A stretch of 64,000 nucleotides of DNA from Escherichia coli (GTDB taxonomy: Bacteria > Pseudomonadota > Gammaproteobacteria > Enterobacterales > Enterobacteriaceae), in the NCBI RefSeq assembly GCF_044324875.1, contig NZ_CP172185.1; one strand, written 5' to 3'. Of this stretch, positions 1 to 64,000 are shown piece after piece (within the stretch, counting starts at the first letter, position 1; the number at the start of each line of letters is the position of its first letter). The notes under the pieces are model-generated. The model saw only the letters and a list, made by a program, of their open reading frames with translations. It did not search any database and had not been told where the DNA came from. Made by a program: the position numbers and the translations under genes.

Positions 1-108
1 TATCCTGGCGAAGCCGCGTCAGTAACATATGCTGAATAGTGTTAGGCGTTAATTTTAGCCTGTTAATCAATACTATTAAGATTTATTAATCGCTTTAAGG
101 AGAAGATG

Positions 109-336
109 ATGAAAAAGACTGCCGCAATTATTTCTGCCTGTATGCTGACTTTTGCCCTGAGCGCCTGTTCCGGTTCGAACTATGTGATGCACACCAATGA
201 CGGACGTACCATCGTCTCTGACGGCAAACCACAGACTGATAACGATACCGGTATGATTTCGTATAAAGACGCTAATGGCAACAAACAGCAGATCAACCGT
301 ACTGACGTGAAAGAGATGGTCGAACTGGATCAGTAA
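109..336 (+). CDS. ygdI: small lipoprotein YgdI (DUF903 family)
   Basis: 75-76 aa ORF with lipoprotein-type signal (LSAC lipobox); AGGAG at 98-102; ATG at 106 is an alternative start; lies next to gcvB as in K-12. Confidence 0.8.
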
Positions 337-352
337 TTCGCGATCGCAAGGT

Positions 353-558
353 AAAAAAAAGCACCGCAATTAGGCGGTGCTACATTAATCACTATGGACA
401 GACAGGGTAAATGTACAGGAAGTGAAAAAAGGTAGCTTTGCTACCATGGTCTGAATCGCAGACCAATTGCAAACACAACAACACAACATCACAACCGTAA
501 GCCAAAAGTTCACCAGAACACGCATTCCGATAAAACTTTTCGTTCCGGCTCAGGAAGT
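353..558 (-). ncRNA. gcvB: GcvB small regulatory RNA
   Basis: Reverse complement of 353-558 reads ACTTCCTGAGCCGGAACGAAAAGTTTTATCGGAATGCGTGTTCTGGTG...GCACCGCCTAATTGCGGTGCTTTTTTTT, which I recognise as GcvB including the GU-rich region and terminal hairpin plus U-run; divergent from gcvA. Confidence 0.9.
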
Positions 559-686
559 GCCGCCACTATAGGTATTTGCTGGTAGAAGCTCAACGGACAA
601 TTTATAATGGCTCAGATTAAAAAAACTAATAGGTTACACAGTGTGATCTAATTGTTAAATTCATTTAACATCAAAGTTTAAAAGCC
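559..686. promoter_or_regulatory. divergent gcvA/gcvB promoter region
   Basis: AT-rich 128-bp spacer between the gcvB 5' end (558) and the gcvA start (687); role inferred from position. Confidence 0.5.
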
Positions 687-1604
687 ATGTCTAAACGATT
701 ACCACCGCTAAATGCCTTACGAGTTTTTGATGCCGCAGCACGCCATTTAAGTTTCACTCGCGCAGCAGAAGAGCTTTTTGTGACCCAGGCCGCAGTAAGT
801 CATCAAATCAAGTCTCTTGAGGATTTTTTGGGGCTAAAACTGTTCCGCCGCCGTAATCGTTCACTCCTGCTGACCGAGGAAGGGCAAAGCTATTTCCTCG
901 ATATCAAAGAGATATTTTCGCAATTAACCGAAGCGACGCGTAAACTCCAGGCCCGTAGCGCCAAGGGGGCGTTGACGGTCAGTTTACTCCCCAGTTTCGC
1001 CATTCATTGGTTGGTTCCGCGACTTTCCAGCTTTAATTCAGCTTATCCGGGAATTGACGTTCGAATCCAGGCGGTTGATCGTCAGGAAGATAAGCTGGCG
1101 GATGATGTTGATGTGGCGATATTTTATGGTCGGGGCAACTGGCCGGGGCTACGGGTGGAAAAACTTTACGCCGAATATTTATTGCCGGTGTGTTCGCCGC
1201 TACTGCTGACTGGCGAAAAACCCTTGAAGACCCCGGAAGATCTGGCTAAACATACGTTATTACATGATGCGTCACGCCGTGACTGGCAGACATATACTCG
1301 CCAATTGGGGTTAAATCATATCAACGTTCAGCAAGGGCCAATTTTTAGCCATAGCGCCATGGTGCTGCAAGCGGCTATTCACGGGCAGGGAGTGGCGCTG
1401 GCAAATAACGTGATGGCGCAATCTGAAATCGAGGCCGGACGTCTTGTTTGCCCGTTTAATGATGTTTTGGTCAGTAAAAATGCTTTTTATCTGGTTTGTC
1501 ATGACAGTCAGGCAGAACTGGGTAAAATAGCCGCCTTTCGCCAATGGATCCTGGCGAAAGCCGCTGCTGAACAAGAAAAATTCCGCTTTCGTTATGAACA
1601 ATAA
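687..1604 (+). CDS. gcvA: LysR-family glycine cleavage system transcriptional activator GcvA
   Basis: 305-aa ORF; N-terminal HTH MSKRLPPLNALRVFDAAARHLSFTRAAEELFVTQAAVSHQIKSLE matches GcvA. Confidence 0.95.
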   Translation: MSKRLPPLNALRVFDAAARHLSFTRAAEELFVTQAAVSHQIKSLEDFLGLKLFRRRNRSLLLTEEGQSYFLDIKEIFSQLTEATRKLQARSAKGALTVSLLPSFAIHWLVPRLSSFNSAYPGIDVRIQAVDRQEDKLADDVDVAIFYGRGNWPGLRVEKLYAEYLLPVCSPLLLTGEKPLKTPEDLAKHTLLHDASRRDWQTYTRQLGLNHINVQQGPIFSHSAMVLQAAIHGQGVALANNVMAQSEIEAGRLVCPFNDVLVSKNAFYLVCHDSQAELGKIAAFRQWILAKAAAEQEKFRFRYEQ

Positions 1605-1622
1605 TTTACGTAGGGTACGACC

Positions 1623-2018
1623 ATGACCAGCCGTTTTATGCTGATTTTCGCCGCCATTAGCGGCTTCATTTTTGTGGCTCTGGGCGCTTTTGGCGCGCAT
1701 GTGTTAAGTAAAACCATGGGGGCCGTTGAGATGGGCTGGATCCAGACCGGTCTCGAATACCAGGCGTTCCACACGCTGGCGATCTTAGGTCTGGCGGTGG
1801 CAATGCAGCGTCGCATCAGTATCTGGTTTTACTGGAGTAGCGTTTTCCTCGCGTTAGGCACGGTGCTGTTCAGCGGCAGCCTTTATTGCCTGGCACTGTC
1901 CCATCTGCGTTTGTGGGCGTTTGTCACTCCGGTTGGCGGCGTGAGCTTCCTTGCGGGCTGGGCGTTAATGTTAGTTGGTGCTATCCGTTTAAAACGCAAG
2001 GGCGTAAGTCATGAATAA
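1623..2018 (+). CDS. ygdD: DUF423 inner-membrane protein YgdD
   Basis: 131-aa hydrophobic ORF; overlaps the rlmM start by 8 bp; synteny. Confidence 0.85.
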
Positions 2019-3111
2019 GGTTGTATTGCTGTGCCGTCCGGGCTTTGAAAAAGAGTGCGCCGCAGAAATTACCGATAAAGCCGGCCAGCGGGAAATTTTC
2101 GGTTTTGCCCGCGTGAAAGAGAATGCGGGTTATGTGATTTATGAATGTTATCAACCTGATGATGGCGATAAGTTAATCCGTGAGCTGCCGTTCAGTTCAT
2201 TAATTTTTGCCCGCCAGTGGTTTGTAGTGGGGGAACTCCTGCAGCATTTGCCGCCAGAAGATCGTATTACTCCCATTGTCGGCATGTTACAGGGCGTAGT
2301 AGAGAAGGGCGGTGAACTGCGTGTTGAAGTTGCCGATACCAACGAAAGCAAAGAGTTGCTGAAATTCTGCCGTAAATTCACCGTGCCGCTACGCGCTGCC
2401 TTGCGCGATGCGGGTGTGCTGGCGAACTATGAAACGCCGAAGCGTCCGGTTGTGCATGTATTCTTTATTGCACCAGGCTGCTGCTATACCGGTTACTCAT
2501 ACAGCAACAATAATTCGCCGTTCTATATGGGCATTCCGCGCCTGAAATTTCCGGCAGATGCGCCGAGTCGTTCCACGCTCAAACTGGAAGAGGCATTTCA
2601 TGTGTTTATTCCTGCGGATGAGTGGGATGAACGCCTGGCGAACGGGATGTGGGCGGTGGATTTAGGCGCTTGCCCAGGCGGCTGGACCTACCAACTGGTG
2701 AAGCGCAACATGTGGGTTTATTCCGTCGACAACGGCCCGATGGCGCAAAGTCTGATGGATACCGGACAGGTGACGTGGCTGCGGGAAGACGGTTTCAAAT
2801 TCCGTCCGACACGCAGCAATATCTCCTGGATGGTATGCGATATGGTTGAAAAACCGGCGAAAGTTGCGGCATTGATGGCGCAGTGGCTGGTTAATGGCTG
2901 GTGCCGTGAAACCATTTTCAACCTCAAACTGCCGATGAAAAAACGCTACGAAGAAGTGTCACACAATCTGGCGTATATTCAGGCACAGCTTGATGAACAT
3001 GGCATAAATGCTCAGATCCAGGCGCGGCAGTTGTATCACGATCGCGAAGAAGTGACGGTGCACGTCCGCCGTATCTGGGCTGCGGTGGGTGGTCGTCGCG
3101 ACGAGCGATAA
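2011..3111 (+). CDS. rlmM: 23S rRNA 2'-O-ribose C2498 methyltransferase RlmM
   Basis: 366-aa ORF beginning [16 protein letters not shown]; length and synteny match RlmM (YgdE). Confidence 0.9.
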
Positions 3112-3154
3112 CAGGCAAGGCCGGGGCGTCGTCTCCGGCCTGCTACCCTTTCCG

Positions 3155-3886
3155 TCAGGCTGTTACCAAAGAAGTTGCAACCTGGCGCTCATCAGAAATA
3201 ATGTGCGTTACCTCATCCAGATGCCCGATGCGGGCTTCCCCTGAACGATTAAATTTACTTTTATCAATCAATAACAACGATTGCGCGGCGCGTTTTAATA
3301 GCATTGATTTGTAATCAGCGTTGATGGCATTGGAGTCCCACAGTGCGCCGCTGCTATCGATCCCTTCACAAGAAAAAATAAACAGATCGATTTCCAGCGA
3401 TTTAAGTTGAGAAATCAGCGAGGGATTGACGTAACAGCCATATTTGCGCTCAAGTGTGCCGCCGGAACTGATCAGTTGAATGCGTTCGCGTTTACCGAGT
3501 TCATGGCAAATCGGATGGCTATTGGTGAAGACCTGGATGTTGATGTCAGGCAACTGGCGTGCCAGATACCAGCAGGTTGAACTTGCGTCTAAGGCTATTA
3601 CCATCCCTTCTTCAATCCACGCGAGCGCCTCGCGCGCGATATCTGCTTTATGCGCATAATGGCTTTTCAGCCGGATGTGAAAGGGATCGCCACTGTCTTG
3701 ATTTTGACGGTGGATATATTTAGCGCGCCCATGATTGCGCAGAATTTTACCCTGCGTCTGTAATTCATTGAGATCGCGACGAATGGTTTCTTTACTGACC
3801 TTTAGCTGTTCAGAGAGAGCTTCCGTGGTCAGGCTGGTATGGTTCAGCAGCAGGTCGACTATCGCTTGCTGGCGTGCCGCTTTCAT
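3155..3886 (-). CDS. fucR: DeoR-family L-fucose operon activator FucR
   Basis: ORF runs to 3895 (MKNMKAARQQ...); K-12 FucR begins MKAARQQAIVDLLLNHTSL, so start at 3886 is preferred; DeoR HTH plus sugar-binding domain. Confidence 0.9.
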   Translation of the reverse strand: MKAARQQAIVDLLLNHTSLTTEALSEQLKVSKETIRRDLNELQTQGKILRNHGRAKYIHRQNQDSGDPFHIRLKSHYAHKADIAREALAWIEEGMVIALDASSTCWYLARQLPDINIQVFTNSHPICHELGKRERIQLISSGGTLERKYGCYVNPSLISQLKSLEIDLFIFSCEGIDSSGALWDSNAINADYKSMLLKRAAQSLLLIDKSKFNRSGEARIGHLDEVTHIISDERQVATSLVTA

Positions 3887-3943
3887 ATTTTTCACCCCAT
3901 CATTCGATAACCGCCCGCGTCATGCGGGCGTACCGGTATGAGA

Positions 3944-4366
3944 TTACGGTGTTACCCCTTTTTTTAAAAGAATATTCCCGTACTTCGCTCGTTCGCCTGT
4001 GATAACGATCGCAAAGGCTTTTTGTGCCCGTTCATAAAACGCAAAACGATTGATGCGGATGATGTCAGGACACGGGGCTTGTAGTGAAAGCGCATTACGG
4101 TAACGTCGTTCTACTTCAGGATCGAGAGTGTCACCTTCTACCGCCGCCATCATCACCAGCGGCGGTGCATAACTGTCCAGTTCAAATAACGGGATAATCG
4201 CCTGGAGCAAGTCGCTCACCAACAGGCCATCAGCGCGGATCACCTGCGGTCCCATCGAATGGGCGGGAAAGTGAGCATCGGAAAAAATAATTTCATCTCC
4301 ATGCCCCATCTCTGCCAGCACTTTCAATAGTTCGGGAGAAATTAACGGCGAAATTGTTTTCAGCAT
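3944..4366 (-). CDS. fucU: L-fucose mutarotase FucU
   Basis: 140-aa ORF in the fucPIKUR operon; RbsD/FucU family. Confidence 0.9.
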
Positions 4367-4367
4367 T

Positions 4368-5786
4368 TCACACTTCCTCTATAAATTCAGGTTCAGTTTG
4401 CGGGTAGAAATAACGGTACTGATAATGAATCTGCGCGCGGGCTTCTTCCGGGCTGTTAAATTCCCCTACGCCATACCAACCGAACAGCGCAGCTCCTGCG
4501 ACGGTCGTTTCTGCGTCGTCGAGAACTTTTACCGGAATATCAAGCATATTGGCTTTAATCTGATTCCACAAAGTGTTGCGACTTCCTCCGCCGACTAACA
4601 ATAATTCAGAGGCTTTAAAGTGCCCGATTTTTTCCAGCATCTGTAGATTGCGCTGTAATTGCTCAGTTAACCCTTCCAGCGCCGCGCGATAGAAATGCCC
4701 CCGCGTGGTATTAAGCGTCACTCCTTGCCAGCCAGCGTTCTGACACGACAATAAATCACACTGCATTTTCACACCATCCGCGCCAGGTGCGATCAGACGA
4801 GCCTCTTCAATCAACATTTGCCAGGGAGTTTCAGCCGTCCAGAACAGTTTTCTCACCCATTCCAGCACGCCGGATGCCAGCCATTGCATACCTGGGTTAT
4901 ACAACCCTGCCTGACTATCCAGTTCGCAGGTGGAACCGGCATACTGACTTAACAGCGAAGTATCAACCTGGGCGCTACGGACCATTAAAATTTCCCATGT
5001 ACCGGAAGAGAGCACGGGTTCATTTTGTTCAGCACCAGCGCCAAAAAGGGCGAACTGGGTATCGTGACCTGCGGAAATCACCGGTATGCCAACGGGTAAG
5101 CCGAGCATTGCTGCGGCGCTGTTCTGTAACGTACCAATCTGTTCACCCGCTTCCACCAGACGAGGGAAGAGGCGGCGTGGAATACCGGTGGCGTGTAAAA
5201 TTTGCGGACTGAAATCGCGTTGCTGGATATCCAGCATCTGGCTGGTTCCGGCCATCGTGATATCAGTAGTGAATTCGCCGGTTAAACGGTGGTTAATCAG
5301 CGACGAAATAAAGAGCCAGGCGTGCGCGCGTTCCAGCAGTTGTGGATGATTTTCTTTCAACCACACCAACTTATATAACGTATTGAAACTAAAGGCTCCG
5401 ACGCCAGAAATAGCCTGCAACTGCTGTGCGGAGATCAACCGTTCAATATTGTCCATTACCGCTGCTGTTCGCGGACATTTCCAGCTAATGATCGGATAGA
5501 GCAGATTGCCTTGCTTATCTACCAGAGCGCCATCCACACCAAAGGTGGTGACGGCGATACCGCGGATGTGGCATTCAGTCAGTTCACTATTGATTTGCCG
5601 ACAGCAATCAGCAAAGCGTTGCAAAATGGCGTCTAAAGACCACTGGTGCCAGGTGGTGTTTTCCATCGCGATATCGCTGGCATTAGGCGTTGAGGCGCGG
5701 GCAACAATTTTTCCCTGCCGATTAACCGCGATGGCCCTGACATTGGTCGCGCCACAGTCGAGTACCAGGATAACTTCTTGTTTCAT
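4368..5786 (-). CDS. fucK: L-fuculokinase FucK
   Basis: FGGY kinase; ORF runs to 5816 but [21 protein letters not shown] at 5786 with an upstream AGGAG is the likely start. Confidence 0.9.
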
Positions 5787-5804
5787 AATCGCTCCTGCAA
5801 TATA

Positions 5805-5872
5805 GCCGGATAACATTGCTTATCCGGCTAACCACTCTTGCTTGTTCAGGCCCGGTAGCCGGAGCGACCGGG
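5805..5872. repeat. REP-like palindromic elements in the fucI-fucK spacer
   Basis: GCCGGATAACATTGCTTATCCGGC at 5805-5828 and CCCGGTAGCCGGAGCGACCGGG at 5851-5872. Confidence 0.6.
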
Positions 5873-5894
5873 CATCACATCAGGGAGTAATGTA

Positions 5895-7670
5895 TTAACG
5901 CTTGTACAACGGGCCGTAGTTCTGGCAAGCGCGGTAATCCTGGCCTTCAATATCCATGCCGTGCGCGGCCCAGGCAGAAGGACGATACACTTTGGTCTCT
6001 TCAACGTTGTGCATACATACCGGGATACGCAGCATGGAGGCAAGAGTGATAAAGTCTGCGCCAACGTGGCCGATGGTTAGAACCCCGTGGTTAGCGCCCC
6101 AGTTCGCCATTACCGAGTACACATCCGTAAACGGCCCTTTACCGGTGAGGCGCGGTGCAAACCAGGTGGTTGGCCAGGTTGAGTTGGTGCGTTTGTTGAG
6201 GATGTCATGCACATCCTTCGGCAATTCCACGCTCCAGCCTTCCGCGATTTGCAGTACCGGTCCCAGGCCTTTGATGATGTTGACACGAGTCATGGTGAAC
6301 GGGACGCCGCCTTCGGTAAGGAAGCGGGAAGAGTAACCGCCGCCACGGAAGTATTCGTGGATCGCCGGGCACCATTCGGTAGCGGCGAGGCAAGCGTCAG
6401 CCTCTTGCTGAGAGATTTCCCAGTGTGGCTTCATCGTCGGGTTACCTTCGCTGTCGCGTTGTTTACAGGAACCGTCCAGCGCAGCAGAACCGGAGTTGAT
6501 CAAATGGATGATGCCGTGTTCTGCCAGTCCATCGAGTTTATGCCCCGTTACACGTTCAATTGCTTCTGGTGACCAGTAGGTACGCACATCGGCAAATACC
6601 TGAGCGGTGCCGGTGAGCTGGTGACCCATTAGCATTGCCACGCCGTTAAGACTGTCGTTTTCGGTCGCCACGACAAAGGGTTCGCGCACGCCATTCCAGT
6701 CAAATGAACTGTTAAGGATCGCTTCGGCGGTGTCGCCATTGGGATATTGATCGGTCCAGTGGCGTTGTCCCTGGAAGCCCGCAGCGATGGCGTTGTAGCC
6801 AAGTGATTCTTCTACGCGACCAATATCGGCCAGTTTGCTGTTGCCTTGCATCATGTCGCGGATACACATCGCCATCAGTAAACTTTCGCGCAGAACTGCG
6901 CGGCTTTGCTCGGCATTGCGTTGATACTGTTTGTTATTTTCATCTTCGCCATAGCGGAAGTTTTTATCAGCCCAGGCCAGCGCCATTTCCAGTTCGGCTT
7001 CGTCGTAAATCTTCTGATCGATACGGCGACGAAGTTCGGTCATATCCACCGCCTGGACTTTCATTCCCAGCCAGGATTCAAAGAAGTTGTGATCAACAAT
7101 AGAACCGGCGATACCCATCGAAACGCCACCCAGCGACAGATAGCTTTTACCTTTCATGCTGGCGACGGCCAAACCGGCGCGGGCAAAGCGCAGCAGTTTT
7201 TCTTCAACATCAGCAGGAATCGATGTGTCATCGGCATCCTGAACGTCATGACCGTAAATGGAGAATGCCGGGATGCCTTTCTGGCTGTGAGCTGCCAAAG
7301 CCGCAGCCAGGTAAACAGCGCCGGGGCGTTCAGTGCCGTTAAAGCCCCAAATGGCTTTCGGGCGGGTTGGATCCATGTCGATAGTTTCACTGCCATAGCA
7401 CCAGCAAGGCGTTACCGTAATGGTGAGGCCTACATTCTGACTGCTGAATTTTTCTTCGCAAGCAGCGGCTTCAGCCATACCCGCGATACAGGTATCGGAA
7501 ATGACACACTCGACGGCAGCTCCGCAGGCATGGCGCAGTTTCTCGGTCAGCAGTGCGGCCGTAGCTTTCGCCATATTCATTGTTTGTTCTTCAAGCGACT
7601 CACGAACACCCATGCGACGACCGTCAATAACCGGGCGGATACCAATTTTCGGTAAGCTGATTTTTTTCAT
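5895..7670 (-). CDS. fucI: L-fucose isomerase FucI
   Basis: 591-aa ORF beginning [19 protein letters not shown]. Confidence 0.95.
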
Positions 7671-7702
7671 TACAGATTCCTCACTTTATTCGGAAAATAT
7701 GT

Positions 7703-9019
7703 TCAGTTAGTTGCCGTTTGAGAACGGAAACGGGCAAAGATAAAGATGACCGCGAAGCAGAGTGCGGGGATCAGTTCAGCAGTGGGGATGTTGCCCGCCG
7801 CGTCACTGACAAAACCCATGACCGGAGTGACAATACCGCCGCCAATAATGGTCATAACGATGAAGGACGAACCGTATTTGGTGTCCTGGCCGAGATTCTT
7901 AATGCCCAGCGAGAAGATTGTTGGGTACTGAATCGACATAAAGGCACTGCATAATGTCAGGGCTATTAAGCCCACATGACCGCCAGCGAAGGCTGAGATC
8001 AGGCACAGTGCCATAGCGATTAATGCGTAGGCTGCCAGGACTTTGTGTGGTGCGAAGCGACTGATGAGCCAGGTACCGGTGAAACGACCAATAAAGAAGC
8101 ACACCATGGTTCCGGTTAAATAGTTAGCGGCAAAGCCTGCGGTCATACCTGGAATTTCTTCTACAGCGTAGCGAATCAAATAGCTCCAGCAGGCCGTTTG
8201 CGCGCCGACATAGCAGAATTGCGCTAATACCGCCCAGCGCCAGTGACGAATACGCGCCAGACGAGAAAGCGATGCGGAGAACGATCCTTGTTTGGCGTCA
8301 CTGTGATTATCACTCTGCAATGCCGGGAATTTCGTCAGCATGATCAGCAGGGCGACCAGTAACACGATAGCCACGATGATCATATAAGGTGTCTGTACCG
8401 ATAATACCAGGCTGTGTTTATACGCACTCAATTGCTCTGGAGACATTTTATCGAGAACGTCTTGCGATTGATGTGGCACGTTAGACAAAATAAGACTTTG
8501 CCCAAAGACAACCGCGATAATTGCGCCAAACGAGTTAAATGTTTGCGCAAGATTTAAGCGGAAGTGACCACTGCTTTCCGGCCCTAATACCGTAACAAAA
8601 GGGTTTGCGGCAGTTTCCAGACAACCTAATCCGGCTGCAATAATAAATAGGCCAACTAAAAATAAGGTGTAGTTCATTATTTCTGCAGCGGGCCAGAATA
8701 ATGCAGCGCCCAAGGCATATAAAAATAATCCGGTAATAATCCCTGCTTTATAACTGAGTTTTTTCATCAATATCCCAGCAGGGATTGGGATAATGAAATA
8801 ACCAAAGTAAAAGGCCGATTGGATCAGGCCAGCCTGGAAATTTGTCAGCGTAAAAGCCTGCTGGAATTGAGGTAATAAAATGTCGTTAAGGTTATTGGCT
8901 ACCGCCCAAAGAAAAAACAGTGAGCACAGCAGCGCGAATGGAATAATGTAACTTCTGCTTTGCCCTGCATCTTTATCTACCGCACGGTAACTCTGCGTTT
9001 GTATTGATGTGTTTCCCAT
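7703..9019 (-). CDS. fucP: L-fucose:H+ symporter FucP (MFS)
   Basis: 438-aa polytopic membrane ORF; synteny. Confidence 0.95.
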   Translation of the reverse strand: MGNTSIQTQSYRAVDKDAGQSRSYIIPFALLCSLFFLWAVANNLNDILLPQFQQAFTLTNFQAGLIQSAFYFGYFIIPIPAGILMKKLSYKAGIITGLFLYALGAALFWPAAEIMNYTLFLVGLFIIAAGLGCLETAANPFVTVLGPESSGHFRLNLAQTFNSFGAIIAVVFGQSLILSNVPHQSQDVLDKMSPEQLSAYKHSLVLSVQTPYMIIVAIVLLVALLIMLTKFPALQSDNHSDAKQGSFSASLSRLARIRHWRWAVLAQFCYVGAQTACWSYLIRYAVEEIPGMTAGFAANYLTGTMVCFFIGRFTGTWLISRFAPHKVLAAYALIAMALCLISAFAGGHVGLIALTLCSAFMSIQYPTIFSLGIKNLGQDTKYGSSFIVMTIIGGGIVTPVMGFVSDAAGNIPTAELIPALCFAVIFIFARFRSQTATN

Positions 9020-9565
9020 AGCATCCTCTTAGGTTCAGAAGCTTAAGCACGTAATCGGTTATGTTTTCAAAAGTGCAAAACCAGCGAGTTCGGGCTTCAT
9101 ATCAGTGAATATTTGCCTGTCAGAAATGAACTCATGGATTCATTTTCAAATAAAAAACGCTCTGTAATATGACGGCGGTCACACTTATTAGCTGGGAGGT
9201 GACTTTATGTGACTACCATCACTTTAATAATCGAAATTTCATGCCCGTTTCAGAAAATAAATCATAAAAAACACAAACCCGATGACCGTATTAATTGTTT
9301 GTGCCGAAAACGGGCATTTCTGGCGAGGGGGAATGGAAAAATGACCGTTTTGATAAATATTTTTAAGAGCGGTCATTTTTAATAGGGTTATAAAAAGAGA
9401 ACTTGCAGTTATTTACTGTGATTAGTTGAACCAGGTCACAAAATATAAGCTTGTGAATTTCTTTCTGGTTAATCAGGAAGAAGATGGTGGGTAATTAAAC
9501 GGCTAATTCAATAGTGTGAAAGGAACAACATTATTGCCCTGTTTTGAATCAGAGAGAGGTAGCTA
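9020..9565. promoter_or_regulatory. divergent fucPIK / fucAO control region
   Basis: 546-bp AT-rich spacer between divergent operons; repeated TGACCG/CGGTCA motifs (9170-9183, 9282-9289, inverted pair 9341-9347 and 9370-9376) and inverted repeat ATGCCCGTTT (9241-9250) / AAACGGGCAT (9309-9318). Confidence 0.6.
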
Positions 9566-10213
9566 ATGGAACGAAATAAACTTGCTCGTCAGATTATTGA
9601 CACTTGCCTGGAAATGACCCGCCTGGGACTGAACCAGGGGACAGCGGGTAACGTCAGTGTACGTTATCAGGATGGGATGCTGATTACGCCTACAGGTATT
9701 CCATATGAAAAACTGACGGAGTCGCATATTGTCTTTATTGATGGCAACGGTAAACATGAGGAAGGAAAACTCCCCTCAAGCGAATGGCGTTTCCATATGG
9801 CGGCCTATCAAAGCAGACCGGATGCCAACGCGGTTGTTCACAATCATGCCGTTCATTGCACAGCAGTTTCCATTCTTAACCGACCGATCCCCGCTATTCA
9901 CTACATGATTGCGGCGGCTGGCGGTAATTCTATTCCTTGCGCGCGTTATGCGACCTTTGGAACACGCGAACTTTCTGAACATGTTGCGCTGGCTCTCAAA
10001 AATCGTAAGGCAACTTTGTTACAACATCATGGGCTTATCGCTTGTGAGGTGAATCTGGAAAAAGCGTTATGGCTGGCGCATGAAGTTGAAGTGCTGGCGC
10101 AACTTTACCTGACGACCCTGGCGATTACGGACCCGGTGCCAGTGCTGAGCGATGAAGAGATTGCCGTAGTGCTGGAGAAATTCAAAACCTACGGGTTACG
10201 GATTGAAGAGTAA
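9566..10213 (+). CDS. fucA: L-fuculose-1-phosphate aldolase FucA
   Basis: 215-aa class II aldolase ORF beginning MERNKLARQIIDTCLEMTRLGLNQGTAGNVS. Confidence 0.95.
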   Translation: MERNKLARQIIDTCLEMTRLGLNQGTAGNVSVRYQDGMLITPTGIPYEKLTESHIVFIDGNGKHEEGKLPSSEWRFHMAAYQSRPDANAVVHNHAVHCTAVSILNRPIPAIHYMIAAAGGNSIPCARYATFGTRELSEHVALALKNRKATLLQHHGLIACEVNLEKALWLAHEVEVLAQLYLTTLAITDPVPVLSDEEIAVVLEKFKTYGLRIEE

Positions 10214-10237
10214 TTTCGTAAAGCAACAAGGAGAAGG

Positions 10238-11389
10238 ATGATGGCTAACAGAATGATTCTGAACGAAACGGCATGGTTTGGTCGGGGTGCTGTTGGGGCT
10301 TTAACCGATGAGGTGAAACGCCGTGGTTATCAGAAGGCGCTGATCGTCACCGATAAAACGCTGGTGCAATGCGGCGTGGTGGCGAAAGTGACCGATAAGA
10401 TGGATGCTGCAGGGCTGGCATGGGCGATTTACGACGGCGTAGTGCCCAACCCAACAATTACTGTCGTCAAAGAAGGGCTCGGTGTATTCCAGAATAGCGG
10501 TGCGGATTACCTGATCGCTATTGGTGGTGGTTCTCCACAGGATACTTGTAAAGCGATTGGCATTATCAGCAACAACCCGGAGTTTGCCGATGTGCGTAGC
10601 CTGGAAGGACTTTCCCCGACCAATAAACCCAGTGTACCGATTCTGGCAATCCCCACCACAGCAGGCACTGCGGCAGAAGTGACCATTAACTACGTGATCA
10701 CTGACGAAGAAAAACGGCGCAAGTTTGTTTGCGTTGATCCGCATGATATCCCGCAGGTGGCGTTTATTGACGCTGACATGATGGATGGTATGCCTCCAGC
10801 GCTGAAAGCTGCGACGGGTGTCGATGCGCTCACTCATGCTATTGAGGGGTATATTACCCGTGGCGCGTGGGCGCTAACCGATGCACTGCACATTAAAGCG
10901 ATTGAAATCATTGCTGGGGCGCTGCGAGGATCGGTTGCTGGTGATAAGGATGCCGGAGAAGAAATGGCGCTCGGGCAGTATGTTGCGGGTATGGGCTTCT
11001 CGAATGTTGGGTTAGGGTTGGTGCATGGTATGGCGCATCCACTGGGCGCGTTTTATAACACTCCACACGGTGTTGCGAACGCCATCCTGTTACCGCATGT
11101 CATGCGCTATAACGCTGACTTTACCGGTGAGAAGTACCGCGATATCGCGCGCGTTATGGGCGTGAAAGTGGAAGGTATGAGCCTGGAAGAGGCGCGTAAT
11201 GCCGCTGTTGAAGCGGTGTTTGCTCTCAACCGTGATGTCGGTATTCCGCCACATTTGCGTGACGTTGGTGTACGCAAGGAAGACATTCCGGCACTGGCGC
11301 AGGCGGCGCTTGATGACGTTTGTACCGGTGGCAACCCGCGCGAAGCAACGCTTGAGGATATTGTAGAGCTTTACCATACCGCCTGGTAA
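10238..11389 (+). CDS. fucO: L-1,2-propanediol oxidoreductase (lactaldehyde reductase) FucO
   Basis: Iron-containing alcohol dehydrogenase family; MMANRMILNETAWFGRGAVGAL (second ATG at 10241 may be the true start). Confidence 0.95.
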   Translation: MMANRMILNETAWFGRGAVGALTDEVKRRGYQKALIVTDKTLVQCGVVAKVTDKMDAAGLAWAIYDGVVPNPTITVVKEGLGVFQNSGADYLIAIGGGSPQDTCKAIGIISNNPEFADVRSLEGLSPTNKPSVPILAIPTTAGTAAEVTINYVITDEEKRRKFVCVDPHDIPQVAFIDADMMDGMPPALKAATGVDALTHAIEGYITRGAWALTDALHIKAIEIIAGALRGSVAGDKDAGEEMALGQYVAGMGFSNVGLGLVHGMAHPLGAFYNTPHGVANAILLPHVMRYNADFTGEKYRDIARVMGVKVEGMSLEEARNAAVEAVFALNRDVGIPPHLRDVGVRKEDIPALAQAALDDVCTGGNPREATLEDIVELYHTAW

Positions 11390-11407
11390 ATGCGCTGATG
11401 TGATAAT

Positions 11408-11440
11408 GCCGGATGCGACGCTAGCTGCGTCTTATCCGGC
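11408..11440. repeat. REP element between convergent fucO and xni
   Basis: GCCGGATGCGACGCTAGCTGCGTCTTATCCGGC imperfect palindrome. Confidence 0.7.
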
Positions 11441-11493
11441 GTATAAGTTCATTAAATTCAATGTGTTGATAATCGTTTGCATCCGGCACGCCG

Positions 11494-13727
<2,234 letters not shown>

Positions 13728-13784
13728 AGGAAATACATCGCGTTAAAACGGAGGAAGCGCCGCCCGAAAGCGGCGCGAAAGGAC

Positions 13785-15074
13785 TTAGCTGAACAGAGAG
13801 TAGAAGATTGCGGAGATTGCAATCAGACCCATCACGACAACGAATACGTTGCTGATGTGACCGCTGTACTTACGCATTGCCGGTACTTTCTGAATTGCGT
13901 ACATCGGCATCAGGAACAGGATCATCGCGATGATTGGGCCGCCCAGGGTTTCAATCATACCCAGGATGCTCGGGTTCAGGGTGGCAACAATCCAGGTCGT
14001 TACCAGCATGAACAGCGCAGTAATACGGTTCAGCTTGTTGATTTCGATAGACTTACCTTTACCACGCAGAGATTTAATCACCATACCGTTGAAGCCTTCA
14101 CGTGCGCCCAGGTAGTGGCCGAGGAAGGATTTGGTGATAGCGATAATCGCGATAATCGGTGCCATCCACGCGATAACCGGTGCGTTAAAGTGGTTAGCCA
14201 GGTAAGACAGAATCGAGATGTTCTGCTCTTTAGCCGCAGCCAGGTCTGCCGGAGTCAGGCTCAGTACGCAGCTGAATACGAAGAACATTACGGTCAGCAC
14301 CATCATGATGTGTGCGAATGCCAGGATCTTCGAGCATTTCTGTTCTGCCATATCGCCGTACTCTTCACGCTTCGCAACAGCGAAAGAAGAGATGATCGGA
14401 GAGTGGTTGAACGAGAACACCATTACCGGAATTGCCAGCCACAGGGTCATCCACAGACCGTTTCCGGTTGCCGATGCAGTGTCCAGAGACAGCGTTTCCA
14501 GTGCTGCGCCGTTCCACTGCGGGATCAGGTACAGAGCCAGCAGCATCAGTACGCCAACAAACGGGAATACCAGAATACTCATCGCTTTAACGATCATCTG
14601 CTCACCGAAGCGAACGATGGTCATCATACCCACGATCAGGATCAGCGACAGAATCGCACGCGGCGGTGGTGTCATACCCAGCTGGTGAGACATGAAGCTT
14701 TCAACTGTATTGGTGATTGCCACGCTATAAACCAGCAGGATCGGGTAGATAGCGAAGAAGTAGAGCAGGGTAATCAGTTTACCTGCGCCAATACCAAAGT
14801 GTTCTTCTACAACCTCGGTGATGTCTTCGCCCGGGTTTTTACCAGACAGTACGAAGCGAGTCAGACCGCGGTGAGCAAAAAATGTCATCGGGAACGCAAG
14901 GATAGCCATGATGATCAGCGGGATCATACCGCCAACACCGGCGTTGATTGGCAGGAACAGCACGCCCGCGCCGATTGCCGTGCCGTAAAGGCCCAGCATC
15001 CACATGGTGTCTGTCTTGCGCCAGGCACTACGAGAGTCTTTCGACGCAATCGTGCTGGTTTGAGTCGTTTCCAT
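13785..15074 (-). CDS. sdaC: serine:H+ symporter SdaC
   Basis: 429-aa polytopic HAAAP-family transporter ORF; synteny with sdaB. Confidence 0.95.
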
Positions 15075-15629
15075 CTATTTCTCCTGGAGGAATGCAAATA
15101 ATTCAGCTTTTAGCCAGTTCAGCCCGGGAAGGTGCCTGACCGTAAAAATGAAATCTGTCTATCGGCGATGGCTTAATCATTTACCGCCGTAATAATTTGA
15201 GGGCGGAAAGATACACACAAGTTATGTATCTATCAGTGATCTTGATCCCAAATACAATAATCTACTTGGAAGATAGATTATCCCAACGCTTTACTCTGTA
15301 AATCAAAAGTAAAAGAGAATTTAAGGGCAATATTTGCCCATTAAACGACATCTGACTTCTTCCGGGGCGCGCAATATATGTAGGTTGAACTGAAAAAATC
15401 AATACTTTTAGTTAATCATGGCGATAATTTCTTTTTCATAGCGATAAAATGTGGTTTATGAAAATAGGTAAACGTTTGCGTTACAACATAAATTGTATGA
15501 CATATTAACTGTAATGATATTTATCGCGTGAGGGTGGTAAGAAACATTCATATAACAAATGAAATAAATTGATGGGTATGTGACCAAAAACGAGAAAACC
15601 CGGCAACAAACGTCACCGGGGGAGGGAGA

Positions 15630-16994
15630 TTACGTGCAGATTTCGTAGCAAGGGATGTAGGCTGAGCCTGGCAACTTCATACGATGCTGGGCAACAAAAC
15701 CCTGTAGCAGGTCATCCATACGACGCATAATCTCTTTATCGCCGTTGATTTTATAAGGACCAAACTCTTCAATGGCGCGAATACCGACTTCTTTTACGTT
15801 ACCCGCCACAATACCGGAGAACGCACGGCGCAGGTCGGCAGCCAGCACTTCAACGGGTTGATCCGGGTAAAGCTTCAGATTAGCCATATTCTCGTGAGAC
15901 GGCTCAAACGGCATTTGCAAATCTGGCGCAATGCGCATTGACCAGTTAAAGCTGTAGGCATCGCCTGTGTCGCGGCGATTTTCTTTCACCAGCGGCATCG
16001 ATTTTTTCATCTGACGAGCGACTTCAGCGGCGTCATCAATGATGATGCGGTAATGGCGGCGCGCGTTTTCACCCAACGTATGCACGACAAACTCGTCCAG
16101 TACGCGGAAGTAGTCGGCGCTCTCTTTCGGGCCGGTGAGGATCAATGGTAAAACCTGATCTTTGTTGGCCGGGTTCATTAAAATTCCCAGCAAATACAGC
16201 AACTCTTCTGCCGTACCCACACCGCCAGGGAAGATAATGATACCGTGAGCGATACGGACAAACGCTTCCAGACGTTTTTCGATATCTGGCATGATGATCA
16301 ATTCGTTGACCAGCGGGTTAGGCGGTTCAGCGGCGATAATCGACGGCTCTGTCATACCAATAAAACGACTGTCTTTGTAACGCTGCTGTGCGTGTCCGAC
16401 CGCAGCGCCTTTCATCGGCGCTTCCATCGCTCCCGGACCACAGCCGGTGCAGATATTCAGCTCACGCAGGCCCAGCTGATTCCCGACGCGACGGGCATAC
16501 AAATACTCGTTTTCGTTAATTGAGTGCCCGCCCCAGCAGACCACCATATTTGGCGCTTCACCGACATGCAGTGCGCGAGCGTTACGCAAGATGGAAAAGA
16601 CCAGGTTAGTGATGTGGACGGAGTTGTCGAGATTCAGGTTGGGAAAACGAACGGTGTTATGGATTTGCCCGTAAACGAAGAGAATGTCACGCAGAACCGC
16701 GAACAAGTTGGCCTGCAAAGCGCGAATAATTCGCCCATCGACAAAAGCCTCTTCCGGGGGATTAATCAGTTCCAGCTTTACGCCGCGTTCACGGCGCAGG
16801 ACGTTAATATCGAAATTTTCAAAACGAGACAGCAATTCTTTGCTGTTATCGGTCAAACTACCGGAGTTCAGTACGGCAAGTGAACAGTTGCGAAACAGTT
16901 GATAGAGGTCGCTGCTGGCGGTGCGTTTAAGCATATCCACTTCCAGCTGCGACAACATATCCATGGAGCCAAGCGGGCTAATATGTGTAATCAA
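15630..16994 (-). CDS. ppnN: nucleotide 5'-monophosphate nucleosidase PpnN (YgdH, LOG family)
   Basis: 454-aa ORF with a LOG/lysine-decarboxylase-like domain; synteny. Confidence 0.9.
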
Positions 16995-17105
16995 GAAAAA
17001 CTCCTTATGGGACGAATATCGTCATTCCCTTTGATTACAATAGCCCTGCCTGATGACCTTTCACAACCTTCTGCGTGAATCCAGCACGCAAAATTGAGAA
17101 AAAAT

Positions 17106-17954
17106 TTATTGCCGAACCAGTCTTGTGGTCGATGGGACAAAATCGCTATTACTGCGCCACGGGTTAATGTCCAGACCGCCACGACGGGTATAACGTGCGT
17201 AAACGCTCAATTTCTCTGGCTGGCAGAAGCGTAACAGGTCATTAAAGATGCGTTCCACGCACTGTTCGTGGAACTCGTTGTGATGACGGAAAGAAACCAG
17301 GTAACGCAGCAGTTTTTCTCTGTCAATTTGGCGTCCACGATACTGAATTTGGATCGATCCCCAATCTGGTTGATGGGTGATCAGGCAATTTGATTTCAGC
17401 AGGTGGCTGACGAGCGTCTCTTCTACTACTTTTTCGCCACTGGTGGCATTCTCCAGATAGTCAGTAGTGAATTCATAGTTATCGATAGTGATATCCTGGT
17501 CATCAATGCAAGTGCCATTGAAATGACCTATCGGTTGGCCTTCCAGTTCATCAAGACGATATAACGCCACGCTAACCTTACCCTGAGCGCAAGTGCTTAA
17601 GTCGCGCTCCAGCGTCTGGCGCACCTCATCCCAGTTATTAAAACGCGTCTGGTTAAAACTGTTGAGATAGAGCTTAAAACTCTTCGACTCAATCAGATTT
17701 GCGCTGGTGTAATCAAGTTCAACATGACCGACGGCGACCTGCGGCAAACCTTTCGCATTCAGCCAGGAAAGTTCATATAGCGTCCAGATATCCGTACCGT
17801 GAAAAGGCAGGTTATCCGCTTTCAGACCCAGCGGATCGCGATTCAGACTACGCGGAACGCCTTGCAGTAGGCTGGCGTCATAGGTATCCCGGTAATCGGT
17901 TGATTTTCCAAGAGTCAGGCCCGCAAGTGCCTGATGGTTTGCATAAGAAGACAT
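17106..17954 (-). CDS. queF: NADPH-dependent 7-cyano-7-deazaguanine reductase QueF
   Basis: 282-aa ORF; two-domain QueF type. Confidence 0.9.
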
Positions 17955-18021
17955 GTTTCACCGTCATAAACCAGATAAACTAAACGACAAGTGTATCTGG
18001 TTTAAGTGAAGAGAGAAATTA

Positions 18022-18567
18022 GTGGACGATTTGACCGCACAAGCCCTGAAAGATTTTACTGCACGCTACTGCGATGCGTGGCATGAAGAGCATAAAAGCT
18101 GGCCGTTGAGTGAGGAACTGTACGGCGTTCCTTCACCGTGCATTATTTCAACCACCGAAGACGCCGTATACTGGCAACCCCAGCCGTTTACCGGGGAACA
18201 AAATGTAAACGCGGTTGAACGCGCTTTTGATATTGTGATACAACCCACAATTCATACCTTTTATACGACTCAGTTTGCCGGGGATATGCACGCGCAGTTT
18301 AGCGATATTAAACTGACATTGCTGCAAACCTGGAGTGAAGACGACTTCCGTCGGGTGCAGGAAAATCTGATTGGTCATCTGGTGACTCAGAAAAGGCTAA
18401 AATTGCCGCCCACGCTATTTATCGCGACGCTGGAAGAAGAGTTAGAGGTGATCTCGGTGTGTAATCTCTCCGGTGAAGTGTGTAAAGAGACGCTGGGAAC
18501 ACGTAAACGGGCGCATTTAGCCTCAAATCTTGCGGAATTCCTTAATCAACTTAAGCCTCTTCTGTAA
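18022..18567 (+). CDS. syd: SecY-interacting protein Syd
   Basis: 181-aa ORF; synteny upstream of csrB. Confidence 0.9.
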
Positions 18568-18586
18568 TCCAAATACCCCATCTGGT

Positions 18587-18604
18587 TGTGAGAGATCTCT
18601 TACA
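18587..18604. promoter_or_regulatory. UvrY (BarA-UvrY) binding inverted repeat upstream of csrB
   Basis: TGTGAGAGATCTCTTACA, a 16/18 palindrome about 175-190 bp upstream of the csrB 5' end. Confidence 0.75.
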
Positions 18605-18777
18605 GACTCTGTAGGAGATCGCCAGGAAATAAGCGAATACTTAAAAAGATAAGAATCGTTATTTTCATTTAAAATCAATATATTGCTTGTTAATCCTTAA
18701 CTTTCATATTAAATTTTCCTTAAGGCATTGTCTGTAAGCGCCTTGTAAGACTTCGCGAAAAAGACGATTCTATCTTC

Positions 18778-19143
18778 GTCGACAGGGAGTCAGACAACGA
18801 AGTGAACATCAGGATGATGACACTTCTGAAGGACACACCAGGATGGTGTTTCAGGGAAAGGCTTCTGGATGAAGCGAAGAGGATGACGCAGGACGCGTTA
18901 AAGGACACCTCCAGGATGGAGAATGAGAACCGGTCAGGATGATTCGGTGGGTCAGGAAGGCCAGGGACACTTCAGGATGAAGTATCACATCGGGGTGGTG
19001 TGAGCAGGAAGCAATAGTTCAGGATGAACGATTGGCCGCAAGGCCAGAGGAAAAGTTGTCAAGGATGAGCAGGGAGCAACAAAAGTAGCTGGAATGCTGC
19101 GAAACGAACCGGGAGCACTGTGAATACAGTGCTCCCTTTTTTT
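18778..19143 (+). ncRNA. csrB: CsrB, CsrA-sequestering sRNA
   Basis: Begins GTCGACAGGGAGTCAGACAACGAAG; about 20 CAGGA(U)G / GGA motifs across 366 nt; ends with GC hairpin GGGAGCACTGT-GAAT-ACAGTGCTCCC plus T-run (19110-19143); between syd and yqcC as in K-12. Confidence 0.9.
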
Positions 19144-19188
19144 ATTCCTGCTATTCTTCGCGGCAGTTTTTCTTATTGAGGTTGCTTT

Positions 19189-19518
19189 ATGACCACTCAT
19201 GACCGCGTTCGTCTCCAGTTGCAGGCGCTTGAAGCGTTACTGCGTGAACATCAGCACTGGCGAAACGATGAACCCCAGCCGCATCAATTTAATAGTACCC
19301 AACCGTTCTTTATGGACACCATGGAACCACTGGAGTGGTTGCAGTGGGTGCTGATCCCGCGAATGCACGATTTGTTAGAAAACAACCAGCCGTTACCGGG
19401 CGCTTTTGCCGTTGCTCCCTATTATGAAATGGCGCTGGCGACGGACCACCCGCAACGCGCGCTTATTCTGGCTGAGCTGGAAAAACTGGATGCTCTTTTT
19501 GCGGATGATGCGAGCTAA
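19189..19518 (+). CDS. yqcC: DUF446 protein YqcC
   Basis: 109-aa ORF; stop overlaps truC start (TAATG). Confidence 0.85.
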   Translation: MTTHDRVRLQLQALEALLREHQHWRNDEPQPHQFNSTQPFFMDTMEPLEWLQWVLIPRMHDLLENNQPLPGAFAVAPYYEMALATDHPQRALILAELEKLDALFADDAS

Positions 19519-20300
19519 TGCTGGAAATACTCTATCAGGATGAATGGCTGGTTGCGGTAAATAAACCCTCCGGCTGGCTGGTTCACCGCAGCTGGCTGGA
19601 TCGCGACGAGAAAGTAGTGGTCATGCAAACCGTGCGTGACCAGATAGGCCAGCATGTGTTTACTGCTCATCGTCTGGACCGACCAACTTCTGGTGTGTTG
19701 TTGATGGGATTATCCAGCGAGGCCGGACGGCTGCTGGCACAACAGTTTGAACAGCACCAAATCCAGAAACGTTACCATGCGATTGTGCGCGGCTGGTTGA
19801 TGGAAGAAGCAGTTCTGGATTATCCACTGGTGGAAGAACTGGACAAAATCGCTGATAAATTTGCCCGCGAAGATAAAGGCCCACAGCCAGCAGTGACGCA
19901 TTATCGCGGTCTGGCGACCGTAGAAATGCCGGTAGCGACCGGACGTTACCCGACCACGCGCTACGGCCTGGTGGAACTGGAGCCGAAAACCGGACGCAAG
20001 CACCAGCTCCGTCGCCATCTTGCCCATTTGCGCCACCCGATTATTGGCGACAGCAAACATGGTGATTTACGCCAGAATCGCAGCGGTGCTGAGCATTTTG
20101 GCCTTCAGCGGTTAATGTTGCATGCCAGTCAGTTGTCATTGACGCATCCTTTTACTGGCGAGCCGCTGACTATTCACGCGGGCCTGGACGACACCTGGAT
20201 GCAGGCGTTATCACAATTTGGCTGGCGCGGTCTGCTTCCTGAAAATGAAAGGGTTGAGTTCAGTGCGCCATCGGGTCAGGATGGAGAGATAAGTTCCTAA
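19518..20300 (+). CDS. truC: tRNA pseudouridine(65) synthase TruC
   Basis: 260-aa RluA-family ORF with [12 protein letters not shown] catalytic motif. Confidence 0.9.
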
Positions 20301-20317
20301 TCCAGGGAGAAAACGGT

Positions 20318-20767
20318 ATGGCGGAAATTGGTATTTTTGTCGGCACCATGTACGGAAATTCGCTGTTAGTGGCGGAAGAAGCAGAAGCAATTCTGACCGC
20401 ACAGGGCCACAAAGCAACGGTATTTGAAGATCCTGAATTAAGCGACTGGCTGCCCTATCAGGATAAGTATGTTCTGGTGGTTACGTCCACGACCGGGCAG
20501 GGCGACCTTCCTGATAGCATTGTGCCGCTCTTTCAGGGAATCAAAGATACCCTGGGCTTCCAGCCGAATCTGCGTTATGGCGTGATTGCGCTCGGCGACA
20601 GTAGTTATGTGAATTTCTGCAATGGCGGCAAACAGTTCGATGCCTTGTTGCAGGAACAGAGCGCTCAGCGAGTGGGAGAAATGCTGTTGATTGACGCCAG
20701 TGAGAACCCGGAACCGGAAACGGAATCAAATCCGTGGGTCGAACATTGGGGCACGCTGTTGTCCTGA
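20318..20767 (+). CDS. yqcA: flavodoxin-like protein YqcA
   Basis: 149-aa ORF with flavodoxin fold motifs (VGTMYGNS ... [10 protein letters not shown]). Confidence 0.85.
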
Positions 20768-21201
20768 TACGTTCAGCGAGCGGTAAATGCCGTTTTAGCG
20801 GTGCTGAATCGAATCTTTTCAGGCAAATGCCAGTAAAAACTGCTTCATAGCGCGGATTTTTACTGGCGTTTGCCTGGAGTCAAGCGATCCATTTCATACT
20901 CTTCTTTATTTCTTCGTTTTAACCCTTCCTTTCTTGTTCTTGTTTTCATTTCCGTGAAGTGGATTCCACCGTCCAGGGCTAATGCCAAAATCGGGCCTCA
21001 TTGAACGCATTAATGTTGTGTTGTTGCACGGTGAGCCACTATGGCGCGCTTTTTATACTGCTATTGCCAGATATAAACACGCGCCGTATTCGGCGAACGA
21101 CCTATAAAAACGGCAAAAAACACCCTACGTCACCTCTGATTTCCTGGCGATGTCGCAGTCCAGAGTGAGCGTGGCTAACGCGAATTTTCAGGAGTGCAAC
21201 A

Positions 21202-22554
21202 ATGAGTTCTTTAAGTCAGGCTGCGAGCAGTGTGGAAAAACGCACAAATGCTCGTTACTGGATAGTGGTGATGTTGTTTATCGTCACATCCTTCAACTAC
21301 GGCGACCGCGCTACGCTTTCTATTGCCGGTTCGGAAATGGCCAAAGATATCGGCCTTGATCCCGTGGGAATGGGCTATGTGTTCTCTGCTTTCTCATGGG
21401 CTTATGTTATCGGACAGATCCCTGGTGGTTGGTTGCTGGATCGTTTTGGTTCAAAACGCGTCTACTTCTGGTCGATCTTTATCTGGTCGATGTTTACCTT
21501 GCTGCAAGGCTTCGTCGATATTTTTAGTGGATTCGGCATTATCGTTGCCCTGTTTACGCTGCGCTTCCTGGTCGGGCTTGCTGAAGCGCCATCTTTCCCC
21601 GGCAACAGTCGCATTGTTGCGGCCTGGTTTCCGGCGCAGGAAAGGGGAACGGCGGTGTCGATTTTTAACTCCGCTCAATACTTCGCAACGGTGATCTTCG
21701 CGCCGATTATGGGCTGGCTGACGCATGAAGTGGGCTGGTCACACGTCTTCTTCTTTATGGGCGGTCTGGGCATTGTCATCAGCTTTATCTGGTTGAAAGT
21801 CATCCACGAGCCAAATCAACATCCGGGTGTAAATCAGAAAGAGCTGGAGTACATCGCCGCGGGTGGCGCGCTGATCAATATGGATCAGCAAAATACCAAA
21901 GTTAAAGTGCCGTTCAGCGTGAAGTGGGGGCAGATCAAACAGCTGCTCGGGTCACGGATGATGATCGGCGTTTATATCGGTCAGTACTGTATCAACGCCC
22001 TGACTTACTTTTTCATTACCTGGTTTCCGGTTTATCTGGTGCAGGCGCGTGGGATGTCGATCCTGAAAGCGGGCTTTGTGGCTTCCGTTCCGGCGGTTTG
22101 CGGTTTTATCGGCGGTGTGCTGGGTGGGATTATTTCCGACTGGCTGATGCGCCGCACGGGATCGCTGAACATTGCGCGTAAAACACCGATCGTAATGGGC
22201 ATGTTGCTGTCGATGGTGATGGTGTTCTGCAACTACGTCAACGTTGAGTGGATGATCATCGGTTTTATGGCGCTGGCCTTCTTCGGTAAGGGCATCGGGG
22301 CGCTGGGTTGGGCAGTAATGGCAGATACCGCGCCAAAAGAGATCAGCGGTCTTTCCGGTGGCCTGTTCAACATGTTCGGTAACATTTCTGGCATCGTCAC
22401 GCCAATCGCAATTGGTTATATCGTTGGCACGACTGGCTCGTTTAATGGGGCGCTGATTTATGTTGGTGTTCATGCCTTAATCGCGGTGCTGAGCTACCTG
22501 GTGCTGGTGGGCGATATCAAGCGTATCGAGCTGAAACCTGTCGCGGGGCAATAA
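21202..22554 (+). CDS. gudP: glucarate/galactarate MFS transporter GudP
   Basis: 450-aa MFS ORF at the head of gudPXD. Confidence 0.9.
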
Positions 22555-22555
22555 G

Positions 22556-23896
22556 ATGACGACACAATCCAGTCCTGTTATTACTGATATGAAAGTCATT
22601 CCGGTCGCCGGGCACGATAGCATGTTGCTTAATATTGGTGGGGCGCATAACGCATATTTCACTCGCAATATTGTGGTACTCACCGATAACGCCGGGCATA
22701 CCGGCATTGGTGAAGCGCCAGGCGGAGAGGTGATTTATCAGACACTGGTCGATGCTATTCCGATGGTGTTGGGCCAGGAAGTTGCGCGCCTGAATAAAGT
22801 GGTTCAGCAGGTGCATAAAGGTAATCAGGCAGCCGATTTTGATACCTTCGGCAAAGGTGCCTGGACTTTTGAATTGCGCGTTAATGCCGTGGCGGCGCTG
22901 GAAGCCGCCTTGCTTGACCTGCTAGGTAAGGCGCTGAATGTTCCGGTCTGCGAACTGTTGGGGCCAGGCAAGCAACGCGAGGCTATTACCGTCCTCGGTT
23001 ATCTGTTTTATATCGGTGATCGGACCAAAACCGATCTTCCTTATCTGGAAAATACGCCGGGCAACCATGAGTGGTATCAATTGCGGCATCAGAAAGCGAT
23101 GAACAGCGAAGCCGTTGTGCGTCTGGCGGAAGCCTCACAGGATCGCTACGGCTTTAAAGATTTCAAACTTAAGGGCGGCGTGTTACCTGGCGAGCAAGAA
23201 ATCGACACTGTTCGTGCATTGAAGAAACGCTTCCCGGATGCGCGGATTACCGTTGATCCCAACGGTGCATGGCTGCTTGATGAAGCTATTTCTCTGTGCA
23301 AAGGGCTGAATGATGTTCTTACCTATGCTGAAGATCCATGCGGAGCAGAACAGGGGTTCTCCGGACGTGAAGTGATGGCGGAGTTTCGACGGGCGACCGG
23401 CTTGCCCGTCGCGACTAACATGATCGCCACCAACTGGCGCGAAATGGGCCATGCGGTGATGCTCAATGCGGTAGATATTCCACTTGCCGATCCGCATTTC
23501 TGGACGCTTTCCGGTGCAGTCCGCGTAGCGCAGCTTTGCGACGACTGGGGGCTGACCTGGGGCTGCCATTCCAATAATCACTTCGATATCTCTCTGGCGA
23601 TGTTTACCCATGTGGGTGCGGCGGCACCGGGTAATCCTACCGCTATCGATACCCACTGGATTTGGCAGGAGGGCGATTGTCGCCTGACCAAAAATCCGCT
23701 GGAGATTAAAAACGGAAAAATTGCCGTTCCTGATGCGCCCGGTCTGGGCGTGGAACTGGACTGGGAGCAGGTACATAAGGCGCATGAGGCCTATAAACGT
23801 CTGCCTGGCGGTGCGCGTAACGACGCGGGCCCGATGCAGTACCTGATCCCCGGCTGGACCTTTGACCGTAAACGTCCCGTTTTCGGCCGTCATTGA
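22556..23896 (+). CDS. gudX: glucarate dehydratase-related protein GudX (enolase superfamily)
   Basis: 446-aa paralog of the downstream gudD. Confidence 0.9.
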
Positions 23897-23916
23897 TTTT
23901 GAAAAAGGACATAAAT

Positions 23917-25257
23917 ATGAGTTCTCAATTTACGACGCCTGTTGTTACTGAAATGCAGGTCATCCCGGTGGCGGGCCATGACAGTATGCTGATGAATCTG
24001 AGTGGTGCACACGCACCGTTCTTCACGCGTAATATTGTGATTATCAAAGATAATTCTGGTCACACCGGGGTAGGGGAAATTCCCGGCGGCGAGAAAATCC
24101 GTAAAACGCTGGAAGATGCGATTCCGCTAGTGGTGGGTAAAACGCTGGGTGAATACAAAAACGTTCTGACGCTGGTGCGTAATACATTTGCCGATCGTGA
24201 TGCCGGCGGGCGCGGTTTGCAGACATTTGATTTGCGGACCACTATTCATGTGGTTACCGGGATAGAAGCGGCAATGCTGGATCTGCTGGGGCAACATCTG
24301 GGGGTTAACGTGGCATCGCTGCTGGGCGATGGTCAACAGCGTAGCGAAGTCGAAATGCTCGGTTATCTGTTCTTCGTCGGTAATCGCAAAGCCACACCGC
24401 TGCCGTATCAAAGCCAGCCGGATGATAAATGTGACTGGTATCGCCTGCGTCACGAAGAAGCGATGACGCCGGATGCGGTGGTGCGCCTGGCGGAAGCGGC
24501 ATATGAAAAATATGGCTTCAACGATTTCAAACTGAAGGGCGGTGTACTGGCCGGGGAAGAAGAAGCAGAATCTATTGTGGCACTGGCGCAACGCTTCCCA
24601 CAGGCGCGTATTACCCTCGATCCTAACGGTGCCTGGTCGCTGAACGAAGCGATTAAAATTGGTAAATACCTGAAAGGTTCGCTGGCTTATGCAGAAGATC
24701 CGTGTGGTGCGGAGCAAGGTTTCTCCGGGCGTGAAGTGATGGCAGAGTTCCGTCGCGCGACTGGCCTGCCGACCGCAACCAATATGATCGCCACCGACTG
24801 GCGGCAGATGGGCCATACGCTCTCGTTACAATCCGTTGATATCCCGCTGGCGGATCCGCATTTCTGGACGATGCAAGGTTCGGTACGTGTGGCGCAAATG
24901 TGCCATGAATTTGGCCTGACCTGGGGTTCGCACTCTAACAACCACTTCGATATTTCCCTGGCGATGTTTACCCATGTAGCCGCTGCTGCACCGGGTAAAA
25001 TTACTGCTATTGATACGCACTGGATCTGGCAGGAAGGCAATCAGCGTCTGACCAAAGAACCGTTTGAGATCAAAGGCGGGCTGGTACAGGTGCCGCAAAA
25101 ACCAGGATTGGGCGTAGAAATCGATATGGATCAGGTGATGAAAGCCCACGAGCTGTATCAGAAACATGGGCTTGGTGCGCGAGACGATGCGATGGGAATG
25201 CAGTATCTGATTCCTGGCTGGACGTTTGATAACAAGCGCCCGTGCATGGTGCGTTAA
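23917..25257 (+). CDS. gudD: D-glucarate dehydratase GudD
   Basis: ORF from 23893, but [24 protein letters not shown] at 23917 with an AAAAAGGA RBS is the likely start. Confidence 0.9.
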
Positions 25258-25331
25258 GACAGAAAACCAAAACCGGCTTCATAAGAAGTCGGTTTGAGAT
25301 TACTGACGAAGTGGTTTACGGGGCCGGTTTT

Positions 25332-25433
25332 CCCCCTCGCCCTTTCAGGGAGAGGGGCGGGGTGAGGGTAATCATTCGCACTTGCGTTGGCCTGTTCCCC
25401 TCACCCTAACCCTCTCCCCGGAGGGGCGAGGGG
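25332..25433. repeat. GC-rich composite palindromic repeat between gudD and barA
   Basis: Two ~37-bp units in inverted orientation (25332-25368 and 25397-25433), each internally palindromic (CCCCTCGCCC...GGGTGAGGG type). Confidence 0.6.
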
Positions 25434-25497
25434 ACTGTCTGTGCTGCTCCCAGCATTGGCATTGGACGGAACCTATTTTGACTCGACAAGACGTCCA

Positions 25498-28254
25498 TTA
25501 CCCGAGAATTTTGCTGGCTTCGCGCGCGACATTATCCATCTCGTCCAACAGTTCCAGCAGCTCCGGCTCCAAATCTTCTTCTTTAGTACCGCTACGTAGC
25601 TGTTGTTCGATCAGCTGGCAGAGATTCTTCATACGCGGCACACCGCTATAGCCGCAACTGCCATGCAGTTTATGAATCAAATCAACCAGGCCTTCCGGGT
25701 TTTCTCCAACCAGCTGTTCCTCAACTTTGTTGCGAACTTCAGGCAGGAAATCGAGTAACATTTGCAGCATATCGCGCGCTAAATCGGTTTTTCCTGCTGC
25801 CTGGCGTAGTGCCAGTTGCCAGTCGAGGGTCGCATTCGGGTTCACCACAATTTCGTTGACTTCGGGCGTCACGACGCGAGACGAAATACCGCTGCCAGGC
25901 TTGTAGCGCAACAACAAATTATGCAATCGCTCTTCTTCAATCGGTTTCGCCAGATAATCGCTCATCCCTGCGCCAAGCAGCTTCTCTTTTTGCCCGGCCA
26001 TTGCATGCGCCGTTACCGCGATAACTGGCGTTTGTTGCTGATGGGGGAGCTGGTGGATGAGTTCGCAGGCCCGAATGCCGTCCATGTCCGGCATTTGAAT
26101 ATCCATTAAGATCAAATCGAACGGCATCTGTTTCGCCCGTTCAACCGCCTGATGCCCGCTATCGCAAAGTTCCACATGTTGCACCATATCTTCCAGCAAT
26201 GCGCCGATAAGTTTCAGGTTAGCGGGGTTGTCATCAACCGCCATGACTGTCATTGCCAGCTTACTTTCATCGGTTACAGGCAAAAGCGTGTTTTGTTTGT
26301 GATGACAAAATTCCGTCAGGGCAGGTAACAGGCGCGTAGGTGTTAATGGTTTCAGCAGACACGCGCCGATACCATCTTGCTTAAGTTTTTCAGCATTGAC
26401 TTGTGCATGGCAAGGAAGTGCCAGCATCAGGAAATCGGTCATCGATACCGCTTTCGCTAATCGCTCATGTTGCATTGTTAGCGGCTCGCGGAAGGTCACC
26501 GCAATGCCTAATAACATCATGTCGTAATGCGCGGGAGGCAGCGCGGAGAACGTTGGGCTATAAACCACTTCCAGCGGCGTTTCACTTAAAATATCCAGCG
26601 TGCATTGCGCTGCTGCGGAGTTTGGTTCGACATAGGCCAGGCGCTTGCCGGCGAGGCACTGGGTGGATGGCCCTTCGATAATAATGTTCGGGTTCAGATC
26701 GAGATTAATGTGGAACCAGAAAGTTGAACCGCGATTCGGCTGGCTATGGAACGAAATATCGCCGCCCATTTCATTAACCAGTTTTTGTGTAATCACCAGC
26801 CCCAGCCCGGTGCCACCATGACGGCGGGAAATACTGGCATCAGCCTGTCGGAAGGCCTGGAATAAGCGCGATTGATCGCGTTCAGGAATACCAATGCCGG
26901 TATCCCGAATCTGCACTTCAATCTGCACTTTAGTATTACTCAGCGCACGTTTTTCTACCAGAATATCAATGTTGCCATTCTCGGTGAATTTAATTGCATT
27001 CCCTACCAGGTTAGTGATGATTTGCTGTAATCGCAGTGGGTCGCCAATTACGTTATCGGGCACGTCGCTCTTAATATTGAGCGTCAGTTCCAGCCCTTTA
27101 TCGTGAGAAGAATGTGCCAGCAGGGTAACGACTTCATCCAGCGTGCTGCGTAGTGGGAATGGAATACTTTCCAGAATCAGCTTACCTGCTTCCAGTTTCG
27201 AGAAGTCGAGAACATCATTAATAATTGCCAGCAAATTATTTGCCGAACGTTCAATCGTATTCAGGTGATCGCGCTGCGTTGGTGTTAATTCTGTTTTCAG
27301 CGTCAGGCGGGTAAAGCCAATAACACCATTCAGTGGTGTACGCAGCTCGTGTGACATATTTGCCAAAAACTCGGATTTAATACGCGCCGCTTCCTGGGCG
27401 CGCTTTTTCGCCAGATCCAACTCAACGTTCTGAATTTCCATCTGCTCCAGCGTTTCACGCAGATCGGACGTCGCCTGGTCGATATTGTGCTGCATCTCTT
27501 CGTGATAAGCAGCCAGCGACATTGCCATCGAGTTGATACCGTTTTTCAGCATATCCAGCTCGCCGAGCATAAATCCTTCCACCCGGCTGTCGAGTTGCCC
27601 GCGACGGATGCGGTCGACGGTATTCACCATGTTGCGAATCGGACCGGTTACATCGCGCATTAAGCGCCAGCCAAAAATAAGCGCAATACCGATACAAAAC
27701 AGCATCATCACGCTGGAAATAAAGATCTCTTTATATTGCTGCAAGCGAACCGATTTAAGATCCAGCTCCAGCGCAATATATCCCAGCATATTTTGACTAT
27801 TTTTGGCATCGCTACTGGGCGATTCGTCGGGGGAGTAACTCTCAGAAATAATCGGCGTGCGGAGGATCATAATATCGCCGTCACGAGTGACAGTGAGCTG
27901 GCGAGGAAACGGCACGTTGCTGCCGAGCTGCATTGATGAAGGATCAAGATGAAAATTGGAGGTGACAAAGAGTCGGTTATTTTCATCATAAACCGAAATC
28001 GCGCGAACAATATCGGAATGGCGACGATGCAGTACGCTTATTAACTGACCGATAGATTCGCGATTTTGCAGGCTCATGCCATATTCAGTAGAAACTGCAA
28101 GCGGCTCAATAATGCTGGCTCCGGCATCTTCCAGTTGACGCTGCAAGTCGTTATAGCGATGCACAACGAAAAAGATACTCAGCAATAAACCAATAAGGAC
28201 GGTCGGTGCCAGGATCAGAATCATCATGCGTGCGCGCAGGCTGTAGTTGGTCAT
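25498..28254 (-). CDS. barA: hybrid sensor histidine kinase BarA
   Basis: 918-aa ORF with HAMP, HisKA/HATPase, receiver and HPt domains. Confidence 0.95.
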
Positions 28255-28310
28255 GGAGTTCCGTTATGGGACAATTAAGGTCACACTGTTAAATTGAGAA
28301 AGTCTCGCCA

Positions 28311-29612
28311 ATGGCGCAATTCTACTCTGCAAAACGACGCACGACGACGCGTCAGATCATAACTGTTTCAGTCAACGACCTCGACTCTTTTGGTCAGGGC
28401 GTGGCGCGACATAACGGCAAAGCGTTATTTATTCCTGGATTACTGCCACAGGAAAACGCGGAAGTTACTGTTACTGAAGATAAAAAACAGTATGCCCGCG
28501 CTAAAGTCGTGCGCCGGTTAAGCGATAGCCCGGAACGCGAAACGCCACGCTGCCCTCATTTTGGCGTATGCGGTGGCTGTCAGCAACAACACGCCAGCGT
28601 GGATTTACAGCAGCGAAGCAAAAGTGCGGCACTCGCCCGATTAATGAAACACGAAGTCTCTGAAGTGATCGCCGATGTTCCCTGGGGCTATCGCCGTCGC
28701 GCGCGTTTAAGTTTGAACTACTTACCGAAAACACAGCAACTTCAGATGGGGTTTCGCAAAGCGGGCTCCAGTGACATTGTCGACGTTAAACAATGCCCCA
28801 TTTTAGTGCCCCAACTTGAAGCATTGCTGCCCAAAGTCAGGGCATGCCTGGACAGCTTACAAGCTATGCGCCATCTTGGTCATGTTGAACTGGTACAGGC
28901 AACCAGCGGCACGCTGATGATTTTGCGCCATACCGCACCGCTAAGTTCGGCTGATCGCGAAAAACTGGAACGCTTTTCGCATTCTGAAGGCCTGGATCTG
29001 TATCTCGCCCCCGATAGTGAGATACTCGAAACCGTCGCTGGTGAGATGCCCTGGTATGACTCAAACAGGTTGCGCTTAACTTTTAGCCCGCGCGATTTTA
29101 TTCAGGTCAATGCGGGTGTGAACCAAAAAATGGTAGCGCGTGCGTTGGAATGGCTGGATGTGCAACCTGAAGATCGCGTACTGGATTTGTTCTGCGGTAT
29201 GGGCAACTTTACACTGCCATTAGCGACACAAGCTGCCAGTGTGGTGGGTGTAGAAGGTGTTCCGGCGCTGGTGGAAAAAGGCCAGCAGAATGCGCGTCTT
29301 AATGGCTTACACAATGTGACGTTTTATCACGAAAATCTTGAAGAAGATGTCACAAAGCAGCCGTGGGCGAAAAACGGCTTCGATAAAGTGTTGCTGGACC
29401 CGGCGCGAGCAGGTGCCGCAGGTGTTATGCAGCAAATTATAAAACTGGAACCTATTCGTATAGTTTATGTATCCTGTAACCCTGCAACGCTGGCTCGGGA
29501 TAGCGAAGCGTTATTAAAAGCAGGATATACCATTGCGCGACTGGCGATGCTGGATATGTTCCCACACACGGGACATCTGGAATCGATGGTACTTTTCTCG
29601 CGCGTTAAATAG
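28311..29612 (+). CDS. rlmD: 23S rRNA (uracil1939-C5)-methyltransferase RlmD (RumA)
   Basis: 433-aa ORF with TRAM domain, Fe-S cysteines and SAM-MTase domain. Confidence 0.9.
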
Positions 29613-29659
29613 TTGCGATTTGCCGATTTCGGCAGGTCTGGTCCCTAAAGGAGAGGACG

Positions 29660-31894
29660 ATGGTTGCGGTAAGAAGTGCACATATCAATAAGGCTGGTGA
29701 ATTTGATCCGGAAAAATGGATCGCAAGTCTGGGTATTACCAGCCAGAAGTCGTGTGAGTGCTTAGCCGAAACCTGGGCGTATTGTCTGCAACAGACGCAG
29801 GGGCATCCGGATGCCAGTCTGTTATTGTGGCGTGGTGTTGAGATGGTGGAGATCCTCTCGACATTAAGTATGGACATTGACACGCTGCGGGCGGCGCTGC
29901 TGTTCCCTCTGGCGGATGCCAACGTAGTCAGCGAAGATGTGCTGCGTGAGAGCGTCGGTAAGTCGGTCGTTAACCTTATTCACGGCGTGCGTGATATGGC
30001 GGCGATCCGCCAGCTGAAAGCGACGCATACCGATTCTGTTTCCTCCGAACAGGTCGATAACGTTCGCCGGATGTTATTGGCGATGGTCGATGATTTTCGC
30101 TGCGTGGTCATCAAACTGGCAGAGCGTATTGCTCATCTGCGCGAAGTAAAAGACGCGCCGGAAGATGAACGCGTACTGGCGGCAAAAGAGTGCACCAATA
30201 TCTACGCGCCGTTGGCGAACCGTCTTGGGATTGGACAACTGAAATGGGAGCTGGAAGATTACTGCTTCCGTTATCTCCACCCGACCGAATACAAACGCAT
30301 CGCAAAACTGCTGCATGAACGCCGTCTCGACCGCGAACACTATATCGAAGAGTTTGTCGGCCATCTGCGCGCTGAGATGAAAGCTGAAGGCGTTAAAGCT
30401 GAAGTGTATGGTCGTCCGAAACACATCTACAGCATCTGGCGCAAAATGCAGAAAAAGAACCTCGCCTTCGATGAGCTGTTTGATGTGCGTGCGGTACGTA
30501 TTGTCGCCGAGCGTTTACAGGATTGTTATGCCGCACTGGGGATAGTGCACACTCACTATCGCCACCTGCCGGATGAGTTTGACGATTACGTCGCTAACCC
30601 GAAACCAAACGGTTATCAGTCTATTCATACCGTGGTTCTGGGACCAGGTGGCAAAACCGTTGAGATCCAAATCCGCACTAAACAGATGCATGAAGATGCA
30701 GAGTTGGGTGTTGCTGCGCACTGGAAATATAAAGAGGGCGCGGCAGCTGGCGGCGCACGTTCGGGACATGAAGACCGGATTGCCTGGCTGCGTAAACTGA
30801 TTGCGTGGCAGGAAGAGATGGCTGATTCCGGCGAAATGCTCGACGAAGTACGCAGCCAGGTATTTGACGACCGGGTGTATGTCTTTACGCCGAAAGGTGA
30901 TGTCATTGATTTGCCTGCGGGATCAACACCGCTGGACTTCGCTTACCACATCCACAGTGATGTCGGACACCGCTGCATCGGGGCAAAAATTGGCGGGCGC
31001 ATTGTGCCGTTCACCTACCAGCTGCAGATGGGCGACCAGATTGAAATTATCACCCAGAAACAGCCGAACCCCAGCCGTGACTGGTTAAACCCAAACCTCG
31101 GTTACGTCACAACCAGCCGTGGGCGTTCGAAAATTCACGCCTGGTTCCGTAAACAGGACCGTGACAAAAACGTTCTGGCTGGGCGGCAAATCCTTGACGA
31201 CGAGCTGGAACATCTGGGGATCAGCCTGAAAGAAGCAGAAAAACATCTGCTGCCGCGTTACAACTTCAATGATGTCGACGAGTTGCTGGCGGCGATTGGT
31301 GGCGGGGATATCCGTCTCAATCAGATGGTGAACTTCCTGCAATCGCAATTTAATAAGCCGAGTGCCGAAGAGCAGGACGCCGCCGCGCTGAAGCAACTTC
31401 AGCAAAAAAGCTACACGCCGCAAAACCGCAGTAAAGATAACGGTCGTGTGGTGGTTGAAGGTGTCGGTAACCTGATGCACCACATCGCGCGCTGCTGCCA
31501 GCCGATTCCTGGAGATGAGATTGTCGGCTTCATTACCCAGGGACGCGGTATTTCAGTACACCGCGCCGATTGCGAACAACTGGCGGAACTGCGCTCCCAT
31601 GCGCCAGAACGCATTGTTGACGCGGTATGGGGTGAGAGCTACTCCGCCGGATATTCGCTGGTGGTCCGCGTGGTGGCTAATGATCGTAGTGGGTTGTTAC
31701 GTGATATCACGACCATTCTTGCCAACGAGAAGGTGAACGTACTTGGCGTTGCCAGCCGTAGCGACACCAAACAGCAACTGGCGACCATCGACATGACCAT
31801 TGAGATTTACAACCTGCAAGTGCTGGGGCGCGTGCTGGGTAAACTCAACCAGGTGCCGGATGTTATCGACGCGCGTCGGTTGCACGGGAGTTAG
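29660..31894 (+). CDS. relA: GTP pyrophosphokinase RelA, (p)ppGpp synthetase I
   Basis: 744-aa ORF ending DVIDARRLHGS. Confidence 0.95.
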   Translation: MVAVRSAHINKAGEFDPEKWIASLGITSQKSCECLAETWAYCLQQTQGHPDASLLLWRGVEMVEILSTLSMDIDTLRAALLFPLADANVVSEDVLRESVGKSVVNLIHGVRDMAAIRQLKATHTDSVSSEQVDNVRRMLLAMVDDFRCVVIKLAERIAHLREVKDAPEDERVLAAKECTNIYAPLANRLGIGQLKWELEDYCFRYLHPTEYKRIAKLLHERRLDREHYIEEFVGHLRAEMKAEGVKAEVYGRPKHIYSIWRKMQKKNLAFDELFDVRAVRIVAERLQDCYAALGIVHTHYRHLPDEFDDYVANPKPNGYQSIHTVVLGPGGKTVEIQIRTKQMHEDAELGVAAHWKYKEGAAAGGARSGHEDRIAWLRKLIAWQEEMADSGEMLDEVRSQVFDDRVYVFTPKGDVIDLPAGSTPLDFAYHIHSDVGHRCIGAKIGGRIVPFTYQLQMGDQIEIITQKQPNPSRDWLNPNLGYVTTSRGRSKIHAWFRKQDRDKNVLAGRQILDDELEHLGISLKEAEKHLLPRYNFNDVDELLAAIGGGDIRLNQMVNFLQSQFNKPSAEEQDAAALKQLQQKSYTPQNRSKDNGRVVVEGVGNLMHHIARCCQPIPGDEIVGFITQGRGISVHRADCEQLAELRSHAPERIVDAVWGESYSAGYSLVVRVVANDRSGLLRDITTILANEKVNVLGVASRSDTKQQLATIDMTIEIYNLQVLGRVLGKLNQVPDVIDARRLHGS

Positions 31895-31989
31895 TCTTAC
31901 ATAGCTGGATATGGCGTCAGCCGTATCCAGCGATATCTTTTACTCGAAGGTATTACACCTGACAGACCCGCAATTTTCAGGACAATTCA

Positions 31990-32781
31990 ATGAATCAAAT
32001 CGACCGTTTGCTCACTATTATGCAGCGCCTGCGCGACCCGGAAAACGGCTGCCCGTGGGATAAAGAGCAGACATTTGCCACCATTGCGCCTTACACCCTT
32101 GAAGAAACCTACGAAGTGCTGGACGCCATCGCCCGTGAAGATTTTGACGATCTTCGCGGTGAACTGGGCGATCTGCTATTCCAGGTGGTGTTTTACGCGC
32201 AAATGGCTCAGGAAGAAGGGCGCTTTGACTTTAATGATATTTGCGCTGCTATTAGCGATAAATTAGAGCGTCGCCATCCGCATGTTTTTGCTGACAGTTC
32301 TGCCGAAAACAGTAGTGAAGTGCTTACCCGTTGGGAGCAAATCAAAACCGAAGAGCGCGCGCAGAAAGCGCAGCATTCAGCGCTGGACGATATTCCTCGT
32401 AGTTTACCGGCTTTAATGCGTGCGCAAAAAATCCAGAAACGTTGCGCCAACGTTGGTTTCGACTGGACGACGCTTGGTCCGGTAGTCGATAAAGTCTACG
32501 AAGAGATCGACGAGGTGATGTACGAGGCGCGGCAGGCTGTTATCGACCAGGCTAAACTGGAGGAGGAAATGGGTGACCTGCTGTTTGCCACGGTCAACAT
32601 GGCACGCCATTTAGGGACAAAAGCAGAGATTGCACTACAAAAAGCCAATGAAAAATTCGAGCGCCGTTTTCGCGAAGTGGAGCGTATTGTTGCCGCGCGT
32701 GGACTGGAAATGACAGGTGTTGACCTCGAAACAATGGAAGAAGTCTGGCAACAGGTAAAACGGCAGGAAATTGATCTCTAA
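31990..32781 (+). CDS. mazG: nucleoside triphosphate pyrophosphohydrolase MazG
   Basis: 263-aa ORF beginning MNQIDRLLTIMQRLRDPENGCPWDKEQTF. Confidence 0.95.
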   Translation: MNQIDRLLTIMQRLRDPENGCPWDKEQTFATIAPYTLEETYEVLDAIAREDFDDLRGELGDLLFQVVFYAQMAQEEGRFDFNDICAAISDKLERRHPHVFADSSAENSSEVLTRWEQIKTEERAQKAQHSALDDIPRSLPALMRAQKIQKRCANVGFDWTTLGPVVDKVYEEIDEVMYEARQAVIDQAKLEEEMGDLLFATVNMARHLGTKAEIALQKANEKFERRFREVERIVAARGLEMTGVDLETMEEVWQQVKRQEIDL

Positions 32782-32993
32782 GGGAATTACGTGGTCAAGC
32801 GCGATTTGTGTCATTTTTTAAATGACAAGCGCTTGATTTGCGTCAAAAACATTTACCCCAAAGGGGCTATTTTCTCACTCCTGATTTCAATAGTGCGCTG
32901 GCGAAGAGGAGGGATAATGAAAGTTTGTGGCACAGGTCATGTTCGGGTATACTGCTTTCCCGTCCTGGTTATTCCATCGTCTTTTCAACCTAA

Positions 32994-34646
<1,653 letters not shown>

Positions 34647-34718
34647 GTAAAAAAGTTAGAACGGCAACGCGTACCCTGGGTACGCGTTGTTTGTCTGGAG
34701 TTTCAGTTTAACTAGTGA

Positions 34719-36032
<1,314 letters not shown>

Positions 36033-36050
36033 GTCTGACTTTATCTGATT

Positions 36051-36082
36051 AAAAAATGCCAGCCTTCGGGCTGGCATTTTTT
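36051..36082. terminator. bidirectional intrinsic terminator between convergent eno and the TPM operon
   Basis: AAAAAATGCCAGCC-TTCG-GGCTGGCATTTTTT hairpin flanked by A-run and T-run. Confidence 0.8.
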
Positions 36083-36091
36083 ATGGTTGAG

Positions 36092-36985
36092 TTACCAGCG
36101 ACCGGACGCGCCGCCACCGCCAGAAGAACCGCCCCCGCCGCTAAATCCGCCGCCACTTGAGCCGCCACCGGAAGAGGATGAAGAAGAACCTTTTCTTGAA
36201 GCTCTTTCTTTACTGAGTTTTTTGTATTTGGCGCGTAGCTTTTTATTAACGATAAGCCAAAAAATAACCAGTGGTACGATAGCAAAAGGCGTGAGCATAC
36301 CGCAGGCAACGATTAAATTCGTCCATGGTCCTGGCTCGGCAACATAGAGGAATACCATCCCATAAATTCCGCCAGTCAGTGCTATCCAGGGTAAATTCGA
36401 CGGATCGGTAAAAACAATAAAATATGAAAGTACCGCCAGCAATATAATTACAGCAAGCGATAATGGAATAGGGGGATTGATACTGTAATAATCCCCCCTG
36501 TCTTCCGGTAATTCACCATTCAACAGAAGCGCTCCGATATTTTCGCTTGCCAGTGTTAACCCACCCATCAAGTCATCACTTTTGAAGGCTGGGATTAATA
36601 TATTACGGATAATCTTCGCTGCTTGCAGATCGGTAACCACCCCTTCCAGCCCGTAGCCCACTTCTATACGGACAGCATGATCTTCCCAGGCAACCAGCAG
36701 TAAAATACCATCGTTTCGCTGCTTATCTCCCAGTTTCCAGCTATCAAAAACGCGTGTTGCATATTGTTCAATGGTATCGTCTCCGGTGGATGGCACTATT
36801 AATACGGCGACCTGGGCCCGTGTTTTTTGTGTGATATCCTGCAGCTGTTGTGTCAGTGATTGTTGTTCAGACGTGCTTAACGTACCAGTAATATCGGTCA
36901 CCTGTTGGCGCAGCTCCGGCACAGCAATTTGCTGGGCAAGCCCAGGAAGGCACCATAAAGTAAGTAGAAAAAAGATTAAGCGCAT
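36092..36985 (-). CDS. ygcG: TPM-domain membrane protein (YgcG-like), paralog C
   Basis: 297-aa ORF: signal peptide, TPM/DUF477-like domain, hydrophobic segments, Gly/Ser-rich tail ending GRW; symbol assigned by position next to eno only. Confidence 0.7.
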   Translation of the reverse strand: MRLIFFLLTLWCLPGLAQQIAVPELRQQVTDITGTLSTSEQQSLTQQLQDITQKTRAQVAVLIVPSTGDDTIEQYATRVFDSWKLGDKQRNDGILLLVAWEDHAVRIEVGYGLEGVVTDLQAAKIIRNILIPAFKSDDLMGGLTLASENIGALLLNGELPEDRGDYYSINPPIPLSLAVIILLAVLSYFIVFTDPSNLPWIALTGGIYGMVFLYVAEPGPWTNLIVACGMLTPFAIVPLVIFWLIVNKKLRAKYKKLSKERASRKGSSSSSSGGGSSGGGFSGGGGSSGGGGASGRW

Positions 36986-36990
36986 AATGA

Positions 36991-38139
36991 TTACCAGCGT
37001 CCGGATGAACCGCCGCCTCCTGAAGAACCACCACCACCGCGGAAAGAATTTCTCGACGAAGAGCGAGAATGAGCATTACGATTCCCCGTTTTCCTGTTGC
37101 TTTTTTCTCCTGACCCCAGTTTAAGATTGCCAGTAAATTTGGCCACAATGATCAGCAGAACTATGCCAGCAATGGTTATTGGGCCGATAAAATGATCAAT
37201 TAGCCCAATAATTGTTGAGATGAATGCAATATCTTTATTACTGGCGAACACCAGGCACCATCCCACAATAATTATCAGCATCACGACAAACAATGAATTT
37301 CGTCCTGATTCACGAACCTGCGGAGTCTTCTTTTGTTTTTTCACTTTAGTGTTTTTATTTTTGGGGGCCAGCATCATAGGAAATGCGCGGCACATATTAA
37401 AAACTACCGCGAGACGCTGCCAGCAGGTTGTTGCTAACAATAAACTAAAACAAACGACCGATACCCGCCGAATGATGACATCGTCCTGAAAGGAGAAAAA
37501 CCAGACCATAGGGGTAATCATCGATATCATCCATATGCCACGCCCTGGGCGGCTGGCAAATCGCCAGAGGACAACGATGGCAACGATCATCAGCAGTGTC
37601 CAGGCAAGACAAGGCAGCGAACGTTGCGGATTAGCAAACAGATGATTGGCTAAAGCATCCAAAGGGCTAAGGTTCGCTTTGATATGGGTAAACTGTGCGA
37701 TGCTTTCAATTCCGCCCGTTAATCCAGCAAAGAGATTGTTTTTTTCGAATTCTGGCTGCATATGGTAACGAACAATTTGCGCAGCTTGTTCCGGCGGCAA
37801 CATCTGTTCCAGTCCATGTCCAATCTTCATTGACGCCAGCCCTTCCGGCCATACGACGAGAATTAAGATACCTTCGCCATATCGCTTCTCTCCAACGGGT
37901 TTCCAGTGATATACCCCGTATCTCTGCGAGGCTGCAAGTTTAATGTTTTTGCCCCCTGTGGTCGGCGTGACCAACACGGCCACCTGGAAGTGGTTTTGCT
38001 GCACGAGAGTCTGTAATTGTTGAGTTAAAGCAGTTTGTTCTTCTGTCGTTAATGTCCCGGTTAAGTCAGTTACTGAAGGCAATTGTTCAGCGAATACCTG
38101 AAAACCGCATAGCATCAGAAGTAAGAGAAAAATACGCAT
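36991..38139 (-). CDS. TPM-domain membrane protein, divergent paralog B
   Basis: 382-aa ORF: signal peptide, TPM-like N-domain, several hydrophobic segments, Lys-rich linker, Gly/Ser tail ending GRW; 5 bp upstream of paralog C. Confidence 0.7.
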   Translation of the reverse strand: MRIFLLLLMLCGFQVFAEQLPSVTDLTGTLTTEEQTALTQQLQTLVQQNHFQVAVLVTPTTGGKNIKLAASQRYGVYHWKPVGEKRYGEGILILVVWPEGLASMKIGHGLEQMLPPEQAAQIVRYHMQPEFEKNNLFAGLTGGIESIAQFTHIKANLSPLDALANHLFANPQRSLPCLAWTLLMIVAIVVLWRFASRPGRGIWMISMITPMVWFFSFQDDVIIRRVSVVCFSLLLATTCWQRLAVVFNMCRAFPMMLAPKNKNTKVKKQKKTPQVRESGRNSLFVVMLIIIVGWCLVFASNKDIAFISTIIGLIDHFIGPITIAGIVLLIIVAKFTGNLKLGSGEKSNRKTGNRNAHSRSSSRNSFRGGGGSSGGGGSSGRW

Positions 38140-38153
38140 ATCAATTCCTTTTG

Positions 38154-39047
38154 TTACCAGCGCCCGGAAGCGCCACCGCCACCAGATGAACCGCCACCAC
38201 CGCTGAAATTGTCATTGTTGAATGAAGAGGATGACGATGATGAATAGTGGGAGGAAGAATTGCTTCTTGTATGGCGTGATGGCTGGTTGGCATCACGCAT
38301 CGAATCCCGAACCTTTTTGCCGAAGGGGGTAAAAGCGATGGCGACAGCCAGGAACGGTGTGGCGAAGCAGAGTAATGTTGCGAGTACTCCCCAGCTTCCG
38401 CTGAAGCCTGCTATAGGTAAAACAAAGGCCAGTACAATAGCTGCGAAGCAAATTACTCCCAGCGTTTTGATATATCCTCTGGCAGAAATAAACGTCAGTA
38501 CTATCGCCCAGACTAACAAAGCCCACCAACCGCTAAAAGGCAAAGGGTGATCGGTCGGTGTTATCGTTGCTAAATTATTCCCCGTCAGACGACTTTCAAT
38601 ATCGCTGATTCCCTTTTGCAAACCACCAGCCAGGTCCCCTTTTTTAAATGCCGGAATAATACTGTTGCGAATAATTTTCCCGGACTGTGCATCCGTAATA
38701 ATACCTTCCAGTCCGTAACCGATTTCAATACGCACGGTATGATCCTGCCAGGCGACTAACAGTAGAACGCCATCATCGTGGTCTTTATCACCCGGTTTCC
38801 AGCTATCGAATACCCGCGTTGCGTACTGCTCGATGGTTTCATCGCCTGTTGTTTCAACCACTAACACGACCAACTGTGCGTTGTTTTTTTGCGTCAGGGC
38901 TTTAATCTGGTTGGTCAGGGTGTTTACTTCACTGTTTGTCAATGTGCCGGTTAAGTCATTCACATACCTGGGTGATTCAGGTACTGGAATTTGTGTGGCA
39001 AACACAGATGAACAGAAGAAAGCCATAAGGAAGATAAAATTTCGCAT
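38154..39047 (-). CDS. TPM-domain membrane protein, paralog A
   Basis: Close paralog of 36092-36985; ORF runs to 39077, but the start at 39047 (MRNFIFLMAFFCSSVFA signal peptide, GGAAG RBS) avoids overlapping lemA. Confidence 0.7.
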   Translation of the reverse strand: MRNFIFLMAFFCSSVFATQIPVPESPRYVNDLTGTLTNSEVNTLTNQIKALTQKNNAQLVVLVVETTGDETIEQYATRVFDSWKPGDKDHDDGVLLLVAWQDHTVRIEIGYGLEGIITDAQSGKIIRNSIIPAFKKGDLAGGLQKGISDIESRLTGNNLATITPTDHPLPFSGWWALLVWAIVLTFISARGYIKTLGVICFAAIVLAFVLPIAGFSGSWGVLATLLCFATPFLAVAIAFTPFGKKVRDSMRDANQPSRHTRSNSSSHYSSSSSSSFNNDNFSGGGGSSGGGGASGRW

Positions 39048-39060
39048 ATAACTTCCCCGC

Positions 39061-39663
39061 TTAATGCGCATTAGCATTCTGGCTAAAATCTATTATTGGT
39101 GCTTTACTCACAGCTGCGACGTCATCCGGCAAATAATTTTTCTTCGGTGTGTAATCCATGACCTTTGCGGTTAATACAGCGGGGAATTTGCGGATAGTGA
39201 CATTATATTGTTCAATGGCTTTAATATATCTTCCTCGCGCAACGGCAATTCTATTTTCACTTCCTTCGAGCTGTACCATTAAATTTTGATAGAGTTCCTG
39301 AGCTTTTAAATCAGGGTAACGTTCACTAATTATCGTTAACTGACCGAGAGTGCGAGACACCTGCGCCTGGGCTTGTTGCCAGGCTTGTAATTTTTGCGCA
39401 TCTCCCGGAGCTTGCTGAAGATCGCTACTGGCGCGATTAGCCTGGCTACGTGCCAATGTTACGGCTTCCAGTACCTCTTGTTCATGGCTGGAATAACCTT
39501 TAATACTGGCGACAAGATTAGGAATAAGATCGGCGCGACGTTGATATTGATTCAATACCTCAGACCAGGAGGCGTTAACCTGCTCATCATAGGTTTGAAT
39601 ATCGTTATATCCACAGCCTGATAAATTGGCAATAAATATAATTACGATGAATATCCTGAGCAT
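39061..39663 (-). CDS. lemA: LemA-family lipoprotein
   Basis: 200-aa ORF with lipoprotein signal (LSGC lipobox) and LemA-like helical body; first gene of a four-gene minus-strand operon. Confidence 0.75.
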   Translation of the reverse strand: MLRIFIVIIFIANLSGCGYNDIQTYDEQVNASWSEVLNQYQRRADLIPNLVASIKGYSSHEQEVLEAVTLARSQANRASSDLQQAPGDAQKLQAWQQAQAQVSRTLGQLTIISERYPDLKAQELYQNLMVQLEGSENRIAVARGRYIKAIEQYNVTIRKFPAVLTAKVMDYTPKKNYLPDDVAAVSKAPIIDFSQNANAH

Positions 39664-39835
39664 GTCTATGTCCCTTTTAATTAATTCCTTAAAACATAAT
39701 ACGCCGCTTCATTTTATTCTTTATGATCTCATCCACTTTTTGCCTTAAACCTGCCTGTAACAGAATGTTAATAAGACATGATTGTTGTGGCAGGATCTGC
39801 AATAATTAACAATTATCCACTTCACAGAGAATGCT

Positions 39836-40507
39836 ATGCAGTACCCGATTAACGAGATGTTCCAGACCCTGCAAGGTGAGGGTTACTTTACCGGCGTCCC
39901 CGCCATTTTTATTCGTTTACAGGGATGCCCGGTTGGCTGTGCCTGGTGCGACACCAAACACACCTGGGAAAAGCTTGAGGATCGGGAAGTCTCCCTTTTC
40001 AGCATTCTGGCGAAGACCAAAGAGAGTGATAAGTGGGGGGCGGCGAGCAGTGAAGACTTGCTGGCTGTCATTGGTCGCCAGGGATACACCGCGCGGCATG
40101 TGGTGATTACGGGTGGTGAGCCTTGCATTCATGATTTGCTGCCACTGACTGACCTGCTCGAAAAGAACGGTTTTAGCTGCCAGATCGAAACCAGTGGTAC
40201 TCATGAGGTACGCTGCACACCGAATACCTGGGTTACCGTATCGCCAAAGCTGAACATGCGCGGCGGCTATGAAGTGTTGTCACAGGCACTGGAGCGAGCC
40301 AACGAAATCAAGCATCCAGTGGGACGCGTACGTGATATTGAAGCACTGGATGAACTACTGGCAACACTGACCGATGATAAACCGCGAGTCATTGCACTGC
40401 AGCCGATTAGCCAAAAGGATGATGCTACTCGTTTATGTATCGATACGTGCATTGCGCGCAACTGGCGTTTGTCGATGCAAACGCATAAATATTTAAATAT
40501 TGCCTGA
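39836..40507 (+). CDS. queE: 7-carboxy-7-deazaguanine synthase QueE (radical SAM)
   Basis: 223-aa ORF; MQYPINEMFQTLQGEGYFTGVPAIFIRLQGCPVGCAWCDTKHTW with CxxxCxxC-type radical-SAM cluster motif. Confidence 0.9.
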   Translation: MQYPINEMFQTLQGEGYFTGVPAIFIRLQGCPVGCAWCDTKHTWEKLEDREVSLFSILAKTKESDKWGAASSEDLLAVIGRQGYTARHVVITGGEPCIHDLLPLTDLLEKNGFSCQIETSGTHEVRCTPNTWVTVSPKLNMRGGYEVLSQALERANEIKHPVGRVRDIEALDELLATLTDDKPRVIALQPISQKDDATRLCIDTCIARNWRLSMQTHKYLNIA

Positions 40508-40559
40508 TTAAACATTTATAAGCGTTATAAATGGGTGGAACCTGTAAAGACTTCTACTC

Positions 40560-40845
40560 ATTTATATTCTTTGTCGCCTCTGAAAAACCTCCATTTTGCC
40601 CATCCTGAACTAATCATTATCATTCTCTACAAATTTTATGGCGTTAATTTTTCGTTGGAGTGAAAATTATTGCGGTGAAATTTGGTAGATTTTAGTTTGA
40701 ATAGAGTTATTTCAAATATTTATCTTTTTAATCAATGGATTAAATGCTCTTTAACATAATGGATGTGTTGTTTGTGTGATACTGTAAAGTTGGTAGATTG
40801 TGACTGGCTTAAAAAATCATTAATTAATAATAGGTTATGTTTAGA
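40560..40845 (+). promoter_or_regulatory. CRISPR leader (AT-rich)
   Basis: About 285 bp of AT-rich sequence ending ...TAGGTTATGTTTAGA immediately before the first repeat. Confidence 0.7.
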
Positions 40846-41118
40846 GAGTTCCCCGCGCCAGCGGGGATAAACCGCTTCATCTGTCGGGCTAACTGGACAA
40901 AGAAACGAGTTCCCCGCGCCAGCGGGGATAAACCGTCGGTTTGACATCAAAGAAGCCATCAATCAGGGAGTTCCCCGCGCCAGCGGGGATAAACCGGTCT
41001 GGCCATAGGAACAAAGAAATTTGTCTTTGAGTTCCCCACGTCAGCGGGGATAAACCGGACACAGAGCGCCGCTATAGCGCCTATGCCAAGAGTTCCCCGC
41101 GCCAGCGGGGATAAACCA
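40846..41118 (+). CRISPR. type I-E CRISPR array (CRISPR2.1 position), 5 repeats and 4 spacers
   Basis: 29-bp repeats GAGTTCCCCGCGCCAGCGGGGATAAACCG at 40846, 40907, 40968, 41029 (variant CCCCACGTCAG) and 41090 (terminal, ends A); 32-bp spacers at 40875-40906, 40936-40967, 40997-41028, 41058-41089. Confidence 0.95.
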
Positions 41119-41571
41119 CCATATAACCCGTTATCTCTTTCTCAAGTTTTTATATTAGCAGTACTTGTAATAAGCAACATATCCACGTAACACCTCATGT
41201 TCAAAATAGTTCTCCATGCCAGAGAAGTTCACAATTATCGATACAAAAAATTAAATTTAATCAAAGTGTTATTTGTATGATTCTTAAATCGTTAAGAAAT
41301 TTTAATATATTATTTTTTTAATATTAATTAATGCCTGTTAATTTTTTCTTTAGAATAACAGTGTATTTTTTAAGCTTATTATTCATTGATTAAGTAATAA
41401 ATCTGGAAATTTGTCTTTGTTTTGAGGCTAATGAGTGATTTTACATAATCGCCTCTATACGCTGTTGATGAATAGTTCTTATGAATAAAGATATCCAGTT
41501 CATACTTTAAGTGAAAATTGATAAAGTGCGATTCGTATTGTCTTTTATTCTAAAGACATCGAGTGTAGTTA

Positions 41572-41709
41572 ATATTCCTTGTAAAAACAGGGATAAACCG
41601 AACTAGTTAAAGTTTTTATTATGTTCCCTGCATCAGCGGGGATAAACCGGACTTGTTATCATTTTTTAAGTTGTCGAACTTATGTTCCCCGCGTCAGCGG
41701 GGATAACCA
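41572..41709 (+). CRISPR. degenerate CRISPR remnant (CRISPR2.2-3-like)
   Basis: Three decayed repeat-like units ending GGGGATAAACCG (41572-41600, 41621-41649, 41682-41709, the last with a 1-bp deletion); intervening segments of 20 and 32 bp; AT-rich leader-like region upstream. Confidence 0.6.
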
Positions 41710-41755
41710 TTCAGGTATGTTCAGGCCGGGCAGTTTCCCGCCCGGTCTTCCTCAC

Positions 41756-43234
41756 TTACGCATTCGACCAGCTCTGGATCGAATCTTCATTCCCCAGCTC
41801 ACCATGCATCACTTCATACGATTTTTTCAGGATCACATCAGTGTGTTTGGTTAGGTCTTTGAAAATGCCTTTATTCATCGCGTTGTAGCGTTTGGCGTTG
41901 CTCTCAACAGGCATAAAGATATCTTTCACGCGAACCATTTTGTCGACAGCCGTTGCGTAATCCGGGTATAGCCCCAGACCTACCGCCGTATTAATCGCTG
42001 CCCCCAGGCTTGCACAACCATTAATGGCGTTACGGCGTGCCGGAAGGTTGAACACGTCGGCAAAAATCTGCATAAACAGATCGCTGTTCGAACCGCCGCC
42101 AGTAATGATCACATGCTTTGCAAAGTGATTCATTTCATTACACATATTGTCGTAATTGTTCTTCAGCGTCAGCGCCACGCTTTCCAGTATCGAACGATAT
42201 ATCCATGCGTAATCCATGCTGGAATCAAAGCCAATCATAATCCCGCGTTTGTACGGTTCCCACGGATTGGTCAGCCAGTCCAGCACCGTCATCAGACCAT
42301 TACAGCCTGGCGGCACACAAGAAGCTTTTTTGTTGAGTAAATCTTCCGGTGAAAGATCCTGCGCCCTGGCATCCTGAATTAACGACTCGCCTAGCATGTC
42401 GCGCAGCCAGCTCACCGTCCACATGCCTTTGCGAATACCGTAACCTTCATACAGCAAGGTTTGCGGAATAGAAGACATAATCGGCCAGTACGCTACCGGA
42501 TCTTTCGGCAGTACTTTGCCGTTCATCATCAACGCGATGTAAGTGCCAAGAGAAATTACCGCAGTTTCATCATCCAGTAACCCGGCTCCCAGTGCTTCTA
42601 CCGGTTTATCACTGGTGGTACAAACAACCGGCAGCCCAGCCGGGAAATGTGTCGCCAGCGCGGCTTGAGGAGTGATATGCCCAAGAACAGTGCCCGGCAT
42701 TTGCACATCAAACAGCATATGACGGGGGATATTAAACTTCTCCATGACTGCGGCATCTTCACTCCATGCCCAGGTCTTATAATCCACCGGCCACTGACCA
42801 AAATAGTTGGCGATATTGTCTTTAAACTCGCCGGTTAAGCGATGCGTCAGATAACCCGAAAAAGAGGTGACATATGCCACGTCAGGATTCGTATGTTCGT
42901 AAGGGCGTGTAACGCGTGCATCCTGCCAGCTAATCAACGGCGCAGCTGGCGTGCCATCGGCTTTCAATAACGCACGGCAGCAACGGATGGATCCCAGACC
43001 AATACCGACAATATCTTCTTTATTTCCGGCAAACTGACTCATCAAATCGTGACCGGCAAAGCATAATGATGCCCATAAATCGTCGTCAGGATGTTCTGCG
43101 GTATCGGCATCTGGCGTGTGCATCGGCTGCAATAAGCCTTTGCCTTCGCAAACCACATTACCTTCCAGATCGTACATCACCACTTTTGTGCTCTGACTTC
43201 CACCATCAATCCCTATGATGTATTTTTTCGACAT
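41756..43234 (-). CDS. ygcE: FGGY-family carbohydrate kinase YgcE
   Basis: 492-aa ORF beginning MSKKYIIGIDGGSQSTKVVMYD. Confidence 0.85.
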   Translation of the reverse strand: MSKKYIIGIDGGSQSTKVVMYDLEGNVVCEGKGLLQPMHTPDADTAEHPDDDLWASLCFAGHDLMSQFAGNKEDIVGIGLGSIRCCRALLKADGTPAAPLISWQDARVTRPYEHTNPDVAYVTSFSGYLTHRLTGEFKDNIANYFGQWPVDYKTWAWSEDAAVMEKFNIPRHMLFDVQMPGTVLGHITPQAALATHFPAGLPVVCTTSDKPVEALGAGLLDDETAVISLGTYIALMMNGKVLPKDPVAYWPIMSSIPQTLLYEGYGIRKGMWTVSWLRDMLGESLIQDARAQDLSPEDLLNKKASCVPPGCNGLMTVLDWLTNPWEPYKRGIMIGFDSSMDYAWIYRSILESVALTLKNNYDNMCNEMNHFAKHVIITGGGSNSDLFMQIFADVFNLPARRNAINGCASLGAAINTAVGLGLYPDYATAVDKMVRVKDIFMPVESNAKRYNAMNKGIFKDLTKHTDVILKKSYEVMHGELGNEDSIQSWSNA

Positions 43235-43260
43235 GATTTTTCTCCTGTAATTTTCTGGAC

Positions 43261-44538
43261 TTACTTGCTGCTAGCCATAGCAGGGGCGCTATCAGCAGTA
43301 CGAATTTTTTGGAACAGCAAAAAGGTAAAGACGATCACCATGGCAAGCGCCGCCATGCCCATCAGCCACATATTGCGGTAGGCTTCTGCAGCGGGCAGGG
43401 TGTCTTGCCAGTAGCCGATAATCGGGTAAACGAAGACATCCGGCAGGAATCCAATCACCGAACAAATACCTACCGTGGTGCCCATAATGTAAGACGGTGT
43501 TCTCGCTTCGCCAGGGCAGGCCCAGTACAGCCCGCGTGAGGCGTAACAGGTGAATCCCAGCAGTAAAATCAGGCCAATCCCCATCGCGACCGATTGCGGG
43601 TTAGAGTTCGTGACGAGCAGGGCAGTTAACGCCAGCAAGCCGAGTACGGAAAGGATTTGGATCACGCGGGTAGGGGATTTCACTTTGCTGTAGGTGGTGA
43701 TAATGCCACCAAGTGGGCCGCACAGTGCGCGGAAGATTTTGTTGATCACAATCCCCATGTAGCTCGCCGCCACCAGCGACATGCCGTACATTTCGGTCAG
43801 ATAGTTGGTGGAGTAACTCAGAATGGCGTAGATGGTGAAGACACCAAAAATCACCATGCTGCAATACCAGGTGGTGCTGATGCGCAAAACAGCCAGGATG
43901 TCGCTAAGCTGGAATGACTGTTTTTCTTCGTTATTGGTATTGCACAGGTTGTTGTTATCGCTAACAAAAAACCAACACAAAATGCCCAGCAGAATGTAAA
44001 CCACACTATAGATAATAATGACCGTTTTCAGGCTGGCGCTGTCATCCGGTGCAAAGCGAGAAAAGACCCACATGGTAAACACCGCCAGCGACATTACACC
44101 GACGCCGCGCAGCCCTTCCATCCAGCCCATAATTTTCCCTTGCTCGCTATGATCGCCCAGCAACGAGGCGGCTTTAATCGACACCGACCACAGCATTAAA
44201 ATAGTGGTTATCGCAAAGGCGACCTGAATACAGAGCATTACCCACAGCGGTGGATATGTTGCCATTAACAGACCCAGTAATCCGGTAATGATCATCGCGG
44301 AAGTAATCATTTTGCGGTGTGAAAATTTATCGGCAATAACGCCGCTGGGGGCATAAAGAATAATAGCCGCAATACCAAAGGTACTCATTATTAAACCTAT
44401 CTCGGTATTGCTGAATCCCATAAATTTCGCCATGGGAATTTGATAAATATAACGTAAATAAGCCAGGTCGAAACTAACGCCGCCGCTAAAACTAATTATC
44501 GCGAGGGTTATCCAACGGCGATATGAGTTGTGTTGCAT
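43261..44538 (-). CDS. yqcE: MFS transporter YqcE
   Basis: 425-aa polytopic MFS ORF; synteny. Confidence 0.8.
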   Translation of the reverse strand: MQHNSYRRWITLAIISFSGGVSFDLAYLRYIYQIPMAKFMGFSNTEIGLIMSTFGIAAIILYAPSGVIADKFSHRKMITSAMIITGLLGLLMATYPPLWVMLCIQVAFAITTILMLWSVSIKAASLLGDHSEQGKIMGWMEGLRGVGVMSLAVFTMWVFSRFAPDDSASLKTVIIIYSVVYILLGILCWFFVSDNNNLCNTNNEEKQSFQLSDILAVLRISTTWYCSMVIFGVFTIYAILSYSTNYLTEMYGMSLVAASYMGIVINKIFRALCGPLGGIITTYSKVKSPTRVIQILSVLGLLALTALLVTNSNPQSVAMGIGLILLLGFTCYASRGLYWACPGEARTPSYIMGTTVGICSVIGFLPDVFVYPIIGYWQDTLPAAEAYRNMWLMGMAALAMVIVFTFLLFQKIRTADSAPAMASSK

Positions 44539-44856
44539 ATCGTATTCCCATTTGTAATAGACAAAAAAAAGAGAAAAGTAAGCCGCCCTTTCAGGTGGAT
44601 TACTTTTCTCAGGTCTCTAGTAATTGCAATAAGAAATAACATGGAAAGCAGTGGTGTTGTGTGAGAGTAATCACGCTTCTGCTTTTTAAAATTATTTGAC
44701 AATTCGAATATCACACTGTGATTACGATCACATTAGCGATTATGCCCTTATGATAAAAATTATCTCCAGTTACCAGAGATAATGAGAAAGGTAACTTCCC
44801 TCTCGCGGGGGAAGTTACCTTTCTTTTTTTTTGCCTTACGGAAATTGGAGCTAACT

Positions 44857-45642
44857 ATGTCAATCGAATCTCTCAATGCGTTCTCAATGGATTTTTTCTC
44901 CCTGAAAGGCAAAACCGCAATTGTTACCGGCGGGAATAGCGGTTTAGGCCAGGCATTTGCCATGGCGCTGGCCAAAGCAGGCGCAAATATCTTTATTCCA
45001 AGCTTCGTTAAAGATAACGGCGAAACAAAGGAAATGATTGAAAAACAGGGTGTTGAGGTGGACTTCATGCAGGTGGATATCACCGCAGAAGGCGCGCCGC
45101 AGAAGATAATCGCCGCCTGTTGCGAACGTTTCGGTACCGTCGATATTCTGATTAACAATGCCGGTATTTGTAAGCTGAATAAGGTGCTGGACTTCGGTCG
45201 TGCCGACTGGGACCCGATGATTGATGTGAACCTGACCGCCGCATTCGAGTTAAGCTATGAAGCTGCAAAAATTATGATCCCGCAGAAAAGCGGTAAAATC
45301 ATTAATATCTGTTCATTATTCTCTTACTTAGGTGGACAATGGTCACCTGCATATTCTGCCACTAAACATGCTCTTGCCGGATTCACCAAAGCTTATTGTG
45401 ATGAACTAGGTCAATATAATATTCAGGTAAATGGTATTGCCCCTGGCTATTATGCAACAGATATTACGCTGGCGACACGCAGTAATCCAGAAACTAATCA
45501 GCGCGTTCTTGATCATATTCCGGCAAACCGTTGGGGCGATACTCAGGATTTAATGGGCGCAGCCGTATTCCTCGCAAGTCCGGCTTCAAATTATGTTAAC
45601 GGGCATTTATTAGTGGTCGATGGCGGTTATTTAGTGCGCTAA
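44857..45642 (+). CDS. ygcW: short-chain dehydrogenase/reductase YgcW (KduD-like)
   Basis: ORF from 44782, but MSIESLNAF at 44857 with a GGAG RBS is preferred; TGGNSGLG Rossmann motif and YxxxK. Confidence 0.85.
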   Translation: MSIESLNAFSMDFFSLKGKTAIVTGGNSGLGQAFAMALAKAGANIFIPSFVKDNGETKEMIEKQGVEVDFMQVDITAEGAPQKIIAACCERFGTVDILINNAGICKLNKVLDFGRADWDPMIDVNLTAAFELSYEAAKIMIPQKSGKIINICSLFSYLGGQWSPAYSATKHALAGFTKAYCDELGQYNIQVNGIAPGYYATDITLATRSNPETNQRVLDHIPANRWGDTQDLMGAAVFLASPASNYVNGHLLVVDGGYLVR

Positions 45643-45711
45643 TCCATAACGGTGGTTTCTGTTTTCTCTTATTAATGATTATTCCATTTTTATTATCAGG
45701 AAGGAATTACT

Positions 45712-47166
45712 ATGTCTTTATCTCGCGCAGCGATTGTCGACCAGCTAAAGAAAATTGTTGGTGCAGATCGCGTAATTACCGATGAAACAGTATTAAAGAA
45801 GAACAGTATTGACCGTTTTCGCAAATTTCCGGATATTCATGGCATTTATACTTTGCCGATTCCGGCAGCGGTCGTAAAACTCGGTTCCACAGAACAAGTA
45901 TCCCGTGTGCTGAATTTTATGAATGCGCACAAAATTAACGGTGTGCCGCGTACCGGTGCTTCCGCTACCGAAGGTGGGCTGGAAACCGTTGTGGAAAACT
46001 CGGTGGTGCTCGACGGCTCTGCCATGAATCAAATCATTAATATTGATATTGAGAATATGCAGGCCACGGCGCAATGCGGAGTTCCGCTGGAAGTGCTGGA
46101 AAACGCGTTGCGTGAAAAAGGTTACACCACGGGGCATTCTCCGCAGTCAAAGCCGCTGGCGCAGATGGGCGGCCTGGTAGCAACCCGCAGTATCGGGCAG
46201 TTCTCCACACTCTACGGCGCAATCGAAGATATGGTCGTTGGTCTGGAAGCAGTATTGGCTGATGGCACCGTAACACGCATTAAAAACGTACCACGCCGCG
46301 CGGCAGGCCCGGACATTCGTCACATCATCATCGGCAACGAAGGTGCATTGTGCTATATCACTGAAGTAACAGTGAAAATCTTTAAGTTCACCCCGGAAAA
46401 CAACCTCTTCTACGGCTATATCCTGGAAGACATGAAAACCGGCTTCAACATCCTACGTGAAATCATGGTGGAAGGGTATCGTCCGTCGATCGCTCGTTTG
46501 TATGACGCTGAAGATGGCACCCAACACTTCACCCATTTTGCCGACGGAAAATGCGTGCTGATCTTTATGGCTGAAGGTAACCCTCGCATTGCGAAGGCGA
46601 CGGGCGAAGGGATTGCTGAAATCGTGGCACGTTACCCGCAATGCCAGCGAGTGGACAGCAAGCTGATCGAAACCTGGTTTAACAACCTGAACTGGGGACC
46701 GGATAAAGTAGCTGCCGAACGTGTGCAGATCCTCAAAACCGGCAACATGGGCTTTACCACCGAAGTGTCCGGCTGCTGGAGCTGCATTCACGAAATCTAC
46801 GAAAGCGTTATTAACCGTATTCGTACCGAGTTCCCGCACGCCGACGACATCACCATGCTGGGCGGTCACTCCTCTCATAGCTATCAGAACGGCACCAACA
46901 TGTACTTCGTCTACGACTACAACGTCGTTGACTGTAAGCCGGAAGAGGAAATCGACAAGTACCACAATCCGCTCAACAAAATCATCTGCGAAGAAACCAT
47001 TCGCCTCGGTGGTTCGATGGTGCACCACCACGGTATCGGTAAACATCGCGTTCACTGGAGCAAACTGGAACACGGCAGCGCGTGGGCGTTGCTGGAAGGG
47101 CTGAAAAAGCAGTTCGATCCTAACGGCATTATGAATACGGGTACTATCTATCCGATTGAAAAATAA
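45712..47166 (+). CDS. ygcU: FAD-linked oxidoreductase YgcU (GlcD / alkyl-DHAP synthase-like)
   Basis: 484-aa ORF with FAD-binding PCMH domain. Confidence 0.85.
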   Translation: MSLSRAAIVDQLKKIVGADRVITDETVLKKNSIDRFRKFPDIHGIYTLPIPAAVVKLGSTEQVSRVLNFMNAHKINGVPRTGASATEGGLETVVENSVVLDGSAMNQIINIDIENMQATAQCGVPLEVLENALREKGYTTGHSPQSKPLAQMGGLVATRSIGQFSTLYGAIEDMVVGLEAVLADGTVTRIKNVPRRAAGPDIRHIIIGNEGALCYITEVTVKIFKFTPENNLFYGYILEDMKTGFNILREIMVEGYRPSIARLYDAEDGTQHFTHFADGKCVLIFMAEGNPRIAKATGEGIAEIVARYPQCQRVDSKLIETWFNNLNWGPDKVAAERVQILKTGNMGFTTEVSGCWSCIHEIYESVINRIRTEFPHADDITMLGGHSSHSYQNGTNMYFVYDYNVVDCKPEEEIDKYHNPLNKIICEETIRLGGSMVHHHGIGKHRVHWSKLEHGSAWALLEGLKKQFDPNGIMNTGTIYPIEK

Positions 47167-47259
47167 TGTGTCAGGCAGCGTTCCGCGATGACGGAGCGTT
47201 GCCTTTTCGGCTTCTCAGGCGAGAAGCCGTTCTTATTACCGGACAATGAAGGGGTAAAG

Positions 47260-48597
47260 ATGAACACTTCACCGGTGCGAATGGATGATTTACCGCTTAA
47301 CCGTTTTCACTGTCGAATTGCTGCGCTCACTTTCGGCGCACACCTGACCGACGGTTATGTTCTAGGCGTCATTGGTTACGCCATTATTCAGCTTACGCCC
47401 GCCATGCAACTGACGCCGTTTATGGCGGGTATGATCGGCGGCTCGGCGCTCCTTGGTTTGTTTCTTGGCAGCCTGGTTCTTGGGTGGATCTCCGACCATA
47501 TTGGTCGGCAAAAAATCTTCACCTTCAGCTTTTTGCTGATTACGCTCGCTTCGTTCTTGCAATTTTTTGCCACCACGCCAGAGCATCTTATTGGATTGCG
47601 CATTTTGATCGGCATTGGTCTGGGAGGCGATTACTCAGTCGGTCACACCTTGCTGGCTGAATTTTCCCCGCGCCGCCATCGCGGTATTTTGCTGGGCGCA
47701 TTCAGTGTGGTGTGGACCGTAGGCTATGTGCTGGCAAGTATTGCCGGACATCACTTTATTACCGAAAGCCCGGAGGCCTGGCGCTGGCTGCTGGCATCAG
47801 CGGCGTTACCAGCCTTGCTGATTACGCTGCTACGTTGGGGCACGCCGGAATCGCCACGCTGGCTACTGCGCCAGGGGCGTTTTGCTGAAGCTCACGCTAT
47901 CGTGCATCGCTACTTTGGTCCCCATGTTTTACTGGGCGATGAAGTGGCAACGGCGACCCATAAACACATCAAAACATTGTTCTCTTCGCGCTACTGGCGG
48001 CGCACAGCGTTTAACAGCGTCTTCTTTGTCTGCCTCGTAATCCCATGGTTTGTGATTTATACCTGGCTGCCAACTATCGCCCAAACTATTGGTCTGGAAG
48101 ATGCGCTGACAGCCAGCCTGATGCTTAATGCGTTGTTAATTGTGGGCGCGCTGCTGGGATTAGTTCTGACGCACCTGCTGGCACATCGCAAATTTTTGCT
48201 GGGAAGTTTTTTGCTGCTGGCGGCAACGCTGGTCGTGATGGCCTGTTTGCCTTCCGGCAGTTCATTAACGCTGCTGCTTTTTGTTCTCTTCAGCACCACC
48301 ATTTCGGCAGTCAGTAATCTGGTGGGCATTTTGCCTGCGGAAAGTTTTCCTACTGACATTCGCTCGCTGGGCGTCGGTTTTGCCACCGCCATGAGTCGGT
48401 TGGGCGCGGCAGTAAGTACGGGCCTGCTGCCGTGGGTGCTGGCGCAGTGGGGAATGCAAGTCACCTTATTGCTCCTGGCGGCAGTGTTGTTGGTTGGTTT
48501 TGTCGTGACCTGGCTATGGGCACCAGAAACCAAAGCACTCCCGCTGGTGGCGGCGGGAAATGTAGGAGGTGCGAATGAACATTCTGTTAGCGTTTAA
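47260..48597 (+). CDS. ygcS: MFS sugar transporter YgcS
   Basis: ORF from 47188; start at MNTSPVRMDDLPLNRF (47260) preferred; 12-TM MFS. Confidence 0.8.
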   Translation: MNTSPVRMDDLPLNRFHCRIAALTFGAHLTDGYVLGVIGYAIIQLTPAMQLTPFMAGMIGGSALLGLFLGSLVLGWISDHIGRQKIFTFSFLLITLASFLQFFATTPEHLIGLRILIGIGLGGDYSVGHTLLAEFSPRRHRGILLGAFSVVWTVGYVLASIAGHHFITESPEAWRWLLASAALPALLITLLRWGTPESPRWLLRQGRFAEAHAIVHRYFGPHVLLGDEVATATHKHIKTLFSSRYWRRTAFNSVFFVCLVIPWFVIYTWLPTIAQTIGLEDALTASLMLNALLIVGALLGLVLTHLLAHRKFLLGSFLLLAATLVVMACLPSGSSLTLLLFVLFSTTISAVSNLVGILPAESFPTDIRSLGVGFATAMSRLGAAVSTGLLPWVLAQWGMQVTLLLLAAVLLVGFVVTWLWAPETKALPLVAAGNVGGANEHSVSV

Positions 48598-49354
48598 AGC
48601 CGAACCGGATGTCGGAATGCTGGCGGAAAAAGAGTGGCAGGCGGCGGCTCAGGGTAATAGCGGACCGGATGTTTCGCTTCTGCGAAGTTTACTCGGTGCT
48701 GATGAACAGGCTGCCGCCGCGCTGCTGTTGGCGCAGAGAAAAAACGGTACGTCGATGTCTTTAACCGCGTTGAGCATGGGGGATGAACGGGCGTTGCACT
48801 GGCTGCGCTATCTCATGGCTCTTGGGTTTGAGGAAGCTGTATTGCTGGAGACGGTGGCAGATCTGCGCTTTGCGCCGGAATTTGTCGCTCGCCATATTGC
48901 CGAATGGCAGCGTCAGAATCCGCTGGATCTGATAATTACCGGCTGCCAAAGCAGCGAAGGGCAGAATGGGCAAACGCCATTTTTGCTGGCGGAAATGCTG
49001 GGCTGGCCCTGCTTCACCCAGGTGGAGCGTTTTACTCTCGACGCGCCGTTTATCACCCTTGAACAGCGTACTGAAAACGGGCTGCGCTGTTGCCGGGTTC
49101 GCTTGCCTGCGGTGATTGCCGTGCGTCAGTGCGGTGAAGTGGCCTTGCCAGTACCGGGAATGCGTCAGCGAATGGCGGCGGGGAAAGCAGCAATTATCCG
49201 TAAAACTGTTGCTGCCGAATTGCCAGCGATGCTGTGTCTGCAACTGGCAAGAGCAGAGCAACAACGCGGAGCGACGCTGATTGATGGGCAAACGGTAGCA
49301 GAAAAAGCGCAAAAGCTATGGCAGGACTATTTACGCCAAAGGATGCAGCCATGA
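48575..49354 (+). CDS. ygcR: electron-transfer flavoprotein beta-subunit-like YgcR (FixA-like)
   Basis: ETF-beta-like ORF; overlaps the ygcS 3' end by 23 bp. Confidence 0.8.
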   Translation: MNILLAFKAEPDVGMLAEKEWQAAAQGNSGPDVSLLRSLLGADEQAAAALLLAQRKNGTSMSLTALSMGDERALHWLRYLMALGFEEAVLLETVADLRFAPEFVARHIAEWQRQNPLDLIITGCQSSEGQNGQTPFLLAEMLGWPCFTQVERFTLDAPFITLEQRTENGLRCCRVRLPAVIAVRQCGEVALPVPGMRQRMAAGKAAIIRKTVAAELPAMLCLQLARAEQQRGATLIDGQTVAEKAQKLWQDYLRQRMQP

Positions 49355-50211
49355 ATATCGCAATTGTGACAATAAATCAGGAGAATGCCGCAATAGCGAG
49401 CTGGCAGGCGGCGCAGGATTTCAGCGGTTGTACCCTGGCGCACTGGAAGATTGAACCTCAGCCCGCTGTGGCGGAACAGGTGCTGGATGCGCTGGTGGAA
49501 CAGTGGCAGCGAACGCCTGCGGACGTTGTTCTCTTTCCGCCGGGAACGTTTGGCGATGAACTGTCGACCCGGCTGGCCTGGCGTTTACATGGTGCAAGCA
49601 TCTGCCAGGTGACTTCGTTAGATATTCCAACCGTAAGCGTGCGCAAATCCCACTGGGGAAATGCGCTAACGGCGACGCTGCAAACAGAAAAACGCCCGCT
49701 ATGCCTTTCCCTGGCGCGTCAGGCGGGAGCAGCGAAAAACGCCACGTTGCCCTCTGGTATGCAGCAACTGAACATTGTCCCAGGTGCGCTTCCCGACTGG
49801 CTGGTTAGCATAGAGAATCTGAAAAATGTTAGCCGCGACCCATTAGCTGAAGCCAGACGGGTGCTGGTGGTGGGGCAGGGCGGAGAGGCAGATAACCAGG
49901 AAATCGCTATGCTGGCAGAAAAGCTGGGAGCCGAAGTGGGCTACAGTCGGGCACGAGTGATGAACGGTGGCGTTGATGCCGAAAAAGTGATTGGTATTTC
50001 TGGACATCTGCTGGCACCTGAGGTGTGTATTGTTGTTGGCGCTTCCGGCGCAGCAGCGTTAATGGCGGGCGTACGCAATAGCAAGTTTGTGGTGGCGATT
50101 AATCATGACGCCAGCGCGGCGGTATTTTCACAGGCAGATGTTGGCGTGGTTGATGACTGGAAAGCGGTGCTGGAGGCTCTGGTGACAAACATTCACGCAG
50201 ATTGCCAATAA
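49351..50211 (+). CDS. ygcQ: electron-transfer flavoprotein alpha-subunit-like YgcQ (FixB-like)
   Basis: 286-aa ORF starting MNIAIVTINQ; ATGA start/stop overlap with ygcR. Confidence 0.8.
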   Translation: MNIAIVTINQENAAIASWQAAQDFSGCTLAHWKIEPQPAVAEQVLDALVEQWQRTPADVVLFPPGTFGDELSTRLAWRLHGASICQVTSLDIPTVSVRKSHWGNALTATLQTEKRPLCLSLARQAGAAKNATLPSGMQQLNIVPGALPDWLVSIENLKNVSRDPLAEARRVLVVGQGGEADNQEIAMLAEKLGAEVGYSRARVMNGGVDAEKVIGISGHLLAPEVCIVVGASGAAALMAGVRNSKFVVAINHDASAAVFSQADVGVVDDWKAVLEALVTNIHADCQ

Positions 50212-50325
50212 CGTGCTGCCGGATGATCCTGCCTACGGTTCTGGGCTGGGGACTTGTAAGCCTGATAAGACGCGTCAAGCGTCGTATCAGGCGCTGAATG
50301 TCGGATGTGGCGTGCAGCCTACAAA
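50212..50325. repeat. BIME-like cluster of REP elements between convergent ygcQ and ygcP
   Basis: Canonical REP GCCTGATAAGACGCGTCAAGCGTCGTATCAGGC at 50260-50292, flanked by partial GCCGGATG...CCTAC units. Confidence 0.75.
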
Positions 50326-50357
50326 TCACACAAATTCAACTCGTTACGAGTATCCCG

Positions 50358-50933
50358 TCAAAGCAATTTTTTCGCTAACGTCCAGACCCCGGTATTCGTG
50401 GTGGAAAGCGCCACAACACCCGCGTTAATCGCATTACGCGCATCTTCTTCATCGCACACCAGCCCGCCGGCAATCAGCGGTTGGCGGATTTTCTCCGTCA
50501 CCCAGCCTAGCACTTTAGGCATACAGCCTGGCAGGATCTCAATACAATCCGGATTCGATTGCGCAACTTGCTTATCAATGTTGTGAAACGAAATCGAATC
50601 AACAATAAACAGGCGATGAATACAGAAAAAACCTTCCGCTCTTGCCGCTTTTAGCATCGATGCTTTCGTGCTGATAATGCCGTCCGCCTCGGTCACCAGT
50701 TTCAGAAACTGAATCACCACTTCTTTGTTCGATGCGCCTTCCAGCAAATCAACATGAATAAAGGCATATTTTCCGGCGTTTTTAATCTTTTTAACGATAT
50801 TACTGATGGTGCAGATATTGCCGTACAACACGGAAATAAACTGGCATTCAGAGTCGATTGCCAGTTGCAGGCTGGCATTATCTTTAACGGCAGCAATCAC
50901 CGGATTCTGGCGGAGCAGGTGTAAGAGGGGCAT
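50358..50933 (-). CDS. ygcP: GlpP-like glycerol-3-phosphate-responsive antiterminator family protein YgcP
   Basis: 191-aa ORF; synteny. Confidence 0.75.
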   Translation of the reverse strand: MPLLHLLRQNPVIAAVKDNASLQLAIDSECQFISVLYGNICTISNIVKKIKNAGKYAFIHVDLLEGASNKEVVIQFLKLVTEADGIISTKASMLKAARAEGFFCIHRLFIVDSISFHNIDKQVAQSNPDCIEILPGCMPKVLGWVTEKIRQPLIAGGLVCDEEDARNAINAGVVALSTTNTGVWTLAKKLL

Positions 50934-50949
50934 AAATTATCCTTATTAT

Positions 50950-51210
50950 TTATCCAAAGCGGTAGGTGATGCCGAATCCGGAAGGCGGATAGTGCCACTG
51001 TTGTAGCGTTTTTTCATCGCACAGCAAACGGCAGGTGCCGCACTCCAGACAATTACGATAATCAACGTGCAAATCACCCTCCGGTGTGAGCGAAAAAAGA
51101 CCAGCCGGACAAGCGTTAATCAACTGTTGTGCCGTCTGGCGCTCAACGGAGTCTGCCGGAACAATATGTGGCGCATCAGCAGCGCGCCAGAGATTACGGG
51201 CTACAGACAT
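50950..51210 (-). CDS. ygcO: ferredoxin-like protein YgcO (FixX-like)
   Basis: 86-aa form starting MSVARNLW with Cys cluster CLECGTCRLLC; ORF extends to 51246. Confidence 0.8.
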   Translation of the reverse strand: MSVARNLWRAADAPHIVPADSVERQTAQQLINACPAGLFSLTPEGDLHVDYRNCLECGTCRLLCDEKTLQQWHYPPSGFGITYRFG

Positions 51211-52472
51211 CGAATACTCCTGACAACATCGCCCGCCAGATGCCACAGGCCATGACGACGTAAATGACGCCAGAATAACTGGCGCAGCGGTGGAACAGGT
51301 TTATCACCCTGATCCCATAAATCACGGGAAATATCCTGCATTAACGCAGGCCACGCCCGATACCAGCCAGGGCGTTGCAAAAGCGCCGGAACATGCTGAT
51401 AACGCTGTAAAACATCCCACAGCAGGCTGCGCTCTACGTTGTGATGATAAAGCGGAAACAGATTTTGCGGCTCGCGGTGCTGGCAGGCGCTTATTAGCGT
51501 TTGTGCCGCCGCCTGCGCGCCAGTTAGCGCCATATCCATGCCGCGCACGGAAATTCCGGTATTGACGCAACTGCGCAACGCATCGCCCACCAGCAGTCAG
51601 CCGTTACCGGCGTATTGCATCGGCATACTGTGTAAGCCACCTTCTGGCACCAGATGCGCACCATACTCCAGTGATTCCGTGTTTTTGATAAGCGGGCGCA
51701 CTGCCGGATGCGTTTTAAAGCGAGCCAGCAGCTCGCTTGCCGGAACACGACTTTGCGTAAGGGAAGAGAGCGGGCAAACAATCCCTAACGAGAGCGTTTG
51801 TTGATTAGTATAAAGAAATGCGCCGCCGGGTAAGTCATCACAGATCCCGCCGCTGAACAGCAACGCTGCGCCTTCGTTATTCTCCAGATGAAAACGTTCT
51901 TCAATAGCGGATGTTTCCAGCGACAGCACTTCTTTGATCCCCAACGCCATCGCTTCGCCAGCAGGACGAGTCACTAACCCGTGACGTTCAGCCAGGACGC
52001 TGTTGGCACCTTCTGCCAGCACCACATAACGGGCGCGGAGAATATCGTCACCACAAATGACACCACACACCCTGCCGTTTTCTTCATACAGCGCATCCAC
52101 CGTCGCACCGGGGATGCATTCGACACCTTCTTTTTCGGCTTCGGCAACCAGCCACGGATCGAACCGTGCACGTAATACACTCCAGGATTCACCGCCGGGC
52201 TGTAAGCTGGAAAACGTCGTTGCGCCATCCGGCGTTAGCAGAGAAAGGCTTTCGTGAGTGATGCGTCGTTCAAGAGGCGCGGTCAGATGAAATTGCGGGA
52301 GGAGTTCCGCGAGCGCATGGGTGTATAAACGCCCGCCGGAAAGATTTTTGCTGCCGGGGATTTCAGCGCGTTCCAGTAACAGAACGGACAAACCTGCCCG
52401 CGCGCAGCGTAAAGCACAAGCGGTACCTGCTATACCCGCACCAATAATAATAATGTCGCAGTTGTCTTCCAT
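51201..52472 (-). pseudogene. ygcN: FixC-like FAD-dependent oxidoreductase YgcN interrupted by an in-frame TGA
   Basis: N-part MEDNCDIIIIGAGIAGTACAL... ends at TGA (51597-51599); the same frame continues LLVGDALRS... to 51201; combined length 423 codons. Confidence 0.7.
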
Positions 52473-52549
52473 GTCATGCCCCAGATATCCAGAACACAAC
52501 ACCCTAACATGGCGTTACTTAAGGGAAATTGACCGCCGACACACTCTTA

Positions 52550-52915
52550 TCATTCGCCGCGATAGATACAGCCTGCAGTACAGGTTTCTTTTACCATCAC
52601 CGCACTTAACAGCGGCACAACGGGTTTAACCTGATCCCAAATCCATTTTGCTAAAACTTCGCTGGTTGGGTTTTCCAGACCTGGAATATCATTGAGATAA
52701 TGGTGATCGAGGCGCTCATAAGTTGGCTTAAACGCCGCTTTCAGTTCAGCGAAATCGATAATCCAGCCCGTATGCGGATCGACCTCCCCGGTAATTTCCA
52801 GTCGCACCATAAAGGAATGCCCGTGCAGGCGACCACATTTATGCCCTTCCGGGACGTGTGGTAAGCGGTGAGCGGCTTCGAAGGTGAAATCTTTAAATAA
52901 CGTGGTGGACATCAT
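52550..52915 (-). CDS. queD: 6-carboxy-5,6,7,8-tetrahydropterin synthase QueD
   Basis: 121-aa form [35 protein letters not shown]; ORF extends upstream to 52999. Confidence 0.9.
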
Positions 52916-53230
52916 AATTTCTCTACAGGACGATAAAACCGCCGTAGAGTACCGGAAAGGCTGTTTTTTCGCATTATCTAAAACGACTTTGTTGCGCAAA
53001 ATCGCTGATTTATCTTATTGATGGGCAATATTCATTTGTTTTTCATTGGGTTGGTTAATCTATTTTGTTGTTAAAGACTATTGCTAAAACAGGTTAGTCG
53101 ATTTGGTTATTAGTTATCGCTATCCCGTCTTTAATCCACACCGTTCACCCCGTTAACCTTACCTTCTCTTCTGTTTTATGGGCGCTGACAGGGCGCAGAA
53201 ACAGCTTTGCTTACTGGAACATAACGACGC

Positions 53231-55030
53231 ATGACGACACAGGTCCCACCTTCCGCGTTGCTTCCGTTGAACCCGGAGCAACTGGCACGCCTTCAGGCGG
53301 CCACGACCGATTTAACTCCCACCCAGCTTGCCTGGGTTTCTGGCTATTTCTGGGGCGTGCTCAACCAGCAGCCAGCTGCGCTTGCAGCGACGCCAGCGCC
53401 CGCCGCAGAAATGCCGGATATAACTATTATCTCCGCTTCGCAAACCGGCAATGCGCGCCGGGTTGCTGAAGCATTACGCGATGATTTATTGGCGGCAAAA
53501 CTGAACGTTAAGCTGGTGAACGCGGGCGACTATAAATTCAAACAAATCGCCAGCGAAAAACTGCTTATCGTGGTGACGTCAACGCAAGGGGAAGGGGAAC
53601 CGCCGGAAGAAGCCGTCGCGCTGCATAAGTTCCTGTTCTCCAAAAAAGCGCCAAAGCTGGAAAACACTGCATTTGCCGTGTTTAGCCTCGGCGATAGCTC
53701 TTATGAATTTTTCTGCCAGTCCGGGAAAGATTTTGACAGCAAGCTGGCGGAACTGGGCGGTGAACGCCTGCTCGACCGTGTCGATGCCGACGTTGAATAC
53801 CAGGCTGCTGCCATCGAGTGGCGCGCCCGCGTGGTTGATATTCTGAAGTCCCGTGCGCCTGTCGCGGCACCTTCGCAATCCGTCGCTACTGGCGCGGTAA
53901 ATGAAATCCACACCAGCCCGTACAGCAAAGACGCGCCGCTGGTGGCGAGCCTCTCTGTTAACCAGAAAATTACCGGGCGTAACTCTGAAAAAGACGTTCG
54001 CCATATCGAAATTGACTTAGGTGACTCGGGCCTGCGTTACCAGCCGGGTGACGCGCTGGGCGTCTGGTATCAGAACGATCCGGCACTGGTGAAAGAACTT
54101 GTCGAACTGCTGTGGCTGAAAGGCGATGAAACTGTCACCGTTGACGGCAAAACGCTGACCCTGAGCGAAGCGCTCCAGTGGCACTTTGAACTCACCGTCA
54201 ACACCGCGAATATTGTTGAGAACTACGCCACGCTTACCCGCAGCGAAACGCTGCTGCCGCTGGTGGGCGATAAAGCGAAGTTACAGCATTACGCCGCGAC
54301 CACGCCGATTGTTGACATGGTGCGTTTCTCTCCGGCGCAACTGGATGCCGAAGCGCTGATTAACCTGTTGCGCCCGCTGACCCCGCGCCTGTATTCCATC
54401 GCCTCCTCGCAGGCGGAAGTCGAGAACGAAGTGCACGTTACCGTTGGTGTGGTGCGTTACGACGTGGAAGGCCGCGCCCGTGCCGGTGGTGCCTCCAGCT
54501 TCCTCGCGGATCGTGTGGAAGAAGAGGGTGAAGTCCGCGTCTTTATCGAACATAACGACAACTTCCGCCTGCCCGCTAACCCGGAAACCCCGGTGATCAT
54601 GATTGGCCCTGGCACCGGCATCGCGCCGTTCCGTGCCTTTATGCAGCAGCGTGCTGCCGACGAAGCGCCGGGTAAAAACTGGCTATTCTTTGGCAACCCA
54701 CACTTTACGGAAGATTTCCTCTACCAGGTGGAGTGGCAGCGCTACGTGAAAGAAGGCGTATTGAGCCGCATCGATCTTGCCTGGTCGCGCGACCAAAAAG
54801 AAAAAGTTTATGTACAAGACAAACTGCGCGAACAGGGCGCGGAGCTGTGGCGCTGGATCAATGACGGTGCCCACATTTATGTCTGCGGCGACGCTAATCG
54901 CATGGCGAAAGACGTTGAGCAGGCACTTCTGGAAGTGATTGCCGAATTTGGTGGCATGGACACCGAAGCGGCGGATGAATTTTTAAGTGAGCTGCGCGTA
55001 GAGCGCCGTTATCAGCGAGATGTCTACTAA
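53231..55030 (+). CDS. cysJ: sulfite reductase (NADPH) flavoprotein alpha subunit CysJ
   Basis: 599-aa ORF with flavodoxin and FNR-like domains. Confidence 0.95.
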
Positions 55031-56742
55031 TGAGCGAAAAACATCCAGGGCCTTTAGTGGTCGAAGGAAAACTGACAGACGCCGAGCGCATGAAGCTTGA
55101 AAGCAACTACCTGCGCGGCACCATTGCGGAAGATTTAAACGACGGTCTGACCGGTGGTTTTAAGGGCGACAACTTCCTGCTGATCCGCTTCCACGGCATG
55201 TATCAGCAGGATGACCGCGACATCCGCGCTGAACGTGCTGAACAGAAGCTGGAGCCGCGTCATGCGATGCTGCTGCGCTGTCGTCTGCCGGGTGGGGTGA
55301 TTACCACCAAACAGTGGCAGGCGATCGATAAATTTGCCGGTGAAAACACCATTTATGGCAGCATTCGCCTGACCAACCGCCAGACGTTCCAGTTCCATGG
55401 CATTCTGAAAAAGAACGTCAAACCGGTGCACCAGATGCTGCACTCAGTCGGTCTTGATGCGCTGGCGACCGCCAACGACATGAACCGTAACGTACTCTGT
55501 ACCTCGAACCCTTACGAGTCGCAGCTGCACGCGGAATCCTATGAATGGGCGAAGAAAATATCTGAACATCTGCTGCCGCGTACCCGCGCGTATGCGGAGA
55601 TCTGGCTCGATCAGGAAAAAGTCGCCACCACCGATGAAGAACCGATCCTCGGTCAGACTTATTTGCCGCGTAAATTCAAAACCACGGTAGTGATCCCGCC
55701 GCAGAACGATATCGATCTGCACGCCAACGACATGAACTTCGTGGCGATCGCCGAAAACGGCAAGCTGGTGGGCTTTAACCTGCTGGTGGGCGGTGGGCTT
55801 TCCATCGAGCACGGCAACAAGAAAACCTACGCCCGCACGGCGAGTGAGTTTGGTTATCTGCCGCTGGAGCATACGCTGGCGGTGGCAGAAGCCGTCGTGA
55901 CGACTCAGCGCGACTGGGGTAACCGTACCGATCGTAAAAATGCCAAAACCAAATACACGCTGGAGCGCGTGGGGGTTGAGACGTTTAAAGCGGAAGTGGA
56001 GCGTCGCGCGGGGATCAAATTTGAACCGATCCGTCCGTATGAGTTTACCGGACGCGGCGATCGTATTGGTTGGGTTAAGGGCATTGATGATAACTGGCAC
56101 CTGACGCTGTTTATCGAAAATGGTCGCATCCTTGATTATCCGGGGCGTCCGCTGAAAACTGGCCTGCTGGAGATCGCGAAGATCCACAAAGGTGATTTCC
56201 GCATTACGGCGAACCAGAATCTGATCATCGCCGGTGTGCCGGAAAGCGAGAAAGCGAAGATCGAGAAGATCGCCAAAGAGAGCGGGTTAATGAATGCCGT
56301 CACGCCGCAGCGTGAAAACTCAATGGCCTGCGTGTCATTCCCGACTTGCCCGCTGGCGATGGCCGAAGCCGAGCGTTTCCTGCCGTCTTTTATCGACAAC
56401 ATCGATAATTTAATGGCGAAACATGGTGTCAGCGATGAGCATATCGTGATGCGTGTAACAGGCTGCCCGAACGGTTGTGGTCGCGCGATGCTGGCGGAAG
56501 TGGGCCTGGTGGGTAAAGCGCCGGGTCGCTACAACCTGCATCTTGGCGGCAACCGCATTGGGACACGTATCCCACGGATGTATAAAGAAAACATCACCGA
56601 GCCGGAAATCCTGGCGTCGCTTGATGAACTGATAGGGCGCTGGGCGAAAGAGCGCGAAGCGGGTGAAGGCTTCGGCGACTTTACGGTGCGTGCGGGCATC
56701 ATTCGCCCGGTGCTCGATCCGGCGCGCGATTTGTGGGATTAA
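55030..56742 (+). CDS. cysI: sulfite reductase hemoprotein beta subunit CysI
   Basis: 570-aa ORF; TAATG overlap with cysJ. Confidence 0.95.
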
Positions 56743-56762
56743 CCATCAGCCCGGTCTTGTAG

Positions 56763-56794
56763 GCCTGATAAGACGCGTGAGCGTCGCATCAGGC
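56763..56794. repeat. REP element between cysI and cysH
   Basis: GCCTGATAAGACGCGTGAGCGTCGCATCAGGC palindrome. Confidence 0.8.
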
Positions 56795-56815
56795 AAGGCA
56801 AACAGTGAGGAATCT

Positions 56816-57550
56816 ATGTCCAAACTCGATCTAAACGCCCTGAACGAACTGCCGAAGGTAGATCGCATTCTGGCGCTGGCAGAAACTAACGCCGAACTGG
56901 AAAAACTGGATGCTGAAGGCCGCGTTGCCTGGGCGCTGGATAATCTGCCCGGTGAATATGTACTTTCTTCCAGTTTCGGCATTCAGGCGGCGGTGAGCCT
57001 GCATCTGGTGAATCAGATTCACCCGGATATCCCGGTGATCCTGACCGATACGGGTTATCTGTTCCCGGAAACCTACCGCTTTATTGACGAGTTAACGGAC
57101 AAACTCAAGCTCAACCTGAAAGTGTACCGCGCTACCGAAAGCGCCGCCTGGCAGGAAGCGCGCTACGGCAAACTGTGGGAGCAGGGTGTTGAAGGCATTG
57201 AAAAGTACAATGACATCAACAAAGTCGAACCGATGAACCGGGCGCTGAAAGAACTGAATGCGCAAACGTGGTTTGCTGGCCTGCGCCGCGAACAATCCGG
57301 CAGTCGCGCCAATTTACCGGTGCTGGCAATTCAGCGTGGCGTATTTAAAGTGCTGCCGATTATCGACTGGGATAACCGAACGATATATCAGTATCTGCAA
57401 AAACATGGCCTGAAATATCATCCATTATGGGACGAAGGATATTTATCCGTCGGTGATACCCATACAACCCGTAAATGGGAACCCGGCATGGCGGAAGAAG
57501 AAACGCGTTTCTTTGGCTTAAAAAGGGAATGTGGGCTGCACGAAGGGTAA
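56816..57550 (+). CDS. cysH: phosphoadenosine phosphosulfate (PAPS) reductase CysH
   Basis: 244-aa form [23 protein letters not shown] with GAGGA RBS; ORF-track start at 56663 runs through the REP and is rejected. Confidence 0.95.
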
Positions 57551-57815
57551 AATATCGTACCGCTTAATAAACGTCTCTGTCTGAAAAGATGGGGGCGTTT
57601 TTATTTTGCGAGCAGCATTCCTGATTTTAAACGTGAACGCCGCTGGAAGAATTATCAAGTATAGAATGGCGTTGGGTGCTTGAGGCTGTCTGGCGTTAAG
57701 CATTCGCGAGGTTCCAGATGGACAAAAGCCCCAGGCGATATTTCTATCAACCTGAGGCCAGCGTTCGAACCTAAGCAATTCGAATGTTAGTCTCTTCTTT
57801 GCAGGGAGGCAAGAC

Positions 57816-57968
57816 ATGCTGACAAAATATGCCCTTGTGGCAATCATCGTACTGTGTTGTACAGTACTGGGATTCACGCTGATGGTAGGCGACTCGTTGT
57901 GTGAGTTGAGTATCAGAGAACGTGGTATGGAGTTTAAGGCAGTTCTCGCTTACGAATCGAAGAAGTAG
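57816..57968 (+). CDS. Hok/Gef-family type I toxin (50 aa), possibly the hokX/sokX locus
   Basis: [50 protein letters not shown]: one TM helix, conserved LCE...AYES Hok signature, GGGAGG RBS 6 bp upstream, GC hairpin 57974-57995 after the stop; missing from the ORF track because it is under 60 aa. Confidence 0.7.
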
Positions 57969-58319
57969 CCACCACGCGGGGGTAAAACCCCGCGTATTGA
58001 ATTGTGATGGTTTGGTCTCCTGCACCCTTTTTTAATTTATATTGTTTATGTGAATATTATGCCTATGTTTATTATTCATATATATTACGGATGAAAATTA
58101 TTTGATTATTCATAATGTGCAAAATGGCATCTGAATCGATCGCAGTTTGGCATTCGAATCGATCATGATTTGGCATCCATCTCCGATCACAGTTTGGCAT
58201 CACAATCGATCACGATTTGGCATGCTTCCGATCATTGATTGGCATCCTGCCAGTCACTCCGGGAATTAACTCTTTTCACCACAGTCTCCATTGCCGTGTT
58301 TAAACCAGTGGAGACGTCA

Positions 58320-59885
58320 ATGTCCAGAAAGAGAAAATCCAGGAGCACTATGGAAACCTGTTTTAAGATCCTTCAGCTCAAGTTCGACAAGAAGCTGACT
58401 AACCGTTGTATCGGACTGACGTTACACATCAGCGCCTCAACCGTTTTTGAGGTTCTTGCCCGCTTCAAAGCCTCTTCTCTGTCATGGCCATTACCTGCTG
58501 ATATATCCCATGACACGCTGGAGAAACTCATTTTTCCGCCCAAAGACACCTTTGCATCAGAGCTTGTAATGCCTGACATGTTGTACTTCGATACGGAAAT
58601 GAGAAAACCAGGTGTGACGCGGCAACTGTTGTGGATGGAATACAAGGCACAGGCGGGTAACAAAGCGATGGGATACTCGCACTTCTGCCGTTGCTACCGG
58701 GAGTGGAAAAAAACGCGACGTCTCTCCATGCGCCAGGAGCATCGTGCCGGCGAAAAGCTTTTTATCGACTTCTGTGGTCCTACGGTTCCTGTTATTAATC
58801 CGGACACCGGTGAGATACGCCGCGTGGCAATCTTCGTGGCCGTAATGGGGGCGTCCAACTATACCTACGTTGAAGCGTGCGAAGGTCAGGACATGATGTC
58901 ATGGTTAAATGCCCACAGCCGTTGCCTGACCTTCCTGGGCGGCGTACCGAAGCTGCTCATCCCCGATAACCTCAGAAGCGCAGTGAAAAAGGCCGATCGA
59001 TATGAGCCTGTCATCAACGACAGTTATCAGGCACTGGCTGAGCACTATGGCACGGTTATCATCCCGGCCCGACCACGCAAACCTAAAGATAAACCAAAAG
59101 CAGAAAACGGCGTCCTCATCGTTGAACGATGGCTTCTTGCCCGCATCCGTAATGAAACCTTCCACACGCTCAGGGCGCTGAATGCGCGCCTTAGGGAGTT
59201 ACTGACAGACATGAATAACCGGCCAATGAAGGGGTACGGCAATCAAACCCGTGCAGAACGCTTCCGCATACTGGATGCGCCAGCACTCTCTCCGCTGCCT
59301 CTGGCACCTTATGAATACACGGAATACAAAGCTGTGAAGGTTGGCCCTGACTACCACGTTGAATATGCCCGTCACTGGTACTCCGTTCCACACGAACTGG
59401 TCGGTCAGCGTCTGTCACTGAAGGCGGGGCAGTCGGTGGTACAGCTCTGGCACAAGGGGCAGTGTGTGGCGCAACATCCGCGCAGCACACATGAATATAA
59501 ACACACAACCAATCCGCTTCACATGCCAGAGCGCCACCGGCAGCACGGGACATGGACACCGGAACGCCTGATCGAGCAGGGAAAACGTACGGGCCCGTCC
59601 ACAGGCCGGGTGGTTGAATCCATGCTGAAGGCAAAACCCCATCCGGAACTGGCTTATCGTGCAGTTCTGGGGCTGCTGGCACTTCAGAAAAAATACGGCC
59701 CGGAACGGCTGGAAAAGGCCTGTTACGTTGCCCTGCACTATAACGCCCCTGACAGACGCTTTATCGACAATCTGCTGCGTCACCATCGGGAGAACCTGGA
59801 GCTTCCATTATCCCGCCAGGGCGAACAACATCCGGCATATGCTTCAGAGCATGAAAACCTGCGTGGTCCGGGCTACTACCACTGA
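58320..59885 (+). CDS. istA: IS21-family transposase IstA
   Basis: N-terminal HTH and DDE integrase core; start at MSRKRKSRS (58320) with GGAG RBS preferred over the ORF-track start 58239. Confidence 0.8.
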   Translation: MSRKRKSRSTMETCFKILQLKFDKKLTNRCIGLTLHISASTVFEVLARFKASSLSWPLPADISHDTLEKLIFPPKDTFASELVMPDMLYFDTEMRKPGVTRQLLWMEYKAQAGNKAMGYSHFCRCYREWKKTRRLSMRQEHRAGEKLFIDFCGPTVPVINPDTGEIRRVAIFVAVMGASNYTYVEACEGQDMMSWLNAHSRCLTFLGGVPKLLIPDNLRSAVKKADRYEPVINDSYQALAEHYGTVIIPARPRKPKDKPKAENGVLIVERWLLARIRNETFHTLRALNARLRELLTDMNNRPMKGYGNQTRAERFRILDAPALSPLPLAPYEYTEYKAVKVGPDYHVEYARHWYSVPHELVGQRLSLKAGQSVVQLWHKGQCVAQHPRSTHEYKHTTNPLHMPERHRQHGTWTPERLIEQGKRTGPSTGRVVESMLKAKPHPELAYRAVLGLLALQKKYGPERLEKACYVALHYNAPDRRFIDNLLRHHRENLELPLSRQGEQHPAYASEHENLRGPGYYH

Positions 59886-59901
59886 CAGAAGGAACAACAG
59901 T

Positions 59902-60657
59902 ATGAGTGATAACCTGTTAAACAAACTGACCCAACTGAAACTCCCGGCGATGGCCGGGAGCCTGATACGGCAGCGGGAAACGCCTCAGACCTACGACGAA
60001 CTGTCGTTCGAGGAAAGGCTGACGCTGCTGGTTGATGACGAGCTTCTGAGCAGGGAAAACAGCCGTGTGGCACGGTTGAGAAAAAATGCCGGCCTGAAAT
60101 ACCAGGCAACACCGGAAGGGCTGCGCTATCCGGCCTCAAGAGGTCTGCGGGCTGAACAGATGAGAGAACTGCTGAACGGCCACTACATAACCCACAGGAA
60201 AAACCTGCTGATAACCGGTCCGACAGGATGTGGCAAGAGCTGGATAGCCAATGCGCTGGGCGAACAGGCATGTCGACAGAAACACAGCGTCCGGTACTGT
60301 AGAACCGGGCGATTACTGGAACAACTGGCTCAGGGACGTGTTGATGGCAGCTGGCTGAAATATCTGAAACAGTTGCAAAAAATACAGGTTCTAATCCTGG
60401 ACGATCTGGGGCTGGAACAGTTAAGTAACGCCCAGTGTAATGACCTTCTGGAGCTCATAGAGGATCGTTACGGACAAAGCAGCACGATAGTGGTAAGCCA
60501 GTTCCCGGTAGATAAATGGCATGGTCTGATGGAGAACCCAACAACAGCAGATGCCATCCTGGACAGACTGGTACATAACTCACACCGAGTGGTCCTTCAG
60601 GGAGAGTCACTGAGGAAAAATCCCCCGGTAGTGGAAAGCAGCGAAAAAACGCGTTAA
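59902..60657 (+). CDS. istB: IS21-family ATP-binding helper IstB
   Basis: 251-aa form MSDNLLNKL... with Walker A GPTGCGKSW and Walker B LILDDLG; ORF-track start 59659 overlaps istA. Confidence 0.85.
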   Translation: MSDNLLNKLTQLKLPAMAGSLIRQRETPQTYDELSFEERLTLLVDDELLSRENSRVARLRKNAGLKYQATPEGLRYPASRGLRAEQMRELLNGHYITHRKNLLITGPTGCGKSWIANALGEQACRQKHSVRYCRTGRLLEQLAQGRVDGSWLKYLKQLQKIQVLILDDLGLEQLSNAQCNDLLELIEDRYGQSSTIVVSQFPVDKWHGLMENPTTADAILDRLVHNSHRVVLQGESLRKNPPVVESSEKTR

Positions 60658-60808
60658 AAAGCGGTAGAAAAAGTTAAGTTCCCGGTTGATCGAATGGATG
60701 CGAATCGCTGATCGGACTTCGATGCCAATCCGTGATCGAATAGAGCGGAATACGCACATAATGTAAATATTTTATTGAACGATATATATCACAGATAATT
60801 TTTAATAT

Positions 60809-63508
60809 ATGCGTAAATATCCTTTAAGTTTACTGAAGGATAAAAATATTGTGACTTTTTTTGATTTCTGGGGAAAAACCCGACGCGGCGAGAAAGACGG
60901 GGGCGACGACTATCACCTTCTTTGCTGGCATTCGCTGGATGTAGCCGCGATGGGCTATTTAATGGTTAAAAGCAATTGCTTCGGGCTGACTGACTATTTT
61001 CGTCAACTAGGTTTCGCTGATACGGAGCAGGCAGCACAATTTTTCGCCTGGCTATTGTGCTGGCACGATACTGGAAAATTTGCCCGCTCTTTTCAGCAAC
61101 TTTACCTGCACCCACAACTCAAGGTTCCGGAAGGCGCAAGAAAGAATTACGAAAAGATCTCTCATTCAACGCTGGGCTACTGGCTGTGGCATCATTATTT
61201 AAGTGAATACGAAGAATTGCTTCCTTCATCTTCACTCTCTCCGCGCAAACTTAAACGGGTGATGGAGATGTGGATGCCCATAACTACCGGGCATCATGGT
61301 CGCCCGCCTGACCGTATTGATGAACTGGATAATTTTCTGCCTGAAGACAAAGCTGCCGCGCGAGATTTTCTTCTTGAAATCAAACCACTGTTTCCGCTCA
61401 TAGAGATCCCCGCATTCTGGGATGATGATGAGGGCATTGAACTTATAAAACACCTTTCCTGGTATATCTCTGCAACCGTCGTGCTCGCAGACTGGACGGG
61501 TTCGTCAACGCGATTTTTTCCACGCGTCGCACACCCAATGGATATTAAAGGTTACTGGCAGAAAACTTTAGTTCAGGCTCAAAACGCCTTAACCGTCTTT
61601 CCTCTAAAAGCAAAAGTCGCGCCTTTCACCGGAATTAATACGCTGTTTCCTTTTATTGAGAATCCGACACCGTTACAGCAAAAGGTGCTGGATCTGGATA
61701 TCAGCCAGCCAGGGCCACAGTTATTTATTCTGGAAGATGTGACTGGCGCAGGTAAAACGGAAGCGGCGCTTATCCTGGCGCACAGGTTGATGGCTGCGGG
61801 TAAAGCGCAGGGTTTGTTTTTTGGCCTGCCAACAATGGCAACGGCCAATGCCATGTACGATCGACTGGTCAAAACCTGGCTTGCTTTCTATTCGCCAGAG
61901 TCCCGCCCCAGCCTGGTGCTGGCACACAGTGCCCGAACATTAATGGACCGCTTTAATGAATCACTCTGGTCCGGTGATTTAGTCGGGTCAGAAGAACCGG
62001 ATGAACAAACGTTCAGTCAGGGATGTGCGGCCTGGTTTGCCGACAGTAACAAGAAGGCGCTACTGGCTGAAATTGGCGTCGGCACGCTGGATCAGGCGAT
62101 GATGGCTGTGATGCCGTTCAAACATAATAATCTGCGGCTTCTGGGACTGAGTAACAAAATCCTGCTGGCTGATGAGATCCATGCCTGTGACGCTTACATG
62201 TCATGCATTCTTGAAGGGCTGATCGAGCGGCAGGCGCGTGGCGGAAACAGCGTCATTTTGCTTTCTGCCACGTTATCTCAACAGCAGTGCGACAAACTCG
62301 TTGCTGCCTTTGCGCGTGGTACAGAGGGCCAGCAAGAAGCTCCGTTCCTGGAAAAGGATGATTACCCCTGGCTGACGCACGTTACGAAATCCGATGTGCA
62401 TTCACACCGGGTAGCGACGCGCAAAGACGTTGAGCGTAGCGTGAGCGTGGGTTGGCTTCATAGCGAACAAGAATGTATTGCGCGTATCGAATCGGCAGTA
62501 AGTCAGGGGAAATGCATCGCCTGGATCCGGAATTCTGTCGATGACGCTATTAAGGTTTATCGTCAGTTGCTTGCCCGCGGCGTCATTCCTGCTTCCAGCC
62601 TTTCTCTGTTTCATAGCCGCTTTGCTTTTAGCGATCGCCAGCGAATTGAAACGGAAACGCTGGCACGCTTCGGTAAAGAAGATAGCTCACAGCGTGCCGG
62701 AAAAGTCCTCATTTGTACTCAGGTCTTAGAGTCGAGCGTTGATTGCGATATGGACGAAATGATTTCCGACCTGGCCCCTGTTGATTTGCTGATCCAGCGA
62801 GCGGGGCGATTACAGCGGCATATCCGCGATATTAATGGTCAGTTAAAGCGTGACGGAAAAGACGAGCGTTCCCCTCCTGAATTGCTGATTCTGGCCCCCG
62901 TCTGGGACGACGCTCCAGGTGACGAATGGTTCGGCAGTGCCATGCGTAACAGTGCATATGTCTATCCCGATCATGGACGAATCTGGCTGACGCAGCGTGT
63001 ACTGCGTGAGCAAGGCGCTATTCAAATGCCACACGCAGCCCGCCTTCTTATTGAATCAGTCTACGGTGAGGACGTGGTAATGCCGGAAGGATTTGCCCGC
63101 AGCGAGCAGGAGCAAGTGGGCAAATATTACTGCGATCGCGCAATGGCTAAAAAGTTTGTGCTGAACTTCAGGCCTGGCTATGCCGCCAATATCAACGATT
63201 ACCTTCCGGAAAAGCTGTCGACACGTCTGGCGGAGGAGTCTGTTTCCCTGTGGCTGGCTACCTGTATTGCCAGTGTGGTGAAGCCTTATGCCAACGGTGC
63301 TCACGCATGGGAAATGAGCGTTGTCAGAGTGCGTCGAAGCTGGTGGAAAAAACATCGGGATGAGTTTTCTTTACTGGAAGGGGAAGCGTTCAGGCAGTGG
63401 TGCATTGAACAGCGGAAAGATCCGGAGATGGCAAACGTGATTTTAGTTACCGATGACGAAAGTTGCGGGTATTCGGCTATGGAAGGATTGACTGGCAAGG
63501 TTGGTTGA
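60809..63508 (+). CDS. cas3: CRISPR-associated helicase/nuclease Cas3 (type I-E, non-K-12 sequence variant)
   Basis: 899-aa ORF: N-terminal HD domain (HSLDVAAMGYL, CWHDTGK), DEAD/DEAH helicase (Walker A GAGKTEA, LADEIHA); clearly diverged from the K-12 Cas3 sequence I recall. Confidence 0.85.
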   Translation: MRKYPLSLLKDKNIVTFFDFWGKTRRGEKDGGDDYHLLCWHSLDVAAMGYLMVKSNCFGLTDYFRQLGFADTEQAAQFFAWLLCWHDTGKFARSFQQLYLHPQLKVPEGARKNYEKISHSTLGYWLWHHYLSEYEELLPSSSLSPRKLKRVMEMWMPITTGHHGRPPDRIDELDNFLPEDKAAARDFLLEIKPLFPLIEIPAFWDDDEGIELIKHLSWYISATVVLADWTGSSTRFFPRVAHPMDIKGYWQKTLVQAQNALTVFPLKAKVAPFTGINTLFPFIENPTPLQQKVLDLDISQPGPQLFILEDVTGAGKTEAALILAHRLMAAGKAQGLFFGLPTMATANAMYDRLVKTWLAFYSPESRPSLVLAHSARTLMDRFNESLWSGDLVGSEEPDEQTFSQGCAAWFADSNKKALLAEIGVGTLDQAMMAVMPFKHNNLRLLGLSNKILLADEIHACDAYMSCILEGLIERQARGGNSVILLSATLSQQQCDKLVAAFARGTEGQQEAPFLEKDDYPWLTHVTKSDVHSHRVATRKDVERSVSVGWLHSEQECIARIESAVSQGKCIAWIRNSVDDAIKVYRQLLARGVIPASSLSLFHSRFAFSDRQRIETETLARFGKEDSSQRAGKVLICTQVLESSVDCDMDEMISDLAPVDLLIQRAGRLQRHIRDINGQLKRDGKDERSPPELLILAPVWDDAPGDEWFGSAMRNSAYVYPDHGRIWLTQRVLREQGAIQMPHAARLLIESVYGEDVVMPEGFARSEQEQVGKYYCDRAMAKKFVLNFRPGYAANINDYLPEKLSTRLAEESVSLWLATCIASVVKPYANGAHAWEMSVVRVRRSWWKKHRDEFSLLEGEAFRQWCIEQRKDPEMANVILVTDDESCGYSAMEGLTGKVG

Positions 63509-63605
63509 GATGCCTGCGACAGGGCTCTCTGAATAGTTGATACACCGAAAAGGATGGAATGATGGACAACCGACCTGGGATGGTCTTTTTTACGAGAGGA
63601 TGCGT

Positions 63606-64000
63606 ATGAACTCGTTTTCACTTCTGACAACCCCGTGGTTGCCCGTTCGTTATAAAGACGGAACGACAGGCAAACTGGCGCCTGTCGATCTGGCGGATGA
63701 AAATGTTGTCGATATTGCTGCGCCACGGGCAGATCTCCAGGGAGCGGCATGGCAGTTTTTGCTGGGGCTACTACAAACCAGCTTTGCGCCAAAAGATCAT
63801 CGTCGTTGGGATGATATCTGGGAAGACGGACTGGAATCTGAAAAGCTACGGGAAGCATTGCTGTCCTTAGAACACGCTTTCCAGTTTGGGCCAGATTCCC
63901 CTTCATTTATGCAGGATTTCGAGGCGCTCACAGGAGATAAAGTTCAGGTCGCTTCGCTACTGCCTGAGATTCCCGGCGCTCAAACAACGAAGTTTAATAA
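63606..64000 (+). CDS. casA: Cse1/CasA (Cascade large subunit), N-terminal fragment truncated by the window edge
   Basis: ATG at 63606 after a GAGAGGA RBS; open frame to the window end (MNSFSLLTTPWLPVRYKDG...); W-x-PVR N-terminal motif resembles Cse1; directly downstream of cas3. Confidence 0.65.
   Translation, partial: MNSFSLLTTPWLPVRYKDGTTGKLAPVDLADENVVDIAAPRADLQGAAWQFLLGLLQTSFAPKDHRRWDDIWEDGLESEKLREALLSLEHAFQFGPDSPSFMQDFEALTGDKVQVASLLPEIPGAQTTKFN

Follow-up and report, generated by a model that had tools for sequence, protein, structure and literature searches.

A lemA operon with three TPM-domain genes at the Escherichia coli ygcG locus, a lineage-specific variant of the LemA-TPM module

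Described LemA and TPM systems

The TPM domain has been proposed to be an assembly factor, and comparative analyses regard a phosphatase role as unlikely and favour complex assembly (PMC11237479; Lipocone preprint). TPM domains tethered by a transmembrane (TM) segment to the extracytoplasmic or lumenal face of an energy-transducing membrane are found in Psb32/TLP18.3 (PSII repair), in CcoZ/MSMEG_4692, a TPM protein of respiratory complexes (PMC8267372), in MOLO-1 and in B. subtilis YdjH, encoded in the PspA operon. The TPM proteins of the E. coli operon studied here share this arrangement and, with YdjH, a low-complexity tail. In contrast, Psb32, CcoZ, MOLO-1 and YdjH lack a LemA partner and a multi-TM region, and the similarity is at the domain level only.

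The literature links LemA-like bundles and domains to membrane-remodelling scaffolds. MamQ, which is involved in magnetosome membrane biogenesis, has a LemA-family domain as well, but it is TM-anchored and belongs to a magnetosome context, whereas the E. coli LemA is a predicted lipoprotein with no magnetosome genes nearby. Orthology to MamQ or Psb32 was rejected, since the scores are far under the curated NCBIfam cutoffs: the MamQ model NF040966 reached 93.8 bits (E = 1e-26; cutoff 250), and the Psb32 model NF047379 gave 35.1 and 33.6 bits (cutoff 160) and no match to TPM2. One paper and its preprint were the only items found to name both LemA and a TPM domain, in each case just as differentially expressed genes. 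The term "LemA" retrieved from Acinetobacter and envelope-stress reviews does not occur in their main text and is probably a surname in the references. The literature thus still offers no defined function for LemA/TPM pairs, as the original prediction had stated.

LemA and TPM genes occur together in the canonical operon lemA - long TPM - small TPM of Proteobacteria and Bacteroidota, exemplified by Bizionia argentinensis with BA41 (PDB 5ANP) as the long and BA42 (PDB 4OA3) as the small TPM protein. In vitro ATPase or phosphatase activity has been reported for both (ATPase/ADPase for BA41), claims that are disputed (PMC11237479). For comparison we used 80 loci from Proteobacteria that encode a LemA relative. 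A TPM gene lies directly downstream of lemA in 74 of them, the canonical form with one long and one small TPM is present in 46, and the small TPM (about 170 aa, no signal peptide, NELPDxP tail) in 58. The LemA lipobox was found in 65 of the 80 loci, the remainder being mostly mis-framed ORFs, and a lipobox followed by GYN recurs in the proteobacterial homologues. The C-terminus GGG(A/S)SGxW is shared by 75 of 82 long lemA-linked TPM proteins and also by BA41 from the Bacteroidota. A tail of the GGGGxSGRW type is near-universal in this TPM subfamily.

The E. coli operon is a lineage-specific variant of this known module. As in the canonical operon, lemA comes first and is directly followed by a same-strand long TPM gene, LemA carries the lipobox and GYN, and the long TPM proteins possess a signal peptide, a TPM domain, a TM region and GGG(A/S)SGxW-COOH. 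The E. coli locus differs in having no small TPM as third gene; instead there are three divergent long TPMs, one of them with five TM helices. Among the 80 loci, three long copies were found in E. coli and E. albertii only. Clustering of the flanking ORFs revealed no extra conserved partner gene, none being common to more than 13 loci.

The operon and its four proteins

In the 64,000-nucleotide stretch of E. coli DNA analysed (the window), the interval between the plus-strand genes eno (34734-36032) and queE (39836-40507) holds four intact ORFs on the minus strand, as had been predicted: lemA (39061-39663), TPM1 (38154-39047), TPM2 (36991-38139) and TPM3 (36092-36985). They form a tight operon with spacers of 13 bp between lemA and TPM1, 14 bp between TPM1 and TPM2 and 5 bp between TPM2 and TPM3. 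The first value applies to a TPM1 start at 39047; the ORF itself spans 38154-39077, but the ATG at 39047, downstream of the ribosome-binding site GGGGAAG, is the likely start and agrees with the 894-nt gene called by PGAP in strain GDSC2227PM. The operon is closed by a strong bidirectional intrinsic terminator at 36050-36083 that it shares with eno; the 15-bp stem lies between an A-run and a U-run (dG -25.3 kcal/mol, z -5.67). On the other side, a divergent control region (39664-39835, minus strand) separates lemA from queE. About 340 bp past queE a type I-E CRISPR array begins, so that the expected neighbourhood of the locus to CRISPR was found, too.

The 200-aa LemA protein matches Pfam PF04011 over the full length of the model (1-149 of 149, E = 2.5e-48) and the LemA structure PDB 2ETD with E = 6.9e-33. 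It starts with a hydrophobic signal peptide and a predicted lipobox, LSGC, at residues 14-17. By sequence, LemA thereby combines a full-length family domain with an N-terminal membrane anchor, predicted to be a lipid at C17. The Gly at position +2 makes the outer membrane the probable site of this anchor, with LemA facing the periplasm.

All three TPM proteins match Pfam PF04536 (TPM1 1.1e-40, TPM2 7.1e-20, TPM3 9.2e-39), and the prediction of one LemA lipoprotein and three TPM-domain proteins is thus borne out by the HMM searches. In the PDB, 2KW7 was matched in addition to the two structures named below. TPM1 (297 aa) is composed of a signal peptide, a periplasmic TPM domain, three predicted TM helices, a Ser-rich linker and the C-terminal GGGGSSGGGGASGRW. 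TPM2 (382 aa) differs in its TPM domain, which is more divergent, and has about five TM helices with a Lys-rich loop; it likewise starts with a signal peptide, and its C-terminus is GGGGSSGGGGSSGRW. In TPM3 (297 aa), a signal peptide and TPM domain are followed by about three TM helices, a basic and Ser-rich linker and the same C-terminal sequence as in TPM1; the helix counts come from a simple hydropathy scan and not from a dedicated predictor. Sequence and hydropathy together give all three the YgcG-type architecture of signal peptide, TPM domain, TM region and GGG(A/S)SGxW tail. The predicted cytoplasmic tail is Ser/Gly-rich and ends with GGGGxSGRW in each of them, and the ends of the three proteins are conserved, whereas their membrane regions have diverged strongly. 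Named full-length relatives of TPM2 were found in Escherichia only.

The Pfam family is named TPM_phosphatase, and the TPM proteins might be periplasmic metal-dependent phosphatases or nucleotidases with LemA as an accessory, i.e. an enzymatic scavenging or dephosphorylation system. The near structures fit this reading: TPM3 matched 7TBR (5.6e-22), which has a bound metal, and 5ANP (4.4e-20), the BA41 structure with the reported ATPase/ADPase activity. Furthermore, all three paralogues have an Asp/Glu pair in the N-terminal loop (VTDxxxxLxxxE). However, the published TPM structures give no consensus on an active site, and the recent comparative analyses cited above prefer complex assembly. There is also no obvious need of such an enzyme for a universally conserved TM region and cytoplasmic tail, and a TPM2-like protein of Klebsiella spallanzanii has lost the TPM domain but kept the membrane part and the tail. 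We therefore consider the enzymatic reading improbable.

Over the divergence to E. albertii, dN/dS values are 0.03 for lemA, 0.15-0.27 for TPM1, 0.19-0.33 for TPM2 and 0.07-0.13 for TPM3. Across this range of 0.03-0.33, purifying selection acts on all four genes.

Ancestry and alleles of the locus

In E. coli K-12 the queE-eno interval (b2778 region) contains only yqcG and ygcG and is about 2.6 kb shorter than here, confirming the expectation of a single ygcG at this site. The two loci share the position between queE and eno and about 90 bp of identical sequence in the queE-proximal part of the spacer. Like the proteins of the operon, K-12 YgcG is a TPM protein of the YgcG type with near-identical 3' Gly-tail codons; over its last 82 nt, TPM3 shares 96-99% identity with the 3' end of ygcG of the K-12 type. 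Unlike the locus in the window, that of K-12 lacks lemA, TPM1, TPM2 and TPM3. The identity of K-12 YgcG is 42% to TPM3, 37% to TPM1 and 31% to TPM2, and ygcG is a fourth paralogue type and none of the three copies found here. K-12 yqcG, a small ORF, contains in the alignment degenerate remains of the lemA 5' end (leader and signal-peptide codons), and the yqcG frame is closed by an early stop in the window. The 5' half of yqcG derives from what remained of lemA in K-12.

The same four genes are present at the same queE-eno site in E. albertii. In K. spallanzanii a two-gene version lies at this site, the order being queE-lemA-TPM-TPM2-like-CRISPR-eno. CRISPR arrays lie next to the locus in Klebsiella as well as in E. 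coli.

The original prediction saw in lemA and the additional TPM copies an accessory expansion of about 2.7 kb beside the CRISPR2 hotspot, which would make it a horizontally acquired island inserted in a K-12-like ancestor. That the arrangement is not core is correct, as only 20-27% of E. coli carry the genes. Their G+C content (41-50% compared to 49-54% in eno and pyrG) and the scarcity of close LemA relatives among the Enterobacteriaceae species representatives would fit an acquisition as well. However, the outgroups E. albertii and K. spallanzanii have the operon at the same site, K-12 retains the lemA relic, and ygcG is not a subset of the three copies but their fourth paralogue. No integrase, IS element, tRNA or other mobility gene was detected within the eno-queE interval and no plasmid copy of the operon in the census of complete E. 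coli genomes, and the chimeric genes described below point to recombination within the locus. An inserted island is thus largely refuted and very unlikely. Because E. albertii shares the operon, yqcG preserves a part of lemA and ygcG is a distinct paralogue, we conclude that K-12 lost genes and that this strain did not gain an island. The four-gene operon accordingly preserves the ygcG locus of E. coli in its ancestral, intact state, and the K-12 arrangement is reduced and derived; in most E. coli, K-12 among them, lemA has disappeared and a single TPM gene is left.

A census of 5,426 complete E. coli genomes found lemA in 1,451 (27%) and the K-12 form in 3,929 (72%). The three-TPM form occurs in about 1,100 (20%), O157 and CFT073 among them, so that the four-gene arrangement is not core. 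RefSeq annotates these genes in over 1,000 genomes already; the system, suggested to be under-described, is under-studied rather than undiscovered. At least four alleles of the locus segregate in E. coli. CFT073 carries a TPM3/ygcG chimera, and an L005-type allele (lemA-TPM1-TPM3-chimera) was found in none of the 5,426 genomes. The E. coli alleles are mosaics that arose by recombination between paralogues. The Gly-tail codons form a family of 55-nt direct repeats on the minus strand (36091-36145, 36990-37044 and 38153-38207) with 76-84% identity between copies, and these repeats provide the homology. The tandem TPM array was remodelled by unequal recombination at the IEQYATRVFD core and at the Gly-tail codons.

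The TPM1 ORF is intact in the window; in O157 it contains a TGA at codon 225. A wide truncation of TPM1 was rejected, the short versions in CFT073, 8178 and CH4796 being a PGAP annotation artefact. Allele B has a frameshift, and ygcG is a pseudogene in DH10B and 22AR0750. These pseudogenes, the loss of lemA from most strains and the dN/dS of 0.25-0.42 of the solitary ygcG could indicate a locus in decay that no longer has a function in E. coli. The window, however, holds four intact ORFs with RBS-spaced starts and a terminator, and their dN/dS values argue for maintenance, which makes simple decay quite improbable. Since 72% of E. coli are devoid of lemA and O157 TPM1 and allele B are interrupted, the function of the locus is dispensable or conditional.

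A conflict system, i.e. phage or colicin receptor variation, defence or inter-strain competition, could account for the allelic diversity, the divergent membrane regions between conserved ends and the CRISPR arrays next to the locus in two genera. There is also a weak Pfam match (1.1e-4) of the TM region and Gly tail of TPM3 to a YxzE-like bacteriocin, but it lies on low-complexity sequence. In PADLOC-DB three of the proteins had no match and TPM2 only a marginal one on a TM stretch (E = 0.0069), and a defence system was rejected because no match was significant. With dN/dS far below 1 and a module that is stable on the chromosomes of Bacteroidota as well as Proteobacteria and is not accompanied by a toxin, nuclease or ATPase, we regard a conflict role as highly improbable.

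Regulation and possible function

In K-12, the queE/yqcG spacer drives the envelope-stress protein YqcG and has been shown to bind sigma-S RNA polymerase (ChIP/SELEX) and PhoP-P (EMSA). On account of these K-12 data, the lemA operon is probably a stationary-phase or envelope-stress module. A PhoP-box-like site with 2 mismatches to the PhoP consensus was detected at 39746-39762 (TGTTACAGGCAGGTTTA), and a promoter scan found no sigma-70 consensus promoter in the spacer. On its lemA side the spacer diverges from that of K-12, and regulation may therefore differ, too.

We favour, with some reservation, a reading in which the operon is the ancestral ygcG locus, remodelled by loss and recombination, and encodes a scaffold or assembly-chaperone module at the periplasmic face. 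Its anatomical and evolutionary part is held with high confidence; the mechanism of the LemA-TPM module is tentative. The operon would be transcribed under stress from the spacer shared with queE. On the periplasmic side, LemA would fold into a bundle of four helices like the one with which MamQ remodels membranes. In the inner membrane, the TPM proteins may help membrane complexes to assemble, as adaptors or chaperones, a role that has been proposed for Psb32/TLP18.3, CcoZ, MOLO-1 and YdjH. Client or partner specificity could differ between the three paralogues through their divergent membrane regions, and the invariant cytoplasmic tail might be a docking peptide.

A bolder, rather unlikely extension is that LemA and the long TPMs constitute a near-universal machine which repairs or remodels the cytoplasmic membrane from the periplasmic face, as a counterpart to PspA/ESCRT-III on the inner face. 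GGGASGxW-COOH would couple it to a cytoplasmic partner, in most bacteria the small TPM. Escherichia would have lost the small TPM and turned the long subunit into a recombining cassette array, with alleles under balancing selection on membrane-embedded specificity.

Few bacterial envelope proteins of undefined function are as widespread as LemA and TPM proteins. K-12 keeps only a stump of the system, a lone paralogue and a lemA relic read as YqcG, which may partly explain why K-12 genetics says little about it. YqcG itself can be reinterpreted as a small protein built on this relic. Its promoter in K-12 is by homology that of the lemA operon and would predict the expression conditions of the full system. 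Common pathogenic lineages, O157:H7 and CFT073 among them, carry lemA and three TPM genes, with a premature stop in O157 TPM1, and offer a tractable E. coli background.

Operon layout and predicted protein anatomy

Between eno and queE, at 36092-39663, the window carries four ORFs, all on the minus strand. They encode the lipoprotein LemA (200 codons) and three related TPM-domain (YgcG-type) membrane proteins, here TPM1 (307 codons, or 297 counted from its likely start), TPM2 (382) and TPM3 (297). Pfam matches were obtained for LemA (2.5e-48, full model) and for the TPM domain of TPM1, TPM2 and TPM3 (1.1e-40, 7.1e-20 and 9.2e-39, respectively). The ATG of lemA at 39663 is preceded by AAGGGA. 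The most likely start of TPM1 is the ATG at 39047, located 13 bp past the lemA stop with GGGGAAG in front, in agreement with the 894-nt TPM1 in the RefSeq annotation of strain GDSC2227PM. The TPM1-TPM2 and TPM2-TPM3 spacers comprise 14 and 5 bp, and a hairpin with A and U runs alongside a 15-bp stem (36050-36083, dG -25.3, z -5.7) lies between the stop codons of TPM3 and eno. The tight four-gene operon described in the original prediction was confirmed in every particular (ORFs, spacers, Pfam matches and flanks), as was its proximity to CRISPR: a type I-E array of five repeats (GAGTTCCCCGCGCCAGCGGGGATAAACCG, 61-bp period) at 40848-41120 starts about 340 bp beyond queE. Two or three degenerate repeats were also detected about 500 bp beyond the array (41609-41713), and the sequence downstream of queE is AT-rich.

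The hydrophobic N-terminus of LemA runs up to a lipobox, LSG-C17, with GYN directly after it. The string LSGCGYN is recurrent among proteobacterial LemA homologues, and 65 of the 80 loci obtained by a LemA scan of species-representative genomes yielded a lipobox, the negative loci being mostly mis-framed high-GC ORFs. In E. coli, Gly at position +2 predicts sorting of a lipoprotein to the outer membrane, and because of its Gly at +2 LemA is predicted to be located there. TPM1-3 share the order Sec-type signal peptide (ending VFA/TQ, VFA/EQ and GLA/QQ), TPM domain, hydrophobic segments, basic and Ser-rich stretch and Gly tail, with the C-terminus GGGGSSGGGG(A/S)SGRW. Hydropathy scanning gave three hydrophobic segments each for TPM1 and TPM3 and about five for TPM2, some of them below the scan threshold and added by eye. 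From the odd number of segments and the positive-inside rule, a periplasmic TPM domain and a cytoplasmic tail are predicted. The nearest solved structures are those of LemA TM0961 (2ETD), Rhom172_1776 (7TBR), BA41 (5ANP) and PG0361 (2KW7); BA41, from a Bacteroidota species, ends in ...GGGGASGGW.

Origin of the K-12 locus and allelic variation in E. coli

In a census of 5,426 complete E. coli genomes, lemA is present in 1,451 (27%), TPM2 in 1,102 (20%) and a full TPM3-type last gene in 782 (14%), while about 332 (6%) contain the first ~240 nt of TPM3 only. The K-12 type, with yqcG and ygcG and without lemA, accounts for 3,929 genomes (72%). Plasmid-borne copies of the operon were not found among complete E. 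coli genomes. The genes had originally been regarded as an accessory expansion beside CRISPR2, and an acquired island is one of the rival readings. An insertion was not borne out, given operons at the same site in two other species and a lemA relic in K-12. E. albertii carries lemA-TPM1-TPM2-TPM3 between queE and eno, and Klebsiella spallanzanii (locus L089, 4537-8468) has queE-lemA-TPM1-like-TPM2-like, a ~1.3-kb CRISPR array and then eno; a lemA operon therefore occupied this site before E. coli emerged. The K. spallanzanii TPM2-like product has no TPM domain; its signal peptide, 5-TM region and GGGGASGRW tail are retained.

Homology between K-12 and window DNA resumes in two places only, namely in the terminal 82 nt of the final gene, comprising Gly-tail codons (96-99% identity), and from about codon 11 of lemA outward into the queE spacer (86% identity). 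Base-level alignment of window positions 39664-39720 with 2579-2719 of the K-12 DH10B locus (L001) indicates that K-12 yqcG (46 aa) is built on a relic of the lemA leader and signal peptide, as its ORF passes through degenerate codons for the lemA start and signal peptide (ATTATATTTATT, then GATAACGA). TTT TAA comes straight after the yqcG ATG in the window, so yqcG is absent here. K-12 ygcG shares only 42% identity with TPM3, 37% with TPM1 and 31% with TPM2, and is therefore a fourth paralogue and not a retained copy. The comparisons argue that the K-12 arrangement arose by deletion from an ancestral four-gene form, and that the alleles were generated by recombination between tandem paralogues, with three 55-nt Gly-tail repeats and the conserved domain core as sources of homology. 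We hold this account of the anatomy and evolution of the locus with high confidence.

In CFT073, the last gene (L085, 493-1365) joins TPM3 residues 1-80 to the K-12 ygcG type, the two parts of the chimera meeting at the conserved motif IEQYATRVFD; genomes with no more of TPM3 than its 5' end (~332) presumably carry the same type of chimera, CFT073 being the sole one examined. A TPM3/K-12-type ygcG chimera is also the third TPM gene (8403-9287) of L005, an E. coli record from the species-representative scan with the further form lemA-TPM1-TPM3-chimera, which occurred in none of the 5,426 complete genomes. Allele B (340 genomes, 6%) comprises lemA, TPM1 with a 1-nt frameshift and, replacing the genes after it, an unrelated 120-aa ORF (L002, 1689-2051) with two hydrophobic segments and without annotation; the 57-aa "hypothetical protein" annotated beside it comes from reading the TPM1 tail in the wrong frame. 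Of O157 (L003), CFT073, 8178 and CH4796, only O157 truly carries a premature stop in TPM1 (TTA to TGA, codon 225). The RefSeq/PGAP label "incomplete, missing C-terminus" for TPM1 of CFT073, 8178 and CH4796 (L085, 2762-3433; L086, 2772-3443; L087, 4217-4888) is an artefact, the 297-codon ORF being intact, and probably arose from the truncated O157 protein serving as annotation evidence. Strain Ecol_316 has lemA and TPM3 100% identical to those of the window. The closest full-interval match is CH4796 (99.0% identity), in which an IS4 element (L087, 541-1887) lies between eno and TPM3, at or beside the shared terminator.

With disrupted alleles of this kind the operon could also, though less probably, be viewed as a decaying relic. 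Purifying selection acts on all four genes, less strongly than on eno or queE: dN/dS between window and E. albertii is 0.03 for lemA (within species 0.09-0.15), 0.20 for TPM1 (0.15-0.27), 0.25 for TPM2 (0.19-0.33) and 0.13 for TPM3 (0.07-0.11, omitting CFT073 with its chimeric last gene). For the solitary K-12-type ygcG, a pseudogene in DH10B and 22AR0750, dN/dS is 0.25-0.42 from small counts, which fits looser constraint after loss of lemA.

lemA-TPM loci in other bacteria

A TPM gene is located directly downstream of lemA in 74 of the 80 loci. A long TPM gene (~300 aa, Gly tail) combined with a small one (~170 aa, NELPDxP tail, without signal peptide) was found in 46 loci, a single TPM gene in 26, and three TPM genes in E. 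coli and E. albertii only. The window form differs from this known module in its multiple long-TPM paralogues and in lacking the small TPM, which is also absent next to the nearest non-Escherichia LemA relatives (Buttiauxella, Erwinia and Pseudomonas, 52-55% identity); full-length TPM2 relatives with names all belong to Escherichia. The operon is thus a lineage-specific variant of a known and widely annotated module whose function, as originally stated, is undefined: the literature search turned up no tested role for bacterial LemA-TPM pairs. A conflict system beside the CRISPR array is an improbable alternative; clustering of the flanking ORFs of the 80 loci revealed no further conserved partner. 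The terminal motif GGG(A/S)SGxW-COOH ends 75 of 82 lemA-linked long TPM proteins across Proteobacteria, the others being mostly truncated at contig ends, and also Bacteroidota BA41. Literature searches aimed at other topics yielded no function for it.

Putative regulation and mode of action

A sigma-70 consensus scan found no promoter in the queE-lemA spacer. Its queE-proximal ~90 bp are identical to K-12 and contain a PhoP-box-like direct repeat with 2 mismatches (TGTTACAGGCAGGTTTA, 39746-39762, minus strand). For the K-12 spacer, a strong signal in sigma-S SELEX and a peak in sigma-S ChIP have been recorded (PMC5493296, PMC4447067); it is bound by PhoP-P in EMSA (PMC4974570) and drives YqcG, a "cell envelope stress response protein" according to EcoCyc and NCBI. 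Because the lemA relic underlies yqcG, lemA-TPM1-3 are most likely driven in the window by a promoter homologous to that of yqcG.

The TPM domain was named phosphatase or ATPase after in-vitro studies on BA41, BA42 and TLP18.3, and enzymatic phosphatases are a less likely rival reading of the TPM proteins. Comparative analyses instead see the domain as a chaperone-like factor for the assembly of membrane-linked complexes (PMC11237479; Lipocone preprint), which agrees with Psb32/TLP18.3 in PSII repair, with the unsettled structural picture and with CcoZ/MSMEG_4692 at respiratory complexes (PMC8267372). LemA-like four-helix bundles have been tied to membrane remodelling (MamQ) and scaffolding, and LemA shows similarity to NCBIfam MamQ. 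The reading we tentatively prefer is that of a module induced by stress and located on the periplasmic face. LemA would serve as a scaffold held by its lipid anchor, and the TPM paralogues as adaptors in the inner membrane, with specificity set by their divergent TM regions; the invariant cytoplasmic tail would be a docking element. This mechanism is a possibility we consider rather doubtful as yet.

The most useful new points are that K-12 makes a poor model for the lemA-TPM system, that yqcG is a relic of lemA, and that the GGGASGxW tail is a near-universal motif still without explanation.

Follow-up and report, generated by a model that had tools for sequence, protein, structure and literature searches.

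A lemA operon with three tail-bearing TPM paralogs between eno and queE in Escherichia coli

Results and discussion

The lemA-TPM locus and its alleles

The stretch of DNA analysed (the window, 64 kb of the E. coli chromosome) carries between eno and queE a minus-strand operon consisting of lemA followed by three genes encoding TPM proteins, TPM-A, TPM-B and TPM-C (Table 1). The stop of lemA (39061) and the start of A (39047, in agreement with the start that RefSeq gives for the O157 ortholog) are separated by a gap of 13 nt on the same strand. A lipobox (L-S-G-C) can be read at aa 14–17 of LemA, making it a predicted lipoprotein, and the LemA domain should therefore be periplasmic. In the corresponding operons of proteobacterial relatives LemA has LSGC or LTNC just ahead of the conserved GYN with which the domain begins.

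From window position 39631 onward, on the side of the lemA/queE intergenic region, the identity to K-12 is 94%. The K-12 region between yqcG and queE is bound by PhoP (PMC4974570) and by σS RNA polymerase (PMC4447067), suggesting that lemA may be under PhoP/σS control. A scan for consensus promoters and terminators was uninformative, giving fewer promoter-like sites than in shuffled sequence, and a scan of the locus for RNA families in Rfam found none. When the locus was run against the defence systems of PADLOC-DB no significant match was obtained, the sole match being B to PDC-M18B (E = 0.007, 13.8 bits).

The locus is multi-allelic and the lemA-A-B-C version is found in ~20% of complete E. 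coli genomes (~1,100 genomes), while K-12 has only ygcG and the 46-aa yqcG there and lacks lemA, A and B. YgcG of K-12 (b2778) is encoded at the same position as C, beside eno, and resembles it in having a signal peptide, a TPM domain, three hydrophobic segments and a Gly/Ser tail, of which the final 17 residues are identical to those of C (FSGGGGSSGGGGASGRW). The TPM domains of the two, however, are 56% identical and the membrane parts are unrelated in sequence. Comparison by BLAST placed the homology break with K-12 at window position 36173; in the last 60 nt of C 57/60 are identical to K-12 ygcG as compared with 14–31/60 further upstream, and hybrid C/ygcG alleles exist. The proposal that yqcG of K-12 is a remnant of LemA was rejected, the proteins being unrelated and the shared sequence being limited to the 5' flank and ~33 nt at the start of lemA.

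Table 1. Features of the lemA-TPM operon (positions in the window; "." denotes no strand)
Feature	Position	Strand	Evidence and remarks
Divergent lemA/queE intergenic region, presumed operon promoter region	39664..39835	.	Conserved with the region between yqcG and queE in K-12
lemA, first gene of the operon	39061..39663	-	Pfam PF04011, 164 bits
TPM paralog A, 297 aa	38154..39047	-	ORF; Pfam TPM PF04536, 139.5 bits
A tail motif, aa 281–297, FSGGGGSSGGGGASGRW	38157..38207	-	Sequence; AF2 strand aa 290–296
TPM paralog B, 382 aa	36991..38139	-	ORF; Pfam TPM PF04536, 72.2 bits
B Lys-rich loop, aa 259–281, PKNKNTKVKKQKKTPQVRESGRN	37297..37365	-	10 K/R in 23 residues
B tail motif, aa 366–382, FRGGGGSSGGGGSSGRW	36994..37044	-	Sequence
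TPM paralog C, 297 aa	36092..36985	-	ORF; Pfam TPM PF04536, 133.2 bits; positional allele of K-12 ygcG
C tail motif, aa 281–297, FSGGGGSSGGGGASGRW	36095..36145	-	Sequence; point from which the K-12 ygcG allele is again homologous

Architecture of the TPM proteins

All three paralogs lie well above the gathering cut-off of PF04536 (22.1 bits) and each spans positions 1–123/124 of the 125 in the profile. The hydrophobic N-termini, ending VFA-TQ in A, VFA-EQ in B and GLA-QQ in C, read as Sec-type signal peptides. In A the signal peptide is followed by the TPM domain (aa 29–151), three TM helices (aa 173–239), a disordered linker that is basic and Ser-rich, and the C-terminal motif; C is built in the same order with a TPM domain (aa 29–152), three TM segments, a strongly basic segment, a Gly/Ser linker and the motif. 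B has a signal peptide, a divergent TPM domain (aa 23–149), a membrane part with ~5 TM segments according to hydropathy, a basic linker and the motif. The reading made from sequence only had described one divergent paralog with extra membrane segments, and B indeed has additional hydrophobic segments, interrupted by the Lys-rich loop, which is predicted to be cytoplasmic by the positive-inside rule.

The AF2 model of A shows a TPM domain with pLDDT >93 over aa 21–150 and helices at aa 173–189, 194–212 and 217–239, and its best matches in Foldseek are BA41 (5ANP), 7TBR, 2KW7, TLP18.3 and Psb32 (E 2e-12 to 2e-5). Alignment revealed that the residues invariant in the TPM family (D31, G86, G93, G112 and P132) are kept in A, B and C. 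The near-invariant R106-I107-E108 together with E114 is intact in A and C, whereas B has S-M-K for R-I-E.

The C-terminal motif

The three proteins end alike, in F[SR]GGGGSSGGGG[AS]SGRW, as had been noticed earlier, and no other ORF in the six frames of the 64-kb window shares this ending. A search among other TPM proteins revealed that 118 of 130 diverse members (91%; at least 220 aa), including YgcG of K-12, carry the motif, and from these 118 the family motif was defined as [FYW]-S-G4-x-[SF]-G4-A-S-G-x-W at the extreme C-terminus, with which A, B and C all agree. While the W at -1 is present in 118/118 by selection of the set, the other non-glycine positions are also well kept: A at -5 in 100/118, S at -4 in 113/118, S or F at -10 in 116/118 and an aromatic residue at -17 in 87/118. 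The information content is 3.2–4.3 bits for the G, A, S and W residues of the motif as compared with ~1–2 bits in the preceding linker, and W297 and the glycines of the tail do not vary in an alignment of 63 sequences, matching the TPM core in conservation. Between the paralog tails pN is 0–0.06 and pS 0.53–0.67; judged by these rates the tail is under strong purifying selection. Its distribution further indicates that it is ancestral to the whole class of exported TPM proteins ("YgcG" class), which covers many phyla, and it is therefore uninformative about the duplication of A, B and C. The suggestion of a shared functional module thus holds in so far as the tail behaves as a conserved module, but the module is family-wide and not peculiar to these three proteins.

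The motif is also found on stand-alone genes encoding a TM segment plus tail and on small peptides. At one locus (L090) five tandem peptides with Sec signals bear it, and hence the motif can occur outside the cytoplasm as well; at another (L091) a motif-bearing peptide with a leader of double-glycine type adjoins a LemA-TPM operon. A search with a 42-column tail profile matched mostly short fragments, from which the fraction of carriers lacking TPM is not derivable. In E. albertii variants with a single G-block occur (FSGGGASGRW), showing that the full motif is not indispensable everywhere. A preprint from 2025–26 touches on the glycine-rich extension in passing; a literature search combining the motif string with TPM found no paper, and no experiments on A, B, C or YgcG proteins were found in the literature.

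Age and relationship of the paralogs

A and C had been taken for near-duplicates, which does not agree with their overall identity of 47.9% (TPM domain 58%, membrane part ~27%), with a dS that is saturated, or with membrane regions that cannot be aligned, the similarity there being no better than for shuffled sequence (z = 1.7). The long blocks pointed out as identical, IEQYATRVFDSWK and LLLVAW.DH.VRIE.GYGLEG, are present in both proteins but are merely the most conserved motifs of the family according to its consensus. No similarity could be detected among the membrane regions of the three paralogs (z = 1.1–3.0), and an internal duplication in B of a module of three TM segments plus a basic stretch was dismissed as its two membrane halves lack significant similarity.

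The dN/dS of the A/C pair, which had been proposed as a check, was calculated but is uninformative because of the saturated dS, and orthologs (O157 and E. albertii) and pN/pS of the tail only were used in its place. The orthologs gave dN/dS of 0.05–0.22, where the value 0.22 is that of B against E. albertii, showing by this measure that B is under purifying selection. Neighbour-joining of the TPM domains placed the enteric A clade as sister to the C/YgcG clade, in which one protein is named Klebsiella spallanzanii by its source, and B forms a long branch with its best identities to enteric A and C (38–41%, compared with 27–35% to other bacteria). Tree and identities fit a duplication followed by accelerated divergence of B. 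Since A plus B are both present at the same locus in E. albertii and Klebsiella, the C clade includes that Klebsiella-named protein and dS is saturated, the duplications are old and not recent. Outside E. coli only one full-length cluster of B exists at 50% identity (E. albertii P0121, 82% identical), and the Klebsiella homolog (B') has lost the TPM core and kept the tail, with 5 TM segments. Of the tandem duplication and neofunctionalisation suggested earlier, the paralogy and the divergence of B were thus borne out and the recency was not, while a new function of B is inference only and purifying selection is the finding.

That the copies could be assembly duplications of one gene is contradicted by the tails, which differ at 9–12/51 nt, nearly all synonymous, and by the presence of the arrangement in ~1,100 complete genomes. 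Recent gene conversion of the tails was also considered and rejected (39–42/51 nt identical, differences synonymous, and the arrangement recurring in those genomes).

lemA-TPM operons in other genomes

When comparing 80 loci, lemA followed by a tail-bearing TPM protein of this type (TPM1) was found in 62, with gaps of mostly -4 to +25 nt, in Proteobacteria, Bacteroidota, Nitrospinota, Spirochaetes, Brocadiaceae and one candidate-phyla-radiation (CPR) bacterium. In 59/80 of these other genomes the set is lemA, the tail-bearing exported TPM1 and a small, tail-less cytoplasmic TPM2. TPM2 proteins are ~165 aa, end in NELPDxPV(V/I)L and are either without signal peptide or anchored by an inserted hairpin. 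An HMM search for TPM2 in the window gave only weak cross-matches to A and C; in the enterics the fast-evolving B, with its ~5 TM helices, is found instead of a TPM2 at this locus.

Topology and predicted structure of the tail

Hydropathy analysis gave odd numbers of helices for A, B, C and YgcG of K-12, with K/R clusters right after the last helix, and together with the positive-inside rule all three tails are predicted to be cytoplasmic. Basic residues follow the helix in the single-TM relatives as well (P0148, P0201, P0193, P0152 and P0214), and the 5 TM segments of Klebsiella B' are again an odd number. A count of helices across the family was mixed (1, 2, 3 and more), the counter being crude and too rough for this purpose, and the compartment of the tail was judged from individually inspected cases instead. 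No experimental topology of YgcG was found in the literature.

In the AF2 model of A residues 290–296 form a β-strand with pLDDT ~95, following a stretch of 45 residues with pLDDT <50. Since the model contains no β-sheet other than that of the TPM domain, the strand presumably docks on the exported TPM sheet of A itself. Such docking is impossible for a cytoplasmic tail, and either the AF2 model or the topology inference is therefore wrong.

Possible functions of the tail

The operon is, with slightly better than even confidence, best understood as a LemA lipoprotein together with three old and diverged TPM1 paralogs whose tail would be a cytoplasmic docking peptide on a flexible leash. At a multi-allelic site, a periplasmic LemA would be produced with three proteins of the YgcG/TPM1 class, each having a Sec signal peptide, a putative periplasmic TPM domain, a fast-evolving polytopic anchor, a disordered linker that is first basic and then Ser/Gly-rich, and the 17-residue motif. 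The motif, tethered at the cytoplasmic face, might take up a partner by β-strand addition and in that way connect the TPM/LemA module in the periplasm with an intracellular component. Judging from family literature, the TPM heads would probably not be phosphatases but chaperones in the assembly or repair of membrane complexes; TPM has been proposed to have a chaperone-like role, and a phosphatase or nucleotidase activity is disputed (PMC11237479; PMC12419801). B would be a derivative restricted to this lineage, in which what has been retained is the membrane part and the tail rather than the TPM head. In the comparisons above, head and motif are conserved and anchor and linker are free to vary.

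A recent tandem duplication, with near-identical A and C, a neofunctionalised B and a tail common by descent from that event, would agree with A and C being sister clades within the enterics, with B being closest to them, and with the TPM domain of B being the most divergent (72 vs 133–140 bits) and having lost R-I-E. It is unlikely nonetheless, and in its recent or near-duplicate form largely refuted, considering the 48% identity, saturated dS and unalignable membrane parts of A and C and the A plus B already in place in E. albertii and Klebsiella; the tail, moreover, predates any enteric duplication because 91% of the diverse family members carry it, as does YgcG of K-12. It is highly improbable that the tail is a low-complexity Gly/Ser spacer without sequence-specific role, arising by compositional convergence or from slippage-prone GGN repeats. 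Although the preceding linker is truly low-complexity and variable, the G-blocks vary in length (+4 aa in C of O157, one block lost in E. albertii and K-12-type variants) and the weak YxzE and GRP matches are compositional, convergence is contradicted by the position-specific conservation of non-glycine residues, by the position always at the extreme C-terminus and by a pN of ~0 with a pS of 0.5–0.7.

A periplasmic tail folding back to add a β-strand to its own or a sister TPM domain, possibly with cross-docking by tail swapping, is what the confident AF2 strand and the single sheet of the A model would suggest. The same motif was left undocked on a TPM2 domain by AF2, so the docking prediction is not indiscriminate, and the small motif peptides with signal peptide (L090) or leader (L091) point in the same direction. 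This is an unlikely alternative, however: downstream of the TPM domain A, C and YgcG each carry three helices, the last of them followed by K/R clusters, single-TM relatives cannot put head and tail on the same side, AF2 ignores the membrane and the paired strand is presumed. The tail of TPM1 could instead be a docking peptide for the adjoining small cytoplasmic TPM2, with the enteric tails being a relic or used with another TPM protein: of the 74 loci that have a TPM1 with tail, 66 also encode TPM2, and 59 of these LemA as well, and tail and TPM2 would both face the cytoplasm. But in an AF2 chimera of paired TPM2 and cognate tail the tail is disordered (pLDDT 43–50) and the C-terminal PVVM of TPM2 itself forms the extra strand, there is no TPM2 in the window although the tail is strongly purifying-selected in E. 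coli, and the K-12 tail is likewise purifying-selected at an eno-queE locus without lemA and TPM2, which makes this very unlikely. A wider proposal, built on the models, is that the tail might be a dedicated ligand of the TPM fold by β-strand addition and thereby part of a general, undescribed LemA/TPM interaction code; this is considered improbable. If true, docking could occur in cis, between A, B and C or by free peptides such as those of L090 and L091, and would need an unexpected topology, export of the tail or an unrecognised compartment-specific partner.

The main outcome is deflationary in that the shared tail is a family trait; though real, the feature is largely ordinary, the genes already being annotated and no new kind of system being needed. 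LemA/TPM operons are nevertheless widespread bacterial gene sets without established function, and YgcG is uncharacterised even in the model organism E. coli. Outside the TPM core the most conserved part is the 17-residue peptide on its flexible leash, a cheap and concrete experimental handle, and since the number of extra copies at this one locus is zero, one or three depending on the E. coli strain, the species can be used as a natural genetic series.

Comparison with known systems

The YxzE-like small proteins (Pfam PF25184, "putative bacteriocin", a label that stems from an in-silico BAGEL prediction; PMC1538908) have, like the TPM1 proteins, a hydrophobic helix followed by a Gly-rich C-terminus. 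The profile weakly matches the last helix and tail of C (23.6 bits over aa 234–286) and stand-alone TM-plus-tail proteins, with no match to A or B, but YxzE-like proteins lack a TPM domain and all matches are below the cut-off (17–30 bits vs 40). YdjH of B. subtilis, a TPM protein linked to PspA, differs in being encoded in the operon pspA/ydjF-G-H-I with an SPFH protein and no LemA.

Psb32 and TLP18.3, assembly/repair factors of photosystem II, resemble the paralogs in that their TPM fold is extracytoplasmic (lumenal) and held by one or more C-terminal transmembrane helices. They have no glycine-rich C-terminal extension (bioRxiv 10.1101/2025.05.08.652833) and, unlike in the present case, their partner is PSII, which E. 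coli lacks. Against the Psb32/TLP18.3 equivalog NF047379 of NCBIfam (cut-off 160 bits) A scored 35.1 and C 33.6 bits, and B gave no match.

The model of A superposes on BA41 of Bizionia argentinensis (PDB 5ANP) with a TM-score of 0.89–0.90 normalised to the target and 34% identity. By profile scores BA41 would belong to the TPM1 type and BA42 from the same organism (PDB 4OA3) to the TPM2 type. Both genes presumably neighbour a lemA gene. The operon of the window resembles the canonical lemA-TPM1-TPM2 operon in beginning with lemA, directly followed by the gene for a TPM protein that is exported, anchored in the membrane and ends in the same motif, but differs from it in that the genes after A encode two more exported, tail-bearing paralogs.

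Gene arrangement between eno and queE

Four minus-strand genes, lemA and the three TPM-domain genes TPM-A, TPM-B and TPM-C, are situated between eno and queE, the latter located on the plus strand beyond lemA. Since the spacing between lemA, TPM-A, TPM-B and TPM-C is 13, 14 and 5 nt respectively, the four genes probably form a single operon. In other strains RefSeq labels them 'LemA family protein' and 'TPM domain-containing / YgcG family protein'. The GC content of the whole interval (window 36033-39835) is 45-47%, compared with ~51% in the flanks.

Features in and around the eno-queE interval; positions are those of the window, the Pfam cut-off for PF04536 is 22.1 bits and matches are from a census over 5,426 complete E. 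coli genomes
Feature	Position	Strand	Pfam score or sequence	Genomes with a match
pyrG	33009-34646	plus		
eno	34734-36032	plus		
TPM-C	36092-36985	minus	PF04536, 133.2 bits	body in 1,114, only 782 at at least 80% coverage
TPM-B	36991-38139	minus	PF04536, 72.2 bits	segment in 1,113
TPM-A	38154-39047	minus	PF04536, 139.5 bits	body in 1,453; 338 in the 60-80% identity band
lemA	39061-39663	minus	LemA, 164 bits	
CRISPR array, between queE and ygcE	40846-41118		type I-E repeat GAGTTCCCCGCGCCAGCGGGGATAAACCG, 5 repeats, 61-nt period	
Degenerate three-repeat CRISPR remnant, between queE and ygcE	41572-41710			
Tail-motif peptide			FSGGGGSSGGGGASGRW	

The C-terminal tail and the relation between the TPM paralogs

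The sequence-only reading had described a common Gly/Ser-rich tail for the three TPM proteins, and all of them do close with F[SR]GGGGSSGGGG[AS]SGRW, a motif that ended no further ORF when the 64-kb window was searched in six frames. It had also taken TPM-A and TPM-C for near-duplicates with shared sequence blocks. The blocks were found in both proteins, but the two are no near-duplicates, being 47.9% identical over their whole length, 58% within the TPM domain and ~27% across the membrane part. The shared blocks are instead the most conserved motifs of the TPM family, whose consensus in an alignment of 63 sequences reads ...IExYxxRVxxxWKLG...DDGVLLLVAKxDRxxRIEVGYGLEG. Identity is 39% between A and B and 36% between B and C, synonymous divergence among the three is saturated and the similarity of their membrane regions does not rise above that of shuffled sequences (z = 1.1-3.0).

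In the DNA encoding the tail (17 codons) only 39-42 of 51 nt are shared between paralogs, and comparing paralog with paralog gave a pS of 0.53-0.67 and a pN of 0-0.056. This pattern rules out both an assembly duplication and a recent gene conversion of the tails, and the excess of synonymous change shows that the tail peptide is under strong purifying selection. Comparisons between the window and E. albertii orthologs gave dN/dS values of 0.05 for LemA, 0.20 for TPM-A and 0.22 for TPM-B; the orthologs are under constraint too.

The final 17 residues of YgcG in E. coli K-12 are identical to the motif and the ending ASGRW is present in 92 of the 120 database proteins most closely related to TPM-A, most of the others being truncated or frameshifted. 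When TPM-B was searched against 1.84 billion cluster representatives and the tail was counted in hits of at least 220 aa, a W preceded by the motif ended 118 of the 130 proteins of this length among the matches listed. The conservation is positional rather than just compositional; within the 118 proteins there is an aromatic residue at -17 (87/118), S or F at -10 (116/118), A at -5 (100/118), S at -4 (113/118), G at -3 (102/118) and W at -1, with glycine runs at -15 to -12 and -9 to -6. The terminal Trp and the tail glycines are invariant in the 63-sequence alignment, as are D31, G86, G93, G112 and P132 of the TPM core. A literature search revealed no paper treating the motif itself. The shared tail is genuine and goes well past what chance would produce, although it does not mean what the sequence-only reading proposed: it is the ancestral signature of the exported, membrane-anchored YgcG/TPM1 class.

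Tail variants with a single G block were seen in E. albertii orthologs of TPM-A (P0021-P0025) and in K-12-type YgcG proteins (P0117, P0120); the endings of the deletion variants are FSGGGASGRW and ...GGSSGGASGRW, and TPM-C of O157 has a 4-aa G/S insertion immediately upstream of the motif. Such length variants fit slippage in GGN-rich DNA.

Topology and predicted structure

TPM-A, TPM-C and K-12 YgcG share the order signal peptide, TPM domain, three hydrophobic helices (173-189, 194-212 and 217-239 in the AF2 model of TPM-A), K/R-rich segment, Ser/Gly linker and motif. TPM-B contains about five helices, the third and fourth being separated by a Lys-rich loop (aa 259-281), and a B-type homolog in Klebsiella gives a clearer 3 + 2 reading. 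An exported head, an odd number of helices and basic residues past the last helix would together place the tails in the cytoplasm; the literature search gave no experimental evidence on tail topology. In clear single-helix relatives the basic residues follow the helix, and head and tail cannot share a side.

The AF2 model of TPM-A, built on 63 sequences, showed a TPM domain with pLDDT >93, moderately confident helices and a disordered region at 240-285. Unexpectedly, residues 290-296 were modelled as a β-strand (pLDDT ~95), and as the model contains no sheet besides that of the TPM domain, the tail presumably docks there, a prediction in conflict with the cytoplasmic location proposed for it. 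A partner on the cytoplasmic side could be TPM2, a small, cytoplasmic and tail-less TPM protein, and this was addressed by an AF2 model in which the paired alignment joined 33 TPM2 proteins to the C-terminal 45 residues of the TPM1 belonging to each of them. Docking on TPM2 was not predicted in this model, the tail being disordered (pLDDT 43-50), and the extra strand of TPM2 was formed by its own C-terminal PVVM, its last residues being added as a β-strand to the TPM2 sheet (E163-165). Because the tail is left undocked in the chimera, AF2 does not dock the motif indiscriminately. The idea of TPM2 as tail partner gained no support from the modelling, and the tail is strictly conserved in K-12, where the eno-queE locus harbours neither lemA nor TPM2. 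The reading proposed, with moderate confidence, is that the motif serves for docking as a tethered peptide displayed at the cytoplasmic face. Since TPM2 proteins have a conserved terminal motif of their own, a conserved peptide at the C-terminus seems to be in use in both TPM classes.

The best Foldseek matches were BA41 5ANP (TM-score 0.89-0.90, target-normalised), 7TBR, 2KW7, TLP18.3, BA42, Psb32 and a mycobacterial supercomplex subunit; profile matches reached the same entries and the assignment of the TPM fold is solid.

The enteric version of the locus and the origin of TPM-B

The arrangement lemA-A-B was found at the same queE/eno site in one E. albertii genome and lemA-A-B-C in the E. 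albertii type strain and in another Escherichia-like contig. In a Klebsiella genome (L005) lemA-A is followed by the genes for a 261-aa B-type protein (L005 6911-7696) and a 130-aa membrane protein. The former has lost its TPM core by internal deletion and gave no Pfam match, and it retains signal peptide, five hydrophobic segments, Lys-rich loop and tail. The 130-aa protein is homologous to a 120-aa 'hypothetical protein' of E. coli EC11 (L002 689-1051).

TPM-B is narrowly distributed with only 7 representatives below 1e-30 in the cluster-representative search, the only full-length one being an E. albertii protein with 82% identity. A neighbour-joining tree of TPM domains placed the enteric A clade as sister to the C/YgcG clade and TPM-B on a long branch, its top identities being 38-41% to enteric A and C versus 27-35% to others, and at the near-invariant R-I-E of the family TPM-B reads S-M-K. 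These data support an old duplication within the lineage with accelerated divergence of B, although the placement of B is not secure since only neighbour-joining with midpoint rooting was used.

In the census most genomes had the K-12 arrangement, ygcG plus yqcG, while lemA and three TPM genes were present in ~20% of the complete genomes, for example in CFT073 and ATCC 25922, and others harboured lemA-A and the 120-aa membrane protein. About 330 genomes retain only the 5' 30% of TPM-C and represent C/ygcG hybrids, like strain KE51. The eno-queE interval of the E. coli chromosome is multi-allelic. The window and K-12 cease to be homologous at 36173, inside the tail-coding DNA of TPM-C, and at 39631, in the 5' end of lemA; over its final 60 nt TPM-C is identical to K-12 ygcG at 57/60 positions, compared with 14-31/60 upstream of this. 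The position of the breakpoints suggests that recombination uses the conserved tail-coding stretch as a junction. TPM-A of O157:H7 (L001 2986-3660) has an in-frame stop after codon 224, removing the third helix, linker and tail, and frameshifted TPM-A variants in other strains give proteins ending ...KGSGFDA.

The lemA upstream region and the neighbouring CRISPR array

RefSeq labels the array between queE and ygcE as CRISPR in other strains, and it is the known E. coli CRISPR locus adjoining ygcE/ygcF. Small 'ORFs' at 41621-41888 were dismissed as repeat artefacts.

The intergenic region upstream of lemA (window 39664-39835) is 94% identical to the yqcG-queE region of K-12, which is reported to bind PhoP (PMC4974570) and σS RNA polymerase (PMC4447067), and lemA may be regulated by PhoP and σS. 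As deletion of yqcG in K-12 increases the expression of queE (PMC4974570), strains in which lemA replaces yqcG might regulate queE differently.

Carriers of the motif other than TPM proteins

Searching with a profile of the final 42 residues gave a small and biased sample made up mostly of short fragments from the C-terminus of YgcG-type proteins, one of them a visibly split Burkholderia TPM gene. It also contained a 64-aa helix-plus-tail gene that stands alone, TPM and LemA being absent within 4 kb, and the peptide genes of L090 and L091 described below. Such stand-alone carriers, together with carriers having a signal peptide, make the motif a portable module and, as far as this sample goes, one that may not be limited to one compartment.

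In a 72% GC genome (L090 4548-5610, on a 3.0-Mb contig) five tandem small genes encode a Sec signal peptide and a ~27-aa mature peptide ending ...F-x-GGGG-xx-GGGG-ASGGW or in a Cys/Gly variant; the cluster adjoins a PadR regulator and two genes for ABC exporters, TPM and LemA are absent within 5 kb, and the peptides look like a bacteriocin-like or signalling family. The Pfam model 'YxzE-like putative bacteriocin' gave only weak matches, all below cut-off, and its label derives from in-silico prediction (PMC1538908). A further locus (L091 3110-5213) harbours a LemA-TPM2-TPM1 operon, a gene order unlike the proteobacterial one, followed by a hairpin-like inverted repeat and a separate gene for a 70-aa product with a double-glycine-leader-like N-terminus, MIELSSAECSQINGG, and the same motif at its end, ...GGGSFGGGGASGSW.

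LemA/TPM operons in other genomes

When 100,044 species genomes were scanned for the pattern, the scan gave 80 comparison loci from Alpha-, Beta- and Gammaproteobacteria, Bacteroidota, Nitrospinota, Spirochaetes, Brocadiaceae and one candidate-phyla-radiation (CPR) bacterium, in which all 76 motif-bearing ORFs were TPM proteins. The triad lemA, tail-bearing TPM1 and TPM2 was found in 59 of the 80 loci, with a lemA-to-TPM1 spacing of mostly -4 to +25 nt, and TPM2 is present in 66 of the 74 loci having a tail-bearing TPM1. Six apparently tail-less TPM1 were explained by contig-end cuts or frameshifts. TPM2, the third gene of the canonical operon, encodes a protein of ~165 aa that matches the Pfam TPM model, lacks signal peptide and tail and ends with NELPDxPV(V/I)L (loci L010-L088, e.g. 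L039), with an inserted two-helix hairpin in Bacteroidota. LemA carries a lipobox directly before the domain in proteobacterial operons and an N-terminal signal anchor elsewhere, so its domain would be extracytoplasmic, as is the TPM1 head.

Compared with the canonical lemA-TPM1-TPM2 operon, the window differs in that no TPM2 was found in it; it holds an enteric, variable version of this widespread LemA/TPM operon, with TPM-A, TPM-B and TPM-C as old paralogs.

Follow-up and report, generated by a model that had tools for sequence, protein, structure and literature searches.

Do the type I-E CRISPR-Cas systems of wild E. coli act in nature? A short CRISPR array in the 64-kb stretch of E. coli DNA analyzed here (the window, to which coordinates refer unless a phage is named) provides a clean, small case for this question. 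The original prediction had described five repeats and four 32-bp spacers of type I-E behind an AT-rich leader, about 20 kb from cas3, and had proposed that their content may tell whether the system has been active. The array is real and was correctly described. It is an ordinary E. coli CRISPR2.3 array, of a kind already known, and identical copies of it are already annotated as CRISPR in RefSeq genomes. It has little importance beyond strain typing, and spacers against phage P1, the preference of the non-K-12 variant for an ATG protospacer-adjacent motif (PAM), and the recombination of CRISPR loci have all been published. What we add, within this published knowledge, is the P1 origin and the ATG PAM of two spacers, a second mini-array called CRISPR2.2, a series of related arrays in other strains, and a probable recombination tract that includes the array. 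Together, these elements allow us to ask how the spacers were gained and whether they say anything about the cas genes that now accompany them.

Structure of the array

The array extends from 40846 to 41118 and is made of five 29-bp repeats, all on the + strand, separated by four 32-bp spacers. The repeats start at 40846, 40907, 40968, 41029, and 41090, with a period of exactly 61 bp (61, 61, 61, 61). Their consensus is GAGTTCCCCGCGCCAGCGGGGATAAACCG, from which the successive copies differ by 0, 0, 0, 2, and 1 mismatches, and shuffled versions of the window yielded no repeat match at all (0/100). Repeat 1 (40846-40874), which is of the A-type (GAGTT...), repeat 2 (40907-40935), and repeat 3 (40968-40996) are canonical. 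Repeat 4 (41029-41057; CCCCACGTCAG) is an old variant with two substitutions, G10A and C13T, and repeat 5 (41090-41118) is a terminal variant with a single one, G29A, and thus ends in ...AACCA. The two substitutions of the fourth repeat and the terminal character of the last one were both anticipated by the original prediction, and the spacers that it listed are exactly the four distinct 32-mers found in the sequence. These are S1 (40875-40906; CTTCATCTGTCGGGCTAACTGGACAAAGAAAC), which is the newest, S2 (40936-40967; TCGGTTTGACATCAAAGAAGCCATCAATCAGG), S3 (40997-41028; GTCTGGCCATAGGAACAAAGAAATTTGTCTTT), and S4 (41058-41089; GACACAGAGCGCCGCTATAGCGCCTATGCCAA), which anchors the trailer end. All are on the + strand. 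The terminal repeat is identical in K-12 and in strain 042, and the variant repeat 4 is also found upstream of S4 in strains 042, C4, Ecol_316, and N3. With its 29-bp repeat, its unique 32-bp spacers, its palindromic repeat core, and two spacers that match foreign DNA at an AWG PAM, this is a type I-E array. A search of Rfam returned no match to a CRISPR-repeat family, only sub-threshold chance matches to Chlorobi-1.

Each repeat of the array has a predicted hairpin, though not an equally stable one. Repeat 1 is predicted to form a hairpin with a 7-bp stem and a 4-nt loop (-15.1 kcal/mol, z = -3.6). In repeat 4, the substitution G10A loses one pair of the stem, and the predicted folding energy goes from -15.1 to -9.7 kcal/mol. 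This weaker hairpin could result in a lower maturation of the S3 and S4 crRNAs, a consequence that we infer from the fold.

Leader and locus

The array occupies the E. coli CRISPR-II locus, between queE (ygcF; 39836-40507, + strand) and ygcE (41756-43234, - strand). It is preceded by leader 2.3 (40508-40845, + strand), an intergenic sequence that begins right after the stop codon of queE. Its composition bears out the description of an AT-rich leader, with 29% G+C versus 50.5% in the whole window. The feature had been delimited as 40560-41118. Its end is correct, but its start is an arbitrary point inside the leader, since the intergenic region begins at 40508. This leader has 97% identity to leader 2.3 of K-12, with no differences in approximately the last 60 bp before repeat 1. 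By homology, it would carry the promoter of the pre-crRNA together with the signals for IHF and for Cas1-Cas2 integration. An IHF site at -9 to -35 and a CRISPR-2 transcription start ~95 nt 5' of the first repeat have been described (PMC10011333). When we scanned the leader for consensus promoters, we found no strong promoter and nothing above the background of shuffled sequences.

The published layout of the CRISPR-II locus includes CRISPR2.3 with its own leader 2.3 and, 0.5 kb away, CRISPR2.2 (PMC3903273, PMC3737337). The CRISPR-II locus of K-12 resembles the one studied here in its position, in its 29-bp repeats and 32-bp spacers, in its terminal repeat, in its leader (97% identity), and in its CRISPR2.2 (99% identity). 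It differs from it in spacer content, with six spacers in K-12 and four here, and in the type of repeat, since the leader-proximal repeat of K-12 is T-type (GTGTT...) whereas the repeats here are A-type. The terms CRISPR2.3 and CRISPR2.2 belong to the nomenclature of Diez-Villasenor, Almendros, and Mojica; the corresponding term is CRISPR2 in that of Touchon and CRISPR II in the work on K-12.

Two spacers from phage P1

The origin of the two leader-proximal spacers is clear. S1 matches phage P1 (NC_005856) at 55651-55682 and S2 matches it at 56109-56140, both over their full length (32/32) and both in gene 22, which encodes the tail sheath. The two protospacers are on the same strand, 458 bp apart, and each has ATG immediately 5' of it. 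The same two sequences are present at 100% identity in P7, RCS47, SJ46, and other P1-like phages, and they match some 700 P1-like plasmids (724 plasmid records). Of the complete genomes, ~13% have plasmid matches to these spacers. This choice of target is not unusual, since P1, RCS47, and SJ46 are the known phages that E. coli spacers target most (PMC10910852). The original prediction held that spacers shared universally and matching only chromosomal sites would argue against recent activity. Instead, we found S1 and S2 to be both rare and derived from P1: the segment from repeat 1 to repeat 3 that contains them occurs in 8 records, corresponding to 4 strains, among 5,426 complete E. coli genomes.

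An AAG PAM had been expected, but both identifiable protospacers have ATG. Two such motifs would occur by chance about once in 4,096 times (1/64 squared). Whereas the Cas1-Cas2 proteins of K-12 select CTT (AAG) only, those of the O157 type select CWT, and the most frequent PAM among the natural spacers of cas-EO arrays is CAT (ATG) (Diez-Villasenor et al.). Hence, the PAM of both protospacers agrees with the cas variant found in this window (see below).

Sources sought for S3 and S4

The two older spacers gave a different picture. Neither S3 nor S4 has a phage or plasmid match at E-values of up to 10. When mismatches were allowed at the five positions that type I-E systems ignore, no match to either was found in IMG/VR, in metagenome contigs, or in 100,044 species genomes. 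Among the 5,426 complete E. coli genomes, both are restricted to CRISPR arrays, where S3 occurs (with S4) in 20 records and S4 in 47. As far as the follow-up proposed with the original prediction is concerned, the spacer searches thus lead to P1 gene 22 and plasmids for S1 and S2, and to CRISPR arrays only for S3 and S4.

We considered and rejected two candidate sources of S3. The first was a diverged copy of the P1 sheath gene, suggested by the 17 of 23 nucleotides that S1 and S3 share. In the reading frame of gene 22, S3 would encode FFVPMAR, to be compared with FFVQLAR in P1. Yet, FFVPMAR is absent from 120 homologs of gp22, and S3 has no match to MNAISR, a strongly conserved peptide directly upstream. 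Furthermore, the match of S3 to P1 itself (20/32) is at chance level, and there are six such sites. The other candidate was the DNA that separates CRISPR2.3 from CRISPR2.2, where the 14 nucleotides at 41406-41419 are identical to those at 41016-41029. This inter-array DNA is ancestral, and K-12 has a mismatch within the stretch in question; the full S3 sequence does not occur outside arrays in any of the 5,426 complete E. coli genomes. We treated this match as due to chance.

cas3 and the variant of the system

The longest cas3 ORF lies at 60809-63508 (+ strand) and encodes 899 aa. The gene probably starts in fact with the GTG at 60851, because cas3 orthologs begin 3 to 5 residues ahead of the WGK motif, which corresponds to this codon. 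From the end of the array to the start of the ORF at 60809 there are 19.7 kb, including a 2.6-kb IS element, in good accordance with the distance of about 20 kb given originally. The 5' end of casA (cse1) follows at 63606-64000 (+ strand), with coordinates taken from the 100%-identical locus of strain 7/2. The window thus holds cas3 and the 5' end of casA, and the genes from casB to cas2, like the CRISPR2.1 array, lie beyond its end. The promoter of cas3 could be disturbed by an IS21-family element that lies directly in front of the gene.

This Cas3 has just 29% identity to that of K-12. A hok/sok module adjoins the gene, with sok at 57674-57831, and such modules were reported to be missing only from strains that have cas-E2 genes of the K-12 type (Almendros et al.). 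The divergent Cas3 and the presence of hok/sok therefore assign the system to the majority cas-E1 variant (cas-EO, O157-like, non-K-12), an assignment based on cas3 and its context only. With the O157:H7-like systems of this variant, the locus shares the divergent Cas3, hok/sok beside cas3, the A-type repeats, and the ATG (CAT) PAMs.

The cas3 gene of the window appears to be intact in its sequence. Strain 7/2 has the same protein (100% identity), annotated there as an intact Cas3, and over cas3 and the 5' part of casA the window shows 100% identity to many genomes whose Cas3 is intact according to PGAP. A different allele, of the type of strain 042 and with 94% identity to the one in the window, is carried by the genomes that have the identical array, and the IS element upstream of cas3 also sets the window apart from them. 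In one of them, ECA64, cas3 is interrupted by an IS66-family element. Relatives with related arrays have complete cas operons. We also considered whether cas3 had become a pseudogene in the lineage where S1 and S2 were gained, since PGAP labels it as frameshifted in 042, Ecol_316, C4, O17_K12a, and CB6837, and we rejected this possibility. The indel behind these labels concerns a run of three or four T (T3/T4) at nucleotides 18-21 of the longest ORF, upstream of the GTG at which the orthologs start, and from this conserved GTG every cas3 allele that we compared is open for 885 codons. The pseudogene call is thus probably an annotation artifact, and the lineage in question probably had an intact interference gene when it gained S1 and S2.

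Related arrays and the order of spacer gain

We compared arrays that have the same leader and the same trailer. Strain 042 has S3-S4; Ecol_316 and eight other genomes have S2-S3-S4; ECA64, CB6837, and O17_K12a have S1-S2-S3-S4, like the window. KK19-02 has S1-S2-S4, having lost S3 and a repeat internally, and C4 and two duck isolates have three other spacers in front of the older pair (X-Y-Z-S3-S4). This comparison with related strains, which had been proposed at the outset, shows that the S3-S4 core is shared and that the spacers at the leader end vary. Moreover, S4 and the variant repeat that precedes it form the trailer unit of otherwise T-type arrays in strains 4621, N3, and VCSW7, and S4 must therefore be old. 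We regard S3 and S4, together with the variant repeat 4 and the terminal one, as the older, inherited units. In the simplest reading of these sequences, lineage-specific additions were made at the leader end of an S3-S4 core, and one lineage would have gained S2 and then S1, an order that comes from the arrays themselves rather than from a strain phylogeny.

The proximity of the two P1 protospacers may indicate how the second one was gained. In type I-E systems, priming draws new spacers from the vicinity of the priming site, on the same strand (PMC10011333). By our own estimate, which assumes uniform sampling of the 94.8-kb P1 genome, the coincidence of position and strand between S1 and S2 has a probability of ~0.005. 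S1 was thus probably acquired by primed adaptation, although two spacers are a very small sample. The pattern resembles the primed adaptation of type I-E systems described by Datsenko, Swarts, and Fineran (see PMC10011333), in which successive spacers are taken from the same strand of one target, close to each other and next to a consensus PAM. It differs from priming in K-12 in that there are just two events here, deduced from natural isolates, and in that the PAM is ATG and not the typical AAG.

A probable recombination tract in a mosaic region

The genomes with the identical array are not close relatives of the window over its length. ECA64, CB6837, and O17_K12a share the 1,253-bp intergenic locus with the window at 100% identity, and this identity extends over 3.1 kb (38780-41883), where there are no SNPs between the window and these three 042-like genomes. 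On both sides of this block the divergence is ~3%, and over most of the 40 kb compared the three genomes differ from the window by 1 to 3%. Conversely, the genomes that are closest to the window at 42-50 kb (98.9% at best) differ from it by 2 to 3.5% at the CRISPR-II locus. The cas3 region shows yet a third pattern, with 100% identity to many genomes, strain 7/2 among them, and 94% identity to the 042-type allele. An identical block with diverged flanks and a third pattern at cas3 imply that the window has a mosaic structure, in which homologous recombination most likely brought the array into this background or carried it out. Alternatively, the diverged flanks could be the imported DNA, and the same data fit either direction. 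Homologous recombination of E. coli CRISPR loci has been published before.

This has consequences for what the array can tell about the activity of the system. On the one hand, S1 and S2 are rare and derived from P1, so that the original question of whether the system has been active can be answered with a partial yes. On the other hand, recombination has probably moved the tract that contains the array, and its spacers are therefore no proof that the cas genes of this strain were ever active.

A remote memory of P1-like elements

The explanation that we favor, to which we give a probability of about 85%, is that this CRISPR2.3 array is a remote second memory bank, with P1 spacers that were probably gained stepwise and then transferred by recombination. 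It would serve the type I-E system of the chromosome, with a cas3-cas2 operon that starts ~20 kb away. How it would work can be proposed from the system of K-12 (PMC10011333). A weak, H-NS-sensitive promoter in the leader would transcribe the + strand of the array, and Cas6e would cleave the transcript on the 3' side of every repeat hairpin, at its base, to release 61-nt crRNAs. Cascade loaded with the S1 or S2 crRNA may then find P1-like DNA at the sites flanked by ATG (an AWG PAM) and recruit Cas3, leading to the degradation of the target. Cas1-Cas2 and IHF would insert new spacers where the leader meets repeat 1. As to the history of the array, an ancestor with S3-S4, like strain 042, would have met P1-like elements and taken up S2 first and S1 later, in the case of S1 probably through primed adaptation. 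The complete array would then have entered the background of this strain inside the 3.1-kb tract of homologous recombination.

A stronger claim would be that the array and its relatives document, in nature and step by step, how a wild cas-E1 system acquired spacers by priming against P1-like plasmid prophages, and that this memory was then transferred to an unrelated lineage in a 3-kb tract. We put it forward very tentatively, with more doubt than conviction. If true, memories of immunity would spread from one E. coli lineage to another without depending on the transfer of cas genes. S1 and S2 are, in any case, a ready natural pair of targets for tests of interference and priming in a cas-E1 strain.

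Alternative explanations

The array could also be a silent fossil, which records past encounters, is neither expressed nor used in this strain, and serves as nothing else than a typing marker. We hold this to be a serious contender, a little short of an even bet. The system of K-12 is repressed by H-NS (PMC10011333), and activity in natural isolates is undemonstrated in the literature (PMC10910852). The IS element directly upstream of cas3, the split cas3 of ECA64 in spite of its identical array, the weakened hairpin of repeat 4, and the lack of a strong promoter in our scan of the leader would all fit such a state. However, the ~60 bp of leader beside repeat 1 are the same as in leader 2.3 of K-12, and in BL21-AI the leader-proximal 40-60 bp of that leader support the acquisition of spacers. 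Furthermore, repeats 1 to 3 are perfect, cas3 is open and identical to alleles annotated as intact, and S1 and S2 have a PAM that is proficient for interference. A role outside immunity, e.g., self-targeting or gene regulation, is hardly credible: the best match of any of the spacers elsewhere in the 64-kb window (20/32) is at chance level, and S3 and S4 match nothing but CRISPR arrays among the 5,426 genomes.

Other alternatives concern the way in which the spacers were gained. S1 and S2 could have been taken up by naive (Cas3-independent) adaptation, their proximity being the result of a hotspot in P1 or of selection rather than of priming. There are just two spacers from which to judge. In addition, the CRISPR2.1 arrays of relatives contain further spacers matching P1, and these are scattered (P1 positions 63241, 70170, and 87136), so that P1 must have been sampled repeatedly and independently. 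Nevertheless, we find this explanation rather doubtful, since S1 and S2 come from the same strand, 458 bp apart, and both have the consensus PAM, whereas naive adaptation is less faithful to the PAM and has no strand bias (PMC10011333). It is less likely still that the shorter arrays, S2-S3-S4 and S3-S4, arose from a longer one by deletion instead of being intermediates of gain. Losses from repeat to repeat are known at this locus, as in KK19-02, but in C4 the S3-S4 core is preceded by three other spacers, and addition at the leader end has therefore occurred at least once besides that of S1 and S2. Hence, we retain successive additions at the leader end, with probable priming by S2, as the preferred account of the P1 spacers.

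The CRISPR2.2 mini-array

The original prediction made no mention of the CRISPR2.2 mini-array, 502 bp downstream of repeat 5. It is separated from the main array by the AT-rich inter-array sequence of the CRISPR-II locus (41119-41571). The 502 bp at 41119-41620 have 26.5% G+C and 99% identity to K-12 and 042. CRISPR2.2 itself (41572-41710, + strand) comprises degenerate repeats at 41572-41600, 41621-41649, and 41682-41710 and one 32-bp spacer at 41650-41681, and its region is also 99% identical in the two strains. The conservation of the inter-array stretch, of CRISPR2.2, and of the terminal ...CCA repeat in K-12 and 042 indicates that this is a species-wide fossil. The unit at 41572-41600 is the most degenerate of the three, and all of them (3/3) keep the predicted 7-bp hairpin, the first one by means of compensatory changes.

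A mosaic locus with a probably recombined CRISPR-II region

The window carries Rfam gathering-level matches to GcvB (353-558), CsrB (18787-19146) and the sok antitoxin RNA (57674-57831), and its genes follow the order gudPXD, barA, relA, eno, queE, the ygc genes and cysJIH. It therefore corresponds to the E. coli chromosome around the 2.88-2.94 Mb region of K-12. Within it, a 3.1-kb block (38780-41883) that holds the 3' part of lemA, queE and CRISPR-II, the locus between queE and ygcE, shows 0 differences from O17_K12a, ECA64 and CB6837. It is bounded on either side by flanks with ~3% divergence (37435-38779 and 41884-42917). For the 42-50 kb region the best match reaches 98.9% identity, and none is higher among the 5,426 complete E. 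coli genomes of our collection. Judged from these alignments, an identical block, diverged flanks and this 98.9% ceiling are together the signature of a recombination tract in a lineage that is unrepresented in the collection. The TPM-domain and LemA gene cluster upstream of queE (36991-39663) is itself unusually diverged across strains, at ~3% relative to the 042-like genomes (O17_K12a, ECA64 and CB6837).

A second discontinuity lies next to cas3. An ISSso4-like element of the IS21 family (58119-60756; 2,638 bp, istA/istB, 8-bp target duplication) is located between hok/sok and cas3, in the orientation of the latter. To its right, the segment with cas3 and the 5' end of casA (60757-64000) matches strain 7/2 and many other genomes at 100% identity, whereas to its left (50275-58118) identity to strain 7/2 is only ~97.8%. 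The element is therefore at a mosaic boundary.

Integrity and expression of cas3

The insertion may have consequences for the expression of cas3. The distance from the end of the element to the cas3 ATG is 52 bp, and to the GTG that is likely the true start 94 bp. The element is lacking upstream of cas3 in strains 7/2, 042 and O17_K12a. It could either separate cas3 from its own promoter or drive the gene by read-through. As for the reading frame, cas3 is annotated as a "frameshifted" pseudogene in 042, Ecol_316, C4, O17_K12a and CB6837. This annotation arises from a run of three or four T (T3/T4) that spans nt 18-21 in the longest ORF (window region 60809-60853). The orthologues use a later start, a GTG with AAGGA before it; beginning there, 885 codons are open in every allele compared. 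These pseudogene calls are probably annotation artefacts. Three genomes have an S1-S4 array identical to that of the window. In one of them, ECA64, an IS66-family (ISEc23-like) element splits cas3 (locus L008, 37658-41253), so interference has certainly been lost there, yet the array is still kept.

Arrays of relatives and inter-array DNA

Besides S1 and S2, which match gene 22 of phage P1, further P1-matching spacers occur in the cas-adjacent CRISPR2.1 arrays of 042 (L010, 5160-5554), Ecol_316 (L011, 5002-5701) and C4 (L012, 9946-10458). Their matches lie at P1 positions 63241 (32/32), 70170 (29/30) and 87136 (25/28). The CRISPR2.1 array has 6 spacers in 042 and 11 in Ecol_316, with array ends common to both.

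In the window, the 3' end of S3 and the first base of repeat 4 (41016-41029) share a 14-nt exact match, GAAATTTGTCTTTG, with the inter-array region (41406-41419), a site with one mismatch in K-12; this match is probably due to chance. Downstream lies CRISPR2.2, a fossil mini-array (41572-41710) that was absent from the original prediction, made up of three repeats, all degenerate, and a single spacer of 32 bp (GACTTGTTATCATTTTTTAAGTTGTCGAACTT). Its most degenerate repeat (41572-41600) retains a 7-bp hairpin because of two compensatory C-G to U-A changes. K-12 and 042 are 99% identical to the window across this region.

What the first reader, a model, noticed from the sequence alone, without database searches (positions are those of the whole stretch)
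41119..41709. Degenerate second array, and a 14-nt echo of a spacer-repeat junction in the inter-array region
The second locus retains three decayed repeat units with one 20-bp and one 32-bp spacer-like segment. Separately, GAAATTTGTCTTTG at 41406-41419 exactly matches the 3' end of spacer 3 plus the first repeat base (41016-41029). This may be a relic of recombination or deletion between arrays rather than chance, though the AT-rich context raises the chance of a coincidental match.
Basis: seen in the sequence. Interest (0 to 1): 0.3.

Follow-up and report, generated by a model that had tools for sequence, protein, structure and literature searches.

The report
Known fossil CRISPR array; 14-mer is coincidence
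The "second array" is the well-known vestigial CRISPR2.2 array that most E. coli carry next to their active CRISPR2.3 array, and the 14-base "echo" of a spacer is a chance match to an old, widespread stretch of the sequence between the arrays, not a recombination scar.

Summary
Both observations are in the sequence at the stated coordinates. The region is the E. coli CRISPR-II locus between queE (ygcF) and ygcE. [quoted passage not shown]

The 14-mer is exact at 41016-41029 and 41406-41419, but it is not a spacer relic.
- The inter-array copy, in an exact 48-nt context, is in 1236 of 4148 E. coli genomes. Spacer 3 is in only 20 of 5426.
- Five sampled strains of other lineages have the 14-mer without spacer 3.
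- Neither flank extends the match.
- The window holds 24 other-than-CRISPR direct repeats of at least 14 nt.
- Locally the match is still unlikely (P about 6e-4 to 5e-3), so it is a real but uninformative coincidence.

Side finding: the fossil array plus about 110 nt upstream (41461-41710) is almost invariant across about 4000 genomes (pi 0.004, against 0.055 in the adjoining DNA and 0.055-0.082 at third codon positions). It is also conserved in a cryptic-clade Escherichia. All three decayed repeats keep the Cas6e-type hairpin. This suggests purifying selection on a sense-strand RNA. That idea is unproven.

The parts
39836..40507 (+). queE (ygcF), left boundary gene of the CRISPR-II locus
   Evidence: ORF; annotated queE in the 100%-identical locus of Ecol_316 and in K-12
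40508..40845 (+). Intergenic DNA with leader 2.3 (AT-rich, 27% GC), ending in TTATGTTTAGA just before the first repeat
   Evidence: the leader is conserved in CFT073, E. albertii and E69; literature PMC3903273
40846..41118 (+). CRISPR2.3 array: 5 repeats of 29 nt (type A, GAGTTCCCCGCGCCAGCGGGGATAAACCG) and 4 spacers of 32 nt; the last repeat ends in CCA
40997..41028 (+). Spacer 3, GTCTGGCCATAGGAACAAAGAAATTTGTCTTT; rare (20 of 5426 genomes); no protospacer found
41016..41029 (+). 14-mer copy 1: last 13 nt of spacer 3 plus the first G of repeat 4
41119..41460 (.). Variable AT-rich inter-array DNA (pi about 0.055, several deep haplotypes); no similarity to leaders, phages or anything else in the window
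41406..41419 (+). 14-mer copy 2: one of three alleles of a polymorphic inter-array site (GAAATTTG..., GAAGTTTG... in K-12, AAAATTTG...)
41461..41571 (+). Nearly invariant segment upstream of the fossil array. Contains hairpin 41539-41558 (UGUCUUU/AAAGACA) nested in AUUCG/CGAGU, and inverted repeat TATGAA-N13-TTCATA (41480-41504)
41572..41600 (+). CRISPR2.2 unit A: strongly decayed repeat (18/29) that keeps the 7-bp hairpin and the GGGATAAACCG 3' end
   Evidence: identical 29/29 in E69
41601..41620 (+). 20-nt spacer-like segment, AACTAGTTAAAGTTTTTATT (12/20 identical to the start of the 32-nt spacer); absent together with unit B in E69
   Evidence: (family D2)
41621..41649 (+). CRISPR2.2 unit B (24/29): hairpin kept with one G-U wobble, intact AUAAACCG handle
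41650..41681 (+). Invariant 32-nt spacer, GACTTGTTATCATTTTTTAAGTTGTCGAACTT; identical in all 13 sampled E. coli loci that carry CRISPR2.2 (L002-L014); 30/32 in E69; no protospacer found
41682..41710 (+). CRISPR2.2 unit C: terminal repeat with an intact hairpin and a 1-nt deletion in the 3' handle (GGGGATAACCAT). It is the only part retained in fused CRISPR2.2-3 arrays
41756..43234 (-). ygcE (FGGY-family kinase), right boundary gene, convergent with the arrays

Best explanation
Positions 41119-41709 are the trailer half of the E. coli CRISPR-II locus (queE-ygcE). They consist of about 0.45 kb of AT-rich non-coding DNA followed by CRISPR2.2, a vestigial type I-E array of three decayed repeats and two fixed 'spacers'.

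CRISPR2.2 no longer acquires spacers. It has no recognisable leader, and its content is the same in every strain. The architecture (CRISPR2.3, 0.45 kb, CRISPR2.2) predates the split between E. coli and a cryptic Escherichia clade. It has been lost repeatedly by repeat-to-repeat deletion, giving the fused CRISPR2.2-3 arrays of B2 strains, E. albertii and E. whittamii.

The 14-nt identity between the end of spacer 3 and the inter-array DNA is a coincidence. The inter-array copy is a common and old allele of that site. Spacer 3 is a rare spacer of unknown foreign origin that was acquired independently at the leader end of CRISPR2.3.

Shown: the identity of the locus, the population distribution of both sequences, the absence of flank homology, the invariance of CRISPR2.2 and the retention of the hairpins. 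Inferred: the loss of acquisition ability, the order of evolutionary events and the foreign origin of spacer 3.
For: Locus identity:
- Gene context queE / array / ygcE, 100% identical to Ecol_316 and syntenic with K-12.
- The CRISPR2.2 content is identical in 13 other E. coli lineages whose CRISPR2.3 arrays hold 1 to 25 unrelated spacers.

14-mer:
- Present at the homologous inter-array position in 5 sampled strains that lack spacer 3 and in divergent EC571 and LR-58-2.
- Its exact 48-nt context is in 1236 of 4148 genomes. Spacer 3 is in 20 of 5426, always in the array.
- No extension of similarity on either side.
- 24 comparable direct repeats of >=14 nt in the window.

Age and deletions:
- E69 keeps a diverged homologue of the whole inter-array DNA and CRISPR2.2.
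- CFT073, ZJ3920, E. albertii and E. whittamii have leader-to-unit-C fusions.

The neighbouring spacers are ordinary foreign-derived spacers. Spacers 1 and 2 match a P1-like phage-plasmid 32/32, each with an ATG PAM.
Against: - The local probability of a >=13-14-nt exact match between this small array and the adjoining 453 nt is low: 6e-4 to 2e-3 by shuffling, and about 1 in 120 real spacers reaches 11 or more. Chance is accepted on comparative grounds, not because the match was expected.
- No protospacer was found for spacer 3 in phages, plasmids, E. coli genomes or IMG/VR, so its foreign origin is inferred, not shown.
- 'Vestigial' sits uneasily with the extreme conservation of 41461-41710. 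That conservation suggests some present-day function.
Confidence: 0.93

Rival explanations
1. The 14-mer is a scar of recombination or deletion between the CRISPR2.3 array and the inter-array DNA, i.e. the inter-array copy derives from spacer 3 plus the repeat.
For: Exact 14-nt identity that includes the spacer-repeat junction base. Low local chance probability. Repeat-mediated deletions between the two arrays do exist in the species.
Against: - The inter-array 14-mer is present in more than 1200 genomes that lack spacer 3, across distant lineages including O157:H7.
- Spacer 3 is confined to 20 genomes.
- Neither flank continues the similarity, so no junction exists.
- The 14th base is just the invariant G that starts every repeat.
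Confidence: 0.02
2. Spacer 3 is self-derived: Cas1-Cas2 captured it from the inter-array DNA of this or another Escherichia strain.
For: 13 nt of the spacer equal chromosomal DNA 390 nt away. No foreign protospacer was found.
Against: - Type I-E acquisition copies a contiguous stretch of about 33 nt. The other 19 nt of the spacer match the inter-array DNA at 4/19.
- The homologous site in divergent E69 is no closer.
- No ATG or AAG PAM context applies.
Confidence: 0.01
3. CRISPR2.2 plus about 110 nt upstream (41461-41710) is not a dead relic. It is a selected, sense-strand structured RNA: an invariant crRNA, or a Cas6e/Cascade-binding or transcript-stabilising element, made by read-through from the leader 2.3 promoter or from its own weak promoter. 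This concerns present function and is compatible with the origin given in the best explanation.
For: Within-species conservation:
- pi = 0.0038 (4 segregating sites in 250 nt). This compares with 0.055 in the adjacent inter-array DNA, 0.054 in the 45 nt before ygcE, 0.034 in leader 2.3, and 0.055-0.082 at third codon positions. Fisher P = 7e-11 to 1e-18.
- 3943 of 4163 genomes are >=99% identical over the island, against 26 of 4158 for the neighbouring 250 nt.

Between-clade conservation:
- Against E69 the array part differs at 4/91 positions, against 93/493 at ygcE third positions (P = 3e-4).

Structure:
- All three decayed units fold into the same 7-bp hairpin as the consensus repeat, and units A and B keep the AUAAACCG handle.
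- Substitutions in EC571 and E69 that fall in predicted stems keep pairing on the + strand: 6 of 6 one-sided transitions give G-U, there is one U-A to C-G compensatory change, and one pair is broken. Most would be C-A mismatches on the - strand.
Against: - No promoter or terminator consensus inside the island and no Rfam family.
- No target found for the invariant spacer.
- The island is dispensable in about 23% of genomes (B2 and others) and in E. albertii and E. whittamii.
- Covariation rests on only 4 distinct sequences and on helices partly chosen after seeing the data. The shuffle control has no power.
- GC-to-AT decay of a palindrome tends to preserve pairing by itself.
Confidence: 0.25

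Closest known systems
E. coli CRISPR2.2 array of the CRISPR-II locus (Diez-Villasenor et al. 2010 nomenclature; described in PMC4489801, PMC3903273, PMC3737337)
   Same: Same position (between ygcF/queE and ygcE, about 0.5 kb beyond CRISPR2.3), same composition (3 repeats, two invariable spacers), same type-2 / I-E repeat family, and no adjacent leader.
   Different: Nothing structural; this is that locus. What I did not find stated in the papers I read: nucleotide diversity there is about 14 times lower than in the flanks, conservation extends about 110 nt upstream, and a cryptic-clade genome has a two-unit version.
Fused CRISPR2.2-3 array (B2 strains such as CFT073; E. albertii)
   Same: Shares leader 2.3 and the terminal unit C (GGGGATAACCAT) next to ygcE.
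   Different: It lacks the 0.45-kb inter-array DNA and units A and B, through a repeat-to-repeat deletion or fusion. The window has the unfused two-array form.
Degenerate terminal (trailer-end) repeats and conserved ancestral spacers of active CRISPR arrays
   Same: Mutated last repeat; the oldest spacers are shared by all strains because new spacers enter at the leader end.
   Different: Here the degenerate units are separated from the active array by 0.45 kb of unrelated DNA. They are far less polymorphic than neutral flanking sequence, which shared ancestry alone does not explain.

Membership tests
E. coli CRISPR2.2 (vestigial type I-E array, CRISPR-II locus) | Lies between queE (ygcF) and ygcE, on the ygcE side | tested here: met
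   ORFs and RefSeq annotation of identical or syntenic loci
E. coli CRISPR2.2 (vestigial type I-E array, CRISPR-II locus) | Three repeats and two invariable spacers | tested here: met
   Units A, B and C with 20-nt and 32-nt segments, identical in 13 other lineages; definition from PMC4489801
E. coli CRISPR2.2 (vestigial type I-E array, CRISPR-II locus) | Separated from CRISPR2.3 by about 0.5 kb | tested here: met
   453 nt between 41118 and 41572, or 502 nt to unit B; PMC3903273
E. coli CRISPR2.2 (vestigial type I-E array, CRISPR-II locus) | Repeats belong to the I-E 'type 2' family (palindromic core CCCCGCG..CGCGGGG, 3' handle ATAAACCG) | tested here: met
   18/29, 24/29 and 23-24/29 identity to the consensus; all three fold into the same 7-bp hairpin
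E. coli CRISPR2.2 (vestigial type I-E array, CRISPR-II locus) | No leader of its own | tested here: met
   No significant similarity of the upstream 0.45 kb to leader 2.3, leader 2.1 or a Klebsiella I-E leader. Functional absence of a leader is not testable here.
Active, acquiring CRISPR array | Spacer content varies between strains, with polarised gain at the leader end | tested here: not met
   CRISPR2.2 content is identical in all sampled strains, while the adjacent CRISPR2.3 varies from 1 to 25 spacers
Active, acquiring CRISPR array | Transcribed and processed by Cas6e into crRNA | not testable with these tools
   Only the hairpin and handle are seen to be retained. No expression data were available.
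Recombination or deletion junction derived from spacer 3 | Similarity continues into one flank of the junction | tested here: not met
   4/19 matches upstream and no match downstream of the 14-mer
Recombination or deletion junction derived from spacer 3 | Confined to genomes that have, or descend from, the spacer-3 array | tested here: not met
   14-mer context in 1236 genomes, spacer 3 in 20; 5 sampled strains have the 14-mer without the spacer

The most novel reading that the evidence does not exclude
The 'fossil' CRISPR2.2 array and the roughly 110 nt before it (41461-41710) are maintained by purifying selection as a sense-strand structured RNA. The most specific version is a species-wide invariant crRNA: the AUAAACCG handle from unit B, the fixed 32-nt spacer, and the unit C hairpin. 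It would have a housekeeping or regulatory role rather than an immune one. A less specific version is a Cas6e-binding or transcript-end element for CRISPR2.3.
Probability: 0.2. Interest if true: 0.55.

Novelty: already known. Interest (0 to 1): 0.15.

Why it matters
As submitted, the finding matters little. The degenerate array is textbook E. coli CRISPR anatomy, and the 14-mer carries no historical information. The useful outcome is negative: short exact echoes between spacers and AT-rich flanks should not be read as recombination scars without population data.

The by-product could matter more. A supposedly dead CRISPR remnant is about 14 times less polymorphic than its surroundings across about 4000 genomes, and it keeps Cas6e-type hairpins. 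If that reflects function, it would be a case of a fixed, chromosomally conserved crRNA-like element in the best-studied type I-E system. It could be tested directly by RNA-seq and by deletion in K-12.

Tried and rejected
- Leader duplication. Local alignment of the inter-array DNA to leader 2.3 scored 30, against a shuffle mean of 23.8 +/- 2.8 (15 of 300 shuffles as high). blastn with word size 7 against leader 2.1, a Klebsiella I-E leader and the rest of the window found nothing. Rejected.
- Phage origin of the inter-array DNA. No blastn hit in 50,697 phage records.
- Known RNA family. Rfam in E-value mode returned only spurious sub-threshold 'Chlorobi-1' hits on CRISPR2.3 repeats.
- Protospacers.
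  - Spacer 3: none in phages, plasmids or E. coli genomes, and none for its first 20 nt in IMG/VR.
  - Invariant spacer B: no credible hit in phages or plasmids. The full matches in 'plasmids' are mislabelled chromosomes, and the IMG/VR hit L103 is an E. coli chromosomal fragment.
- Small protein in the island. ORF 41511-41606 (31 aa) shows 1 synonymous and 7 non-synonymous differences against E69 (my reading). The 77-aa and 68-aa ORFs that start at the ATG of units B and C run antisense into ygcE and are absent from fused-array strains. Rejected.
- Promoter just upstream of the island (TTGAGG-16-CATAAT at 41422-41449). The -10 is CATAAC in most strains, so it is not a conserved promoter.
- First diversity calculation for ygcE and yqcE. 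It was distorted by two strains with a truncated ygcE. It was redone without them. The codon-position labels in that output are shifted by one, so the class with the highest pi is the third position.

Full report
**What is at the coordinates.** The window around 40.5-41.8 kb reads as follows:
- queE (39836-40507, + strand).
- An AT-rich leader.
- Five 29-nt repeats (GAGTTCCCCGCGCCAGCGGGGATAAACCG) and four 32-nt spacers (40846-41118).
- 453 nt of 26.5%-GC DNA.
- Three degraded repeat units: 41572-41600, 41621-41649 and 41682-41710. They are separated by a 20-nt and a 32-nt segment.
- The 3' end of ygcE on the minus strand (41756-43234).

The 591-nt finding region is 100% identical to E. coli Ecol_316 and 98.5% identical to K-12 MG1655. 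It is found, always on the chromosome, in 4176 of 5426 complete E. coli genomes. RefSeq annotation of these loci gives queE, then CRISPR, then ygcE. This is the CRISPR-II locus of E. coli.

**The degenerate array is a known object.**
[quoted passage not shown] - My parse of 13 further E. coli lineages agrees. Their CRISPR2.3 arrays hold 1 to 25 unrelated spacers, but units A, B and C and both inter-unit segments are the same in all of them.

**The 14-mer.** GAAATTTGTCTTTG occurs exactly twice in the window, at the stated positions. Copy 1 is the last 13 nt of spacer 3 plus the G that begins every repeat.

How unlikely the match is:
- Against 5000 dinucleotide shuffles of the inter-array DNA, P(>=14) = 6e-4.
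- Among 120 real E. coli spacers the longest run shared with the inter-array DNA is usually 6-8 nt, with one at 11 and spacer 3 at 13.
- The 64-kb window nevertheless contains 24 non-CRISPR direct repeats of >=14 nt. A window-wide reader will meet such pairs.

- The inter-array site has three alleles: GAAATTTG..., GAAGTTTG... (the K-12 group) and AAAATTTG....
- The window's allele is present in O157:H7 EC4115, GPEC1201, TD225-C4, Z1002 and PRO_A-1490, none of which has spacer 3. It is also present in the divergent strains EC571 and LR-58-2.
- A 48-nt query centred on the 14-mer is matched exactly in 1236 of 4148 genomes.
- Spacer 3 is found in 20 of 5426 genomes, always inside the array.
- The 19 nt upstream of the two copies agree at 4 positions. 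The downstream sequences (AGTTCCCC versus TTTTGAGG) do not agree. There is no junction-like structure, and the spacer cannot have been copied from this DNA.

I conclude that the match is coincidental.

**Origin of the spacers.** The origin of spacer 3 remains unknown. I found no protospacer in phages, plasmids or E. coli genomes, and none for its first 20 nt in IMG/VR. Its neighbours are ordinary foreign-derived spacers. Spacers 1 and 2 match a P1-like phage-plasmid (pE2-2) 32/32. The two protospacers are 458 bp apart on the same strand, and each is preceded by ATG.

**Recombination between the arrays does occur, but elsewhere.**
- CFT073 and ZJ3920 (B2-type loci) have leader 2.3, one repeat, one spacer and then a hybrid repeat. 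That repeat's 3' end and flank are those of unit C.
- E. albertii and E. whittamii show the same kind of fusion.
- These are the published CRISPR2.2-3 arrays. The crossover lies inside the repeats, not at the 14-mer.
- Some genomes replace the whole locus by a sucrose (scr) locus next to queE (PMC11251922).

**What the inter-array DNA is.**
- It has no detectable relationship to leader 2.3, leader 2.1 or a Klebsiella I-E leader, to the rest of the window, to phages or to any Rfam family.
- A genome labelled E. coli E69 has ygcE diverged at 18.9% of third codon positions, which marks it as a cryptic-clade Escherichia. It carries a homologous but diverged copy: 70% identity in the 5' part, and the 14-mer site reads CAGTATAATTTGCGGTTG.
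- In E69 that copy is followed by a two-unit CRISPR2.2: unit A, the 32-nt spacer and unit C.
- The two-array architecture is therefore older than E. coli proper.
- The 49 nt made up of the 20-nt segment plus unit B are either a tandem duplication in E. coli or a deletion in E69 between the GGGATAAACCG ends of units A and B. In favour of duplication, unit A plus its segment is 74% identical to unit B plus the start of its spacer over 46 nt (family D2). I cannot decide between the two.

**Unexpected conservation.** The finding region splits sharply into two parts. Values are from about 12-14 diverse E. coli strains.

| Segment | pi | Segregating sites |
|---|---|---|
| 41190-41460 | 0.055 | 48 of 271 |
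| 41461-41710 (the "island") | 0.0038 | 4 of 250 |
| 41711-41755 (45 nt before ygcE) | 0.054 | 9 of 45 |
| Leader 2.3 | 0.034 | 22 of 166 |
| queE third codon positions | 0.055 | 50 of 224 |
| ygcE third codon positions | 0.082 | 118 of 493 |

- Fisher tests of the island against these other classes give P = 3e-6 to 1e-18.
- At population scale, 3943 of 4163 genomes are >=99% identical to the window over the island. Only 26 of 4158 are over the neighbouring 250 nt.
- Against E69 the array part differs at 4 of 91 positions, compared with 93 of 493 at ygcE third positions (P = 3e-4). The 110 nt upstream differ at 13 of 110.
- All three decayed units fold into exactly the hairpin of the consensus repeat. 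Unit A does so through U-A and G-U pairs, and units A and B keep the AUAAACCG handle.
- In EC571 and E69, substitutions within predicted stems of the upstream segment keep pairing on the + strand. Six of six one-sided transitions give G-U, there is one U-A to C-G double change, and one pair is lost. Most of these would be mismatches on the minus strand.

This pattern is what purifying selection on a CRISPR-sense RNA would give. The case is weak in several respects:
- Only four distinct sequences are available, and the shuffle control is uninformative.
- One helix was chosen after looking at the data.
- GC-to-AT decay of a palindrome tends to preserve pairing by itself.
- No promoter or terminator consensus lies in the island.
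- The invariant spacer has no detectable target.
- About a quarter of E. coli genomes do without the island.

I record this as unexplained and as the most novel reading that is not excluded.

**Context.** The strain has type I-E cas genes nearby. The closest relative, Ecol_316, carries cas3 to cas2 and CRISPR2.1 about 16 kb beyond ygcE. In the window an intact cas3 ORF lies at 60809-63508, preceded by an IS21-family insertion.

**Verdict.**
- Observation: confirmed.
- Interpretation: half right. It is a degenerate array, already known as CRISPR2.2. The 14-mer is not a relic but a coincidence.
- Novelty: already known.
- Interest: low for the finding as given. The conserved island deserves a separate, modest follow-up.

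Noticed in passing
window 41461-41710: The fossil CRISPR2.2 array plus about 110 nt upstream is nearly invariant in E. coli (pi 0.004, against 0.055 in the flanks; 3943 of 4163 genomes are >=99% identical). It is also conserved in cryptic-clade strain E69. The decayed repeats keep the Cas6e-type hairpin, and stem substitutions are compatible with a + strand RNA.
   Followed up: partly
window 40875-40906 and 40936-40967; L102 20002 and 20460: Spacers 1 and 2 match a P1-like phage-plasmid (pE2-2, NZ_CP048917.1) 32/32. The protospacers are on the same strand, 458 bp apart, and both have an ATG PAM, a pattern typical of primed acquisition. Spacer 1 is absent from the nearest relative Ecol_316, so it looks recent. 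Hundreds of E. coli plasmids carry these protospacers (632 plasmid places).
   Followed up: partly
L022 (E. coli E69, CP089930.1) 6520-7225, minus strand: A cryptic-clade Escherichia keeps the two-array architecture but has only two CRISPR2.2 units. The 49 nt made of the 20-nt segment plus unit B are missing, and its unit C has an intact GGGGATAAACC. In E. coli, unit A plus its segment resembles unit B plus its spacer (74% over 46 nt). This points either to a tandem duplication in E. coli or to a repeat-mediated deletion in E69.
   Followed up: partly
L016 (CFT073) 1140-1235; L017; L055 (E. albertii); L023 (E. whittamii): Fused CRISPR2.2-3 arrays: leader 2.3 is joined, through 0-3 spacers, to a hybrid terminal repeat that carries the 3' end of unit C. 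The 0.45-kb inter-array DNA and units A and B are deleted.
   Followed up: yes
window 58239-60657: An IS21-family element (istA 548 aa, istB 332 aa) is inserted between the cysH/hok region and cas3, just upstream of an intact 899-aa cas3 ORF (60809-63508). It is not present at this place in Ecol_316, where cas3 is annotated as frameshifted.
   Followed up: partly
window 41029-41057 (repeat 4): Repeat 4 carries the variant core CCCCACGTCAGCGGGG. The same variant recurs in four repeats of strain GPEC1201 (L007) and in unit C of EC571 (L019). It looks like a recurrent or exchanged repeat polymorphism.
   Followed up: no
L018 (UID2309220009) 3310-6310: In some genomes the whole CRISPR-II locus and ygcE are replaced, directly after queE, by a sucrose-utilisation (scr) cluster: a LacI-family regulator, a sucrose-6-phosphate hydrolase and a PTS IIBC component. 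This was described in PMC11251922.
   Followed up: no
L015 (HH45) 2318-3033; L103 (IMGVR_UViG_2531839665_000019): Two data-quality notes. HH45 shows a garbled, G-rich version of the array region, probably an assembly or basecalling error. One IMG/VR 'viral' contig is in fact an E. coli chromosomal fragment that carries the CRISPR-II locus.
   Followed up: no

Follow-up and report, generated by a model that had tools for sequence, protein, structure and literature searches.

The ygc cluster of Escherichia coli may encode a pathway, controlled by CRP and YgcP, in which a small 1-substituted glycerol or polyol passes through a kinase, an SDR and a step resembling alkyl-DHAP synthase (ADPS), with electrons delivered through YgcRQ and YgcNO to quinone. 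We put the probability of this reading at about 0.4. Its regulatory part, control of ygcWUSRQ and yqcE-ygcE by CRP and by YgcP-dependent antitermination in their leaders, is well supported. Because of the RNA switch, the ADPS-like YgcU and the betaine-type transporters near its relatives, the cluster is probably not an ordinary sugar pathway. The conserved switch in two of the three operons, the likeness of YgcU to ADPS and the betaine-type transporter neighbours are new findings here. A literature search found no published substrate assignment for the ygc genes, in line with the original prediction that the substrate is not established.

ORF calls and annotation of the window, the whole 64,000-nucleotide stretch analysed, confirm ten genes at 41756-52472, in the order and orientation originally proposed. 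The cluster and its flanks are composed as follows.

40846-41121 and 41621-41713: CRISPR repeats, one flank of the cluster
41756-43234, minus strand: ygcE, FGGY-family kinase, 492 aa
43261-44538, minus strand: yqcE, MFS transporter, 425 aa, first gene of the yqcE-ygcE operon
44563-44626, minus strand: yqcE leader RNA element (covariance model R1, 62.8 bits, E 3.8e-10)
44717-44732, between the divergent leaders: CRP site, perfect consensus TGTGATTACGATCACA
44767-44834, plus strand: ygcW leader RNA element (covariance model R1, 74.9 bits, E 1.2e-12)
44857-45642, plus strand: ygcW, KduD/gluconate-5-dehydrogenase-like SDR, 261 aa
45712-47166, plus strand: ygcU, alkyl-DHAP-synthase-like FAD enzyme, 484 aa
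47188/47260-48597, plus strand: ygcS, MFS transporter of sugar-porter/aromatic-acid/organic-cation type, NiaP homologue
48575-49354, plus strand: ygcR, divergent ETF beta subunit, 259 aa
49351-50211, plus strand: ygcQ, divergent ETF alpha subunit, 286 aa
50358-50933, minus strand: ygcP, GlpP-family (PF04309) antiterminator protein, 191 aa
50950-51210, minus strand: ygcO, FixX-like ferredoxin, 86 aa
51201-52472, minus strand: ygcN, FixC-like FAD oxidoreductase, a pseudogene in the window (TGA 51597-51599)
52550-52915, minus strand: queD, other flank of the cluster
from 53231: cysJ, beyond queD in the queD-cysJIH flank

The genes form three operons, ygcWUSRQ, yqcE-ygcE and ygcN-ygcO-ygcP. The 3' end of ygcS overlaps ygcR by 23 nt, and the overlapping reading frames of ygcS, ygcR and ygcQ couple their translation. 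The flanks also agree with the original prediction, which had put the cluster between CRISPR2 and queD-cysJIH. Its family labels hold at the superfamily level (FGGY kinase, two MFS transporters, SDR, FAD_binding_4/FAD-oxidase_C, ETF beta and alpha, FixX-like, FixC-like and PF04309 G3P_antiterm), but ygcN is not intact. The prediction of a catabolic gene set equipped with a dedicated ETF and FixCX-like module is supported. The label 'island' is not supported, because the cluster is near-universal in E. coli rather than strain-specific and its G+C resembles that of its flanks (0.44-0.56 in 2-kb windows). It was matched in 5,416 of 5,426 complete E. coli genomes, and a single-place match with at least 80% query coverage was obtained in 5,060 of the 5,426.

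One perfect CRP site is common to ygcWUSRQ and yqcE-ygcE. In ETEC H10407, ChIP-seq identified the same 16-mer as a target of CRP at ygcW/yqcE (PMC4287617), and yqcE-ygcE is listed among Crp-activated units (PMC8085971). From this central position cAMP-CRP would activate two divergent promoters. Each operon has at its head a leader of 62-65 nt, where a strong terminator competes with P1, a helix of 6 bp around an AGAG-N4-5-GAGAAA loop. P1 of the ygcW leader is formed by 44769-44774 and 44790-44795; a terminator scan places a 19-bp stem at 44784-44825, followed by a U-run, and the fold reaches -42.4 kcal/mol (z -6.8). In the yqcE leader, 44624-44619 pairs with 44604-44599, and the terminator stem (44610-44571) runs into a U-run at 44570-44563 (fold z -4.2). 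The enteric loci carry orthologous elements upstream of yqcE. These two leaders are the only full-length matches to model R1 within the window. Co-regulation, whose absence the original prediction had taken as a refutation, is supported for ygcWUSRQ and yqcE-ygcE, two of three transcription units, by the common CRP site with its ETEC peak and by the same leader element; the ygcN-ygcO-ygcP operon has no leader element of this type.

The element covaries and matched no Rfam family. Of the 105 distinct instances, 97 form all six P1 pairs (shuffle mean 2). In alignment A3, 98.1% of P1 cells are paired (17-63% in slid controls), and double changes occur at five of the six pairs. Column 25 covaries both with its P1 partner and with its terminator partner. 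Of 59 loci with a GlpP-like gene, 58 carry the element, and it occurs in none of the 12 complete loci without such a gene; the co-occurrence spans four phyla.

YgcP is a PF04309 protein (Pfam E 1.6e-62) that matches PDB entries 3kts and 1vkf and has a dN/dS of 0.01-0.04; the earlier label of a GlpP-like antiterminator holds for it. The antitermination mechanism of GlpP is documented (PMC9604022, PMC10573289). By default, both ygc leaders would fold into the strong intrinsic terminator. YgcP loaded with its effector would stabilise P1, and since P1 takes up the 5' arm of the terminator, read-through into ygcWUSRQ and yqcE-ygcE would follow. If YgcP follows the precedent of GlpP and glycerol-3-phosphate, its effector is most likely the YgcE product, a phosphate ester.

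The arrangement parallels the glp regulon of B. subtilis, in which GlpP acts on the glpD, glpFK and glpTQ leaders. Both systems have a PF04309 protein whose gene is separate from its target leaders, catabolic and transport operons with intrinsic terminators in their 5' leaders, a presumed effector made by an FGGY kinase, and catabolite control overlying antitermination. Leaders at two canonical GlpP loci, located beside glpK/glpF and G3P-dehydrogenase genes, share the layout of P1, tandem-GAGA loop and terminator. However, canonical glp leaders score only ~25 bits against R1, and the ygc element is distinguished by a conserved sequence, GTTACT-AGAG-N-GAGAAAAGTAAC. The ygc targets are an SDR, an ADPS-like flavoenzyme, ETF and MFS/BCCT/OpuC transporters rather than glp genes, the host is a Gram-negative enteric using CRP, and the effector is probably other than glycerol-3-phosphate.

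YgcU carries PF01565 and PF02913 domains, and its closest solved structures are the ADPS entries 4bby and 2uuu. R262, Y398 and H438-440 are invariant and align to the catalytic R419, Y578 and H615-617 of ADPS; the HHH motif is found in all 82 YgcU homologues. The original label of a FAD-linked oxidase stands for the superfamily, but by sequence YgcU is specifically ADPS-like. A GlcD-like 2-hydroxyacid dehydrogenase was considered and rejected, as YgcU lacks the Glu-His (E-H) motif of these enzymes, a motif carried by the neighbouring GlcD-like paralogue in anaerobes, and keeps the ADPS Arg, Tyr and HHH instead. YgcU differs from ADPS (584-658 aa) in lacking its N-terminal 160-180 residues, in lying within a catabolic, CRP-controlled operon with small-solute transporters, and in having a dedicated ETF, whereas no redox partner accompanies ADPS. 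AlphaFold modelled YgcU too poorly for its pocket to be inspected.

In ether-lipid synthesis, ADPS is accompanied by an alkylglycerol kinase and an acyl/alkyl-DHAP reductase. By this analogy, the kinase, SDR and ADPS-like enzyme of the cluster would correspond one-for-one to ether-lipid steps in reverse. YgcE scores best against the NCBIfam models of XylB (142 bits) and LsrK (138 bits), far under the equivalog cut-offs, and its closest solved structure is the AI-2 kinase LsrK. YgcW scores 350 bits against a KduD-named model (cut-off 369 bits), with a further match to the GolD/DthD family; its identity between phyla is 65-80%, and in every case it is found next to YgcU. YqcE resembles the D-galactonate and PgtP transporter subfamilies only weakly, and its gene adjoins the kinase gene in all Enterobacterales loci examined. 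Overexpression of YgcS raised NMN production from nicotinamide (PMC8601175), and the NiaP/organic-cation type of this transporter speaks for the proposed chemistry.

The core of SDR, kinase and YgcU is kept across Enterobacterales, Bacillota, Desulfobacterota, Actinomycetota and SAR324, and is joined by a GlpP-like gene. Of the 35 non-enteric homologous loci, 21 have a BCCT or OpuC-type betaine transporter beside the core. The RNA element also stands before several BCCT and ABC-transporter genes and an MttB-family methyltransferase gene, and one locus (L097) has its glpP-like gene co-transcribed with an OpuC-type ABC transporter. These neighbours weaken the earlier suggestion of a sugar, polyol or acid as substrate; in the model preferred here, the substrate would probably carry an onium group. 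The E. coli cluster has MFS transporters in place of BCCT/OpuC and has none of the MttB, AKR, aldehyde-dehydrogenase or Fae-like genes found elsewhere, so the enteric substrate may differ.

In the proposed pathway, the substrate would be small and polar. One end would resemble glycerol, and the carbon next to it would carry a substituent X, as in X-CH2-CHOH-CH2OH or a polyol of greater length; among the non-enteric homologues, X is likely to bear a quaternary-ammonium (betaine-type) group. After import by YqcE and/or YgcS, YgcE would phosphorylate the terminal hydroxyl and YgcW would oxidise the adjacent carbinol to a ketone. The resulting 1-substituted dihydroxyacetone-phosphate would be the substrate of YgcU, which would break or oxidise the C-X bond using the Tyr base, Arg, the His-His-His loop and flavin N5, giving a triose-phosphate-level compound and released XH. 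Electrons on the YgcU flavin would pass to the dedicated ETF YgcRQ, then to the FixCX-like YgcN/YgcO and the quinone pool. We infer the order of the steps, the nature of X and the electron path.

The closest alternative is catabolism of an ordinary neutral polyol, ketose or sugar acid, as originally proposed, with no leaving group. In Brucella, erythritol is phosphorylated by the FGGY kinase EryA, and EryB then passes electrons from flavin-dependent oxidation of the polyol phosphate into the respiratory chain. By comparison, YgcE would make a polyol phosphate, YgcU with ETF would be a flavin polyol-phosphate dehydrogenase like EryB/GlpD, and YgcW would interconvert a second carbinol and ketone. 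The E. coli transporters are of sugar-porter and anion:cation-symporter type, YgcW is KduD/gluconate-5-dehydrogenase-like with a GolD/DthD match, and YgcE is closest to xylulokinase, LsrK and glycerol kinase. Alcohol oxidation is common among VAO-family enzymes, an ETF link suits a true dehydrogenase, and CRP control is typical of sugar operons. Nevertheless, this reading is somewhat unlikely. In other phyla the same RNA-defined regulon includes betaine-type transporters and the MttB-family gene, YgcU keeps the ADPS-specific residues and lacks E-H, and the core has no isomerase, aldolase or epimerase as needed for a tetritol or pentitol route. Likewise, the isomerases that complete the erythritol pathway have no counterpart in the cluster, and EryB is of the GlpD (DAO) family, whereas YgcU is of the VAO/ADPS family.

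The ETF subunits are divergent. YgcR scores 44 bits against the ETF-beta model (cut-off 350) and YgcO, which contains a CP...CxxCxxC motif, 76.9 bits against the FixX model (cut-off 166); an intact YgcN orthologue scores 379 bits against PRK10015 and 366 bits against FixC. YgcQ has GASGAAAL in place of the canonical GxSGAIQH. All cluster genes are under purifying selection, with dN/dS of 0.01-0.07 in the core and 0.05-0.47 in ETF/FixCX (ygcR 0.13-0.47, ygcQ 0.13-0.23), the latter evolving 5-10 times faster. As in E. coli fixABCX and ydiQRST with caiTABCDE, EtfB/EtfA, FixC-like and FixX-like genes adjoin a catabolic operon, and transporters of the ygc homologues belong to the family of the carnitine/betaine systems. 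The ygc module differs in that all four proteins fall under the Fix model cut-offs, the Q-H of the EtfA FAD site is replaced, its partner belongs to the VAO family and is not an acyl-CoA dehydrogenase, and the FixC-like gene is broken in this window.

Acetobacterium woodii LctBCD (PDB 7qh2) similarly places a VAO-family dehydrogenase gene beside EtfB and EtfA, and LctD and LctC appear among the solved-structure matches. However, YgcU has HHH where E-H stands, the true LctD-like gene of anaerobic homologous loci is missing in E. coli, and YgcQ aligns to LctC residues 139-393 only and thus lacks its N-terminal extension.

An LctBCD-type arrangement raises a further alternative, in which the ETF serves the GlcD-like dehydrogenase in anaerobes, while in E. 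coli ygcRQ and ygcNO are a decaying remnant and YgcU is redox-neutral. ADPS catalysis involves no net redox change (PMC3509576), so homology does not imply stoichiometric electron flow from YgcU to ETF. The E-H paralogue follows EtfBA in 17 non-enteric loci and is absent from E. coli, and the canonical Q-H is lost. The dN/dS of ygcR, ygcQ and ygcO is raised to 0.11-0.47, but remains well under 1. The loci of Erwinia, Pantoea, Halobacillus and Saccharopolyspora have no ETF, and the first two count toward a remnant, as does truncation of ygcN in the window and in other Escherichia lineages. Several observations make this alternative improbable. EtfBA lies directly after YgcU in anaerobes also where the paralogue is absent: it adjoins YgcU without a GlcD-like gene in loci L071, L073, L077, L086, L087, L089 and L097 and in all ETF-carrying enterics. 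The GASGAAAL-type change occurs in every EtfA encoded directly beside a YgcU homologue, across phyla, which argues for a conserved specialised protein and not decay. The coupled translation of ygcS, ygcR and ygcQ points the same way.

Electron flow in the reductive direction, from quinol through YgcNO and YgcRQ to YgcU, with the substrate cleaved or reduced as an anaerobic electron sink as proposed for E. coli cai/fix, would suit the ETF-YgcU link being found mainly in anaerobes and facultative anaerobes and missing in aerobic Bacilli and Saccharopolyspora, the FixCX-like proteins beside ETF as in fixABCX, and the substrate:product antiporters of the BCCT family such as CaiT, itself among the transporter matches, but is very improbable given the carbon-source logic of an ATP-consuming kinase, an oxidising SDR step and a triose-phosphate-like end, the CRP activation suited to catabolism for carbon, and the restriction of FixCX to Enterobacterales, with none in all non-enteric loci examined.

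In the oxidative pathway preferred here, YgcN stands at the last step, and in this window ygcN is a pseudogene. A TGG to TGA change creates an in-frame stop at 51597-51599 (W292stop, codon 292 of 423), which splits the FixC-like gene into ORFs of 291 and 129 aa. The allele would remove the FixCX-like transfer to the quinone pool, and polarity may also lower the expression of ygcO and ygcP, which lie downstream. None of the 5,426 complete E. coli genomes contains an exact match to the 61-mer spanning the stop. The identical 291-aa product is nevertheless encoded on 118 public contigs, and ygcN is truncated in other Escherichia lineages, so the quinone link may be dispensable.

All ten reading frames of the original prediction are present at 41756–52472 in the order claimed: ygcE and yqcE on the minus strand, ygcW, ygcU, ygcS, ygcR and ygcQ on the plus strand, and ygcP, ygcO and ygcN on the minus strand. 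However, ygcN is broken by an in-frame TGA that had been overlooked. The genes form three transcription units, yqcE-ygcE, ygcWUSRQ and ygcN-ygcO-ygcP, the first two of which are divergent. The flanks are also as claimed, with CRISPR repeats on one side and queD and cysJIH on the other. The description of the cluster as an island does not hold. Among 5,426 complete E. coli genomes, 5,416 give a match to the stretch, in 5,060 of them as a single piece covering at least 80% of the query, and its G+C content of 0.44–0.56 is unremarkable. Neither prevalence nor composition supports horizontal acquisition. The closest complete genome is that of strain GMF054 (best identity 98.5%), whose RefSeq annotation uses the same ten gene names. 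The ygc genes are already known as y-genes of unassigned function, and no substrate assignment was found in the literature searched. Mentions of 'ygcO' in a PTS-Ntr review are a misprint of ycgO. The neighbouring CRISPR locus lies in two parts:

40846–41121, CRISPR repeats, five at 61-nt spacing
41621–41713, CRISPR repeats, two further degenerate copies after a gap of about 0.5 kb, just before the ygcE stop codon

The yqcE-ygcW intergenic region spans 318 nt and contains a perfect CRP site, TGTGATTACGATCACA, at 44717–44732. The same 16-mer is a CRP ChIP-seq target in ETEC (PMC4287617), and yqcE-ygcE is listed as Crp-activated (PMC8085971). Each of the two divergent operons starts with a leader that encodes a strong intrinsic terminator. 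The ygcW leader has a 19-bp terminator stem (44784–44825) followed by a U-run, 23 nt before the start codon (−42.4 kcal/mol, z −6.8). The yqcE leader has a 15/17-bp stem (44610–44571) followed by U8 (fold z −4.2). More than 100 leaders retain the terminators. Almost every enteric locus has this terminator, with the same 5′-arm sequence GAGAAAAGTAAC, ahead of the SDR gene, and it is also found in Clostridia, Bacilli and Saccharopolyspora.

A conserved GTTACT-AGAG lies upstream of the terminator, and its hexamer is complementary to AGTAAC in the terminator 5′ arm. Pairing of the two builds a 6-bp helix, P1, which closes an AGAG-N4-5-GAGAAA loop and excludes the terminator. A covariance model of the element finds exactly two full-length copies in the 64-kb window:

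44767–44831, plus strand, leader element of ygcW (74.9 bits, E 1.2e-12)
44565–44626, minus strand, leader element of yqcE (62.8 bits, E 3.8e-10)

The leaders match no Rfam family beyond sub-threshold chance matches (rliE, E 0.88; naRNA4; sR51).

Of 105 distinct instances, 97 have a perfectly paired P1, whereas shuffled sequences give a mean of 2; such counts overstate the number of independent events because many of the leader sequences are related. The helix occurs as ATTACT/AGTAAT (33 instances), GTTACT/AGTAAC (33) and GTTACC/GGTRAC (24), and in single cases as GTTGCC/GGCGAC and GTTGCT/GGCAGC; a further single case, GTCGCC/AGCGAC, pairs at five of six positions. Across a 36-sequence alignment, 98.1% of the P1 cells are paired, compared with 17–63% in slid controls, and double changes occur at five of the six pairs. 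The outer stem of the terminator is paired in 92.6% of cells. One alignment column covaries both with its P1 partner and with its terminator partner, as expected of mutually exclusive folds. The two elements of one genome differ by compensating changes, and the P1 types are mixed across phyla.

The distribution of the element follows that of the GlpP-like gene. Of 59 loci that contain such a gene, 58 have the element (regex and model matches combined); of 12 complete loci without the gene, where GntR or sigma-54 regulators are found instead, none has it. The element is also located upstream of YgcU in Clostridia and of six BCCT genes, OpuC-type ABC operons and MttB-family genes. It defines a regulon composed of the SDR and MFS operons plus transporter and MttB genes. 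In locus L097, the GlpP-like gene shares a transcript with an OpuC-type ABC system, and the divergent MFS-YgcU-EtfBA-SDR-kinase operon bears the element. A metagenome scan with the element pattern returned eight loci, mainly from Bacillota lineages already met, with no new gene families; it confirmed the element before MttB and ABC-transporter operons. No element was found before ygcN-ygcO-ygcP or before ygcP itself, and the regulator would therefore be expressed independently of the leaders it controls.

YgcP matches PF04309 (G3P_antiterm) over model positions 1–173 of 173 (E 1.6e-62), as well as PDB entries 3kts and 1vkf. Prevention of leader termination by G3P-loaded GlpP is established in B. 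subtilis (PMC9604022, PMC10573289). The ygc system resembles the GlpP system in the PF04309 domain of YgcP, in the intrinsic terminator within the 5′ leader of each regulated operon (ygcW and yqcE), and in an alternative structure that overlaps the terminator and co-occurs with the regulator. It differs in that the elements precede ygcWUSRQ and yqcE-ygcE rather than glpFK, glpD or glpTQ, and the element-led ygc genes include no MIP, GlpK-equivalog, GlpD or GlpT. Canonical GlpP loci for comparison were taken from metagenomes. The GlpP relatives (~34% identity) adjoin genes for glycerol kinase, GlpF and G3P dehydrogenase, and two of their leaders share the plan of the ygc element. One reads CUGCU-AGAGAGAUGAGAG...AGCGG followed by a terminator (24.9 bits), and the other reads GGCU-GAGAUUGAGAG-AGCC followed by a terminator. 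Given this common plan, the ygc element is predicted to be one sub-type of a target that serves the whole GlpP family. Genomic context suggests that the effector of YgcP is the product of YgcE; YgcP bound to this product would stabilise P1.

The longest ygcW ORF starts at ATG 44782 (286 aa) and reads through the leader terminator, so that automatic callers choosing it hide the leader. With GGAG before it, the RefSeq start at 44857 is the one that agrees with the RNA element. In the Limnobaculum eriocheiris locus (L036, 3102–3180), the ygcW and yqcE leaders share one palindromic terminator hairpin, which has A-runs and T-runs at its sides and can thus serve either direction of transcription. 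A GTTACT partner cannot be recognised upstream of this hairpin.

Eighty genomic loci with a YgcU homologue were scored for the ten E. coli proteins, and all their neighbour genes were clustered. YgcU is 71–73% identical in Sporomusa, Alkalihalobacillus, Desulfobacula and Photobacterium. The core recurs in Enterobacterales, Bacillota, Desulfobacterota, Actinomycetota and SAR324, with identities to E. coli of 65–80% for the SDR, 65–76% for YgcU and 47–58% for the FGGY kinase. The GlpP-like gene is a usual part of this core (40–61%). In 21 of 35 non-enteric loci, the adjoining transporters are of the BCCT family or the OpuC/OsmF-type ABC class, and many of the other loci are short contigs. Recurrent accessory genes encode a YghZ/YdjG-type aldo-keto reductase, a betaine-aldehyde-dehydrogenase-like ALDH, a formaldehyde-activating-enzyme-like domain protein, a class-III-like Zn-ADH and a SurE-like phosphatase. 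MttB-family quaternary-amine methyltransferases also occur, together with proline-racemase-like and PanB-like genes.

The formaldehyde-activating-enzyme-like protein (140 bits, above the domain cut-off) is found in six loci of the Erwinia/Pantoea type (L034, L035, L039, L045, L048 and L049) and in the SAR324 locus L050. It recurs with the aldo-keto reductase by the core; the enteric loci add the aldehyde dehydrogenase and ygcS, and the SAR324 locus has a BCCT gene. The grouping hints that a C1 or aldehyde by-product is formed. In loci of Serratia, Erwinia, Pantoea, Rahnella and others (L033–L049 and L080), the kinase by yqcE is only 43–50% identical to YgcE. YqcE, YgcW and YgcU of the same loci are 69–86% identical to those of E. 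coli, and Firmicute kinases are nearer to E. coli YgcE (52–58%). One enteric lineage seems to have replaced its kinase gene.

None of the ten ygc proteins reaches an NCBIfam equivalog cut-off. The best NCBIfam matches of YgcE, an FGGY kinase, are XylB (142 bits, cut-off 380) and then LsrK (138 bits), and YgcE falls below every equivalog cut-off for the named kinases XylB, LsrK, GlpK, GntK, AraB, FucK and RhaB, coming nearest to that of XylB. Its closest solved structure is LsrK. YgcW is an SDR that scores 350.1 and 275.5 bits with KduD-named models, against cut-offs of 369 and 338.9, and no kduI or other pectin-pathway genes are present in its gene neighbourhood.

YgcU and every homologue contain PF01565 and PF02913, a VAO/PCMH-type FAD domain and an FAD-oxidase C-terminal domain. 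The closest solved relatives of YgcU are the alkyl-DHAP synthase (ADPS) structures 4bby and 2uuu (E 2.5e-55 with the family profile); glycolate oxidase (E 8.6e-37), LctD and D-lactate dehydrogenase rank below them. R262, Y398 and H438–H440 of YgcU align on R419, Y578 and H615–617 of ADPS in guinea-pig numbering; the mutant chains deposited as R419H (4bc7) and Y578F (4bca) confirm this numbering, as do Y508 and R352 of Dictyostelium. These residues are all invariant in a ten-sequence, multi-phylum alignment of YgcU. HHH occupies the H438–H440 position in all 82 YgcU homologues collected; the GlcD-like paralogue located beside the ETF in anaerobes has the E-H motif of 2-hydroxyacid dehydrogenases, not HHH. 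A third Dictyostelium residue, R447, is outside the aligned block, and the invariant R337 of YgcU, at the expected distance, was left uncounted. YgcU is shorter than ADPS (484 vs 584–658 aa). The alignments begin at ADPS residue 137–180, the N-terminal 140–180 residues of ADPS being missing from YgcU. Specific to ADPS are an extra domain, a gating helix and a long hydrophobic channel that takes the C16 chain. An AlphaFold2 model of YgcU from the ten-sequence alignment has a mean pLDDT of 65.9. The cluster also differs from LctBCD, which combines a GlcD/LctD-type dehydrogenase with an EtfA that has an N-terminal ferredoxin domain: YgcU has HHH rather than the G-E-H-G motif, the E-H-bearing GlcD-like gene of the anaerobic loci is not in E. 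coli, and YgcQ (286 aa) aligns to LctC residues 139–393 only.

ADPS exchanges an acyl for an alkyl group on DHAP without net redox change; the adjoining ETF would argue for net electron transfer at YgcU. The roles of the ADPS catalytic residues have been described: the tyrosine deprotonates the DHAP moiety at C1, the resulting carbanion attacks flavin N5, and the C1 substituent then leaves and is replaced by a nucleophile (PMC3509576).

The kinase, the SDR and YgcU match alkylglycerol kinase, alkyl-DHAP reductase (also an SDR) and ADPS of the ether-lipid pathway, in reverse. In the model preferred here, the substrate would have a glycerol-like end bearing a substituent, and would be phosphorylated by the kinase and then oxidised by the SDR to a 1-substituted DHAP. 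YgcU would break or oxidise the bond to the substituent, and electrons would pass from YgcRQ via YgcNO to quinone. In an oxidative variant, in keeping with the aldo-keto reductase and ALDH genes nearby, a flavin iminium adduct would be hydrolysed to a 2-oxoaldehyde phosphate, leaving reduced flavin, which would also explain the need for the ETF. A more tentative reading, to which we give roughly one chance in five, is that YgcE-YgcW-YgcU are reversed ether-lipid biosynthesis used as a catabolic route and switched on by a GlpP-family riboregulator. YgcU would then break an otherwise inert C-O, C-N or C-S bond through a flavin-N5 adduct. The products would be triose phosphate and the released substituent. 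The specialised ETF would re-oxidise the flavin anaerobically, and the uncatalogued riboregulator would sense the phosphorylated intermediate.

The substrates are likely 1-substituted glycerols or polyols with a leaving group, which is probably an onium group. In many organisms, the presence of betaine-type transporters and MttB genes points to a quaternary amine on the leaving group. Speculative examples that fit are glycerophosphocholine and the head groups left when betaine lipids are deacylated. For the reversed route, candidate substrates include such head groups with an ether link (from lipids of the DGTS/DGTA type), compounds like glycerophosphocholine or another onium-glycerol, and the E. 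coli version would be a core-genome route for a gut-relevant substrate.

Less favoured alternatives are a plain polyol-phosphate dehydrogenase pathway, against which the ADPS-type residues of YgcU speak, and electron flow in the reductive direction.

Both ETF subunits, beta (YgcR) and alpha (YgcQ), are very divergent, scoring 44 bits (cut-off 350) and 79 bits (cut-off 240), respectively. YgcQ keeps the flavin-contacting arginine equivalent to R249 of human ETFA, and T266 is conservatively replaced by serine. The canonical Q285-H286 of human ETFA is A-L in YgcQ. Every EtfA encoded beside a YgcU homologue, in all phyla, has the motif G[AV]SGA[AP]A[FL], and the solved EtfA structures aligned keep the glutamine. 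Since the derived motif is common to all YgcU-linked EtfA proteins, YgcRQ is predicted to be a specialised, orthologous ETF, with YgcU as its most constant neighbour. In anaerobes, EtfB and EtfA directly follow YgcU, whether or not the lineage has an additional GlcD-like dehydrogenase. The loci of Halobacillus, Virgibacillus, Thalassobacillus, Saccharopolyspora, SAR324, Erwinia and Pantoea lack both. Among the loci examined, FixC-like and FixX-like genes occur in Enterobacterales only.

Two loci, from Geosporobacter (L063) and a Clostridia MAG (L068), contain a second EtfB/EtfA pair after a GlcD-like dehydrogenase. The second EtfA reads GVSGS[IV]QF and keeps the glutamine of the canonical GxSGAIQH; the YgcU-adjacent EtfA has the derived motif.

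The module differs from FixABCX in that YgcQ does not keep the canonical alpha-FAD site. An intact YgcN orthologue scores 366 bits against a FixC cut-off of 610, and YgcO scores 76.9 against a FixX cut-off of 166. In addition, the FixC-like gene ygcN has an in-frame TGA at codon 292 in the window. When the window is compared with E. albertii, Klebsiella and Citrobacter, dN/dS is 0.01–0.07 for ygcE, yqcE, ygcW, ygcU, ygcS and ygcP, 0.13–0.47 for ygcR, 0.13–0.23 for ygcQ, 0.11–0.15 for ygcO and 0.05–0.13 for ygcN. The ETF/FixCX module is constrained, yet 5–10 times less tightly than the core genes. A third alternative, in which the ETF is the partner of the GlcD-like paralogue and decays in E. 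coli, would suit the relaxed ratios, and is disfavoured by the derived motif that all YgcU-linked EtfA proteins have in common.

The TGA in ygcN, at 51597–51599, stands for the TGG codon of Trp292 in the motif GNGWLLVGDA. This W292stop allele occurs in none of the 5,426 complete E. coli genomes; the best match to the 61-mer around the TGA always has one mismatch, that single base. Even so, precisely this 291-aa product has an E. coli record (SRB26725.1) and is found on 118 public contigs, so the allele is real and lineage-specific, and a sequencing error is unlikely. Selenocysteine insertion or read-through was rejected, given the Trp codon TGG in the aligned reference and the single-base difference in the 61-mer. 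The same 90% protein cluster contains many other truncated YgcN proteins of 268–373 aa from E. coli and E. albertii, suggesting repeated independent loss of this FixC-like gene; ygcN is recurrently lost. In E. coli K-12 the gene is intact. In the window, W292stop would remove the FixC-like step. Its polarity may also lower the expression of ygcO and ygcP, which would keep both operons terminated.

The ygc cluster accounts for ten of the remaining function-unknown genes of E. coli. Its presence in nearly every strain and the strong purifying selection imply that a real, unrecognised nutrient is at stake. Because of the two leader terminators, the operons are probably silent in standard media. 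The terminators also offer a direct reporter, YgcP-dependent read-through of a leader-lacZ fusion, and the ADPS-type site and the homologues' betaine-type transporters narrow the candidate substrates. GlpP-type antitermination is known from Gram-positive glycerol genes; the element extends it to Enterobacterales and to another pathway, and could join RNA family catalogues. To our knowledge, from Rfam and the literature searched, leader control of the GlpP type is new for E. coli, as is the conserved RNA element behind it. As far as we know from the same literature, this also holds for YgcU having an active site of the ADPS type, for the clade of specialised ETFs and for the cross-phylum tie to betaine-type transport. 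Antiterminator-controlled catabolic operons and ETF-linked flavoenzymes are known kinds of system, and there is a moderate chance that the chemistry is new. Should the proposed chemistry prove right, flavin chemistry of the ADPS type would have its first catabolic use, and the pathway would be a degradation route for abundant algal or host head-group compounds.

Outside the cluster, an IS21-family insertion sequence at 58118–60757, between cysH and cas3, is not in GMF054. It contains two ORFs:

58239–59885, istA-like ORF (284 bits)
59659–60657, istB-like ORF (257 bits)

A second segment has no counterpart at the aligned GMF054 locus:

36173–39694, minus strand, three ORFs: a 382-aa ORF without an NCBIfam match, a 307-aa TPM/Psb32-like (ygcG-like) ORF and a 200-aa LemA/MamQ-like ORF

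The convergent gap between ygcQ and ygcP contains a sub-threshold Rfam match to naRNA4, a REP-derived nucleoid-associated RNA (50259–50341, minus strand; 29.5 bits, gathering score 59.5). YgcS is a NiaP/organic-cation-type MFS transporter, the overexpression of which raises NMN production from nicotinamide (PMC8601175). On the plus strand at 47208–47229, after the ygcU stop and ahead of the K-12-type start of ygcS, the sequence CGGCTTCTC-AGGC-GAGAAGCCG forms a G+C-rich hairpin of 9 bp, which falls within the longer RefSeq reading frame of ygcS. The hairpin could be an internal attenuator or an RNA-processing site, or could bear on the choice of ygcS start.
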